64,000 nucleotides of DNA from Yuukianura sp. NJ FZ-2021 (lineage: Eukaryota): assembly GCA_046563655.1 (NCBI GenBank), contig CM102284.1:2480001-2544000 (forward strand). The letters run 5' to 3'. Position numbers and translations under genes: made by a program. Positions 1-64,000 of this stretch are shown here, piece by piece; the stretch's first letter is position 1; each line of letters opens with the position of its first letter. The notes under the pieces were generated by a model that was given only the letters and a program-made list of their open reading frames with translations, had not been told where the DNA came from and searched no databases.

Positions 1-1206
1 AATTCTGTAACTTCTGTAGCTTCGAAAAAATAAATCTATTATCAACTGTTTGGTTTTATATAATCTGCAACTGGCTGTATTTTCAACATTTTCTAGAATG
101 ATTTCAAACGTTGTATTTTTTTTTTAGAATTCCCGGCTAATCTTTATTTGCACACATCGGCAAATCCACAATGCACACAAAGCCACTGCTGATTAATCAT
201 AATTCGGCTATCTTATTGCAGATAAACAATGCATATAAAAACCTAGAATACTAGACAACCCTGTTTGTAGAAATTTTCAAAATGCAGAAATAGTGAGTAG
301 GTAGACGTTATATTAATGAAGAATATTGTCTCTGGAATTCATTAGCGTTTTTAGTTAATTTTAACAAATTTTATCCAACATTATCAGATTAATTTTTTAT
401 ACTAGCGGTTGTATGAGCACGTATGCTAGATTATAAACTGTACACTCATAAACGCTAGGTACTGACATTTGACTTTACATTGACCTTAGATTTTATACAT
501 ACGTAAAAGCAAAGCGTCGGCATAAACCACCTCAAATAACGAGACAATTAAAACACATTCGTCTTAATTCTACTAAGTAAGTCGTCGCGACTTAATAGGG
601 CCACTGAGCCACTCATTGATTATTAATTTTTTAAGCAGGATATTATTTACAATAAAAAATTGTACATTGCTAAATAATATGTAATTGCAATGAAATACAA
701 ATTCAGTCTTAAACCAATTAAACTGTCATAAATCAGACTCCCGTACATAAAACCAGAAACCCAAGGAACATTAAAATTTAGTTATCAGTTTTGACTGCAT
801 TGGAAGTTAAAAGTACTTTGCCTTTAGGTCCTGAGTTTCTAAGTTTTGATTACAATTGTCTTCAGTATTTGCAAAGTTTGCAATTACTTAGAAAAACATG
901 ACTCATCTTCACCGGACACTGAACGATAAAGCCACAAAGCTAAATTGATTGCTCATATAAGTTTTCCGGCCGGCCGGACAACTTTGATAGCCCGGCGGCT
1001 ACCAAAAACATTATCCAGTGTCTTAGTTTTTGCAAATGACGAATGCAAGCTTGTAATTCTTAGAAGCAGATATGACGATATGACTCAACTGAAGAATAGT
1101 TTCAGCAAATCACAACCTTCATTCGTTCTTGAGCAGCCTTTCCAAACTGGTTGCAAAATCAAAAGCATTTTAGTTGCAATTTTGGAGTCGAACAAAAAAG
1201 TTGGAA

Positions 1207-2267
1207 ATGAGTCCTGAATTTAGCGTGCCAATTGTTATTTCTGACAAAGGTATGGAGGAATTTTCTACAAACAAAAATACACACTAATCTTAAAATTTTA
1301 ATGATGTATTCAAGCCTTATGCAAAAGCCAATCCTTAATTACCTAAAAATTGAAAAATTTGAACGTCCAGTTATTTATTCTAACTTTGCATTTGTATATA
1401 TTGATTTTTTGTAGGTTTGCTATTGCGAGACGAACAAACGAGAGTTGCAATAATGCGCGTGCGTGATCCGATCGACTGGAAGAAATGGCTTATTCTTGCG
1501 GGAGTTTTGGTTGCAGGCCTGATTGGAGGAGTAGCTATTGGGTGGCTCATCAAACCATGTTAGTAATTTCAAAATTTTAATTTTTTTTTAAATTGGTTTT
1601 GACAATTCAGCTTGACACAATTTTCAATAAATCCAGGCCAGCCCGCTCCTCATCCAACACCAACAACAACAACTACCCCTCCGCCGCCTACGAAGGCAAC
1701 CGAATCCACGACGACTAATACGGTCCTCCATGATACCATCGAGGAAGTCGCCATGATGCTTGAGGACACTCCGTTTCCGCCTCCAACAACACACGTAATA
1801 ACATACTACAAAATAGTAACTAAGTATAAATATATTTAACAGTTATTTAGAAATAATCTACAATTTTATGTTTCTTTTTATAATATTTTTCAGCCATTGC
1901 CTGAACACCCTGAAAAGAGGCCGCCAGTGAGCCTTCTCTATGAAATGGGCATGAATCCAACGTTTACGGTTGTCAACTGCGCTCTGGCATCACCCCTGGT
2001 GTACAAGTACAACGTAACTGTTGCTGGCCACACCTTCACTAGCCTTGGTACAAATTGATAAATTCAAAATTCGAAATTTCAAACCAGTAATTTTCCAAAA
2101 ACAAAATTGATTCCAATTTTGTCTTTGCTATTTTTTCAAAAGGTGGAGATCGTAAGCAAACTGCCAAAAATACTGCGGCGATGGTGGCTAACGAAGCCAT
2201 TTTCGGATTCAAATATGCTACCATTCCCGTGCCCAAGTCCGAGTGTAAAGTTGTTAGTAGCGTCTAA
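1207..2267 (+). CDS. Type II membrane protein: TM + Thr/Pro stalk + C-terminal dsRBD-like domain (paralogue 1, 207 aa)
   Basis: Exons 1207-1249, 1415-1558, 1637-1794, 1894-2047, 2143-2267 with GT-AG introns total 624 nt in frame. TM is WLILAGVLVAGLIGGVAIGWLI. Domain reads PPVSLLYEMGMNPTFTVVNC..VYKYNVTVAGHTFTSLGGDRKQTAKNTAAMVANEAIFG. Confidence 0.85.
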
Positions 2268-3437
2268 AGAGACGTTACATGGATACCGATGCTAAGCCAT
2301 TTTAGTGTCATCCACTTGCCATTGTCCACTTTAGTACTTACATTAATTCACCAAATTTTGAGTAAATATGAAGCTTCTTCAAAAATTAGGAATAATTATT
2401 AAAAAACTGACAAAAACAACAAAATGTAAAATGTACTTAAAAATATTGTTAAACTAAAAAATGTTGTAATTGAATCAAAATAAACCGCATATTCTGCAAT
2501 TCTAATCGAACAATGCAGTTTAAGCTATTAGAGACATAAAAAATGCTAGAAACCATAAATTGAATGCTGTTCCTGACGTTTCAACTGCAGAAACACGGGA
2601 TGAATAAATTCTCTACTTTTCAAATTAATTACACCTAATGCTATAGGTTTTGAATAAAATACAACTTTTACAAATTGGACTATCTTATAACGGTATGCTG
2701 GTTATGCTGGACATTTTGAAACGCAAGCTTTGGTCCAGAGTATTATTTGCTTTGCAAGTAAAAGGCGCCGGTATAGAGCAAATTGGCTATAACGGCTGAA
2801 ATTCATGTCTGCATTGACGTTCACTAATATAAACAACTTTGAATAGTATTTTTTTTGCCAAAAAACTACCAATGAATTACGTTTGCAGCAACCTTGGAAT
2901 TAAAAAAAACTGTTCCCAGGTCTGATTGCAATGGAAAGCCTTGAGCTTTTGGCATTGGCGATGCAGGTTTACCTTAATTAGGGAAACGGAAAGCTCAAAT
3001 TGAGACAAAGGATTTTTCCTAAAGCGGTTACAAAGTTAAGCTTTAAATTTTATTTTATGAATAATTGTACAGTAAATGCTGTTGCTGACCCCTGAAGTGT
3101 CATTTTTTTTGCTTGATAAGCGAGTTGCAAGTGGTGACACATATCTTTCCTGGAAACAGTAGGAAAGATAAGACCACAATGGAAAACTGATTGCTCATGC
3201 TCACATTCACATATGAACAAGTCTGAGGCGTTAAGTTTGCTGGTTCGTAGAAAATGCACTCCAAAGCAATTTTTAGTGTTTGGTTTTAAATGAGTCAACA
3301 GAATCTTAAGTCTCAACAAAGCAGGAACTTCATTTCGTATTGAACATTCTGTAAAACGGAGTCTTTTATGTGGATCTTTTTAGACGTCTGAAGTTTGGTT
3401 TTTAGAAGTTTTTAAACCATTTTTTAAGCATTTTGCC

Positions 3438-4520
3438 ATGGATTCGAACTCTGGTAATGAGTTCTACTTGCCAGTAGTCCAGACTGACAAAGGTGAAAAT
3501 TAAAAATCTATTTTCTTATCTATCACTAACGTACAAAGTAAGAAGGAATCACAAAATGTTGAAACCCAAAGAGCTTTTTTTCATTTTGAAATAGAATTTG
3601 TAAAAACTTAAATGGAAAATTGAGAATCTTTGATCTTAAATTCTTCATAGGTTGGATTTTACGGGAAGACCATGATGGAAGAGTTCCGGTGAGGCGCATG
3701 CGGAATCGTATAAATTGGAAAAAATACGCCATTTTTGCTGGAGTGTTTCTTGCTTATCTGTTGGGGGGAATAGCCATTGGATGGTTTATAAAGCCATGTC
3801 AGCAAAAATAGAATTTAAAAAAAATGAAATTGTTTAGTTAATCCTTCTTTACAATTCAGAATTTTGAAACGTATTTAGGCCACCCATCTCCCCACCCGAC
3901 GCCATCTCCGAACACGACAACGACAACTGAGAAACCCACTACGACATCCACTACGACAACTGCGAAACCCACTACGACGACCACTGTCACGCCCTCTACA
4001 ACAACTGTGACCACGACCACAACTACGACTACCACCGAACCTCCATTTCCGCCTACACCAAAAGTAAAGAATTAGCTCAATTTGTTTCACTTTTTTCAAA
4101 AACAATGTTTAAAAATATTATTTCTCACTTCATTGCAGCCATTGCCTGACCACCCCGAGACTGTACCACCAGTGAGCCTTCTGTATGAAATGGGCATGAA
4201 TCCAACGTTTACGGAAGTCAGTTGCGAGCCGGTTAATCCTCCAGTGTTCAAGTACAACGTCACTGTTGCTGGCCACACTTTCACTAGTGACGGTAAATTC
4301 AAATTGAAATATGTCTGGAGTGACTTGTTTTTGTTATTCTACTGCGCAAGTTCTATCACAATGTCACAGTGGATTGAAATAGTTTGCTATTTATTCCACA
4401 GGGGGAGACCTAGAATACACAGCCAAAACCACTGCTGCAATGGTGGCCAATGAAGCAATTTTTGGATTCCGATATCCGTCCATACCGACACCCAAATCCC
4501 AGTGCAAAGTTAGTGAATAG
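3438..4520 (+). CDS. Type II membrane protein: TM + Thr-rich stalk + dsRBD-like domain (paralogue 2, 219 aa)
   Basis: Exons 3438-3492, 3651-3797, 3879-4063, 4139-4292, 4402-4520 total 660 nt with the same intron phases as paralogue 1. Domain reads PPVSLLYEMGMNPTFTEVSC..FKYNVTVAGHTFTSDGGDLEYTAKTTAAMVANEAIFG. Confidence 0.85.
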
Positions 4521-5415
4521 TGTAAACTCCTTTTATCTATCAGTCGCATGTTGAATTTTACGAGCTTTTATTTTAATTTGCATAAATAAGTATGAACTAA
4601 TAATACGATTAGTACATACTTGCCTTAACTTTTTAAAATTGGATAATATAAATTATTCCATTTTGTGTTGAATTTCGTGAAGCTTTCCTTCTTATTTTGA
4701 ACATTTTTTTGAAAGTTTCGAGTTTTTTTTTCATTTCAAGTTTCTCTTTTTTGTCGTTTTGTTTTGTTGCTGCCACTTCAAACACCCCTTACCCTCACCC
4801 AATGCTATATGTACCAAAGGTACACTACCTTAACCTGAGGCAATTTTCGTACTTTGAGAATTGAATGTGAAAAGCCAAAATAACCGAAAGTTGTTCCGAA
4901 AAAGAACGACTGTAAGTATTAAAGTATAAAATTCATTAAAATTTTTGAGATTAGTTTGAAAGAACTCGAGCGAAATCATTTTTGTGTGTCTTTGAGTTAA
5001 TTTATTTAAAAGATTAATTTAGAAACTGCACTGACTCATCCTCACAAGACCAACATCATATATAGCAGTGCAGAAGTTGATAATTGTGTAGACAACATTT
5101 AACACAACATTCGCCTGCTGTTGGCATTTTCATCTTTGTTTGCCTATGCAAAAAAAATGCATACAACTTCACCTCTTTAATATAGATAAGCCTATTATGA
5201 CTCATTGTCAGAAGTCGGATCAACGCTATACGAACTTCCAGTAGACAAACATCTAAGCTTCCAGTTCCACCCCAGTATACAGAAAACAAGAGTTTAGGAG
5301 TCTGTGATTCCGGAGAGTCCAAATTATAGTTTCAGTTGGCAAATTAATTCAGACGAAATTACAAGTCTTATTTGTACACTTAACAAAACTGGAAGATCTA
5401 AAGCGATTTTTTAAT

Positions 5416-6697
5416 ATGAACCCATCCGAATCTAGGGTGACCCAGTACTCACCTATGGTCAACGAACCGGACGACCATGGTGGTATGTCAAAGGATACAA
5501 CTTTTGGACCGTAAAATTACACAAGTTTAAAAAGCAGAAATTCCATGAGTTTAAAAAATGGCGTTTGCGTTGTTGCTCGATTTTAAAAAAATAAGGCTAT
5601 GCAGTTTGGAATGCTGAAAACAGGCTAAACGTATTCAATACATGTTTGGTTCCTAAGTTACTAAGAAATTATAATGTTTTAAATTTTACCAAAATTGTTA
5701 TTAAGATTGTTATTTTACTTAACCTTGAAATTGGAATAGTCAATATACTTTAATTATATAACAATTTCTTGGACTTACTTGCAGAGTCTATTCCAGAAAC
5801 TGAACAGCAACCATCCGTCCCTTCAGTAGCGGAGTTACGTGCTGCGCATAAAAAGAAATTGATGAGGAATACCGCCGTTGCACTAGGCGCCGTTTTGGTT
5901 GTAGGACTTTTTGGCGGAGTTCTCGGAGCGTTGCTAGTGCCACGTTAGTCTTTTACAACATTAAAAAAAAAGAATTCGACTATATTAACAGGAAATATGA
6001 TTAATTTTTTTGTTTACTTGTATTTAATTTTTATGTGAAAAAAGATTGAAAGGATTACTAAAGAAGTTGTAGAATTTCATTCTTTTTCCATTTTCACAAT
6101 AACTTTCTGGAAATTGCAGACAAGACGCCGCCAATAGAACCAACTACGACAACTACCCCGGCAACCACAACGACGACAACCACGAAACCAACTACGCCAC
6201 CTACGACACAAACACCATTCCCACCACCAACAAGACATGTAATTTTGTACATATTTGATTTTTTTTGTCATTCTTTTTTAAAGAATCGATTATAAGACAG
6301 CCATTTCTTGTTTTCTTTTAGCCACTGCCTCCCCATCCTGAGACTTTACCTGCAATAAGTCTCCTTTACCAGATGGGAATGGATCCCAATTTTACGGAAG
6401 TAATTTGCGCCCGCGCTGATCCTCCTGTATTTAAATATAACGTCATTGTTGTTGGCCATACCTTCACAAGTCAAGGTAAATCCAAATTCAAAAGTCTTTT
6501 TGCATAATATTACGCAAAATATGTTTTAACTAACAGCAGTGCCGTAGATATGTTTAGTTAAACTTTTATTTTTTAATTTAGGTGGAGATGAGAAAAAAAT
6601 AGCAAAGACTACGGCAGCAATGGTTGCCAATGAAGCACTTTTTAACATTAGGTATCCCTCCATGCCTCAACCGAAATCAGTATGCAAAGTGATTTGA
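5416..6697 (+). CDS. Type II membrane protein: TM + Thr/Pro stalk + dsRBD-like domain (paralogue 3, 204 aa)
   Basis: Exons 5416-5482, 5785-5943, 6120-6238, 6322-6475, 6582-6697 total 615 nt. TM is AVALGAVLVVGLFGGVLGALLV. Domain ends GGDEKKIAKTTAAMVANEALF, containing the canonical KKxAK motif. Confidence 0.85.
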
Positions 6698-7701
6698 TTA
6701 CAGACGTTTAAGCGAGATGAGCAAGACAACAACGTTTGCGTTGAAACCATTTTAAATTTTATTTGACAAAGCGTAGCCTAAATTCACTAGCCTAACACAC
6801 ATCTTATGAACTACCTTAGTAACGTACTCCTACGTAGCTTTAAATAAAAATGTATATTTTCAATAGCTATGTTGATCAGCACAGCATACAACCCAATGTT
6901 ATCCGTGTTTGTTTGGGCGAATCTTTTAAATAAGTCCATGCCATGTATGGCCGACTAAATTAAGTCGGTCTTACAAGTCTAACGATCCTGTTATTTTTCG
7001 TTTTGTCTAAATTCAAAGTTCATTTCTTTTACCGCTCGGTAGAAATTGTAATATTTTGAACCTCAAAAGCATTGTTTACTAGGTGTGCTAATTTAATTGC
7101 ATCTGTCTACTTAGAGGGACTTGTACAAGCAATCGTCAAAATGAAAGCTAAATTACATGAAATGTAGAAGTAGACGTTTTGTGTATGGTTAAGTTTGTTT
7201 GTTTTTTAATGAATAAATGCATAACATAAAAATTAAATTCCTAATATTTCTAACGCCTACTATCCGATCATTGCTCTGCATTTGAAAATACGGTACAACT
7301 TTTTGCAAAAATTCGTTTCAAAAATTCGTAATTTTCAATTTTAATTTTTGTTTACAGTTTGAATAAATGCTGAACAACCGGCTTTGTAGAAGCTAGACCA
7401 TTTTGTTGAAATTGAAATCAAACGTTATGAAAAACACCCACTTCATTTTTTATTATGAATTTACTTTTATTTATTTTACCGCAAAATATAATATTTTTAA
7501 AAGTTAATCATGTAATTTTGGATGATGTTTTTTTAATTGTTATTTTAATTAAGAGGGAAAACGGAAAGCAGTTTATTTGAATTTTTAAGTTTTTAAGGTT
7601 TGAAAAAAAAAGTTTTAAAGTTATTGAATCTTAAAGGAATTCAGAAACAGCAGGGCTAAATTATGAACAGTTACTTGCATATAACTCAGGTTAATAATTG
7701 T

Positions 7702-9619
7702 TTACACGTATTCAAACACAGAATGGTTTACGTTTCTAGTTTCTAGCCAATACCTAGTGCAAGTATGCGGCCAGAGAGCTGTTACGGTTCCTTTGGAGTT
7801 CATGTACCAGGCATCACAATTTCCTTTGACCCAGACAGTCGACTTCATGCTCTCTTCCGTTTGCTGAGTAAATTCGACTTCTGCGTCGGCTTTTAGTGTA
7901 ACGCGTCTGGAATTTCTGCGCATCATCTCCTGCACTACTTGAATCATAAAGTTCGCTTGGCACTCAATCATTATCAGCACCGAGTTATGCCCAAGAGCCT
8001 AGCAAATATTAATAGAAATTCAATTTTAGTTCACATTTTTAACAACATTTAAAAAAGTGAAGAAAATTAAAATCTTACAGTATTTGGTCCAAGAAGAATG
8101 AATTGATTTGGCATAATGGTTGTGGCAATTCCATAGTAAGTCGTAGGTCCCTCTTTCTTCCAAGTAGCCAAAACGTCGATTCCGTCTTTTCCAATAACTT
8201 TCATTGGTTCATAAAAATTTTGAACTTGAAATCCAGTAGCCAGAATCAAAAGGTCCAACTTCTGCTTTTTTCCGTCTTTTGTTCCAATTTCGTTTCCGGT
8301 AATTTTTGTGATTTCATCTCGAATGACCTTGACATGGGGCAGTGCTAGGGCTGGATAATAGTCTGAAGAAAGTATAATTCGCTTGCATCCTAAAGTGTAA
8401 TTCGGCGTCAGTTGATCAGCTTTGGGATCTCCTTTTGGAAAGTAGGTCCGGAGCCTGCGTACCATATTCCATGCTCCTAAAATTTATAGTCAGCTAGATT
8501 TAGTTCAACTAACATTTGGGTTACGCTATGTTATTTTCAACTTACCAATTCTATTAGTCCAGTGTTCGTAAGTGAAGATGGAATGGAATATTTCATTTAG
8601 GAAATAAATCCAAAACCGATACAGCCACATGATTGGCGGAAAAACGTTGAAGATCCATTTTGTAGTTTCGGAAAAGTTGCCTTGGCTTCGCGGTTTAATC
8701 CAAGCTGGCCGTCTTTGGTAACAATGAAGTTCCTTCACCTTTGGAGCAATTTCTTGGATAACTTGTACTGCCGAAGCTCCACTTCCAACAACTCCGACGA
8801 CTTTGTTCTTAAAGTCAATGCCATCTTGCCACTGAGCAGTGTGAACTTTTGGGCCGGTGAAGTCTTCAAACATGCGCGGTATCGAAGGAAGGCGCAGGGC
8901 TCCAGGACCGTTGACCACGACATCAAAAAGTAGTTCTTGTTCTTTGTTCGTTTTTGTGTTGAAAGTGGTCACTCGCCATTGGTTGATATCCTGCTCCCAC
9001 TCCATCTTGGACACTTTGGTGTGGAATTTGATATGCGGGTAAAGTTCGTACTTTTTGGTAGTGTTACGAATGTATTCCTGAATTTCTGCACCGCCGGAAA
9101 AGCGCTGTGACCAGTCTAGATGGAAATTCAATTATCTGTTAAATTCAGCGCTTTTTTTTGTACAGTTTTGAATAACAAAAATCTGAGCTTTTTTCTCACT
9201 TGGATTTGGTTCGAATGACCACGAATATAAATGGCTCTCCACCTAAAGAAAAAAAAAACGATAGTTGTTACACAACACTGAAAATGGCACGCGCAAAATT
9301 TCAAAATCTGGGAGTGTACTGTAGGTATATGAATTTTGAAATAATAGACTTACATCACAAGCAACTCCAGGGTACTTGTTCACTAACCAAGTTCCTCCGA
9401 CGTCTTCATTTTCGTCGAACATTTGAAACGAAGTAATTTTGAGTTCTTTTTTCAACTTAATAGCAGCGGTGAGTCCGGAAAATCTGAAAATTGAATTACA
9501 AACAAAATTTAAGAAATGTTCCTTTTTTGAAAACTGGAATTCGCATTTTAAAAAAGTTACCCAGCTCCCACAATACAAATATTTGGTGTCGTTCCATCTG
9601 GATAAGTATACTTCCCCAT
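7702..9619 (-). CDS. Flavin-dependent monooxygenase, type I Baeyer-Villiger monooxygenase-like (498 aa)
   Basis: Exons 9619-9561, 9483-9354, 9242-9200, 9115-8546, 8476-8079, 7998-7702 total 1497 nt. Motifs: FAD Rossmann IVGAGFSG, GGTWLVNKYPGVACD, BVMO fingerprint FTGPKVHTAQW (FxGxxxHxxxW), NADPH Rossmann VVGSGASA, and ATGF. Confidence 0.92.
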
Positions 9620-10498
9620 TTTAAAATTCCGAAATCAAAACGTTTTTTTGAATTTCCTCCTCTCTGAGCTTTTTTTTTCAACTCGACCGCTAAAATACAA
9701 CTTTGATCACTACTCGGTGGACCGGTAGCCACTAAACAGCACTGAGAGTGGACTGAAAGGATTTGGCAAAGCAAGCGTTGCTTATCCACACTAGCCTTCT
9801 GAAGTCAAATCCCATCAGTGTTAAATACTTGTTTTACGGTTTGCGTCACATGACTTTAGAATTGGGAAATAGCACAACGTGTCACACCAAATTGATCTAA
9901 TCATGTTTTATCAGAGGGGAATATTGTCAGAGTTCTTGACATTATTTTTGGTCGTGGTGGGGATTGTACCAAACTTCAATTCACACAAAAATGCGCCCTC
10001 AATCCAATTTCATGGACTTTGTAAATAATTTTCAACTTTGAACTTCAGCATGGCACTCGAATCATGCTGGAATTACTCGGGACTACAGAACATACATCAC
10101 GAGGTGTTTAAAACATTTAGTACATGGTAGTAAGTGAGCATTGCATCGCATTTTTAAACCCCAAATTATAAAAATGTGATGGCTGGTAAAGTTCAAAAAT
10201 TATACACGTTTTACCGAATAACTCAGGTCATCGTTTTTTGTGCATACATGATGTCGCCTGAAAGCGAAAAATATAACGGACGTAATTCTAGAATAGAATT
10301 AGATTAATAATTTAAGAATTAAAAAAGAAAATGTGAAACAGTGAAAGTCAATAATCGTATATCTCAGCCTCATTTTTTTATTCTACCGCGAGAATTTGAA
10401 TTTGACACACAACGTTGAATTAAGCTTATTTAGGATATCAATGATCAACCTAACAAAACCTAACAATAACATGTGTGCCAAACGTGTTCCTGTTCACG

Positions 10499-11811
10499 TT
10501 AGTCGATCAAGTGAACCTTTCCTACAGAGAAATGACGACGGCTGTGATTGTAAATCCGATTATGTCCATCAATGAGCGATTCCAAAATGTCCACGTACTT
10601 TAACAATCCTTCGTCATATGAGAATTCCTTTAGAAGTGCATCGCGCAGAAGCAGATAGTCTTGGACCTCACTGGCCAAAAGGTCACAGACTTCACGAACT
10701 GCTTGATCAATTGGAACTCCCTTTTGCAAAACTTTGAATACAACAAAGTTGTCTTTCTGTCCATACTTCAACTCTTTTTTGAGCCCAAGCAGGTCATTGA
10801 CGAAACCGCCAACGGAGTTGTTGATATCCAGAATACGACGTAGTGAGGGCGATTCAAAAATATGTTTCGGAAGACTCAAACCGTACATCATGAACACGAC
10901 TTCTGCAATACCGTCAAAGAAAGCAATAATCCGGCGCCAAAATTTGAAAGTTTCCTCTGAGTAGGTTCCATCAATGGGATGAACTGCGAACCACCTCATC
11001 GCTTCGACGTAGCGTTTCAAGAAGAAAATGAAGTTGCCGGAAGTTTGGCGGTACTTTTCCAAATGATGTTTTTCAAAACTTTCGTCCAAGTCAGCAACTG
11101 CTCTAAAAATCGGTTCAAAACCGGGACAACCCGGAACTTCTTTGTATTCTCGAGCCTCTGGTCCCTCCTCCCGAAAAACGCGGAGAATTTGAGCGTAGCA
11201 TTGCTCCATAGCTTTGAACGGGATTTCTTTGTCGATTGCTCCTTCCAAGACGTCGTCCATGTGCCACAACCAAAAGTACGTTCGCATGATGAGTTCCATG
11301 TCACGTGACTCAATTTCGTTGAAGGGATTGATATACAGTGTAAACAAAGCGGTGACTTCGATTAATTCGTTAAAATACGCGGGGTTAGATGCCCGGTCAA
11401 AGAATTTGTCAACCCAATGACTCAATTTTGCTACGGCTCCAGCTAGTTCTTCATCGGTGACGTTTTCGCGTTTATGCTTTGGACAAATCCGCGGAAATTC
11501 TCCACTCACATGGACCGTACCAAATGCCGGATGAGTGATTTCGCCCAAGTCAAATTTCACTTTCCCACGCAGTTGAGTACCATGACCAGTGGGTTGAGTT
11601 GGCGCTAAAAAAAAATTCGATTTTGAATTTAGAATTGTTTTTATGGAAAGAAGACAAAAATACTCGTTACACTTGTTTCTTTTTTTTTTTTGAAACTTTG
11701 TGGTTTGAAGTTTTGGAAGTTTGATTCTAAATTGTTTAAAAACGGTTATTTTTTGTTTTTACCTTGAAGCGTAGTGAAGTCAGCCTCGGTGTAGTACACG
11801 TCTCCAAGCAT
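10499..11811 (-). CDS. Microbial-type class I terpene synthase (about 384 aa)
   Basis: Long exon 11604-10499 plus a probable first exon 11811-11763 (MLGDVYYTEADFTTLQ, phase-compatible). Asp-rich motif MDDVLE, sensor-type Arg in FWRR, NSE/DTE motif NDLLGLKKE, followed by NFV and a C-terminal SRRH in place of RY. Confidence 0.88.
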
Positions 11812-12712
11812 TTTTCAAAGTGTATACACACGTGCCGTGAAGTCTTAATATCGCAAAATCCAGACGCTGTGTAACATAAGTTTTGCAGTGGTATATATAT
11901 CGTGTTTAAATTGGCCAAACATGATTACATAATTAGAAAAGTGTGTCGCTTATTTAATATGTAGTTGATAGTTTTATTGTAGGCGGTTAAAGGTGGTTTC
12001 CATTACATATCGTCTTGACCGTAATTAAATACTCAAAATTAGAAATTAGAAACCGTTAACAAATCCAGTTTCAGCCTACTTTGTAAAACATTTCCGTGTT
12101 GCGAGAAACATTCGACTAACAAGATTTCTATACCGCTAAGCCACCAATCTAATGAAGCAAATGGTGTTAGTTGAATGGCTTTTCCTAGTATGTCACAGCA
12201 GGTTTCAATTTCACTTCAATGTCAATTTCAATTCTCACTGAAATTTTTTTTTAATTAATAATGAAATGTAGTATCTAATGCTAAAATTATCTTCGCAATT
12301 CTGGGTTTTGTTTTTCGACAAATTTTGGCATCCGAGGTGCGTTTGCCATGCGCAGAATGAGAATATAAGCCGGAAAGCTTGAACAGAAATAAATTTCCTT
12401 TTTTTTTTCCTTTCTACCTACTACTTATATGGAAACGGGATCATATGGTTTTGGCTTTTACAAGAATTTTACGATTGTCGTCCACTTGAATTATTACAAA
12501 GAGCTTGTAGCATTGAAACGTTAAAGTTCTAAATTTGCCTTTTTTCAAGTGAAGTGTTTAAAAACCATTTCAGATTTCACACTAATCTGCAGATCTGCAT
12601 GACAACTTTAAGTTAAAATAAAGTGTTGATTATTTAGTGAAGCGAAACGAATTTGTAAGAAGTGTGCCAACTTTTGTATTCATTTGTCACAATTTTGATT
12701 AATCATAACATA

Positions 12713-13539
12713 ATGTCATCTAAGAAAAAATCTCCAACCAGCATCAAGATGACGCTTCATAAGCCCAAGCTGATTGTTTTTGACTTGGGTAAGACGTTTG
12801 GAATTGATAGATTTCGTGATAGATTGAACAATTTCAAAATTAGAAAATCCGAAAACAAGAGTTATAGATTATTAAAATTGTTTCAGACCGTACCTTGTGG
12901 CCATTTTGGGTTGACACTCACTTTGATCCTCCATTCACAAAAGAAGGGTAATTTAGGAAAATTTTGTTTAAAGTTAAATACTTAATTCAGAATTTAAATA
13001 AATTGAGGGAAGTAAAATTCTTGTGAATGTGATGAGGTGGAAATAATTTCGGAATACTTCTTGTTTCAGGGACAATGTTGTTGACAAGTATGGTATGCCC
13101 GTGAACTACTACGAGGATGTACCCAGGATGCTCGACCACTTAAAGTCAGAAGGCTATCAGTTGGCAGTTGCATCAAGAACGGAAGAGACCGAATCAGCCA
13201 AACAGTTGATTGAGCTGTTCAATTGGAAACACTACTTCAAGTACATACAGATTTACCCTGGCAACAAGAAAACTCATTTTCAAGCGTAAGATATTTTAGA
13301 TCCCATCAAAGAATTTCTTAACCAGGATGTTAAACTGATCTTCACTACTTTTTTTTTGGTTTAGTTTTAAAAACTGTGCAAAAATCGACTACAAAGATAT
13401 GCTTTTCTTCGATGACGAGCAGCGGAACATTGCAGACATTTCGAGCATCGGTTGCTGCACTTACTTGACTGAAGATGGATTGACAATGGAAGTCCTAGCA
13501 AAAGGTCTTCTAAAATTTGACAAGCACTACACGAAGTAG
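12713..13539 (+). CDS. MDP1: Magnesium-dependent phosphatase 1-like HAD phosphatase
   Basis: Four exons. PKLIVFDL|DRTLWPFWVDTH (DxDxT motif), AVASRT, IYPGNKKTHF and MLFFDDEQRN; stop TAG at 13537-13539. Confidence 0.9.
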
Positions 13540-13906
13540 ATTACAAATATTAGAACGATTCTAACAGACGTACCCAAATTTCGAATTTTATAAAGTACAC
13601 GCTCATTTAAGAAGATTATATCTATGTAACTCACTTCACTTTTTAAAATATTTCATATCATTTACTTTTGTTTATTTTTATTCGTTTAGTAGGCTCTTGG
13701 AACTATAAGTGCCTCAATCAGATTTGTTTAACGAAAACTAGGAATTTTCAAATAAAGTTGTTTGCTTTTGGCAAAACTCACTTTTGGGTGGAGACGCTTA
13801 TTTGGAGGGGCGCGTTAACTTTTCAATGCCGATTCCCGAATATGGTCATTTGGCTCCAATTTAAAAATCACTCATCTTTCCATTCCAGAATTTACACAAA
13901 TTATTA

Positions 13907-15233
13907 TTAAAGTGCAATAAGTAGTGAAAATGTAATGTCCATAATCGTAGTAAGGAACGTAACAAGTGTTCTTCTTCCAAAAGTGTAAAATAGTCCCATA
14001 TTAACAGTAAGCGGTTTGGCCGATTTGAGGAACAAGTCAAAGTGTCGTAAATGCTTTTGTCCTCTAATTCTCGATTTCCAAGTAACCTTGACCTGTCGTA
14101 TATGTTTCTCAATTACGTACCCCCATGGGTCTAGGAATACTCCGACAGCAACACAACCAACAAAACTAAATGGCATCAATGAATAATCTGCAATCGGAAC
14201 TGTACCGAATTGACGAACAGAACCGTACAAACTTGTTGACGCCAGCACAATTGTAAAAACTTTTTGAGTAACCACGGTGATCCGCATTCCCTGATTGAAG
14301 CAAGTCCACAAAATTTGAAATGATCGGTATGAAATCATGAAACGCTGAATGTGTTCCACATCCCATCGAAATCTAAGGTTAAAGTTTTATCTTTTTATCT
14401 AATGTTACTATAACGTTTAGGTTGTTTGAAAATTGAAATAATTAGAGTTCACCTGATTTGCTTGAGCCAGAACGAGCACATGTAGAGTTGTGAAAGTCCG
14501 GGCAGAGCATATAGCGTACAATGCATCCAGAAGATGATGACTCCCATGGCTTCCGGCAGAATAAACAAAATTTTGATTAAAATTGTATCAAACCGTGAGC
14601 CGACCAGTAGCGAGTAGACGTAGATGGGCAGTTGTGATTTTGTTAAGTAGATGCCCACTTGAGAAAGTCCTTGGATTAGAATGAAGTAGATGTAAAACTT
14701 TACCGCTCTTCCTGGAATGTCAGTTTTCCCGCCCATAGAAACATATTCACCTATTGTACAAGATTTTTTAGATTATGATTTTCTATTGCAAAAGCCTGTG
14801 ATTAAACCAAACCACTATTTCGAAGTTTGAAAAGTGTAGTAGTTTCTCAAAATAATTTGTTTTTACCGCTGTTCGCCAGTTTTCGCTCATATCGATAGAA
14901 AAGCGTCCACCCTTGACAGTACTCTACTTCGTAAAAGTTAGTATTTGCATTGAGTGCCAAACCCATTGTAGAAGCTGCGACGAAGAAAAATTGCAAAAAG
15001 ACCAAGTTAGGATCAAACGTATTCGTCAGCAAAGAATGAAGGAATCGCCCAATACGAAACGCCGCCTGAAACGCTAAGAAGGCCGAGACGCACTTGAATC
15101 CCAGTCGCCGCCAAACAGCATCCGAAGATGTCAGAATTTTACGGTTCCCATCCCAGATACAGGGAAGCACTACCCATTGACATGCCTTAGCTAAGGTTCG
15201 ATTTAGTGCGTCCAAAATATATGGAGAAAGCAT
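13907..15233 (-). CDS. Gustatory-receptor-like 7TM chemoreceptor (copy A, intact)
   Basis: Three hydrophobic exons (ORFs 14847-15233, 14449-14736, 13907-14359). C-terminus PLTVNMGLFYTFGRRTLVTFLTTIMDITFSLL resembles the TM7 region of arthropod GR/OR-superfamily proteins. Confidence 0.7.
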
Positions 15234-15894
15234 ATTACTAACTTCAGAAACGTTTCTGCGACAACTGTTACAGCTCTCTCAAATTTGCCATTCCGATAAT
15301 AGCACACATGGCTCCTTGGCAAAATGAGTTATTGTTTACAAAGAAAAGACGCATTTTGACTTAAATGACTTATTTAGTTGTTATAAAGTTATTTAGTTGG
15401 CTTATTTAGTTAGTGAAGGACACGCTTAAAAAGAAAAGACAACAAAATTACAAAATATTACCATCTTATATATTATTTGTAATATTCTTTGTTTTTGTAC
15501 GGCATTTTGAATTGTTTAAGTTTTTTGTATTTAATTAACTAAAAACCGAAACGAAGGAAGGAGAAAATGGATGGTAAACACATTTGAATCCTAGGCTTAT
15601 TTGCACAACAATTTCGTTGGCCTTATTTGAACAACATTTACTCGATGACTTTCAATTGGCTCTTATTTTAAAATTTTAGATATCAATTCCCAATTTTTAA
15701 CAGATTTCAAAATGCCACAAGTAGCGAAAATGTAATGTCCATAATCGTAGTGAGGAACGTAACCATTGTTTGTCTTCCAAAAGTGTAAAACGGCCCAATG
15801 TTTACGGAAAGTGGTTTAGCTGATTTGAGGAACAAGTTGAGGTGTCTAAGATCTTCTTGTCCATTGAGTGTCGATTTCCATTTGAGATTGACCT

Positions 15895-17182
15895 TTTTTT
15901 TTTTTTTTTTTTATTTGTAAATTACTCTCCCTGCGGGCCCGAAGCCCATGGAGAGGGAGTTCGAGTGGAGTTTGTGTACATTAAATTACTAATTTAAATG
16001 AAATGGAATTTTAGTATAAATTTGAAATGAGCGTTGGTTCCGATGTTTTGCAACTGTCTTCATGGTATTACTGGTTACGATGAGTGTCGAATGCAATGTG
16101 CATTGTTTGCAGTTTCATTGGTGTTGGAGGTGCTTTGTAGGTCATAGAGCATTGCTGGATGGGCTGGATTCGGCTTTGAAAGATTTGGAGATTGTTTAAA
16201 GATGCTGATTCTGAGTTTATGGATGTATTTTGGATTCGGATGTGTCAGCAGTTCCGAGGGATGAGTCTCCTTCGAAATTTGGGTTGCGAGTACGTTTGCA
16301 AGTTGTTGGAACGATGATGAATTTGTTGAATGATGATTTGTTTTTGAGAGGTTATTGACGTATCGGTTGAATGTCACCGTTGGGGTCAAGTTTGTAGCGC
16401 GAAGATCGGCCGTTGCTTGTGGTCGTCAAGGTTCCGTTCCGGACGGTGAATCTTAGTCCTGGGGTCAGCTTGGCCAAGTCGATGGCTGTGTTTCGCAGCT
16501 TCGTTTCTACGGTCCTTTCGTGTGCCGTTTTTTCGGAGCGAATTTGTATGGTTTTGAAATCCGGGTCGGGGCTCAGCGTCTTCAGTTTTCTGAAAATTTC
16601 AAACTTGTCTTTTCGCCTGATGAGCTTCACTTGAACTGGTCGAGGTCTTTGGATTCCTTGCTTGAATCTTCCCAATCTTCGGGTGTGGCTGTAGTCTGTG
16701 CCGGTCAAATCGAATTTGGAAAGGAGAGTGTCAATTTTACCTTCTAGATCTGCTGTGGTTTCCGTGTCAGCGTCTGGAATGCCGTATACAATGATGTTCG
16801 ATTCAATTGACTCCCTCTTAAGTTTTTCGAGTTCATTTTCCAGAACATCCACTCTGTTGACAACACTGACCAACGCAGAGAAATCGGTGTCATTGATCTT
16901 TGTAATCGCAGATTCAAAGTCAATAAGCTTCGAAAGTAGGTAGTTGATTTTGTCTTCTAAGTTTCCGCGTGATGCTTCTTCCCTAATCCTTTTGTCTTCT
17001 TTTCCTTGGTCGTTTGGTTTCAAAGGTGAAGACGCTATGCGTTTTGCAGCAGCAGTACCAAAGAGACTTTTTGGCTCATTAGGTGGTGGGGAGCGATTTA
17101 CTCGGAACATGTTTTCTATTGTTCTTTAATTAAGAGCAAAAGAGTGTACGTCTAATCTGGAGTGTGTCTAAACTCGAACTCC
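15895..17182 (-). mobile_element. Non-LTR retroelement of about 1.29 kb, ORF1 only, with poly(A) tail and 14-bp TSD
   Basis: TSD TTTGAGATTGACCT at 15881-15894 and 17183-17196. Poly-T run at about 15894-15912 is the minus-strand tail. GC-rich stem-loop at about 15924-15960. Confidence 0.92.
16352..17110 (-). CDS. LINE ORF1-like protein (coiled coil + RRM-like L1-transposase region, 252 aa)
   Basis: ATG-to-stop ORF. Coiled coil RVDVLENELEKLKRES is followed by NIIVYGIPD and RRLGRF...PRPVQVKL, typical of CR1/L2/L1 ORF1 proteins. Confidence 0.85.
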   Translation of the reverse strand: MFRVNRSPPPNEPKSLFGTAAAKRIASSPLKPNDQGKEDKRIREEASRGNLEDKINYLLSKLIDFESAITKINDTDFSALVSVVNRVDVLENELEKLKRESIESNIIVYGIPDADTETTADLEGKIDTLLSKFDLTGTDYSHTRRLGRFKQGIQRPRPVQVKLIRRKDKFEIFRKLKTLSPDPDFKTIQIRSEKTAHERTVETKLRNTAIDLAKLTPGLRFTVRNGTLTTTSNGRSSRYKLDPNGDIQPIRQ

Positions 17183-18477
17183 TTTGAGATTGACCTGTTG
17201 TACATGTTTCTCAATCGCGTACCCCCAGGGGTCTAGAAACACTCCGACAGCAACACAGCACATAAAGGTAAATGGCATAAGAGAGTAGTCTGCAATGGGA
17301 ACAGTGCCGAATTGTCGAATGGAGCCATACATACTTGTTGATGCCAACACAATTGAACACACTTTTTGCGCAATCATAGTTATCTGCATTCCCTGGTTGA
17401 AGCAAGTCCACAAAATTTGAAACGAACGGTATGAAATCATGTAACGACGGATATGCTCCATAGTATCTCCAAATCTACAGTAAAAATTGGATCCAACGTT
17501 TTCTAAAGCTTCATAAATTTTTGCAGTGTAAGATTAGGATGTGAGACTCTTCACCTGATTTGCTTGAGCCAGAACGGGCACAAGTAGAGGTGTGAAAGTC
17601 CAGGCAGAGCGTAAAGTGTAAAATGGATCCAGAAGATGACGACTCCAATAGCTTCCGGAATGATAAACAAAATTTTGATTAAAATTGTATCAAACCGTGA
17701 GCCGACTAGTAGCGAGTAGACGTAGATGGGTAGTTGTGATTTTGTTAAGTAAATCCCCAATTGTGAAAGGCATTGAATTATAACAATGGAGATGTAAAAT
17801 TTTGCCGCTCTTCCTGGAATGTCGGTTTTCCCGCCCATAGAAACATATTCACCTATTGTACAAAATTTTTCAAATAATGATTTTCCATCATAAGAGCTTG
17901 TGATTAAAACAAGCAGCTATTTCGGAAAGTTTGAAATTAGTTCTACAAAATAATTTACCGCCGCTCGCCAGGTACCGCTCATATCGAAAGAAAAGCGTCC
18001 ACCCTTGACAGTACTCTAGTTCGTAAAATGCTGTATTTACGTTGAGTGCCAGAACCATTGTAGAGGCTGCGACGAAGAAAAATTGCAAAAAGACCAAGTT
18101 CGGTTCAAACGTGTTCGTTAGCAACGAGTAAAGGAATCGTCCAATACGAAACGCAGCCTGAAACGCTAGGTAGGCGGAGACGCACTTGAATCTGAATCGA
18201 CGCCGAGAGTCGTCCGATGATGTAAGAATTTTACGCCTTCCGTCCCAGTTACAAGGAAGCATTGCCCAGCGACAAGCTTTCGTAAGGCTTCGATCCAATG
18301 CCGACAAAATATACGGAGAAAGCATGTTCTTTGGTCAATTTCAGAAACATCACTGTAAGTAAGCTGTTTTGTCAAAAAATTTTAAAGCGATAATATTTTG
18401 TGACTCTTAACCTTGGTAAAATGCTTTGTTTACGCTGAAAAGTATTGTAGTTTGATTTAGTTGACTTAAGTGCAGAC

Positions 18478-19293
18478 TAGGGGTCGGAATCCGGAACGGG
18501 TTTCTTAAAATCCGGATTTCGGATTTTGACGGATTTCAATCCTGAAATCCGGATTTAAATCCGGATTTCAATTTCTGTGTTAACTCCCATAAGAAATTCA
18601 GAATTGATTTAAGCTGTCGGAATTGCAGGTTGGAAACACTCGTAGCTAAAACCTTGATGATAAATTCGGCGTGTTTATTTTTTGAATCAAATTACTAGTG
18701 TTGAAAAAAAATGAAACATTGACACAACATTAGCACAACATTGGCACAACATTAGCACAACATTGGCACAACATTGGCACAACATTGGCACAACATTGGC
18801 ACAACATTAGCACAACATTAGCACAACATTGGCACAACATTGGCACAACATTGGCACAACATTAGCACAACATTAGCACAACATTGGCACAACATTAGCA
18901 CAACATTGGCACAACATTAGCACAACATTAGCACAACATTGGCACAACATTGGCACAACATTGGCACAACATTAGCACAACATTGGCACAACATTAGCAC
19001 AACATTGGCACAACATTGGCACAACATTAGCACAACATTAGCACAACATTGGCACAACATTGGCACAACATTAGCACAACATTAGCACAACATTAGCACA
19101 ACATTGGCACAACAATACAAAATACGGTATTTTACGAACCATGAAATTGAATATGCCCGCACATGCCATCGAATAGCTCTTGAAATCCGTAGAAATCCGG
19201 ATTTCAGTATTTAAAAATCCGGATTTTGGATAATCCGAATCCGTCAAAAATCCGGATTTGAATCCGGAGCCAAAATCCGGATTCCGACCCCTA
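18478..19293. mobile_element. hAT-type non-autonomous DNA transposon (MITE)
   Basis: TIRs TAGGGGTCGGAATCCGGA and TCCGGATTCCGACCCCTA. 8-bp TSD GTGCAGAC at 18470-18477 and 19294-19301. Multiple subterminal AATCCGGATT palindromes at both ends and no ORF. Confidence 0.93.
18723..19114 (+). repeat. 11-bp minisatellite CACAACATT(A/G)G, 35 units
   Basis: Directly visible tandem array inside the MITE; units differ only at one A/G position. Confidence 0.97.
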
Positions 19294-21897
19294 GTGCAGA
19301 CATAATTCCACGGTCAGTATTATAATGGTCAGGGTAGTACATCAATTACGGCTGGAAATAGGAGTTAAACTGATTGAGAAATACAAACAAAATTAAGGAA
19401 TTATTTACAATTTAAGGTTTAAACTGTAAAACATTATTTACAACGACAGTTGAAATGGTTTATGGGTTGGATAAATTGGCTTCAGAGTAAAATCATGGCT
19501 TACCTCAATGTTAGTTATTCAACCTAACTTGTTAACATAGAAATGATCAATTTTTCTAAAATTTTATATTCTAACAGAAGAAAGTGGTTTTGAAAACACA
19601 AGCTTTTCCATAAACTTCGTAAATAGAAGCCTAGAAACAACGAAAAGCTAAAGCGCCCTCTGAAAAGCGACAAACGTTAACACACAACTGTGGTTCTCCC
19701 GGCATTTTGTTTTCGACTTTTAGATAAATTAGATAAATCAGTTTGCACAAAATTCTGGAAGTTTTTCCACTAAGACGGTTCCTTTGTTTAGAATAAAAAA
19801 CCAAAAAGTGTGGCTGTGAAATGCAGAGATATTCTCACAGAAAAGTTTCTTTTTCTTTTTTTCAAGTTTTAAAATTGCGTTTCAGGTTTATAAAAAAGTG
19901 AATGAACAAAGGCATATTGGAGCGGCAGATGGGGGAGCGAGAATCTTAATAATATTAAAACTTTTTTTAATAACCTTCATCTCTGGCAGGATGTTGATGC
20001 ATTTGCATTGCAAAACCTTACGTACTTGAGGTCGTGGTAATGAAGGCATGAAAAAAAAAGTTTACGAGCACATCTGTATTTTCCCGTCTTATAAAATGAG
20101 TTCGGCCCGAAAAAAAAATTTAAAGTCTCTGCTTTCAAAATTTTCACTGAAATGAAGGAAGGTGAGCCGGAGAAAGCCTCAAATCAACTTAAACTGATTT
20201 CATTAAGACACTTTTGCTATCTACTAAAAAAATTTACGCCTACACGCTTCTTTCATAAAGTCATTTTCTGTCCCAACCCTTAGCATCCTAACTCAATAAT
20301 GACAAAGAACGCAATCAAAAATAATTTAATAAAGTTTCTACATTTTTTCGTCGAATGCTTAATTAACCTTTTCCTTACAAAAATCCAAATTCAAGTTTTC
20401 TTTTCCAGACAGTTTCTTTTAGGAAAACGCTGATTACCCCTCCACAGTAATGTGTTCTTTTGAAAGCTAGTTTAGGTAGAGATGATTGCATTTTGAATCG
20501 AGGTTTACATTTTAGTTGTTTTAAGTTTAGGTTAAAAATTAAACATTGAAAAAAAATTTAAATTTTAAACTTTGAAGGTTCAGGTTTAGGCTATAATTGC
20601 TTAAACACCAACACGGTATTATCGGAAACTCGGTTAGACACGCATGATTGGTTGAAGAATGAGTGAAAAGAGGTTACGATCGGGTGGTTGCCAGTCTGAA
20701 ACGATGATATGCAAAACTGCTTTGTGTAATGGTTGAAGGTTGTTGTAATTTTGAAAATTTTGAGGCGGTGGGAAGTAAATTCGCAACGGTTATTACTCTG
20801 AAACCATTTTGTTTTATTTGATTGGGAACAATAGTAAGAGCAATTTGGGTTTTTAGAACCATTGCAAAAGCGCAAAAACCCCGGATTTTCTGTTCCAAAA
20901 AATAGTTTTTTCTTGTTTCCAAATCCTGTTTAAACATTTTGCATAAAGAGTGACATTCATTTTTATTCTTCCTCATTTTCCGTTTTGGCGGGTCTGTGAT
21001 GGAGACAAAGTGAGAAATTTAGTTTCCCATTTTCTCAGTTCCGAAACATCTTTCTAAAGCTCCAACTTTCTCCATTCTTTTCACTCATTTTTGTGGTGAA
21101 GTTGAGCTCATGGCTTTAGCGTCGTTTATAATATCCGGATTACTATAAAGAGCATGCACTGAGCATGAGTATCCGTGCAATACATAAGAAAGACACAAAA
21201 ACGCTTGAAAAAAACTATCTTTTGACAGACAAAGTCCTCCCAAGTCAAATTTTGTTTAATAACGCTCAACTCTTCATGTTAGTTCACTCACTGTCACACC
21301 AAACTGTCCTCTCTGGTTGAAACATTTCACAATTTTATTTAATTAAATTTAAAAAAAAAATATTTTTTTTTAGATTTGTAACAAATTTTTGATTTTGATT
21401 AAAAACCGGGATAAAGCGGCATCATAGACTCAAATGGGATTTTGAGTAGAGGACATGAGAAAGCAACTGGGGATTTGCTCGCTTTCAATAAAGTGGGACG
21501 TGGAGTGAAAGTCAAATGAGTTTAAAAAGTGAAGGGGACGTGCTTAGTATGGCTGTGTTCAAATGACACAGGAGAAGGATTTTGTTCAAGTAAACTTTTT
21601 TGAGAAGCAAAACACTTTTCATGCCCATTAAAACTAAAAACACACTGCATTATTCAACAAGTTTGTGTTAGATCAATTTTGAAGTTTAGAGGATGAGGGT
21701 GTGAAAACGGATTATGAAGGAGAGAAAACTGGCCTTTCCTGCCCCGTGGTTCAGTCGACTGAGGATGTGAAAGTACGAGGAAAACTTTTTCGGAGTTCAA
21801 ACTTCTGTGCTGAATATTAAAGGAAACTGAAAATTGTGAAAATGATCTAAGCCTGCTGAGTTTTCTATTTTGGATACCATGGTCAGCTTAGGTCCTG

Positions 21898-22348
21898 TGA
21901 GGATATCTTCAATTAGAGAGTAGTTGCATGTATAGCTTGTATCCAAATCCACAATGTTCTCCCGTAATGCTCACTCAACATAGAATAAATAGTGAATGCT
22001 GTTGTATTGCTAGTAATACTGTCCTAACACAATAACGTTAGAAGATGACTGAGGATATCCTCAAAGCGGATAAATATAAAACTTAACATCAAGTTCGTTT
22101 TTATAGCCAATACCCGGAATGTATCGCATTCCAGGATGCAAGTGAGGAATGAGGAAGTACTCACATACCTTGTAATTTATTGTTATTCGTCGAATGAAAT
22201 GAGGATATCCTCAAGCCATGTTCATAACACAGTAGTGTGCATCTCTGGCTTTTTCATACAGTGACAGATGACGACGGTGTCAAAATGTTTTAACGCATAT
22301 TAAAAAAAAATGGGCACTTTTGATTCAGTGGAGCTGAGGAAATCCTCT
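21898..22348. repeat. Four spaced copies of the palindrome TGAGGATATCCTCA
   Basis: Perfect copies at 22050-22063 and 22200-22213; variants at 21898-21911 (TGAGGATATCTTCA) and 22335-22348 (TGAGGAAATCCTCT). Confidence 0.75.
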
Positions 22349-25300
22349 TTTTTCCTCAACCATAAATCCAGGCGCACCTCTGTCTTTTTTCTTTCATTTA
22401 CTTCATGAATGATGCAAGATTAAATTCGGAATTTGGCGCTTTCTGTATTCCATTTTGACGTTTCAGTTCTTGAGACTTTAATCAAATCTCCCGTTGTGTT
22501 ACCCATTTGGCGATCTATTTGTAAATTCAGGTCGTTCTCGTTTCAAAATTGTGGAAGTTTTCAATTCAGTGCCATCATTTTTAGATAATTTCCTTTCGTT
22601 GGAGGAAAGTGTAATGGAACCTCATCTTTTACGTTAGACAATATCCCATTTCCCTCCGAAGAAAGTCGAAACTGTTATTAATCTCACTCTTCATTCAATC
22701 TTCCCTCTTATCACCACCCATTTTCTTTCAAGACAGGAGAAAGTTACGCAAACTTTTCATTCAACTACGGAGAAGAAAGTTTTTGGGCGGGAACGAAGTG
22801 GCTCATTTGAAGAGGTGATTGAGATATGATGGTCACACGGTGGTGGTGGCAAGAGAGCCCTAATCAATAAATTCCCACAGCTAACAAGCTCTGCAGCGTC
22901 CCTATGCTGCCCCACCAACTCCACTAGCTCATAATCTCCCGCTCATAATTCAAAAGAAAGTGTAGCGGTGGTGAGATTGGAACCCCCGCCGCACGTAGGG
23001 GCAAACCAAACCTTACACGTTCGGGCTACGAAACACACAGGCCTGTGTAGCGGTGGAGGTTGAATCAGTTGAGGAAAATGGTCCCGAGAGACGCATTTCC
23101 GCTCCTACTTTTCTCCAAAGTAACCTAAATTTTGGTGGCGGGTCTTTTCAAAATTGTAGCACAGAAGAAACCAAGGTTTCGTTAGGCGTCCATACATGTA
23201 CGCATCTTTTTAACTCTTCCCGCAAACTTTCTCTCTCTTTTTGACTGCCCGCCGTGTCCAAAGTGAGGCGTCGTGTTCGTTAAGCCTCACCTTAGGAAAC
23301 CTTCCTTTTAGAAAAACACCACTTCCTGAAACTGGCGAAAAGGGGAGATTTTCAAAAAAAAAAAGTTTTGCAAAGTTCAAGCTTTTTTTTTGTTTTCTTT
23401 GGGCTTTTTCAAAATGCTTTCCATCAGCACTTTTTTCACTCTCACTGACACGGCACAAGAAATCTTCTTTTTGTAATTGATAAAACTGCTTTCAAAGTTG
23501 AGAGACTTCAGAAAACAATAAAAACTTCAAAACTTGAAACATTGCTTTCAAAAGTCGAGAGACCCCGACAAAGAAACTTTCAATTGTAACAAAGTACTAA
23601 GCCTATCGTAAATTCAAAAGAAAAAAATTTTCAAAATTTTAAATTTGAGCAAAACTTTTGACACACTTCTGTTGAGAATGCTTAGTTTCAGTCAGGAATA
23701 AGCGTATCTCGTAAATTGATACGAAACTTTTTGGTTCTCAAAATTTAAAAAAATTGCAGACTTTTTGGAAAAGCAGAGATTTGTATCGTGAGTCACAAAA
23801 AGCAGCTAATGGCCGAAAAGCCATTTTTGCCAAGATTTTTTTTTAACAGTGAAATCCATAGCTTTTAAGTACTTCAAATCAGCAGCTACTCAAGAAAGCA
23901 ATTGCACGTAGCGCTCAAACTCAATTTGCGCCTTCTTTTTCTCTGCCTCTTTTCAGCGATAACTGGACGTGTTCGCTTGGCGGAAATCGGTTGAATCGTT
24001 GCAAAAGGTGAAGTCATCCCATCTGGTTCCCTCCTCTCTCCTTTTGAAATTCCCTCCATAAAAACGGTATTTGCGCTTCTAAGTTCCGTAATTTGAAGTG
24101 AGTCGTAAAAGGAGCCATTACTCTTCCTCTGCCCTGCACTTTCACTGGATGCTGGCTCTAATGAATGGCTCTCCTCGCAGTCCCTCTTCCGCCAGAAGGA
24201 GTGTCAACCACACCTGGGCCACTCACCAAAACACACTCAAACCTACTACTCGAAACAGAACGAAAAACAGGAACGCGCCAAACTTTCAATCTTTCAAAAT
24301 TCCCTATTCCAGGTTACCTCTCACAAACAGTGCTAATGGTAACCAGAGCTTGAGAAAGTTTGAAAAGTAGGGCCATTCTCACTTTTCACTCTAAACGCAT
24401 AAACTACAAAGTTAACAACTACACAAATCAAGTACAAATCGATATATTCCATCATATTTTCCATCCCCTTACACCATATATGCAATACACCATATGTACA
24501 ATATACATAGTTCCTATTTTACAATCCTGCAGAATTGCATATTATATTATATAATTCATTTGTTGCACGTACTATTATGTAATACGCGTATGAAATATAT
24601 CATATAATGTATCAAAAACACACTACATCGGTAAGTACATTACGCACTATATTACCTAATAACAAATACTACACATATTACCTATACCATTGCGAAAGGA
24701 TAATCATATGATGATACATATTTACATGATGCAAGAATAGATAGTACACATACTACATATTACACACCATCACTAACACATCGGTGTTATAGCTGATACT
24801 CATGTGCTAAATTCCATTCTACAGTTGGATTTGAATTAGGAAGAATCGCAAAGCACACTCACTCTTGGCCGTGTGGAGTGTATGCATGCTAAATTAGGTG
24901 AAAAAATTGAGAACAGAAAAGCGCGGTAATGTGAGAACGCAGTTTGAACAACCAACTGGTTGCAGCAGAAGAGAAGCAGCCTATCGTGTGGAAAAAGTTT
25001 CAGGGTAAAGTGATGATGTAGTGATATCCTTGAAAGCTGAGGTTTTTAAATTTGAATTTTCCCGCGCTTTTTTGCTCCATTTGCTTATGGTTTTTCCTCT
25101 ATTGTTTTTTTAGATACTTCCGCAGCCCCACCCTTCCACCTATCCAAGTCCCACTTAATGAAGATTGATGGAGTTCAATGAGGTGTGAATTACCACTAGC
25201 ACACAGTGATTAATTAGCCAACCCTCGTTTTCCTCATTTCATTCGCAGGTTGAATTTTCCCTCCAGAACATTGAACCACAACCTGCCAGGTTCCCACGGA

Positions 25301-27986
25301 GCGGCAAAATTCAAAACCACAATCACAGATTTTCACTTTTACATGAATCCAGAACAAAATTTGAAATGGAGTCATGAAATAACACTCTGTCTGCTCCATG
25401 TTTCAGTTGTGCTCCAAATCCAGTCCTTTTCTCTGCTTTTGTTTTTTTCGGCAATGGGAGAGCGCCGGTAGAATTTGAAATCAGGAAAGGAGTGACTTTC
25501 ACTTCCTCATCCAGAATTGCAGGAAAGTACAACGTACGGCCTAATGCCTTTTCTGGACGAAGAGTCCAAAGTTCCCACCATTTTGTAATTCGAGTCACGT
25601 GTTGCAGCTCAAGTCCTGATTTTCAGTTAGTCATAAATATAATATGCCTCATAAATGATCCTGGGGACACACTACTCAAGTCCTGGAAGCAGCAGTACGA
25701 CCAGTCTCCTGGGAATTAAGCAAATCTCCTCAACAACGATTTGCTCCACACTAAACAACTCAGAAAGTTGCAACTTTCTAGAAACCAATACTTTTGAGCA
25801 ACTCACTCAGTTGCTTCACTGTGTATATTATTTAGGTGAAATGGCTGGACCGTGACTACTTTTAGAAACGTTGGAGTGCTGAGCAAATAGTGTTGAGGAA
25901 CGAACGGGGTAGAGTGCGGTCAGTTTGAGGAGGAATTACATGTTGAGGTAATCACTGTTGAACTAATGTGAGGGATAGGAGCATAGGATGACAGGAAACG
26001 AGAGGGAAAATTTAAAGTCCCCGGGATTCCATTACAGCTTATCATGCACGTTCATAATTCCCGCTCAACGCTCAGCAGGTTTCCATTATTTTGGGAAAGT
26101 TGTCGCAGAGTGCCCCAGTTTAATTAACTCTCGCAACAGACACGTATGGACCCCGTGGTTAATAAAGTTTAATTAAAATTGAGCTATGGCTATAACTTAT
26201 AAATTAACCAATTGCAGTTAAGTGACAATTTGAAGCGTTTCCTTACTTAATCTCAATTGGGAGTGATTATACATTAACTGAAAATAAGTTAACCTAAACA
26301 TGAAGTAAAGTAAACGCTACTGAGGTTAAAAGTTTGCGTTAGGGCAAGAGGTTTTCTATGTGGACGCCTGAAGGGGCTTCATTTCTTTTTAACTTGAAAG
26401 CTAAGTGATGCGGAAAAGTTTTCAATGAAGTTTCAAGTTGAACTATGCTAAAAAAAAACTCACAAAAAAGTTAGTTGTCGATCGCAAAAACCGTCGCGTA
26501 CTTGAAGTTTTTTGTGTAAAATTTTTCTGCCATGGACGTGGACAACAACGAAAGAGCTGATCGTCTGCTTTTGATGTTTGAAGCTGGAGCGCGTTTTCAT
26601 TCTCAAGTGTTCCCCCGGTCCACTTCAGCGTCAACTTGACAGGCCGGAGAGCAGACCCAGCTCAGATTCCATTCAACCGGGCATTATAATGCAAAATGAG
26701 AATACAAATTTTGCAGTACAGTTGACTGGGTATTGATCCGGCGTTAGAATATTATTCAAATTTAGCGTAGTACTTCAGATCCGTTTCAACTTTCAACATC
26801 AAATCAACACGAATCAACTTTTTCAAGAAAAAATCTTTGCAAAATTAACATCGCTTCATACGCTTCATAACATCGCAAGTATAAGTTAAGCATTTAATAC
26901 TGCAAGCAACATATGATATATGTCATAATTTGCAAGCTACGACGAATAAATAATGTTGCAAAGTCTAGTTGAAACTTTTGTTCTATTTTGATGACATAAT
27001 TTATGTACAGTTTTTAGCATGTACGGCGTTTCCAGAATTTTTCAGCTTTCCAGCACCATAGTGGCACGGCTCAAAAATAAATTGGACGAAAGTTTTGTTA
27101 GCCACTTGAGTTAAGGGCGTGAATTTTCAAATTTGAGTAAGCTTTTACGCGCTCCTCACGCTGTTGGATGAGATTTTGTGTATTTGCTAATAAGAGCGTC
27201 CATAAATAATGTAGGCGGGTGACACTTTCTCTTTAGTTTGCTTGGAGCGAACTCAACCAGCTTCTGGTCCATGTGCCTCCGTCCAAGGAGTGAAAGTGTG
27301 GGAAAAGTGGCAGAGTGGCGGAAGATAATGAGATTTGGTTGATGAAATGCATCTTCCTGGTTGGCTACCCTGTCATATTTTGTGCCGCTTCATGACCAGG
27401 TTAGGTTAGGCCAACTTAACGTTAAGTTCCATTCAGAAACGTATTCAAAAGAGTCCGCAGCCCCTTCTCCGATAATAATGAAGGTCCCGGGTTTTAATGA
27501 TGTCGAAAACTTATGTTAGGTTACTTTAGGTTAGTATAGGGCCCTTCGCTCTGCTTTCGGCACCGAACAAGAATGGAATCTTCACGTTATTCAGCCTCAG
27601 CCTCTGATTCTGAGCACTTTGGAGCCACACACTCCACTTTCTCTTTTTGGGCGCCAAAGTGAAAGTGCTCTCATTTCAGGAAGAGAAAGCATGGGCGTGA
27701 CAAGTCCTTAGATCTCTGCGGCAGTAGAACTAAACCTAACAACAATAGCCTATTCACTAAAAGTCCTTGGCAATAGGAACACCACTTGACAAAACTTTGA
27801 ACATGTCGTGCACCAGCTCTTGAGTTATTGGGACAGTACAAAACACTCGTTTTTGTCTCTCTGGGAAACTGCTTCAGGAGTTTTGAGAGTTCAAATTCTG
27901 GAAGCACTTTCACCAACGAGCACGTGACGCTTGACCAAAGAATTCTCGTGACATACTTTCCAGACACCAGAACATTTTTGAACACC

Positions 27987-30900
27987 ATGTTTTCAAAGTG
28001 GCGGGAAACTTCTATCCTGGCGTGTCTACTTACAATTTGGAGGAATGCTGAAGGTTAGTTTTAAACAATTTGCAAATTCAATATGTTAGGTTTTGTTATG
28101 CAATAAAAGTAGTAATTAAACTTTATATTACTTACTTACCCTTAAACTGTACATGTTTTTGCACTTTCATAAAACTGAAATGCAACTTATTTTCAAAATT
28201 TTGAATAATGACATGAAAATAGTAAGCTCTACTATTTGCAAAACTATTGCTCAGCGGGGCGCCGATAGGATAATAAATAAGTCTTTTGAATTTGGCGCGG
28301 TTTAGGATTTTCAAAAAACTAATTTTGCGAAATTTCCGTTTGATTAAACTATAAAACGCAGTGTTTGCACTAAGACTATAATTGACACATATAAATGATT
28401 GTGGCGTGGAGCTTCTTGGTTTGTGTAAAATGAGCTTAATAAGGAACGAACGTGAGACGGCAAGTTGTTTGGTTGTTCATTTGGCACAAATTGGCGGGAG
28501 AATTGAAGTTGATAGTTCTGTTGTGTTTGGCGTGATTCTTCGCTGTATGATTAATTTTAATTAGAAACCGGAGATTCCAAATTAGAGGAGGTTGGTTGCA
28601 ACAGTGGTGATTCTAGAATTGGATCCGAGATGAGCTAGAAGCTTCAAGGGAATTGAAATTGGAGATGACAGAAGAGCAGAGAGGGAGATGAATTTTGAAT
28701 TCTTGTTTTGATAGGTTGATAGACAGGGTGGGATCAACAGAGGGAATGTGGTCTGACTCTGAATATTCAGATAACACAAATCCCCTGAGTCTTCTGACAG
28801 GCAGCATTCCATCAGGAAATAAACACCACTTCCGTTGATGCAGCTTCACTCCAGTACAGCAACAACAGTAGCATTCCTCATAGTCACGCAATTTTTTTTA
28901 AAGGCTCAACCCAAATCTACGAAAATATGAATTTCCGGTGAACAAGAGAGACTACTTGCCATCGTGGTAGAAAGATTTTTGTTATCCTAAGCATCAACAG
29001 TCGACGAGATGGGTCAAAATGAGATTCATGTGGTTGTCAGGAAACATGCCGCAAAATTTGATTTCGGGCTCATGTTTTGTGGTAAACTAAATTTTAGAAA
29101 CCACAGAAACAAACAACTCGAAATACACTTTATGCTTAGTAGGCGTATGGTTTACGTTGTATTTATATTTCATACATTTTATTCGTATACGCGTTTGGTT
29201 AGCATCCATGAATTCCATTACTAGAATATTTTGTTAAATTTGCTAACAAGATCGCCTATTCTAATGTTTAACATAGCGGTATCCACATATATATTTTTTT
29301 AACTACATGCATACAACCGGGTAAATATTATACGTACATATCAAAGATATGGATGAATATGAGCTATATGCAGCAACACATTTAAACATGCCCAATTTAA
29401 TGAACGCATTTCCTTGGGCACTGTAACCTATAGAAACGTGTTCCTTCGTATCAAACATGTGTTGCCGCTTTCCCAACATTGTATACCATGTGTTTGGCTC
29501 GCCAACAGGAAGAGCATTCACATATCCGGACAAACATGGAATCCTGCCAGTTTTTTTTTTGTTAAAAATTTTTGAAAAGTTGATTAACAAATACATCTTG
29601 CAAACTCTTCAGCTTTCTGTTAAAAATGTCATATTGCTTTTTTTTTGAAATTCTACTATAGAGTTTTCAAAGCAAAGTTTGTGCTTTTGAAGCTTGCTAA
29701 AGTAAATTTTCAGTCAAATTAGTCATCAAATCAAATCCAAGCGGATTTGATGATCGAGACAGGAGTTTTTGTTCCAGTGGTTTGAGTATTAACTGAGGCA
29801 GCATGAGTGGCACAAGGATTTGAAACATCTGTTGGCGGTAGGATTTGAAAAAGTCATTAACTTTGGCGCAGCACACTTTTAGATTCATAAAATGGCTTGT
29901 TAGAAGGGCCTTGCTCTTCGATGGTTACAAAAGAGAAAATGGTTGTCGTTCCATTAATAATAATTTCTCAATTCAATTTTTAAAAGTTCAAGTTTTTTGG
30001 AAAACGGAAAAAAGTTCTTATTCTTTGTCAACTTGGACGACCTCAGAAAACTTCTTTTACTTTTTCTCTCTCGAAAAAACGGTCAATTTTTCCGCTACTC
30101 TTTTTTTCAGTGTCGCTTCAAACAAAAACTTTAAATTGAAAATTTTTTGCACAACCTTGAAGTAAAAGTGTGTTAATTGGAAAGATTTTTTTTTAAATAA
30201 AATAAGTAAAATGGAAATTTTGAATGGAATAATGAGAATACGTTTGTTAACTTTTTTTTAACTTTAACTGATTAAATTTTGCCGCCAAAGATATTTGGCG
30301 ATAGGTTTGACGGTTCAATTTGTTTTTGAAATATGTGCTATACTGACGTTTGGGTTCTATCGTTTGGTCCATCTTTTCGAAAACTGTCTCTCCTTATGGT
30401 TTTTGTGCCAAAAAGAAGTGGATCGTTACTTCATCAAGATTTCAACTTTCCCCTCCACCATTTACATTTGTTAAGAAGAGCAACGTGGAGTGCAGGGACA
30501 TGGTTTGAACCTCGGCGGAAACTGTATGAATATTTCCATCATTTTTAATAGTTGAACTCTGGAAATGAAAAAGAGGGAAGTTCCCTTGGCTTCTTCAACT
30601 TAAAAAGTTCTTTGGACTGAATCGTTGAGGGACTCACTTTGAATTACAAAGACTTCTTCCCGCCTTTTCCTTCTCTCTCTAATGGCACTCCATTTGACTC
30701 CACTTTTGAATTCAAAATTAATTGAAATGGGGGTACGCACGGGGACACTGTGGTGTCGCCTAGGTAAAAACTCAAAGAAAAGGCATGATTAACGCCGTTC
30801 CCTTGACAGCAACCAATTGTCAATTGTACTTTTGGCATTGTCACGCTCTGTACTAAACTGCCAATCCAAATAAATATCCATCTATCACATTCGGATTTCA

Positions 30901-33900
30901 TGCCCTTAATCACTTCCACTCCGTTGTCACATAAAGGACAATCAACTGGACTGTGTGTATCTGCTGCAGACTTCAAAGCGTAATCGCAACGAAACGATTT
31001 TACCGTTTGATTATTTTGTTTCGGTTATGTTCAGTTATTAAGACCTCGTGCAAAAATGTTTTAAACGGCTGAACCGTTCCGTATAAAATAATGTTACGGA
31101 ATGAGGCAAAAAGTTCTAGTTCATCAGCACTGTCGTCAAAAGGCACAAAGAATGTATGTGTCACAGTTTACCTTTTGTAAGTATTACTAAAATTAGTAAA
31201 ATTAGTAAAATTACTAAAATTAACCTAGTCTATTTTTGTTTGTTTTGTTTTTTCGTGAGATGATACCGTTCTTTGTGGGTAGAGTTTTCGGCATTCTTTG
31301 ATTTGCGGTTTTTGATTAGCCGATTGTATGGAGCTGTGTCGTTCCGTTCCGGTGTCCCGGATTTGGCCCGAAACCTGTACGCATATGAGTAGTAGAGTGC
31401 ATACCTCTTTGAATCGAAAGGTGGCGCTTTTTCTTGTGTTTTGTTTTCCCGAAACAGAATATCGAAATCGAATTCGTTTCGTTTCTGACTTAGGGTTTGG
31501 TACAATCCCTCCGCTCCATTTAAAATTAACCGTGCTAGAAAGAACAATTTGCGGTGCTTCATCTAAACCGTTCCGAGAAATGTTTCGTTTCGTTCCCGGC
31601 ATAGTGGAATCGGAACAATCTTTGTCGTTTTCTTAGGATTGTGACACTTTGACGAAGAAAAAGGGACAGGAAGGAACCTCATCGAAAGTGGTCGTAACTA
31701 CTACAGTAGGCAGACAGTGTTTGGTTCGTGGGAATGTTAGAGTTTGGATTATCTTGTCCCTGTCAATCCAGTTCCCTTTCTCCCTCCTTTCTCCTTCATC
31801 TTTCCCGCCTTCACCCGCATTTCCAAGAGCAAATAAACTGAAAGTCCACTCCTGTCTCCTGCAATGCTCTCGCACTCTGTTTAGATTGAAGAATCCTCTT
31901 AAACCAAAAAAAGAGATTCCAGATTCTAAACAGAAATCAAGTCTGATTTTGAGAACGGAAAAAAATCACATCTTGTTTTCCACTTGAAAAAAAAATCGAA
32001 AATTCGGACGTCGGACTTTGAGATTTTTTCAAACTGTATGAGATTTTTTTTTCAAAATTCTACTGGACTGCTCTCTAGAGAGACACATCTCGTAATTCAA
32101 GTTGAAACAAACGCTGGAAGGAAAAAAAGCAACATAGAGAAAGATACTAAAGGGGAACGACCATGTTGTAGCTCATCTTATCTTTGTAAAAACCGCGCGC
32201 ACTTATGCTTTTGCTGGAGAAAGCACTGAAAGGAGTGGATAATAAACTGGAGCCATGCAGAAACCTACATGATTTTTAGTGGGAACATTGAAACGATTCT
32301 CCTCTGCTTTTGCTACTACTCCTCTTTGTTTCTCAAAAACAATGAAACTCCATTGTGTTACCGCGTTTTGTGCTGAGAGTGCGGGAAACACTGTTCCTTT
32401 AGAGTGAACATCTCATCATGCCCCGCATCGATCCAGCATTCTCAAAAACAAGAGCCACCACCACTATGAACCACCAAACCATGTCAATAATTTCATAATG
32501 GTGGGAAAGAACCCTCCCGCGCTCTATTTTAAGGAAAAGATAAACTAAAGCGTTGCGGAGGAACACAAGAAGTGTTTCAGATTTTGATGTGCTGAAAAGA
32601 GCAGAGAAAGCGGATAAAACAACAAAAATACTAAAGAAAAGGCAGATGGACTTGACAGGCTACAAAACTTATTTTCTCTGCCAATTGCAAAGCCAACTCT
32701 TTTTTCTCCAATTCTTCACCTTACCATTGACTCTAATTTAAAAAACAATGATTTGACAATAAAAAATCACGACTTTGATAAAAAAAAATTGCATCAAACA
32801 TAATTTCAAAATCACCTGCTAAATGTATATTTATTGCAAAACTTTTACTCTCAAAAAGTGCACTTTGAAAACAGTACAAAAAACGAGTGGTTTTTTCGCA
32901 AACCCTTAGGCAAAATACATAGGTATTTCAAAAAGCTTATGAAAAGTTATGAAAAAATGAAATGTTTTCAAAATTTACAAGTTCCGAAAAATGAGTGAGA
33001 ACCGTGAAAAATTATTTCAAAAAAGGACAGGCAGAATTGTTGGCACTTTTGACTAAAATGTAATGTATTTGCTAATAAATTTTATTTCAGGAGTCGAATC
33101 AGCAGAAGTCGTTGGACCAACATTCCTTGACGAACCGCCATCCCGCGTTCAATTTTTAAGTGATGCCGGGTTAGACTTGAATTGCTCCGCCACTGGATCC
33201 CCGACACCCACCATCAGTTGGCAATGCGGCGGCGGGGCACCCTGCTCCACCATCTCCGGACTCCGCCTGATCCATGACACAACACTATCCCTTCTGCCCT
33301 TTAGTCCAGACACTTTCCGCCCCGACATTCACGAAAGAACGTATCGATGTGTAGCCGTCAACACTTTCGGAACACTCGTCAAAGACGTAGCTGTCAAAGC
33401 GTGTAAGTTGAATTTCTTTCTCAAATTTCCATAAGTTTTTGATCCTCTCATAGTATTCAAATTTTGATTTCCCTTAGCATGTTGTCCCTCGAGCTTTTCC
33501 AGAGGTACAACAAGTAGGCAAATAAAAATAAGTTTTCCTTTGAAAAAGCAAAAGTTATTTGCTTCCTGCGGCTTTTTTGTGCTTGACGTTTTTTCAAAAG
33601 GAAGCACAAGAAAAGCATCTTCTTTTTGGCCCAAAAAGTTAAAGTCTGATAAGAATAATTGCTTCAAGTCCCCGTTGTGTATAAACTTCAAGTCAGCAAA
33701 TACTGCAAGGCAAGAAGAAACAGAGAAGAGAGGCAAAGGGAAACTTCATCTTGTATTCTCTTGGATACAAATCCCATTTCCATTTATCTTCCGCTCTACC
33801 GGAATCCAAACTTCTGTCAAGAGAACCATCACCTTTTTAAAAAAAAATACACCTCAGCCTTCACTTTCTAGAAAAATACATTTTATTCTAGTTTTTTTAT

Positions 33901-36900
33901 TTTGAAAAAGCGTTTCAAACCATTTTCCTTTTTTTAAAAAAGAGTTCACTGCTTCCCTAGCGGTTAACTTCAATCTCCGCAATTCCACTTTGGAAACAAC
34001 TAACGAACTAGAACCTGGGCGGGCGTTTTAGTTTTATTTTTCCTTGGCGTGTCTCGTCTTGCCCCAAATGAAGTAATGCGAGCCTGGACGGTGAAAGAGA
34101 AAAACAGCGCGAAGAGAGGAGAAAGTTGAAGCTTTTGAATCCTCTTAAGTTCGTGGCTGTGGAGTCGCCAATTAAAGCTTTTTCCATTTTTTCAGAAAAA
34201 AAAAGAAAAAAAAACTTCAAAGCTTGTTACAAAAAAAAGTCGGACGTGATATAAGGAAACATTTGGAAAAAGCGTCAGTTTTAAAACGTAAAAGTTTTGG
34301 TTCAAAAAATAAAGTGGAGGAATTGGGGCGTGATTTAGGCATTAAAACTAAAAATTTTCCAAAAAATACTTTGGAAATAGCCGGTAGGTGTAAAAACTTT
34401 GGCAAAAACGCACAATTATTTTTTAAAATTATACAAAAATTGGGCTTTTTCAGATTTCTGAGTTACTAAACGAACAGTTCATAAACTAACTTTTCCTAAG
34501 TTGCGTTTTTGTAACCAAAATTTTTACATTATTCTATTCTCAAAATTTTATCAAGCCCTGGCGTTACCTTTTTTTTTTAAAAACTTTTAACTTTTCAGAC
34601 AAAAAAATTTCTTCTCAAACAGTTCGGAAATTTTACGAGAAACTGTAGGGTTGAATTTAAATCTGATTTAAAGAAATGTGGAGCAGGTCCTAGGAGAAAT
34701 TACAAAATAGTTGAAATTAACGCGGGAGGAAGTTGGGAAGTTGTGAGTTCGAAATTTTTTTTTTTTGAAAAAGAGCGGCAAGATATGAATTTTGAATGAG
34801 AGGGAAATGCCGTCTGTGACTTTGTGTAGGGTTTGGTGGTGTTGCGGTTTAATTATGGGAAGTTTATACGCGGTGAGGAGATGCAGCAGAGATTGTGTTC
34901 CTCTGTGCCAACCAAGTTCTTTATTAATCATGATGAGGAGGGAATCCAGGCAACAGTTTTACACGGACTTTCTCTTGTGGTTCACTTTTGAAACAAGGCA
35001 GAAATTATTGATTACAGTAGAAAACCAACAAGGACAAAGCAGAAAGGCCTGTACAAATTAGTAAAACTTTAAACCTTCACGCAAAAAATTTAATCTAAAT
35101 TTAAAACATGAACAAACTTTACAATAGGAATTTCTTTTGGTACTTTACGCCCAACGCCACCGCCAATTTCTACTACACTTTTTATTTGGTTCAAAGTCAA
35201 ATGTTGAAAAAAATTATGTAAACAAAAACTAGGTTTTTAGTGTGAACCATCAAAAAATGGAACAAAGCACCAAATTCGTCCATGCTTTTTACTGTTATTG
35301 ATCGTAATTGCTTTCAATATTGAGTCTCACGTAGTATTCCATCAAATTTGAAAATTTTGACAAACTTCATTTTCAAACGCCTTTACGAAAACATCACCTA
35401 AATTTTCCGTATACAAAAGAAACTGGTGAAACAGATATGTGTTCGGAAACTTCTGATTTGAAATATATATTTGCAGATAAGCTGCATTGTTGCATTATGC
35501 TATTACCTTTATAGTATGCCAGTTGAGTACGCTGAAATTTTCAAAAATTGATTTCTTTAAAAAACAAATAAATAAAATAACTAATTTTATGGTAGTGGTG
35601 CCCCCTCATAGCCTGGATCTTCATGTACCTGCCGTAGCTGCCCTCATTGACCTCCCGGCAGTTCTCTCGTGTCAATTTCCTATAGATTTTGGAGAGGTCA
35701 CTTCCTGGATCCGCGATGACCTCTACTTGATATTTCCCAACCAACCCAGTGACAAGTACTTGATTCTTCCAAATGGAAGTCTCCTCATTTGGCAAGTGTC
35801 CTCTCCAGACTTCCACTCCAAGTTCCAGTGTCGAGTTCGCGCCAAATTTGGAGAGCGTGAAGAGTACTTAAGTTCTGAGGGAAGAATCAAACATCCCAGT
35901 AAGCACTTCATTTACACTCTAGATCTACAAACCATGTCTGTAACTTTTAACTCTTTTATACTTTTCTACATCATCCTTATTTTCTAATATAATTCAACCA
36001 AAATTTAACTTTCCTAATTTAATTATATTTTATTTACTGAAATTTGTTCTCAAATTCTATTACCTGTATTTACATTATTCTATACATTTCTATGTTAGAA
36101 TTCAACTTTCTTATGAGTGCTATTAGCATTTATTTAACTTTTTTTTATTATTTAAAAGAGTTAAAAGGAGCTTCTATCAGAATTTCAACGGTAAAGCTAA
36201 CTCCAAAATTAAATATAAAATTTAATTTAATTTAAATAGGCCAAGAGCAGCAAGGGAGACCAATAATTTCTTCATATTTTCCTCCGCGCATGCGCGTTGA
36301 TGAGGGCAAACAGACTGCCCTTCCATGCCTGGCCCTTGGAAGTCCTAAACCTAGAGTTCAATGGTATCGCCGCAAGGTCAATGCCCCCGGGGGTCCGTTT
36401 TTACCGCTCTCAAGTTCGTTTGAAGAAACGCGATTCGATTCTGGCGCTAACGTCGAAACAGCGCCAAAAATTCAAATCCGACATGGCGTCCTTCTCATTC
36501 CTTTTACCAAGCGAATTCATGCTGGCACATACTCTTGTAACGCCACAAACATGCTGGGCAGTGTTGGACATCAAGTAAGAACTTTTTAATTTTTAATTTT
36601 TTTTTTTTGAATCTTGGAAAACAAATTTTACCTTTGACATTTAGCTCGAACTTGCCGTCAACGCACCACTAGAACTCTCCTTTTTCCCGCCCTTACTCAC
36701 GGTTGACCTGGGAAAGACGGCGGAATTCAGTTGTACCTGTTCAGGTAGGCCATGTTTTAAATTTCTGATTTCGAAAATATTTCAAATTTTGAAATGTGGA
36801 ATTTGGCGCTTCTCAGACCCTACAGCTGATGTGCAGTGGCTCAAAGATGGCGCTCAGCTCAAGTCCGGCGGTTTCTCAGGACGGTTACGTTTGAGCAAAC

Positions 36901-39900
36901 AGAAACTACAAATTAGCCGCGTTTCAAAGGAAGATCAGGGTAAGAAATAGTGTCACATTTAGAAATTCTAAAGAGAGCAGATAAAGAAGTTTGAACAAAA
37001 ACTGTTTAAAAGAAGTTGAACTTTTCAAATAAAAAAATTTGATATTTCAAAACTCTTGTTTTAAAAAGGGATTTACCAGTGCTTAGCCCAGAGTGGAGAC
37101 GGAGAAACCTTTCAACAGAAGTCATCTGAACTTCGTCTTGGTGGTAAGAGATAAGGAAAGACATTCCCCATTTCCTCCTTTTAATTCTAAAAGCAATTTG
37201 TGTCCTAATCCTCTTTCAGTCCAAGCCGTCCACACTCCCGCCCATTCTCTTCTCTACTTTGTTCAAACAGTCTTTTTAGAACAGAAAAAGACGGAAGAGG
37301 CAGAACAGAAAAGAAAGTGAAAGCAAAAGCACTTTTGTTTTTTGTTTGCAAAACTTTCACCTAATCAACCCAAAATCTGTGGCTGGAATTAGGGCCTCTT
37401 CTCTTCATCAACTTCCCTCTTCTATAAGCCCTATCAAAACATTCTTTTCGCCCCAACACAGTCCTCGTCCTCAATACTCAGCCCTCACCCTAAAGTCCTC
37501 CAAAAAAATTTTTGTACTTTATTTTGAAATTTGGAAATGGAGACTCACATTTTTTGTCATCAGCGTCAGCATATGAACTTCATATTTTAGAATTCTGATT
37601 TTTGTAATTTCCATTTCAAAACGCCTTTGTAAACGTTTTTAGAAATCCCTGCAACAGATTTTCTCAAACTTTCTGGAAACAATTCCCATAAAGTTCAAAA
37701 AGTTTCAGCAATTTGCTTAGCAAGCACAAAATTATTTTTAATTCTTGTTAGAAGTTTTTGAATTCAATGCGAAATTTTAGATTTCCAGCAGTTTAGTTTT
37801 CCGGGAGCTTTTTGTTCAATAGCTCACAATTTTGTGTTTGCCGCGTCGTGTTGTGTTTTTATTTATACGCGAAGTTTTTTTCAAGTTCTGTAGAATATCG
37901 CTGGAAATAGATTACACTAAATACTAGGTTAGTCCTCTACTCAACGGCTTGGTCCTCATCTTGACTGAAGTTAAAAAGTCACAACCTTGTTCATTTGATC
38001 CTAGCGAGATTCCTTTGATCAAGTTCACATTTCCGTTCATTCCTTCACTTCTTTGTCACGGATTTGTCTCTCTTCTCTTTCTCTCTAAGAGAAAGCAGCT
38101 CAATGTTGTTCTTTAAAAGAGAAAGTCCATTTCCGCCTTGTCTCGAGTCGAATCAACGTCTGTTTCTTTATTTTCAAACTAACTCTCTCTCCTTCCTAAC
38201 CCTCTTTCAAGTTGAAATATTATTGTTTCGGATTTAGTTTTTTGGGGCAAGGTGAAACGGGCAGTGGCAGGGTAGCAGGGTAGCGGATGTCGTTAGATTC
38301 GATCCTCCATTCGCTTTCCTTCCTTCTTCTCTTTAATGATCCTTTCCCGTTTCCTCTTTCCCACTGCCCTGTCCTCTCTCCCGGGAAAACTAAAAAGGAA
38401 AAAAGAAAGTCGGATTTATTTCTACAGAATTGGATGTGTTTCTGCCCAATTGAGCTCGTGGAGCCTTCGCCTCTTGCCAGCAAAAATACAAAGCTTTTTT
38501 TAGCTCCAAGGATACAACAGTTACAAGAAAAATCGCTTTCACCATTTTTATCGCTGTAGTGCTGAAGCGCTTCCCTCATTTCTTCTTTTCCTTTTTAGCT
38601 GAAAATGGGCGAAAAAAAGATTCTGGCTCACCACTTTTTTAATTAAAAAGGAGATGGATGAGGTGCCTAATTAATTAGGTGGGTTTCCGCGCCAACTTCG
38701 AAGTTGGCCCAACCTAATTTTGGGCTGAGGTTCAAATTAGGTTGTAAATGAAGGTGTTAGGTTTGTGTTATTTTTTAATTAACTGAAGACCAAAAAGCTA
38801 ACAAAAATTTGTTTCGTTTTTAACTTTTTTGAACAGATTCGAAACCAGTGCTGCTCTATACTTTCATTGACCAAACAGTCCTTCCTGGAACAATCCTTTC
38901 CGTGCGGTGCAAGGGAACAGGGTAAATTTTCAAGAAAAAAAAATAACTTAAGACAAAAAACCATTTTTTTGACAAATTTTTACCCTCTGGTGATTATTTT
39001 AAACTGTTTTTTTTTTTTCAAAAAATTTTTGTGATTGAAGCTGGCCTATTCCCACGGTGACTTGGACTTTGGACGGATTTGAGTTGCCTGCGAGTGAGAG
39101 GTTTACGATAGACCAGTTTGTCGTTGACGATGTCGTAAGTTCGTTCATAAATATTACGGGCGTGGTCACTTCCGACGCAGGCGAGTACACTTGTGCCTTC
39201 CGAAATGTCGTTGGTGAAACTGCTCATTCGAATCGAATCAACGTCTATGGTGACCTCATTGTTCGGTCCATGCCGGAAGCCATTGCTGTGTTCGGAAAGT
39301 CGTTTCGCATCAAGTGCCCAGTGGGAGGATGGCCACTGGACAGAGTCACTTGGACAAGAGGAAGTGCCCTCCTCCCACAAAGTGTCCATCAGAAGGTCAC
39401 GCCCGATGGAACACTTTTCCTTGAAAGTGTCACAAAAGCGGATGGCGGAAACTATAAAGTGAGTTTTGTATTTAAAAAAACCAGTGATGTTACGCTTGGA
39501 AAAGAAAGCGTTTTTTTTTTCAAAAAATATTCTCCGAAAAGAAATGACCTGAATTTTTGGAAGTTTTGGCTCGGAGCTGCGAAACGTATTGCAATTTTTT
39601 TTAAGATATGAAAAACCACTATTTTTCCTGTTTCGTGATTGGTTGATTTGCAGTGTATCGCTTCCAGGCAAGCACAGATGGCTGAAGGTAACGTAGTTGT
39701 TAGCGTCGTTGGTAAGTTTTTGGCGTCTCTTTTGGTTGAGCACTGAGCATGCGCAGAGCACTTCCACACTTTCCCGCCCTTAACTTAAATTTCAGTTCAG
39801 CCAGCCATAACTCCATTCCAATTTGGAAATGCCGTCGCTGGGGAACGAGTTAGCGTGCTTTGTAGTCTCACGACGACAGGCCTCCACAACATCAGTATCA

Positions 39901-42900
39901 CATGGGAAAAAGATGGCCGGAAACTCAGTTCAGAACGGCATATGCAGAACGACGTTTTTCGAATCACGCGCATTGATGAATTTACGTCATCATTGTCCAT
40001 GCAAGAGCTTCGTCCTGACCTGGATGGCAACTACACTTGCAGGGTCAGTTCTGCTGTCCATCCACACATTGAGGCTTCCTGGACCTCCAAGCTACGAGTC
40101 AACGGTGGGTTGCTGCAGAACGCAAATTTTAATTTGGCGCAAATCTGCGTGTGTTAAGAAAACAAAACAAAAAACGCGTTATATTTAAAGCTCACTTTGT
40201 TCCACAATTTCCCAAACAAATGCACTTGCTTCCATTCTGCACTAAAAATTAAAAGCGAGAATTGTGGCTTTGAACATTTCAAAATTTGTCGTTTCAGTTC
40301 CCCCGCGAATTACAAAATTCAACTTTGAGGAAATGATTGTTGAAGGAATGAAAGTGCAGGCATTGTGCTTTAGTCAAGGAGATTTACCACTAACATTCAA
40401 ATGGTTTCGTGATGAAACCCCTTTACTCATTTCTGATTCAAATAATGGATTTAACTTGGCGAGTTTTGGCGCCAATTCGCAAATCCTTACCATTGAAAGC
40501 GTAGGAGTTGACATGGGTGGGGTCATTTCCTGTCAAGTGTCAAACCGGGCTGGAACTGCCGTTCACTCTGCATTACTCATGATTAAAGGTATTTAATTGA
40601 AGTGCACAACCGTCACTGCACAAAAGCACGCATGTCACTCACCCGCCACAATTTGAATTTTACAAAATTTAAAATCATTCCACTATGTCACGCTGCCACG
40701 CCTATTTCTGACTTTGCAAGAATTTGTCCAGCGCTTGAAAAAAATCAGCGTCAGAATCGTTTTTTGCACAAAAATGTACCGTATGTTGTAAAAATCTAAT
40801 TTGAAGTTTAATTCTTAGTGCCTCCAAAATTTTCTATTGAGCCGCAAGACATTTCAGCAACCGTCGGCAGTTTTTTGCAACTCCGATGTGAGGCCCATGG
40901 TCAACCCACTCCGCGTGTGAAGTGGTTGCAAGAAATCAGAGCTTCTGCGCATGACAGCTATCGTGACATCGATTCTTTACCTGGCGTTCGCAGTGTCAAT
41001 AGCACTCTGACATTCAGTCACGTCACGAAGGACCACGCTGGACCTTTTGTCTGCCAGGCGTCAAATGATGTTGGGCCTCCTCTTAACAAAAGAATTCAAA
41101 TCAGCGTCAACGGTATTCTTTGGCAGGCTTTTTTCAATTCTAAAATACGAATTCAAATTTTTGTAAATTTTCAGCACCTCCTAAAATTCGCTTCAGATCT
41201 TCCAAGGAAGTTGCGGAAATTGGACATGAAGTATCTCTGCGTTGCGTCGTTGAAGGAGATGCTCCAATTCGAATTTCATGGAAATTGAATGGCGTCGATA
41301 TTGCGCATGTCCATAGGCAGAACGACTCCTTTTCTGATCTCAAAATTAAATCCATTCGTCTAGCAGACAAAGGCGACTACGTCTGTTTTGCTTCAAATCC
41401 ATTTGGCCATGACTTCCATGTGATTTCGCTCCTTGTACAAGGTGAAAGCAAAATTCAAAAATTCTTCAAATTTTTTTTATTCACTGTTGCCGTTTTTTAA
41501 AATTTCTAGAACTACCCCAAAGTCCAAGTAATCTCCGAGTTGTGCATCAAACTAGTCGGTCTGTTACTTTAGCATGGTCAATTGTAGCATACATTGATGC
41601 TTACGTTCTCGAGTTCATTGTTCGGCACAAACGGAATGATAGTGGTACAATTTTAAATATTTTTCTTGTTTCAAAATATTAGAACTAAATTGATAATTTT
41701 TTTTAGACAACTGGATTACCGAAGTTGCCAATGGGGATGAGAGTAGCCGAACTATCAAAAACCTTCTTCCATTTACAACATACGTGTTCACAATTGGCGC
41801 CAGAAATCAAATCGGTTCTTCACAACCTTCTCCACAGCTTATTGTAAATTCAAAAAAAGATTAAAAGAAAAGGAAATTAAATACCAATCATTTGCAATTT
41901 TCAAGATTTAAACAACATTGGTTTTTCAGGTTACTACGGATGAAGAAGAGCCGAGTGCCGTTCGTCATTTAACAGTCGAGGAAATACAGGGCGTTGGTCG
42001 TAGTTTGCGTGTAGCTTGGGTTCGTCCAGAATTTCCTAATGGCTTCATTACTCACTACAACATCATGTATCAAAGGAGTAGGTGAGCACTCGTTTTCAAC
42101 TTCGATTGGAAATATTTCAAAAAAATTTGTTGCTGTTTTTAAAAATCCTCCATTTACCATTTGGGTTTTCCCGCCTTTTTATGAAGTGACAGTTACGGTT
42201 TTCGTGGAGACGGAAAGTATCGAAATGTGCCTTCGACACGCTCAAGTATCGTTCTTCGTGTGGAACCATCAAACCAGTACAGTATTATGGCCAGAGCTGT
42301 TAACCGTGCTGGTTATGGTTCCAATTCAACTTTAATTCAAATCCAGACACGAGAGGGCGTGCCCAAGTTTTCACCTGATGAAGTGAGGTGTGAGGGCCTC
42401 AGTGCCAAAAGTCTACAAATCACTTGGAAAGTACCAAAATCACCGCATAATGGTCTCATCATTGGATTTCGTGTGAACCTGGATCTCATTCAGACTGAAA
42501 TTTCATCAAGTTTTGCAACCAGTAAGTTAGTTTGCGTTTCACTCAAATTAAAAATTTACCGTCGGCGTGTTGTATCCGGTAGTACAACAGAAGAAACCAC
42601 ATCGCAAAAAAAAACTTTGACCAAATCGAGAAAATTTGATCAAGAAAATTTGATCAAAGAGTTAGTTGCAAGAAGGGGATTCTGTCTATCCCGGAACAAA
42701 AAAATAATCTTCGAGTAAACAGTAAAAATAGAACTTTAACTTGAATTTGGACTTTTTTTTAAAAAAGTGATTTCTATGTTTTTTTCTTTCTTTTCGAAAA
42801 TTTTAGGTTCGGAACTAGAATCGGAGGTTACCGGTACTTCAACTGTGATACAAGGGCTACGTGAACTGAGTCAATACAGTGTACAAGTAGCAGCTTTTAC

Positions 42901-45255
42901 CGCAGAAGGAACAGGACCACCTTCACGATCACTTCTTTGTTACACAAAGGAAGCACTGCCAAATATACCTTCGGAGCTAAAAGTTATTGAACTTATGGGA
43001 TATGTAATAATAGCATGGGCTTACACGTCGAGACCAAATGAAACTCTGCGCAAGTTCCATATTTACGTTCGTACGAGAGATGAGGGACAAGTTTTGAAAA
43101 AATCAGTTCTGGCAAACGCCAGAAAATACGAATTGCGGCATTTGGGAAGAGATGCCGTGTATGAAGCTTGTGTAACTGCAGAGAATGTTATTGGAGAAGG
43201 GAACCCAAGCCGTCCAGTACTGTTCAAAATTTTGCCGGGTGACAGCAAAGGTATAAGTGTTGTCGATTGATAAAAATCTTGCAATTACTTGTTCAAAATG
43301 TCCGTATATTATATTTGTAGTGTCAATACCTCCAACTATTCTGAGTTTTGGACAAAAGCTGACTGTTTCATGGAAAACTGACGTTGTTCTCGAATGTCAG
43401 TATACAACAACAGAGTCCAAACCAACAGTCATGTGGAAACGAAATGGCGCCGTGATGGAAGAATTTAAACAAGATACACTGGAGCTGCGCAACGTCAACT
43501 TCAAAGATTCCGGAAACTATTCTTGCACTGTAACTAACGGAATTCAGGCCGACCAAATTATATACACGCTTACTGTTCAAGGTAGTACTTATAAACCGAA
43601 ATCGCAAAGCTTCAAAAAACAATATGCACATAAATATTATTTCTGAAAAGCTTAATTTTTCGACATTTTTTGTCTAGTTCCACCAGAAGCACCAAGTTTA
43701 CAATCCAGAAAAATTGCTTCAAACGGTTCAACTATTTTAAATTGGAATGCTCCCACTTCCGCTACTTCTCCGCGTATCCTTGGATACAACCTCAACTACC
43801 GCCCACTAGATGGCGAATGGGAAGAAATCAATCTAGACAAAAAGCAAACAAGTTACGAACTACGTTTGGCCCCATTTGAGTGTTTTTCAAAAACTTATGA
43901 ACTTTTCCTAACTGCCTACAACTCCATTGGAAGTAGCCTCCCAAGTGACACGCTCCGAGTGGAGGTAGAAGGTCACTTCAATTTCCCACCCCATGCAACG
44001 ATACTCTCCTACAACGAAACTTCTTTAACGCTTAACTTTTCTACACTGCCACTTTTTGAATGTGAAAATTCCTTGCTGACCATGGAGTTCAAGACTGTGG
44101 ATGAGAATCAGTGGGTGTTGGGTCATGTGACAAACTGGAGTGATGCTGTGACCTTGGTTGACCTCCAAACTCACAAGGACTACGAAATACGACTCAAAGT
44201 TCAGTCTGACCAAAGCTCAAAAGTTCAACAGTTCAAAGTTTCTTTGTCAAGACAGTCACTGCTTGACCACCAAACGCTAAGCGGCGGTTATCGTGAAGCG
44301 CTGGTTGTCGTTCCATTGACATTTGCCCTTGTCGCAATTTTGACAAGTATAGTTGGCACCGCGGTATTTTGTTGGCGGAGAAGTAAGCAAGATTACTTAA
44401 CTATTTTTAAATTTCTTCTTTCATCATGCCGGATTTCAGTTTTTGAACAATTTAAATCTTCACAGGAAAAGAGAAGAATGGAAGACAGAGTCTTTCGCTT
44501 AGCGGAAATTCGTTTTCTATGCACGAAAAAGCGGACCGGGAGTACACAATAATTCGAGAGAAGCAATTTAAAGACAGTGACTGTGCAACAGGTCAGTGCT
44601 TTACATTGTTCGAGTTATGCTTATTCGTTGGTATGATTCTCAAATGTGATTTGATTGCAGAAGCAGATGAGGACATTCGTCCCTACGCAACATTCCACAT
44701 GCGACCTAATCATGTCAATATGCAACCAATTCCAACTCATGCGCATGACTTGTATTGCGATCCTTCTGTGCAGGTACAATACCACTCAAAAAAATTTCTG
44801 CTTATGATCTCTACCGTTCATATGCTTATGTAAAGTACAAGTAAAAATTGTTTTTTTTAAATGCACAGGGTCTCCCTCCAGACGACTCGGATTATTCTAC
44901 GTACACCCGCTACGACCGAAATTCTCGCGACGACTATATGACCGAAAATGATTATGTAGGAAATTTCAATACTCATTCCAACTCATTTTTATGTGGAACG
45001 GATACGACTTCACGCATGGTCACAATGGTGGCAGACAAAAGGTCAAGCCTGCCTAGGTCACGGCACAGGCGCAGTCAAGGACATTCTGTACCGGGAAGCA
45101 CGGAGCAGCGGAGTGAGCGGTACCGGTCGAGCGGTAGCAGTTCTGGTTCCGGTACGGGTGCTAGTTCTGGTGCTCAAGGACGAAGTGTTAAAAGGAGGCG
45201 GAGAGATGAAGATCCTTACATGTGCCCACACGATCATGCTTTCATAAACGTTTGA
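27987..45255 (+). CDS. Dscam: Dscam-family cell adhesion receptor (9 Ig, 4 FN3, Ig, 2 FN3, TM, cytoplasmic tail; Ig7 exon duplicated)
   Basis: Ig1 GPTFLDEPP from 33091, successive Ig and FN3 exons, TM VVVPLTFALVAILTSIVGTAVFCW and tail motif EDIRPYATF; stop at 45255. The signal-peptide exon 27987-28053 (MFSKWRETSILACLLTIWRNAEG) is phase-compatible but tentative. Confidence 0.9.
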
Positions 45256-46458
45256 AGAAAAAGTTGATAAATTAAACCAGAAATGTTTCATGAAGGCAAA
45301 AACGAAGGAATTTTTTAAATATTATTTTTACAACTCAAAAAGTAAATCAAAACGTGTTATCGTATCGCACATCCTGTTTTTGGTTGGGAATTACGTTTTT
45401 TTGATATATGAACTTCATGCCGCAAGTTTTTAGCGATCCAATGAAAATTGCTGACAAAAATTCCACCAACACGGTTTCGATTTCACATGGGGCACCATTA
45501 GTTTTTTTTCTGCTTTTTTAAAAGCCATTCTTTTTTCAATCACAAAAGTTCAGCGTAGCAACAAGCATTTGGGAAAAAAAATTTAAGTTATTCACTAGAG
45601 GTAATCACAAGCCTGCCAAATACAACCGCTTCCGAGTCAGTCCATCCGTTTCAATATTGCAAAGGGGGCATAACAGTTACCTTTGCACTATTAGATTTTG
45701 AATTTATAAACAGCATTGGATCCACCTATTACGTGTCGTTTTCAACCTTGCCAGTTTTTCAACTTAAGCCATTTATAATCAAGATGAATAGACCATATGT
45801 AGACCCAAGCCACACCCTTAAGAGGGAAGCACACGCCTTCAAAATGCATCATTAAATAGCAAAAGTAGTTCGCTACTTTATGTTCTTCCCCGAGTCTGTC
45901 TGTCTGTTGCTCATCATAACCCGGGATCCACTAAACGATCTTCAGTTTCAACCGATAAACTTCAAATGGTATTGGGGTAAATAACACCGCTTTCTTGATC
46001 CGAAGTGGGCAACTGACGGGTTGTGCACTCCATTTTTATTTCGCTACTTACGTACGGCGTTTACGACGATTTATTGTGTAATTAGTTTCTAAAGAAAAGT
46101 CGAAGGGTATAGTGAAAAACTAATTATAGATTGAGTAAGATGATATCACTAAAATTGGTTTGCTTCAAAACTCCAGGAATTTTATACGAAATATTCCAAA
46201 AGTAAATAATTCGCTCCCAGCACGGACATTTAGGAAGGCCTTGAATTCGAATATTTTCATTCCACAATCTAGAAGATTCAGGGGCTTTATAAGTCTTTAA
46301 TTAGACAAAAAAAAGGAGTACATTTTTGTTATGTACGCCTACTACTTCACCGATTTCAAACTTCTACATATATCACCGGACTCTTTTAGAACATTGTTCA
46401 GTTAACATAATAATTTCCAGTTCTCAAAGGTAGCGAAGCAAATTCAATATCTTAAACG

Positions 46459-47692
46459 ATGGATCCAACTCTTCTTCGAATGTCTCAAGTTCTTTGTAAC
46501 TGGGGCCGAATTTGTGGCCAAATTCCGTTCAAGCTTAACGACAATGCGTTAGTCACTTACGAAACTTCGGCGCAGTGGTGGATAAGTTCCTGCCTCGTGA
46601 CTCCATCAAATATAGCGTTTGTGTTATTCCGGTTCTTATCGACAATTCCGGAACAAACGTTGCTCATTTTCATTTTCCAATCAATGTATTCGTTCTTCAT
46701 CGGTCTCCATTTTATCTGCTTCTGTACGTACGCCGCTTGGGGCAAGAAACTTGTCAACCACCGTAACAAAATGCATACATCATTTAAAGTCATCAGCAGT
46801 AAGTTCCAAAAAATTTTAGTACACTTATTTTGGCTTCCTAACAAAAAAAAAGTAATGCAGCGCTTGCTTAACGCTCTTAGGTGTATACAAACAGAAGAAA
46901 AAGTATACGATGCCAAGCGATAACTGGCAGAAATATTGCAAAATTTACATTCTGGCGCAGTGTACCACAGCATTGACTACAGCGGTTGGATGTGCTGTAT
47001 TTACCATGAAATACAAAAACGAAATACCTGCGCTAATTGGGTCGCTGTTCGCTTCACACTCTTTGATTTTGGGCGGAATGTTGCAGTTCTTGCTTGTCTT
47101 TAGTACATGGGCGGGCGTCAATGAATTGAGCAGTGCATTTCTCATAGACGTTTTCTGGTGCATCTCAAGTCTAAGAAGGTTGACACATGCTGTACATCAC
47201 TCTGCCAACAACGTTTCACGACTACTCCGCGTTGTGCATCTATATAAATCATTACAACTGACGATTGGCTTGTTCAATGACATCTCACGCGACTACATCC
47301 TAGTTGCAATTACGAATGTTATAACCGGAATAGCTACAGCAGGAATGGCTCTGTACATTGGGTATCATCATGTCGTGGACTTTGACGCTCTTTACACAAC
47401 GTTTTTCATCACACTCTTAGCAACTTTCTTCTTGGTGGTGTCATACTACACGTTGGGTGACATCAACGAGAAATCAAAAAAATTGATCGTCAAGATGCGG
47501 TACAAAATTCTGCGGATGAACGTTGAACCAAACGGCAAAGCTTTGTTGAAAATGTACAACCGATCTCTTTTGCCTTTAAAAATTGAGCTAGGTTCTTTCG
47601 GCTACTACAAAAAGCAAAACAGTCTCAGGATCATTGCCAAATTGTTCTACTACTCAAACAAAATAATTTTAATTACCAAGAAGGTGTTTTAA
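46459..47692 (+). CDS. Gustatory-receptor-like 7TM chemoreceptor
   Basis: Exons 46459-46798 and 46881-47692 join in frame. Multiple TM segments and C-terminal PLKIELGSFGYY motif. Confidence 0.7.
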
Positions 47693-48783
47693 TTTCGCAT
47701 CAATAATTTCTTGTAAATAGTTAGAGTTTAAATTTTCTATTTTCCTGCATATAACGTTCTTCACCTGTCCATGAAAGTAAATGAAAGTATTAGCATATAT
47801 TGGTACAAATAGGTGTTTTAGTTGCGCATAAAATTTGTGAAATTAATTACTTCGTTTAAATTTACCGTTTTTCTGAATATAATTTTCCTTAATTTGTCTT
47901 TGAACTCAATTGAAAATGTAGACACATATTTGTAAGAATTTATAATTTTGCACGATAAAAAAATCTTAGACTTTTGATTGTTTTGATTTGTACAGCACCA
48001 GCACATTTATCTCGTCGACTTTTAATCTTCATATCGCAACATTTTTCTCTTCTAACGAATTTCTCTGCTAACGGTGTACGTAATTAGTTTATAAGGAAAA
48101 TTCAAAGATTATATGGAAAAGCTAATTATGGATTGAGTAAGATTATATCACTCAAATTGGTTTAGTTCAAAATTGCAGGAATTCTTTAAACATTTTACAT
48201 TCTTTACACAAAGAATTTATCTCCATTTTTTCGGAGATTTTTATTTTTGGTAATTTCATTTATGCTTAAATCTTTTAATAATAATAGTTTATTTAATAGT
48301 TTTTAATAATAAAGGTTTATGCATGTTGTTCCTTTAAACCTTTTTGATCGAGTGTAAACAAAGCAGGTTGCTTTTAGTTGCCAAATGTAGCAAAACCTCA
48401 AAAATACTGCTAGTCAATACTGAATGAAAAACGTGGGCCAATTGCAATGCGTGGTGTAAAGCCAGAATTCAGTTCTACTGCACACAAATTAGTACTGTAA
48501 AAGCTGCGGAGTTTCACCAGGTAATAGGGTTCAGGTAGAGAAAGTGAAAAGAAGAAAGCGGAATTGTCACACAAAAGTGAAGGAATCCAATACAGAAGCA
48601 AAAGCTTTGGATCCATGGAAATTCCGTTGAATCAATACGAAGGGTGTTAGCCTCAAATAACTATACTTCAGGCCACGGCGAGGGCTCAAAGCAAGCAGAA
48701 TTTGACTTCAAGACGTTTCCGAAAATAAAAATTTACTTAATAACATAGTTAAATTCAGACAGTAATTAATATTAAAGTGCAAC

Positions 48784-51168
48784 ATGGTTGGAAACCGTAT
48801 GGCCGAGGGAGCTGAACTAGATAACTTCGAAACGCAAGCTCGAGATGAGCTAACCAAGCTCACTCGACAACTCCGCCTGATGGAGAACGACAAAAACACG
48901 TACTTGAAGGAATCTCTTGGAGCTTTAAGCCATCAATCGTAAGAAAAATTGTCTATGGCTACGGTTATTGTTGCTAAAAAACACATATATAAATTTTAAT
49001 AAACACAATATTAATACGTACTTCTCTTTTATTTTTTTTTTTTGAACCTAGCAACGTTTTAAATAGCTTGAAACATGAACAAGCAGAACTTCAACAAACC
49101 TTGAACTCTATTAATCAGATTAATAAAGACCAAAGCCAATACGCACAAATTTCAAAATTGGCCGGCTCCTATCAAGCCTTAAATCAAAAAATCCAAAGAG
49201 ACAAGTTGATTTCAAACAAGCTTGAACAGAAATTGGAAAATGCAAGTGCCAGAGTAGAGGATCTCCAGTTCTTTGTAACTCAAAAAGTCAAACAGGAATC
49301 TCTAACTCCTCAGTTACGACATGGAATTTCCATTGCAAAGCAAAAATTGGAAACGGTATATTTGGCAAACATTTGAACAATAAAAATAGAAACTAAAATG
49401 CACGTACATTTAGTATTGTATCGAAAAATTAGGTGACGAGAAAATTTGACTCCGTTGTTGCTGAAAATTCTCAGTTAAGACAACGCGTGAACGAAGCTCT
49501 TCAGGACAATTTCGGAATTAATTTAAAATTTTGCCAACTGGAAGAAGACGTTGAAAAGTTGAAGGCGCGTAATCTTGACCTAGTCGACCAAGCCACACTT
49601 GCCTATGACCAGAGGTACGTCTAAAACATGTCGAACAATAGCATGGGAAATTTTCATTTTCATATTTACTCTAATTTTATGTTATTTTCAGGGAAGAAGC
49701 TGTAGGAAAGATGATAACCTTAATGGAAAGAAATGCAAAAGAGAACAAACAGTATTTGTTGGAAATGAATGAATTGACGAGAACAAACCGACATGAGAGG
49801 AAGCTGATGGATTTTTTGGAGACCAAAAACAAAGATCGCCTCTTTCTGGAATCTACAGAGGATCGCAAAAGTACGATCCACACAGCATAGATGTGTGGAT
49901 ATGTTGCAAAAATAAGTTGAATGAATGAATGAATGTAAAAAGAAGTGATCTAACGTGGTTTTTCATTACTTGGGTCAATTTTCTAAATTTTCTAAAAGTC
50001 AATTTAAAAAAAAAACTATACAAAGCATTTTGTTACAGGTCGATTGGATTTAGCGAGAGAAAGATTTGCAGACGAAGCATTGGAGGAATACACTGAGAAT
50101 TTTGAAAAGCTGCTGACAACTCCTACTTCGAAGTTGTCGGATTTGGGAAACGAGTATGCCCAAATTTACACAAGTAATGTAAAGAAGTTTGAATCGGTCA
50201 ACAAACTTGAACAAGACGTACGTACAAGACTGTTTGCAATTTTGAAAAACAAAAATATAGTATGTACCGACTCTTCTGACGCTACTTTCTAGATGGAATC
50301 ACTTCAAAAAACTGCGACTGATTTTCGTAGAAGCATCAAAACCTGCACCTTGGAAATTGTCGAACAGAATCAAACCAAAAACAAGCTTATTCTTCTGCTA
50401 TTGGTAAAAATTATGTTTAACTGTGGATAACCTTCATCAAAATAAGTAACTAAAATAATGATTTATGATTAAGACAAAGTCATTTTATGCTTTCTTTCAG
50501 AGTGGCTTGGAGGACATGACCAACAAGGCAGAATTGGCAAAAATGACTTTGGCAACAACTGAAGTTGAATTGCAGGCAGTTTTGAAATCGGCTTCAAATC
50601 TGTTTCAAATTACCTCAAACAAGGACAGTACTAATGTTTTGGCTCTTCTCGGTAACAATTTACGAAGTTTCATACAAAACAATATGAAAACAATTTTTCA
50701 TTGTTACGACGGTGAAAATATTTTAGGATCAAATGATGAGATTTCCCTGGAAAATTTACTTCTCTACATGAATGTAATTGAAGAGCAAATCGCATTTATT
50801 TTGGATAAACAGAAAAACCCGGCATATGCTAACGGGGAAGGAACAAGGTGGAATGATGTGGCCAAACTGGCCCGCCCAGTTTCAAGGACCAGATCAATAT
50901 TTTCAGCTATTTCAAGGTCATCGCCCGTCCTTTCTCAAAAGCTTGTCAAGTGAGGCAATGTTGAGTTATGTATGCAATTGGCATAAACGGCACATGACCT
51001 CTATTTTTGTTTGTTGAATATTTCAGTAAGTCAAGTCACTATGAAGTTTTGCAGCAGGATTTGTCTCCTGTCGCTTACACAACACTAAGAGAACGACTGC
51101 GCGACGCAAGTGCAACTACACAATCGAACGACTCTGGTGATGAATCGGTATTGTCGCAAGTAGAATAA
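48784..51168 (+). CDS. Outer dynein arm docking complex coiled-coil protein (CCDC63/CCDC114-like)
   Basis: Multi-exon coiled-coil protein. N-terminal ELTKLTRQLRLMENDKNTY, FDSVVAENSQLR, ATLAYDQR|EEA and NLLLYMNVIEEQI resemble ODA-DC2 family motifs. Confidence 0.75.
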
Positions 51169-51700
51169 TTCATGACATTAGAGAATACAGTATTCTTTGT
51201 TTACGACTTCATGAACGATGTCTTTAGCAATCATCATACAGAACGGAGTTTTTTTTATTGGACGTTATTCGTAAAAAACTATTTTTCATTGATCGTTCTT
51301 CTTATGAAGGTTATGAAAAACGGGTTGGTACCTTTAGTTTTATTTTATTCATAGTAAATGTACAATATTCACAGCAGGTTGGATAACGTCAAACTAACTT
51401 ATCGTCAGTTTTCGTGTGTATAAGACGCGTTTTTTTTTTGAAATTTCGAAAAGTTTGGTGGAAAACAATTTTTTTAAACCTGACGATTTTTGTTACAATC
51501 GATAAAAGTGCTAAACTCCACTTGAAACGGTTTTAAGCTAATGTTAATTAATCAAATCCAGCAATTTTGGCATGGTTCCTAGCAATTCAAATTGGGACGC
51601 ATCATTGTGCAAGTATTTTCGAGAATTTCGGGGGGCGTCGTATACGCGAGATCGTCTTATATGTGAGAATGTGTGCAAATTAAAACGTTACACCCATTGT

Positions 51701-52995
51701 TCACTTCGTATGGTTAAATCGAAAATTTTCAAATTCGTTTCCAAAGGAAACAGATGGTATTACAGTAGAAAATTTTGAAGTTCTACGGTTCGTTGCAAAT
51801 GTTTTTTTCTTTAGTTGTTGAAGTCTTTTGAAAACGTTTTCAATCAGTTCAACCTGTTCTTTTATGTCCTAAATACAAAATAAGTAATTTAAAACTTGTA
51901 CATTAAACATTCTTTTTGAAACTTTAAATGTCTTATGAATCACCTGAGAAATTTCGGTAGCGTCGCTGTTTTTAGATTGTGTTTTATTGAAGATGTTCTG
52001 AATTGCGGATTTCAAGGCAAACGGCACTGTGTAGCTCGCTACCAACTCGGTTTTTAGCTCGGCCAGCCTTTCTTGTCTTTCCTTCAGCAAAAGTTGTTGT
52101 CGTTCTTGTGCCGTTTTTAGTTGAATCACTTTTTGTTCCAGACGAATCAAGTCGTCAGCATCTTCCTAAGGCACAACAAATAGTTAGCGTTATTCATTTG
52201 ATGTGACAGGTTTAAACCAAAGATTGGTTAAAAAGTGATTAAAAACTTATCCCATCGTGCATAATGCAAATAATTAAGATTTGAGAATTTTTTTATCCAC
52301 AAGCTTACGACCAGAAATTTGGCTTCATTCTTTTTGGCTTGTTCGATTTTTTCTAGCGCTTGCTCGATTCGGCGTATCGCATCCTGTCGTGTTTCAAAAA
52401 GAAATTTAAATCTAGAAATTATGTCATCTGGTGTAGAGTACTCCCCATTTGAGGCATCCTGGACACTTTTGAAAAATACTTTGACATCGTCAAATTTCGA
52501 AATTCGCTGTTTCAACATACAACGAGTTCTGTCAAGCATCGCTCGTTCTAAAAGCAAATAATTTGTTTCCTTTTGAAGTTTATTTGAATCCTCCGTCGAG
52601 GCTTTTGCTTGCTCCACAGATGAATCGTAACTTCTTGCAAACACCTACCATAAAGAAAAGCTTTTTAGAATCAAACTACTTTTAAAAATTAATAGTAAGG
52701 TTCTTTTCTTTTTCAAAAAACAGAAAACCTTAAAGTAGTTGTTGAATAGCTGAAAACTTTGGACAACAATTGCATTTTTGAGTTCAAGAATTTCAATTAG
52801 CAATTGTGTTTTTCTATGTTTCTGCTCCCACGCCTTCACTTCATGGTTTAGCTGCAGTTGCAGCATGTCAGTCAACTTTCTCTTACGTTCGAGCTCCCAA
52901 TATGGACAATCAAAAACTCGGAAGTGGAAATCTTGCAACGGCATTCTGTAACGATGTTCAAATTTTAAACTATATAAATATTTCCAATACTTCAA
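51701..52995 (-). CDS. CCDC42/CFAP73-like (DUF4200) coiled-coil protein; both ends uncertain
   Basis: Exons within ORFs 52645-52995, 52228-52644 and 51869-52150. SFQLFNNYFK and EYSTPDDIISRFKFL resemble the family. The start codon could not be fixed. Confidence 0.55.
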
Positions 52996-53554
52996 AACCT
53001 GTCGGAATTAAACATAAAACATTTTCGCTTACCTTCGCTCCTGACTAGACGCTGCATTTTTTTGCCATAGTGTAGATGTGTTTGTAAAATGAGTAAAATG
53101 AGTATTCTAGAAAACAAAATAAGCAAAGCTTACTTTCTGCTTCCCTTGTTAAGGAAGAAAGGACACTGAACAGCGATTGAAAAAAAAAATAAAACGGACA
53201 AAGATTGTTTAATCAATAATTTGTTCACTTTTTGAAGCCACCATCCCGTGGAAGCACACCATTTGTGTCAACTGAATGGGCGACTAGAATTGTCAGCAGC
53301 TAAATTGTGCCAACCTTAGCAATGCTTAAGCACGTAAAGATAAGTACAGGAGTAAAGCAAAACCTTGTAATGGTGTGCGAGTTTTTTTATTTACCCAACA
53401 AATAAATATACTAAACTATAAATTATATTAGAGCCAAACCACTCAGATATAATTTAATTCTGATGTGTTACTACATATTATACTAAAGGTATAACTGTTA
53501 TGATGTGATATGCTAATTACGCTTTCTTTCTGAGGTACTACAGTTTACCGTAAG

Positions 53555-54950
53555 TTAACCAGCTTTTAAGTTGCCGCCGTACGTAAGAAGCAAACTTGCA
53601 ACGGACTCCAGAATAATTCCACTCACTTGTAGGCAATATGCCCTGCTTTCAATGGCAAAAAATTGTCCAATTGTTATGTTCAATGGTTTTCTGCTCCTCC
53701 AGCATTTAGTGTAACAATGTGCCCGTGGATCCACTACCCGTCTCAATCCGATGTTGATTTGTATCAAGTCCTGAGACAAAATGCTCATTGCTGTTGACTC
53801 CATCAGAAACTTTCTAAAAAATAATACCGTCAACACTACTACTATGCTGATCACGATCACAAGGACAAGAGGGAGTCTGATTGAAATTAAAATGAACGTT
53901 AAGAGTATGATCAACCCCACGACAGCATTGTACAGCCAGTAATCAAGGCTGGAGAAAATGTCGTTAAAATAGGTGGAGATTATCTGTAGATACGCATAGG
54001 CCTTGCATATTTCTTCAGTGGTTTCTTCGCTGATACTTGCGCTATGAACCAAAATAATTAAATATAACAAACACTTGCGCTAAATCTTATTTACAAACAA
54101 AATAACATTTTACAGTTTTTGCCTTTACCGTAAGAACTTGAGCCACTTTGTCCCAAAATTTATGTCGTACGTTTCGATCTGACCGACGAGGAAAATATGG
54201 TAGACGGCATGGGTGTTTGCAATGGCCAAACAGAACGCTGTTAATGTCCATGTAGCGTAAACCACACACTTCGAAGCAAGCGATAGCAGTGCTAAGTCGT
54301 ATACTCCGAAAACCCATTGCCGTAGTGGTAGCAGTAATCCCTGTAACAAGTTGTGTATCGGAGTTGGAACGTAGAATGCAAGAGTCAGTGCGGGAAATAG
54401 AAGTATTGTCAACACGATTCCCGATAGTGTTAGGTAGAAGTGCAGCAGTTCTAGCCCATCACATTTGTCCAGTCCACCAGCCTGAAATTTCTTAACTAAA
54501 AACAAAGACCTCGTTTGTTTAACACGAAAAAATGTGACTCTAACTCTACAACAAAAATGACAACAGTTTTAAATAGCGTTTACCTAGCAAAGCATTGGAG
54601 GCGAAGAGTGAGTTGAAACCCTCAATGTACCTTGGGAAAGCAGTAAATGCAAATACCTCCGCAATAAACATGCATCCTGCGATATTCAAGCACCCAACGA
54701 GAAATATGCGATCAGCGAGATCCAAATTCGTAAACTTTACGATTCCAACAGCTATGACAATCATGGTTACAATTTGAACCGTCATGGCAGCAACTGCTAC
54801 TCCTCTTGTTAGAAATCGCCTAACATTTGAAGTTGTCAGAACAAGAGTAGGAATGCCATTTACCATTTGACCTCGGAATGGAAAAATTAACAAAAAGTAA
54901 CCCAAATTATGTAGAGCTGAGCAGTAACGGAAAGATTTTCTGGAAATCAT
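53555..54950 (-). CDS. GR-like 7TM receptor (duplicated unit 1, minus-strand gene)
   Basis: Three hydrophobic exons; C-terminus PLNITIGQFFAIE...ILESVASLLLTY; close paralogue of 58376-59772. Confidence 0.7.
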
Positions 54951-56210
54951 TGCATTCAGTTAATGTTCACTTTTGCAAATAAAAATTTTGGAATAAAAAG
55001 TTGGATATAAAACTCATCACGGAATTTCCGGGTAACCTTGAGTTGTACAACAACCAAATTCAATATCTAGTGAATCATATCACTTTATTTTAACCAGCAA
55101 ACTTAACAAGTACTTTGAGAATTTGAGGCCATGTTTTAGATTACGTTGATTTAGCTGCATTAGAAGGTTTATGCACTACAATTCCTTCAAATTACTTGTA
55201 GGAATTTTTTCGGAGGAAGTACTATCGTTGCGCTTGATCATGTAACGTATCGTAGTGGTTAAAGTCAAAGCTTTCAAAAATGTTTCTTGCCGAAAACTAC
55301 TGATTTGTGTGGTTGTTCTTGTAAACGATGTTCGAGAACAAACATTTTTTTCTTTCAGAACAGAAAAATATTTAAAAATTGGGTTGGTTCTAAATTTGGA
55401 AACTTCCAAATAACCTGTCCTAACCTTGAAAGACACATGCTACTATGTTTTTTATGCAAAACGTCAATTTTTCGGAACCCAACCTAACCAAACCGTGAAA
55501 TTATGTACTAGTTACGTGTAGTTACTTTTAGTTTAGAATCCTTTGATTATATTTCATTTAAAGTTCCGTGTAAAAACTTATTTAGAATGTACTTTGATTT
55601 TCTGATTCATTTAACTGTTTCAGGTGAGAGAAGAAGATTTTTGAATTGCAAAAATTGACTTTTTTTAGACATTGACTAAAACGTAACTAACTTTTTTGAG
55701 TTGCCATGAATAATGCCGTGTCGCAATCCGTACCTAGTTGCCACGCAAGTAATTCGCAATGGATTGAGCGCATCCTGTGTTTTCAATAGTTCCCTGTATT
55801 TATTATTATTTTGTCGATTCTGTTTCTCGAACGTTATTGATTTTCTATTGAGTTATAATATATTAATAATTATACACCATTCTTTAGTTAACGAAAGCCA
55901 CACGAATACTTAAATTACTACATTTAATTAATTAAATCGAATTAAATCGGTTTCGCCTATGTCTATTTTGTGATGATTTTCATTTTTTTCGCTAAACTTA
56001 ATGAGATTAAATATGCTATTGATTAAGTTTTGGAAAAATTTTAGCCAAATAGGGCGTGTTCCGTTTCAAATGATCCCTGACCAGTGATTTTCTGCTATTA
56101 ATCTAATGACCTGCTATTTGCGTTTTTATACTCTTGAAACCCTATAGTATATACCTATGTTTTGTTTCACTAAAAAATATCTTTTTTTGTAAACCAACAA
56201 GAAGTCTATT

Positions 56211-57775
56211 ATGATTTCAATTTCCGAATACAGGATTTATTTATCCACGTTGGCAATTTTAGCCAAGCCTGGATTGGCTCCGATTCAATTTCAAAATGGA
56301 TCTTTGCAAGGACGGAAATCAGTTGTAGTGAAAAGACGTTAATTCTAGATTAAAATAACGAACTTTCCAAAACACGATTTGAGATTGCAAGTTGCAATGA
56401 GGTTAACTTTTATTTTTCAAAGTTCAAAAAGGGGAATGACCTCTGTCAGTCACACGACTGGCAGAGGTTTAGTATTTTTAAAGAATGAAAAACGAATGAT
56501 GATTTGTAAAGGTGGGCTGGGTCCTTTTATAGGGCCCAGTGAGGCGGAAGTCAGGAGTTACGAGTAACTCCAGCGTAAATGAATATGCTAACAATGTGAG
56601 GATTACGTTGTTCTTAGACAATGACAATGACTCTATTTTTAGACTAACTTTACAATTTGCAAAGTTCAAAAACAAAAGAAATCTAACATGAGAAAATAAA
56701 AGGTTGTTGACTTCTTCCTTACACAGTGTTTCATTATTTGAAGTCTGGTGTAGCGCAAATTCTGAACGCATTATTCTTTGTCTTCTACATCTTCGAAGTA
56801 AGACGAAATTTTAGAAATGGTGAAGCTGCACTAGGAATCCTAGACTGCTTTCATGCTCTTGCACATTCGACTGCAGGGGCGTTTAGGATGAGCGTTCTGT
56901 TGCACTTGGACGATATTGTTCAACTAGGAAACAGTTTAATACTGTTCAACAAGATTCTTGGAGAGAAATATTTTGGACACGCATTTGGCCCGCAAAAATT
57001 CTGGAAAGATGCTCTCTACTTTGCAATTTTGTTTTTCACCGTGTCGGCAGTTGTTAGCTCGTTGTTTCAAAGAGCTTGGCTTAAAGTTGGAAGCTTTCAA
57101 TCTACCGCCGTGGATTTTTGCTTTTTCATTGGAACAATGTCGACGTCATTAGAGTTAGCATCCGACTTGGTTCTACATTTGGTTATTTTTATTCCGTCGA
57201 TAACAACGATTAGTTTCTGGCTCAAAAAATCATGGTGAGTTTCCTAAAGTTTGTTATAAAAATTCAAAACTGAAATTTGCGCTTCATTTATTTTATTAGT
57301 GTGGATTGGCACGAGGTTGAAAGCGGTGAAAACATGGAACCTGAAGAATGCTTGAAGGTGTATCGAAAAGTGACTATTTTGAATGAAGTGCATAATACTG
57401 CATTTGGATCCGTTTTCGTCCCACACATCAAGCTAAATACGATTTTGGCCTTGTACATTGTCGTTTTCGCCGTGATTTGCTTAAGGGCACAATTAGGCCC
57501 TTTTCTTGTTGGATTTTTTTTTGATTTACGCAACTATTCTTATACTCTTTTGTAATCCTGGAGCACTGGGAATGTCACTCGTTTTCAACATTTCAAAACA
57601 ATTTCATCAGAACATGAAACGTAGAGGTCACGCTGGAATTAAAGTTGACCTGAGGTCAATTCCGATCATGAAGTCCAAAGTTGGAAGCCTGTATTACATG
57701 GAAAGTGAAGCAAAGTTGACGCTACTGGACAATGTAGCTCGTGGAATTGCATTTATGCTGGTCACATTCAATTAA
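56211..57775 (+). pseudogene. GR-like receptor (unit 1, plus-strand gene) disrupted by a solo LTR and a +1 frameshift
   Basis: Matches the intact paralogue 61067-62220. It carries a 400-bp insertion at 56324-56723 and an extra base in the T run at about 57514-57522. Confidence 0.88.
56324..56723 (-). mobile_element. Solo LTR (400 bp) with 4-bp TSD
   Basis: Termini TGTA...TACA; TSD CAGT at 56320-56323 and 56724-56727; absent from the paralogue. On the minus strand, TATAAAAG (about 56531-56524) precedes AATAAA (about 56414-56409). Confidence 0.85.
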
Positions 57776-58375
57776 TTTTTTTGTGAATTGACCTCATACA
57801 GGTTTGGTCTGGTTACCACTGTAGAGTAACGAGTGTAGTGTAACTGTAGTGGCGTAGTGTATTTAGTAAGTGTAACAAAGTGTAGAGTTGAAAACAAAAA
57901 TAAGTATTAAAGCTGGACTTTCTTTTGTTCTTGTTCTTGAAGAGTCACTCACAGTATCTGCTGATTAGTCATATCCTCTACATTTTCCTGTTGACACAAA
58001 ATAAGCACAGAAATAAACCAAAACCCTGTAATCGTGTGCTATTGTTTTATTTGCCCAAACTACTACATAAACTATAAATTACATTAGAGCCAACCCAATC
58101 CGTCGCGTCGGTTTAAAAGATTGGGAGAACTTGCCAACGAGATCTACCCAGATATAATTTAAGTTTGACGTATTACTTACATATTGTACTTTAGGCAAAG
58201 CTGTTATGATATTACGACATGTTAATTAAGTGCTCCTTCTGAGCTACTACAGTGTACAGATATAATTTAACTTTGATGCATTACTACATATTACACTATA
58301 AGAAAAACTGTTACGATGTTATACTCAATGTCAATTAAGTTTTCTTTTTGAGCTACTACAAGCTTACAGTGTAAG

Positions 58376-59772
58376 TTAACGAGCTTTTAAGTTGACGCCG
58401 TACGTGAGAAGCAAGCTTGCAACGGACTCCAGAATAATTCCGCTCACTCGTAGGCAATATGCTCTGCTTTCAATGGCAAAAAATTGCCCAATTTTTATGT
58501 GCAACGGTGTTCTGCTTCTCCAGCATTTAGTGTAACAAGGTGCCTTTGGATCCACTACCCGTCGCAGTCCGATGTTGGTTAGTATCAAGTCCTGTGACAA
58601 AAGGCTTATCGCTGTTGACTCCTTCAGAAATTTTCTAAGGATTAATACTGCCAACACTACTGCTATGCTGATAAAAATCACAAGGACAAGAGGGAGTCTG
58701 ATTGAAACTAAAATGAACGTTAAGAGTATGATCAACGCCACGACGGAGTTATACTCCCAGTAAGCAAGGCTGGAGAAAATGTTGTTAAAATAGGTGGAGA
58801 TTATCTGTAGATATGTATAGGCCTTGCATATTTCTTCATTATTTCCTTCGCTGATACTCGTGCTATGAAGCAAAATAATTAAATATAACACGTGCTTAGG
58901 CTAAATCTACTTGCAAAAAAAAATTAGCATTTTACAACTTTTGCCTTTTTATTACCGTAAGAACTTGAGCCACTTCGTCTCGAAATTAATGCTGTACGTG
59001 TCGAGATGAGCGACAAGGATAATATGGTGGATACCATGGGTGTTTGCAATAGCCAAACATAGTGCAGTAAGTGTCCATGTCATGTAAACTACGCATTTCG
59101 CAGCAGGCGAAAGGAGTGATAAGTCGTATACTCCGTAAACCCATTTCCATAGTGGTAGCAGTAATCCTTGCAAGAAGTTGTGTATCGGAGTTGGAATATA
59201 GAATGCAACAGTCAGTGCGGGAAATAAAAGTATTGTCAACACGATTCCCGATAATGTTAGGTATAACTGCAGTAGTTCTAGCCCATCAGATCTTTCCAGT
59301 CCACCAACCTTGAATTTCTGAACTAAAAACAATAGCTTCGTTTCTTTAAATTAAAAATGTAACTATACAAAACAAATGTTAACGACAGTTTTGAAAAGCA
59401 TTTACCTAGCATAGCATTTGAGGCGAAGAGTGAGCTGAAACCCTCAATGTACCTTGGGAAAGTTGTAAATGCATGTGCCTCCGCGATGAACACGAATCCT
59501 TCGATATTCAAGCATCCAACAAGAAATATGCGATCAGCGAGATCCAAATTCGTAAACCTTACAATTCCAACAGCAATGACAATCATCGTGAGAATTTGCA
59601 CCGTCATGGCAGCCACTGATATTCCTCTTGTTACAACTCGTCTAACATTTGAAGTCGTCAAAACAACAGTAGGTATGCCGTTTACGATTTCACCTCGGAA
59701 TGGAAAAATTAACAAAAAGTAACCAAAATTATAAAGAGTTGAGCAGTAACGGAAAGATTTTCGGGAAATCAT
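58376..59772 (-). CDS. GR-like 7TM receptor (duplicated unit 2, minus-strand gene)
   Basis: Three exons paralogous to 53555-54950 with open frames. Confidence 0.7.
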
Positions 59773-61066
59773 TCTATTCAGTTGCTTGTCACTTCTGCAA
59801 ATAAGAGTTTTGAAATCAATTGGTGGATATAAAACTCATCGGAATTTTTGGGTAACCTTGAAATGTAAAATGTACACTGAAATGAACCTGTATGACAACC
59901 AAATTCAAAATCTAGAAGTCAATCATGTTCCTTTATTTTCAATCAGCAATCTCAAATATGTACTCTGAAAATTTGAGGCCATGTTTTAGCTTACATTTAT
60001 TTTGTGTCAACATTTTAACATTAACATAGTTTTATGTAACTCCATTTCGTTCAAATTCGTTTTAGGTATATTTTTGGAATAAGTACATACAATCATTGAT
60101 ATTGATCATACATCGTGTTGTAGTTGTTAAAGGCAAAACTTTTTCTTTTGGAAATGTTACGCCTCAAAAATTACGGATTTCCGTGGTTGTTCTTGTAACC
60201 GCTGTTCCAGAACAAGTTAGGTATTGTACTTCAACAATGGAATTTTGGTTGTTTGGTAATTTCCGAATACACAAACCTTCGATGATATGCAACTTGTTTT
60301 TTTTTAAAGCGAAACGTCATCTTTCGGAATACAACCAAGCCGTGGAATTATGTACTACTTACGTGTAGTTACTTTTAATTAAAGCCAATTTAGAATCACA
60401 TGATCACATTTCAATTAAGGTAACGCGTAAAAGCTTATCTAAAGTAGTTTGGTTTCATCACTTATTTAATTGTTTTCGGTGGCGGAATAACATTCTATTA
60501 CGAATATACGAATGTAAAAAGCAAGTTGTAACTGCCAACGGCTCTTCAGAATAAAAAAGTTCGAAGTGGAATGCAACAGTGGAAGTGGAATAGTCTTAGC
60601 TGTGTATGTGTTTTGTATAGAATATTAGAAGTCCGTTTGTAATTGAATTATACCCATTCTGTATATCGAAAAAAAAATTATGTCGAAAATCATTGATTTT
60701 ATATTGAATTATAATAACAATTATACACAATACTTGTTAACAAAAACCACAACAGGAGCAAGTGAATTATTAGATGTAATTTATTAATTAAATCTAATTA
60801 AGTCGATCCACCTATAGTACATTTTGTGATGATTTTAATTTTTTCGCTTCCCTTAATGAGATTAAATATGTTATTGATTAACTTTTGGAAAAATTTCAGC
60901 CAAATAAGGCGTTTTTTGGTTTCGAATGACCCCGGACCACTGCTTCTCTGTTATTAATCTAATGACCCTCTATTTGCGTTTTTATAATCTTGGAAGCCTA
61001 TATAAACCTATGTTTCGTTTGACTAATATTCTTTCTTTTTCTTGAAACTAACAAGAAAAGTCCATT

Positions 61067-62220
61067 ATGATTTCAATTTCCGAATACAGGATTTATTTAT
61101 CCACGCTGGCAATTTTAGCCAAGCCTGGATTGGCTCCGATTCAATTTCAAAATGGATCGTTGCAAGCACGGAAATCGGTGTTTCATTACATGAAGTCTTG
61201 TGTAGTGCAAATTTTGAACGCATTATTCTTAGTCTTCTACATCTTCGAAGTAAGACGAAATTTTAGAAATGGAGAAGCTGGACTAGGAATCCTAGACTGC
61301 TTTCACGCTGTTGTACATTTCGCTGCAGCAGCGTTTAAGATGAGCGTTCTGTTGCACTTGGAAGATATTGTTCAACTAGGAAACAGTTTAATACTGTTCA
61401 ACAAGATTCTTGGAGAGAAATATTTTGGACACGCATTTGGCCCGCAAAAATTCTGGAAAGATGCTCTCTACTTTGCAATTTTGTTTTTCACCGTGTCGGC
61501 AGTTGTTAGCTCGTTGTTTCAAAGAGCTTGGCTTAAAGTTGGAAGCTTTCAATCTACCGCCTTGGATTTCTGCTTTTTCATTGGAACAATGCTCACGACA
61601 TTAGAAATAGCATCCGATACGGTTCTGCAGTTGGTTGTTTTTATTCCGTCGATAACCACAATTGGTTTCTGGCTAAAAAAATCATGGTGAGTGTCCTAAA
61701 ATTATTATAAAAATTCAAAACTAACTTTTGCGCTTCATTTATTAGTGTGGATTGGCACGTAGTTGGAAACGGTGAAAACATGGAACCTGAAGAATGCTTG
61801 AAGGTGTATCGAAAAGTGATCATTTTGAATGAAATGCATAATATTGCACTTGGATCCGTTTTCGTCCCACACATCAAGCTGGCTACGATATTGGCCTTGT
61901 ACGTTGTCGTATTCGCGGTGATTTGCTTAAGGCCTCAATTAGGTCCCTTTCTTTTTGGAATTTTTTTGATTTACGCAACTATTCTGATATTGTTTTGTAT
62001 TCCTGGAGCGCTGGGAATGTCACTCGTTTTCAACATTTCAAAACAATTTCATCCGAACATGAGACGCAAAGGTTACGCTGGAATTAAAGTTGACCTCAGG
62101 TCAATTCCGACCATGAAGTCCAAAGTTGGAAGCCTGTATTACATGGAAAGTGAAGCAAAGTTGACGCTGCTGGACAACATAACTCGTGGAATTGCATTTA
62201 TGTTGGTCACATTCAATTAG
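61067..62220 (+). CDS. GR-like 7TM receptor (unit 2, plus-strand gene, intact)
   Basis: Two exons (ORFs 61067-61690 and 61747-62220); C-terminus MKSKVGSLYYMESEAKLTLLDNITRGIAFMLVTF. Confidence 0.7.
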
Positions 62221-62898
62221 TTTTAATGTGAATTGACCTCGTACAGGTTTGGTCTAGTTACCACTGTAGAGTAACGAGTGTAGCGTAACTGTAGTGGCGT
62301 AGTGTATTTAGTAAGTGAAAGAAAGTGTAGAGTTGAAAACAAAATGTAAGTATTAAAACTGGACTTCTTTTGTTCTTGTTCTTGAAGAGTCTCTCGCAGT
62401 ATCTGCTGATTAGTCATATCCTCTAAATTTTCGTTGTTGAATTGAATACTGAAGGGGGTTGAAATTGAAAAACAAATTGATCTCACAAATCAGCTGAGTA
62501 ATACTAAGCTTTGTACAGAACCTTTTGGATTTAGGTTTATTTTTCTTGTTTTAATTGCCGAATGCATCTTTGTACGCTATTTCGACGAACGTACGCTAAA
62601 GGTATTCTAATCTTTGGTGCCCATATTGCTACGAGTTAAACTAAAACTCATTGTCGCTGAACTCTTTTAGCCAAACAACAATTTCTTATTTTATTTTGGA
62701 TCGACCTGGGAACTGTAGTCTGCGAAAAGAAGCATTCAATGCAAAAGTGTAAGTTCAATGTAGCTTGGTTTACCTTATTTAACTTTTAGGAGTTTAGCGG
62801 TTACAACAGTTTGAAATCACAAATACTTATTAATTTTATTAAGTACTTAATTAATATTTTTAATATTGGAATATATACATTAATTAATATTTTAGGAA

Positions 62899-63387
62899 AT
62901 GGACGAAGAAACTGCCCTATTCGGAAACCACATAAAACCCGGGCAGGGGGTATTTGCAATTTTTTGGATGCTGATAAACTTCGGCTTCTCAATTGCTTGC
63001 ATTGCAATTGCTGTTGTCCATAATCATCCATCGGATTGCCCTGCTGCCGCAACTCTATCAAATTCCCTCATTGTCTTTGGAACTCTGACTATCCTTGCAA
63101 ACTTTGTTGAAGCTGTGAAGAGACGCAACGGAAGTTGCGATGACTGTACCAAATGCTGCCTATTTTTCTACGGATTGATCTACCTTTGCTATTTAGGAAG
63201 TTTCATCTCTTGTTGTTTGATTGTCTTTCCTCTGGCTCCGTACGTAAGATATGAACCTTACGCCTTTGCAGAGGTCAACTACTATTGCAACGCAACGCTA
63301 TTTCTATTCTCATACTGGCTCATGATTGCCACTTTTGTATTATACCCAATCTTCACCGTCTTCATGTACTTCTTCGGAGCAGTATGA
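62899..63387 (+). CDS. Small 4-TM protein, TMEM272-like
   Basis: Single-exon 162-aa ORF with four hydrophobic segments, DCP after TM1 and YYCNATLFLFSYW before TM4. Confidence 0.65.
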   Translation: MDEETALFGNHIKPGQGVFAIFWMLINFGFSIACIAIAVVHNHPSDCPAAATLSNSLIVFGTLTILANFVEAVKRRNGSCDDCTKCCLFFYGLIYLCYLGSFISCCLIVFPLAPYVRYEPYAFAEVNYYCNATLFLFSYWLMIATFVLYPIFTVFMYFFGAV

Positions 63388-63697
63388 GAACTACCAAAAA
63401 AAAAATGTTTTTTATTTTTGTCACAGTTTTCAACAAACTAAAAAGTTAATAATTTACTCCATCCTGAAAGGTGGAACCAGAAACTCAAAATAAAGTGTAG
63501 GCATTCACTCTGCCGTTTACTTTTTGGAAAGTTTCATCAACGTTTTCAAATGTTAATAAAAGTTTGAATTTAACCCCATTTTTTTTAAAAAAGTGGAAAT
63601 TTTTTAAAAGATGATTCTAAGGAAGCAACACAATTGACGCTTTGAGAAGAGCCTCAATGTTCAATTTAGAAAAAAAAATTGCATGACTTTTTAGTGG

Positions 63698-64000
63698 CTA
63701 GGAATGGCCAATTTTTGGTTCTGCGCTTGAAATGGTCGTCGTATGTTTACCAGCGGCGGCTCTCAGAAGTTGTGATTTGCGCAAGCGTAGCAAATTTCTT
63801 TCAAGCATGGTCACCGTAACTCTTCCTACAGAGTTGACCACCACGGATGCCTTTGTGGCAATGTCATCTTCAAAGTTCTTTTCACTCGAAAAGTTAATGG
63901 CAATCAAGCCATCTTTCAGTGCCGATGTACGCACTTTGTAGTCTTTGCTTGGAACACCCGTAATCACCACGTCAGCTATTGGTAAAATCTCATCCACGGT
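63698..64000 (-). CDS. C-terminal part of an NAD-dependent methylenetetrahydrofolate dehydrogenase (yeast Mtd1-type); continues beyond the window
   Basis: DVVITGVPSKDYKV..LKDG..AINFSSEKNFEDDI..KAS..VGRVTVTMLERNLLRL closely follows the C-terminus of Mtd1-type enzymes. Confidence 0.8.
   Translation of the reverse strand, partial: TVDEILPIADVVITGVPSKDYKVRTSALKDGLIAINFSSEKNFEDDIATKASVVVNSVGRVTVTMLERNLLRLRKSQLLRAAAGKHTTTISSAEPKIGHS

What the first reader, a model, noticed from the sequence alone, without database searches (positions are those of the whole stretch)
7702..11811. Terpene synthase next to a BVMO: candidate animal biosynthetic mini-cluster built from microbial-type genes
Seen: a class I terpene synthase lies about 880 bp upstream of a co-oriented type I BVMO-like gene; both frames are intact and spliced. 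Known: cyclase plus oxygenase clustering is typical of microbes (pentalenolactone biosynthesis uses both a terpene cyclase and a BVMO) and is rare in animals. Inferred: a scaffold plus tailoring pair making an oxygenated terpenoid for defence or signalling. A BVMO usually needs a ketone, so another oxidase elsewhere would be needed, and the adjacency may be coincidental.
Basis: partly seen in the sequence, partly recalled or inferred. Interest (0 to 1): 0.75.

Follow-up and report, generated by a model that had tools for sequence, protein, structure and literature searches.

The report
Terpene synthase beside BVMO-like gene, arthropod
An arthropod-type genome carries an intact microbial-style terpene synthase gene directly next to an intact Baeyer-Villiger-type oxygenase gene, but nothing yet shows that the two work in one pathway.

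Summary
On the minus strand lie a 2-exon terpene synthase (TS) gene (11811-10499, 384 aa) and, 879 bp downstream, a 6-exon BVMO-like gene (9619-7702, 498 aa). All six introns are GT..AG and neither frame is broken.

The TS matches Pfam PF19086, has a DDVLE motif and an NDLLGLKKE motif, and its model (pLDDT 93) matches solved class I terpene cyclases. The oxygenase has both Rossmann motifs and BVMO fingerprint 1. It has fingerprint 2 except for the last residue (Q, not P/D). It is far closer to solved type I BVMOs than to FMOs.

Both genes sit among ordinary animal genes (an MDP-1-like phosphatase, a Dscam-like gene) and share their base composition, so contamination is unlikely. The oxygenase falls in a small clade with a Bradysia odoriphaga (sciarid gnat) protein, sister to a Mortierellomycete fungal protein.

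Microbial-type TS genes are already published for sciarid gnats, springtails and mites. I found no paper on a BVMO in these animals or on this pairing.

The "mini-cluster" reading is untested. No other oxidase or biosynthetic domain was found in 1-33 kb, no shared promoter words were found, the TS has its own poly(A) signal, and conserved linkage could not be examined. Probability that both act in one pathway: about 0.3.

The parts
11763..11811 (-). Terpene synthase exon 1 (ATG at 11811; 49 nt; donor GT at 11762)
   Evidence: joins in frame to exon 2. Inferred only from ATG, GT and frame. Relatives P0004 and P0007 have similarly short N-termini ahead of the conserved AP(T/S)Q stretch.
11605..11762 (-). 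Terpene synthase intron (158 nt, GT..AG, 23% GC)
10499..11604 (-). Terpene synthase exon 2 with stop codon (368 codons). Carries DDVLE, the Arg 46 residues before the NSE motif, NDLLGLKKE, and RH near the C-terminus.
   Evidence: PF19086 at 4.4e-19. Motifs and their conservation in 35 relatives. AlphaFold2 model pLDDT 93.2, pTM 0.92. Foldseek top hits are class I terpene cyclases, TM 0.63-0.82.
10377..10382 (-). AATAAA, likely poly(A) signal of the terpene synthase, 117 nt after its stop
   Evidence: pattern match only.
9620..10498 (-). 879-bp spacer between the TS stop and the BVMO start; presumed BVMO promoter
   Evidence: No Pfam match in its ORFs was sought beyond one search's listing. No excess of words shared with the TS upstream region.
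9561..9619 (-). BVMO-like exon 1 (ATG at 9619; start of the FAD Rossmann motif GAGFSG, which spans the exon 1/2 junction)
   Evidence: P0014 aligns here by tblastn.
9354..9483 (-). BVMO-like exon 2 (BVMO fingerprint 1, GGTWLVNKYPGVACD)
9200..9242 (-). BVMO-like exon 3 (43 nt)
   Evidence: Alignment continuous with relatives.
8546..9115 (-). BVMO-like exon 4 (fingerprint 2, FTGPKVHTAQWQ; NADPH Rossmann motif GSGASA)
   Evidence: PF00743 FMO-like at 2e-14. Solved BVMOs at 3e-21 to 5e-18. Motifs.
8079..8476 (-). BVMO-like exon 5 (conserved GCKR stretch)
   Evidence: That the Arg is the catalytic one is recalled, not tested.
7702..7998 (-). BVMO-like exon 6 with stop codon
12659..13536 (+). Context: neighbouring host gene, an MDP-1-type HAD phosphatase, divergent from the terpene synthase
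   Evidence: PF12689 Acid_PPase at 6.9e-17 and 5.4e-14 on two exon ORFs.
33057..44549 (+). Context: Dscam-like gene (Ig and Fn3 exons), showing an animal, arthropod-type genome
   Evidence: Ig, fn3 and PF25059 FN3_DSCAM-DSCAML_C hits. The exon at 39039-39608 matches the solved DSCAM isoform 1.30.30 (3dmk) at 5.7e-46.

Best explanation
The window comes from an arthropod-type nuclear genome. It holds two intact, separately transcribed enzyme genes of foreign (microbial or fungal-type) ancestry lying head to tail.

The first encodes a single-domain class I terpene synthase. With a Mg2+ cluster held by DDVLE and NDLLGLKKE, it should ionise a prenyl diphosphate (GPP, FPP or GGPP; chain length not determined) and release a terpene hydrocarbon or alcohol.

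The second encodes a class B flavoprotein of the type I BVMO kind. It should use FAD, NADPH and O2 to insert oxygen next to a carbonyl, giving an ester or lactone. Heteroatom oxidation is also possible.

Shown here: gene structures, family assignments, motifs, the TS fold, the host context and the relatives. Inferred: catalytic activity and separate transcription.

My reading is that the two genes are not a self-sufficient pathway. The BVMO cannot act on a primary terpene synthase product, and no evidence ties their functions together. The adjacency more likely reflects shared history (co-acquisition, or foreign-type genes accumulating locally) than a complete scaffold-plus-tailoring unit. The BVMO may equally act on non-terpenoid carbonyls such as fatty aldehydes or ketones, or on xenobiotics. 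I put the chance that both act in one pathway at about 0.3.
For: Identity of the TS:
- PF19086 at 4.4e-19.
- DDVLE is present; both Asp are invariant in 35 of 35 relatives.
- N and D of the NSE motif are invariant in 35 of 35; Gly sits at the S/T position, as in 22 of 35 relatives.
- The model has pLDDT 93.2 and matches class I cyclases at TM 0.63-0.82.

Identity of the BVMO:
- Two Rossmann motifs and fingerprint 1 are met; fingerprint 2 is met up to the W. Motif definitions were read in PMC4498894.
- Exon 4 scores 3e-21 to 5e-18 against solved BVMOs and 8.6e-12 or weaker against FMOs.
- The closest full-length relative, P0011 (62% identical), scores 1e-59 to 5e-46 against CHMO, PAMO, STMO, OTEMO and related solved chains, and 3.7e-20 or weaker against FMOs.

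Resident host genes:
- Six GT..AG introns of 69-158 nt with 19-32% GC.
- GC/GC3 is 0.448/0.468 (TS) and 0.430/0.433 (BVMO), against 0.435/0.401 for the Dscam exons.
- An MDP-1-like gene lies 0.85 kb away and a Dscam-like gene is on the same sequence.

Foreign-type ancestry:
- The BVMO forms a 6-row clade with Bradysia odoriphaga (support 99), sister to Podila verticillata (99), inside unnamed and bacterial rows (taxonomy).
- The TS family is sparse: 155 representatives at E<=1e-3 among 1.84 billion.
- The TS has no close relative in 185,579 bacterial and archaeal species genomes: 107 pattern matches, 0 confirmed.

Against coupling:
- No further biosynthetic domain among the 75 and 117 ORFs scanned.
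- The TS has its own AATAAA.
- Shared 9- to 12-mers in the two upstream regions are within control range.
- 0 of 80 bacterial BVMO loci carry a TS within 10 kb.
- 0 of 7 contig lengths for TS relatives equal any contig length for BVMO relatives.
Against: - Two rare, foreign-type specialised-metabolism genes lying 879 bp apart in the same orientation is unlikely by chance if only BVMOs are counted as 'interesting neighbours'.
- Cyclase plus BVMO is a real pairing in microbial terpenoid pathways. The best NCBIfam model for the BVMO relatives is the pentalenolactone enzyme PtlE (3.3e-49), but the score is far below its cut-off of 1100 bits, and the other flavin-monooxygenase models that matched were non-BVMO families.
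- Sciaridae carry canonical TS genes (PMC11665903), and Bradysia odoriphaga also carries a member of this BVMO clade, so the two families co-occur in at least that lineage.
- My negative tests are weak. The environmental contigs are short. The bacterial loci are only 29-41% identical to the BVMO. The TS profile may miss distant cyclases. Promoter word sharing is a crude measure.
- The last residue of fingerprint 2 is Q, unique among the 30 rows examined, so BVMO activity itself is not assured.
Confidence: 0.5

Rival explanations
1. True mini-cluster. The TS makes the scaffold, oxidases encoded elsewhere (for example a P450 plus a dehydrogenase) install a ketone or aldehyde, and the neighbouring BVMO converts it to a terpenoid lactone or ester used as a pheromone or defence compound. 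The pair is kept together by selection or was acquired together from a microbial cluster.
For: - Adjacency at 879 bp, same strand, both intact.
- Both are of foreign type and equally ameliorated in composition.
- The BVMO clade is shared with a sciarid gnat, a family known to carry canonical TS genes (PMC11665903, sections read).
- The nearest named outgroup of the BVMO is fungal, and the nearest ESM Atlas clusters to the TS are mostly Ascomycota. That is compatible with a fungal cluster as the source.
- Cyclase plus BVMO occurs in the pentalenolactone pathway (family names; pathway recalled).
Against: - No intermediate oxidase in 1-33 kb.
- Separate transcription units are likely.
- No excess of shared upstream words.
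- No TS next to any of the 80 closest bacterial BVMO relatives.
- No sign of linkage among environmental relatives, though that test is weak.
- A reader who flags any oxygenase next to any of roughly 1-26 TS genes per genome would often find one by chance. This is my inference, using gene counts from PMC11665903 and PMC13638087.
Confidence: 0.3
2. One or both genes are intact but catalytically silent or repurposed. Examples: a TS that makes no product, or a flavoprotein that has lost Baeyer-Villiger chemistry and acts as a heteroatom oxygenase or NADPH oxidase.
For: - The TS has Gly in place of Ser/Thr in the NSE triad and RH in place of RY.
- BVMO fingerprint 2 ends in Q instead of P/D, unique among 30 rows.
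- Published arthropod TS enzymes with all motifs can still be inactive in vitro: BcTPS4 (PMC11665903) and ScTC4 (PMC13638087).
Against: - Long open frames with clean splice sites.
- Gly at the NSE position is shared by 22 of 35 relatives and H by 6 of 35, so these are family traits rather than lesions.
- All other hallmark residues are kept.
Confidence: 0.1
3. Contamination or mis-assembly: the two genes belong to a fungus or other microbe rather than to the animal genome.
For: Both families are typical of microbes, and the nearest named non-animal relative of the BVMO is a fungus.
Against: - The genes lie between animal genes on one continuous sequence without N.
- Composition and codon use match the Dscam exons.
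- No flanking repeats or breaks were found.
- The BVMO's nearest named relative is an insect protein.
- No close TS relative exists in bacterial or archaeal genomes.
Confidence: 0.03

Closest known systems
Canonical (microbial-type) terpene synthase genes of arthropods: Sciaridae, Collembola, Acariformes (PMC11665903, Results and passages read; PMC13638087, section 2.1 and passages read; PMC6275457, passages read)
   Same: Alpha-domain-only class I TS in an arthropod nuclear genome, carrying introns, flanked by host genes, and of foreign-looking ancestry. Published members are active on GPP, FPP, GGPP or GFPP.
   Different: - I could not place the window's TS in any published clade, because no named arthropod TS sequence was available to the tools.
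- Its nearest relatives (38-54% identical) are unnamed.
- None of these papers mentions a BVMO or monooxygenase neighbour (0 occurrences).
Type I Baeyer-Villiger monooxygenases (PAMO, CHMO, STMO, OTEMO) and the few metazoan BVMOs reported in Hydra, Oikopleura and Adineta (PMC4498894, passages read)
   Same: Two Rossmann motifs flank the two BVMO fingerprints. The Trp (not Tyr) in fingerprint 2 separates it from FMOs. Sequence similarity to solved BVMOs is strong.
   Different: - About 498 aa, lacking a segment of about 35 residues that is present in the CHMO-annotated relatives.
- Fingerprint 2 ends W-Q rather than W-P/D.
- The host is an arthropod, a group not mentioned in PMC4498894 ('arthropod': 0 occurrences).
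Pentalenolactone pair PtlA (pentalenene synthase) and PtlE (BVMO) of Streptomyces
   Same: A class I sesquiterpene cyclase and a type I BVMO encoded together. These are the NCBIfam models that the window's proteins or their relatives hit.
   Different: - Scores are far below the equivalog cut-offs: 66-168 bits against 1100 for PtlE, and 23 bits against 675 for PtlA.
- The bacterial cluster also encodes the oxidases that create the ketone (recalled). None is near here.
Octocoral terpene biosynthetic gene clusters (Scesa et al. 2022; only the title was seen, in the reference list of PMC11665903; content recalled; paper not held)
   Same: An animal genome with a terpene cyclase next to tailoring-enzyme genes.
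   Different: - A different phylum.
- The partners reported there (as I recall) are P450s and other enzymes, not a BVMO.
- Linkage there is conserved across species; that was not testable here.
Biological Baeyer-Villiger oxidation of aldehydes to formates in astigmatid mites (Shimizu et al. 2017, as described in bioRxiv 10.1101/2020.12.10.420141, passages read)
   Same: An arthropod BV-type reaction whose enzyme is described there as uncharacterised. A type I BVMO-like gene in an arthropod is a candidate kind of enzyme for it.
   Different: The substrates are fatty aldehydes, not terpenoids. The window's organism is not known to be a mite. No link was tested.

Membership tests
Class I microbial-type terpene synthase (Pfam PF19086) | Pfam domain above the gathering score | tested here: met
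   69.5 bits against 23.7, E=4.4e-19. 35 of 35 aligned relatives also match.
Class I microbial-type terpene synthase (Pfam PF19086) | Asp-rich motif DDxx(D/E) | tested here: met
   DDVLE at residues 133-137. Both Asp are invariant in 35 of 35 relatives; the third position is E in 14 and D in 20.
Class I microbial-type terpene synthase (Pfam PF19086) | NSE/DTE triad (N/D)Dxx(S/T)xxxE | tested here: inconclusive
   NDLLGLKKE has the N and the E, but Gly at the S/T position, so the strict pattern is not matched. 22 of 35 relatives have G and 13 have S.
Class I microbial-type terpene synthase (Pfam PF19086) | Pyrophosphate-sensor Arg and C-terminal RY pair (features listed in PMC13638087) | tested here: inconclusive
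   An Arg lies 46 residues before the N of the triad and is R in 31 of 35 relatives. The spacing rule is recalled. The C-terminal pair is RH here; R occurs in 33 of 35, Y in 27 and H in 6.
Class I microbial-type terpene synthase (Pfam PF19086) | All-helical class I cyclase fold | tested here: met
   AF2 pLDDT 93.2, pTM 0.92. Foldseek probability 1.00 to Streptomyces diterpene synthase 9m25, NcECS, BcBOT2 and pentalenene synthase, TM 0.63-0.82.
Class I microbial-type terpene synthase (Pfam PF19086) | Mg2+-dependent conversion of a prenyl diphosphate | not testable with these tools
   Needs a recombinant enzyme assay.
Published arthropod canonical TPS clades (Sciaridae/Acariformes; Collembola) | Phylogenetic placement inside one of the published clades | not testable with these tools
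The supplements searched hold no matching sequence.
Type I Baeyer-Villiger monooxygenase | [quoted passage not shown] | tested here: met
   GAGFSG at residue 18 and GSGASA at residue 188. Definition from PMC4498894.
Type I Baeyer-Villiger monooxygenase | Fingerprint [A/G]GxWxxxx[F/Y]P[G/M]xxxD | tested here: met
   GGTWLVNKYPGVACD at residue 49. Present in 28 of the 30 rows examined.
Type I Baeyer-Villiger monooxygenase | Fingerprint FxGxxxHxxxW[P/D] | tested here: inconclusive
   FTGPKVHTAQWQ matches 11 of 12 positions, including the W that separates BVMOs from FMOs (Y[K/R]) and the Thr refinement. The last residue is Q. Among the 30 rows it is D in 15, P in 9, N in 2, R in 2, Q in 1, and the motif is absent in 1. 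For this reason I call the gene BVMO-like.
Type I Baeyer-Villiger monooxygenase | Closer to characterised BVMOs than to FMOs or NMOs | tested here: met
   Exon 4: BVMOs at 3e-21 to 5e-18, FMOs at 8.6e-12 or weaker. Relative P0011: BVMOs at 1e-59 to 5e-46, FMOs at 3.7e-20 or weaker.
Type I Baeyer-Villiger monooxygenase | NADPH- and O2-dependent Baeyer-Villiger oxidation of a ketone or aldehyde | not testable with these tools
   Needs an enzyme assay.
Functional biosynthetic gene cluster | Physical adjacency of pathway genes | tested here: met
   879 bp apart on the same strand.
Functional biosynthetic gene cluster | Enzymes present locally can complete a chemically coherent route | tested here: not met
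   A BVMO needs a carbonyl. No P450, dehydrogenase or other biosynthetic Pfam domain was found among the 75 and 117 ORFs scanned in the window.
Functional biosynthetic gene cluster | Linkage conserved in related genomes | not testable with these tools
   No eukaryotic genome collection was available and metagenome contigs were closed. Indirect check: 0 of 7 contig lengths for TS relatives equal any contig length for BVMO relatives, which is uninformative for contigs this short.
Functional biosynthetic gene cluster | Co-expression | not testable with these tools
   No expression data. Only a null result for shared upstream words.
Pentalenolactone PtlA/PtlE equivalogs (NCBIfam NF045811, NF045818) | Score above the curated equivalog cut-off | tested here: not met
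   PtlE model: 66.3 bits (window exon 4) and 160-167.5 bits (relatives) against 1100. PtlA model: 23.4 bits against 675.

The most novel reading that the evidence does not exclude
A cyclase-plus-BVMO module was taken up as a unit from a fungal biosynthetic cluster and has been kept together in soil arthropods, possibly passing between lineages as the TS and P450 genes of fungus gnats are proposed to have done. With oxidases recruited from the host, it makes a terpenoid lactone or ester semiochemical. If so, it would be the first arthropod terpene gene cluster and the first arthropod type I BVMO with an assigned role.
Probability: 0.12. Interest if true: 0.8.

Novelty: new member of a known kind. 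Interest (0 to 1): 0.45.

Why it matters
Animals that build terpenes with microbial-type cyclases are a recent discovery: mites in 2018, fungus gnats and springtails in 2024-2026, and octocorals. What tailors those scaffolds in arthropods is unknown.

A type I BVMO-like gene in an arthropod, shared with a sciarid gnat and sister to a fungal protein, adds another foreign-type enzyme family to these genomes. My six literature searches found no paper on it.

If the adjacency proves functional, it would give a directly testable two-gene entry point into an arthropod oxygenated-terpenoid pathway. It would also be a case of cluster-level gene acquisition by an animal.

If it is coincidental, the locus is still a clean, well-anchored example of two acquired enzyme genes fully domesticated among host genes. 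The BVMO also remains a candidate kind of enzyme for the uncharacterised Baeyer-Villiger step known from mite formate biosynthesis.

Tried and rejected
- **Naming the relatives.** The unnamed hits therefore stayed unnamed, and the TS could not be placed in the published arthropod clades.
- **Supplements.** Those of PMC11665903 hold no gene identifiers for the B. odoriphaga TS genes. Those of PMC13638087 hold none of four short family motifs.
- **Conserved linkage by contig-length matching.** 0 matches among the 7 TS hits. Most of those contigs are 1.5-1.8 kb, so the test is too weak to count.
- **Bacterial origin as a cluster.**
  - TS family motifs: 107 pattern matches, 0 confirmed relatives. 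An earlier attempt with the broader alignment A2 failed for lack of conserved columns.
  - BVMO: 551 relatives, with the best 80 loci (1.42 Mb) containing 0 TS by profile search.
  - The profile might miss distant cyclases, and fungal genomes could not be searched.
- **Shared regulatory words** in the two 600-nt upstream regions: within control range for k=9-12.
- **Flanking repeats or transposon ends** around the pair: only two short low-identity matches.
- **Other copies.** There is no second copy or fragment of either gene in the window.
- **Rfam and tRNA scans** of the window: nothing.
- **Organism identity** could not be taken beyond 'arthropod-type'. No protein 90% or more identical to the window's own was in the protein collection.
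- **Not run.** Complex prediction was not used because no binding claim is made. The spliced BVMO was not folded because only unspliced window sequence can be submitted.

Full report
**Observation.** The finding's limits are exact, but both genes are on the minus strand. A 419-codon open frame at 10499-11758 and four further open stretches at 9243-9620, 8526-9131, 8067-8483 and 7702-7998 stand out in 37% GC DNA. The long frame matches Pfam PF19086 (terpene synthase family 2, C-terminal metal-binding) at E=4.4e-19, 69.5 bits against a cut-off of 23.7. The 8526-9131 stretch matches FMO-like PF00743 at 2e-14.

**Gene models.**
- The TS frame has no ATG upstream of a polypyrimidine-AG at 11605. 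A 49-nt exon starting with ATG at 11811 and ending before GT at 11762 joins in frame, giving 384 aa.
- This first exon is inferred. Its only outside support is that two relatives starting with Met (P0004, P0007) have equally short N-termini before the conserved stretch at the junction.
- The oxygenase has six exons: 9619-9561, 9483-9354, 9242-9200, 9115-8546, 8476-8079 and 7998-7702. All introns are GT..AG, 69-111 nt long and 19-32% GC, and the protein is 498 aa.
- The spliced protein aligns from first to last residue with relatives of 495-499 aa, without gaps at the junctions. A Bradysia odoriphaga protein aligns by tblastn to exon 1, exons 2-5 and exon 6.
- The gap from TS stop to BVMO start is 879 bp.
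- Each gene is single-copy in the window.

**The terpene synthase.**
- It carries DDVLE and NDLLGLKKE. In an alignment of 35 relatives, the two Asp and the N-D of the second motif are invariant (35 of 35). Gly replaces the usual Ser/Thr in 22 of 35, so this is a family trait.
- An Arg lies 46 residues before the second motif and is R in 31 of 35 (the spacing rule is recalled). The C-terminal pair is RH, where 27 of 35 have RY.
- An AlphaFold2 model built on that alignment has pLDDT 93.2 and pTM 0.92. It matches solved class I cyclases at 16-21% identity: the Streptomyces diterpene synthase 9m25, 1-epi-cubenol synthase, BcBOT2 and pentalenene synthase, with TM 0.63-0.82.
- By sequence, the best solved hits reach only 3.8e-7.
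- The nearest ESM Atlas clusters are terpene synthases, mostly from Ascomycota (a lead only).

**The oxygenase.**
[quoted passage not shown] FMOs instead have FxGxxxHxxxY[K/R].
- The window protein has GAGFSG, GGTWLVNKYPGVACD, FTGPKVHTAQWQ and GSGASA. Everything is met except the last fingerprint residue, which is Q. Among the 30 rows examined that residue is D in 15, P in 9, N in 2, R in 2, Q in 1, and the motif is absent in 1.
- Exon 4 scores 3e-21 to 5e-18 against solved phenylacetone, cyclohexanone and steroid monooxygenases and OTEMO, and 8.6e-12 or weaker against FMOs.
- The closest full-length relative, P0011 (62% identical over 492 columns), scores 1e-59 to 5e-46 against the same BVMOs and 3.7e-20 or weaker against FMOs.
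- The family lacks a segment of about 35 residues that is present in two CHMO-annotated relatives.

**Host context.**
- The window is animal DNA. A Dscam-like gene with Ig, Fn3 and PF25059 domains spans about 33-45 kb. One of its exons matches the solved DSCAM isoform 1.30.30 (3dmk) at 5.7e-46, against 3.9e-12 for another DSCAM entry. That 3dmk is the Drosophila protein is recalled.
- An MDP-1-type phosphatase gene starts 0.85 kb from the TS start, on the other strand.
- A neighbouring multi-pass membrane gene resembles arthropod hypothetical proteins (a lead only).
- GC/GC3 of the TS (0.448/0.468) and the BVMO (0.430/0.433) match the Dscam exons (0.435/0.401). Codon frequencies correlate with Dscam at r=0.70 and 0.73.
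- No transposon-like repeats flank the pair.
- Contamination is therefore very unlikely.

**Relatives.**
- The TS family is sparse. The word-indexed search gave 7 proteins at 38-54% identity, all unnamed.
- An exhaustive HMMER pass over 1.84 billion representatives gave 155 at E<=1e-3, 44 at <=1e-10 and 12 at <=1e-30.
- Two family-specific peptide patterns hit 107 places in the genomes of 185,579 bacterial and archaeal species, and none encoded a relative.
- For the BVMO, 3 short and 30 longer relatives were found. The best named ones are a Bradysia odoriphaga hypothetical protein (51% over exon 4) and a Podila verticillata protein (43%).
- In a quick maximum-likelihood tree of 30 rows, the window protein pairs with P0011 (support 98). 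It then joins a six-row clade containing the Bradysia protein (99), then Podila as sister (99), then unnamed and bacterial rows (taxonomy).
- The rows were those that a word-based search returned, so sampling is biased and no donor can be named.
- No protein 90% or more identical to either window protein was returned, so the source genome appears not to be annotated in that collection.

**Is it a cluster?**
- What can be said for it: the two genes are adjacent and co-oriented. Both are of foreign type. The BVMO clade is present in B. odoriphaga, and the family Sciaridae is reported to carry canonical TS genes (PMC11665903).
- What I could test came out null or negative.
  - No P450, dehydrogenase, prenyltransferase or other biosynthetic Pfam domain was found. 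I scanned 75 of the 162 ORFs of 75 aa or more, hand-picked, mostly those of 95 aa or more outside the finding. I also scanned 117 ORFs of 55-94 aa in 1-7.7 kb and 11.8-33.1 kb.
  - An AATAAA lies 117 nt after the TS stop, so separate transcripts are likely.
  - The two 600-nt upstream regions share no more 9- to 12-mers than random segment pairs; the fraction of controls at or above the observed count was 0.12-1.0.
  - Among the 80 best bacterial loci related to the BVMO (29-41% identity, 1.42 Mb), a TS profile found nothing.
  - None of the 7 contig lengths for TS relatives equals a contig length for a BVMO relative. Most of these records are transcript-sized, so this says little.
- Chemically, a BVMO needs a ketone or aldehyde, which a terpene synthase does not deliver.
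- On chance, which is my inference: published genomes hold 1-26 (sciarids) or about 13 (springtails) TS genes. A scan that would flag any oxygenase neighbour has a fair chance of finding one. For a BVMO specifically the chance is small.
- I weigh this at about 0.3 for a shared pathway.

**Mechanism.**
- Most likely these are two active, separately transcribed enzymes. One is a Mg2+-dependent class I cyclase acting on a prenyl diphosphate. The other is an FAD/NADPH oxygenase forming esters or lactones from a carbonyl substrate, which may or may not be terpenoid.
- Non-terpenoid alternatives include fatty aldehydes. A Baeyer-Villiger route to formates is described for astigmatid mites, with the enzyme unknown (bioRxiv 10.1101/2020.12.10.420141, passages read).
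- Activity is inferred throughout.

**Comparison and novelty.**
- Microbial-type TS genes in arthropods are published: trombidid mites (PMC6275457); Sciaridae, Collembola and Acariformes with enzyme assays (PMC11665903); and 277 genes in 21 of 26 springtail genomes (PMC13638087). The TS is a new member of that kind, though clade membership was not testable.
- BVMOs in Metazoa were reported only for Hydra, Oikopleura and Adineta in PMC4498894.
- Six searches of the held library found no paper on a BVMO in sciarids, springtails or mites, or on an animal TS-BVMO pair. Subscription journals are largely not covered.
- NCBIfam's best models are the pentalenolactone enzymes PtlE and, more weakly, PtlA, but at scores far below their cut-offs. 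The resemblance is at family level only.

**Limits.**
- No eukaryotic genome collection was available.
- bioRxiv supplements were closed, and the octocoral cluster paper was not held.
- As a result, conserved linkage, donor identity and the exact source organism stay open.

Noticed in passing
window 33057-44549 (+): A large Dscam-like gene with many Ig and Fn3 exons and the DSCAM C-terminal Fn3-like domain. I did not check whether it has arrays of alternative exons.
   Followed up: partly
window 13907-15278 (-) and 17168-18334 (-): Tandem paralogues of a three-exon multi-pass membrane gene with no Pfam match. ESM Atlas neighbours are arthropod hypothetical proteins, with a weak lead (0.87) to gustatory-receptor family 7tm_7. 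Between the two copies lies a 257-codon ORF (16352-17125) with no family match, in a stretch of higher GC and GC skew.
   Followed up: partly
window 53555-54959 (-) and 58376-59835 (-); 56711-57238 (+) and 61052-62220 (+): A segmental duplication of about 4.8 kb carrying two further families of multi-pass membrane protein genes. The paralogue pairs are clearly similar, and none has a Pfam match.
   Followed up: no
window 18715-19114: A tandem repeat of an 11-nt unit (36 copies, 94% matches) with a 55-nt higher-order period.
   Followed up: no
window 10499-11604 (-), residues 13-38 and 363-366 of exon 2: The TS model has an N-terminal beta-hairpin that pairs with a C-terminal strand, in addition to the helical cyclase core. 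Query TM-scores are lower than target TM-scores, which fits an extra element absent from the solved cyclases. The stretch is conserved in the close relatives that include it.
   Followed up: partly
window 12659-13536 (+): An MDP-1-type HAD phosphatase gene lies divergent from the TS, about 0.85 kb from its start. It is probably an ordinary host gene. No link to prenyl diphosphate metabolism was tested.
   Followed up: no
window 5754-6504 (+) and 3920-3985: A Thr/Pro-rich mucin-like ORF lies convergent with the BVMO gene, and a 33-nt two-copy repeat encodes a Thr-rich stretch. Neither has a family match.
   Followed up: no
P0014 (Bradysia odoriphaga HA402_008581): A sciarid gnat genome encodes a member of the same BVMO-like clade, annotated only as a hypothetical protein. 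It may be another foreign-type gene family in fungus gnats, beside the published TS and P450 cases.
   Followed up: partly
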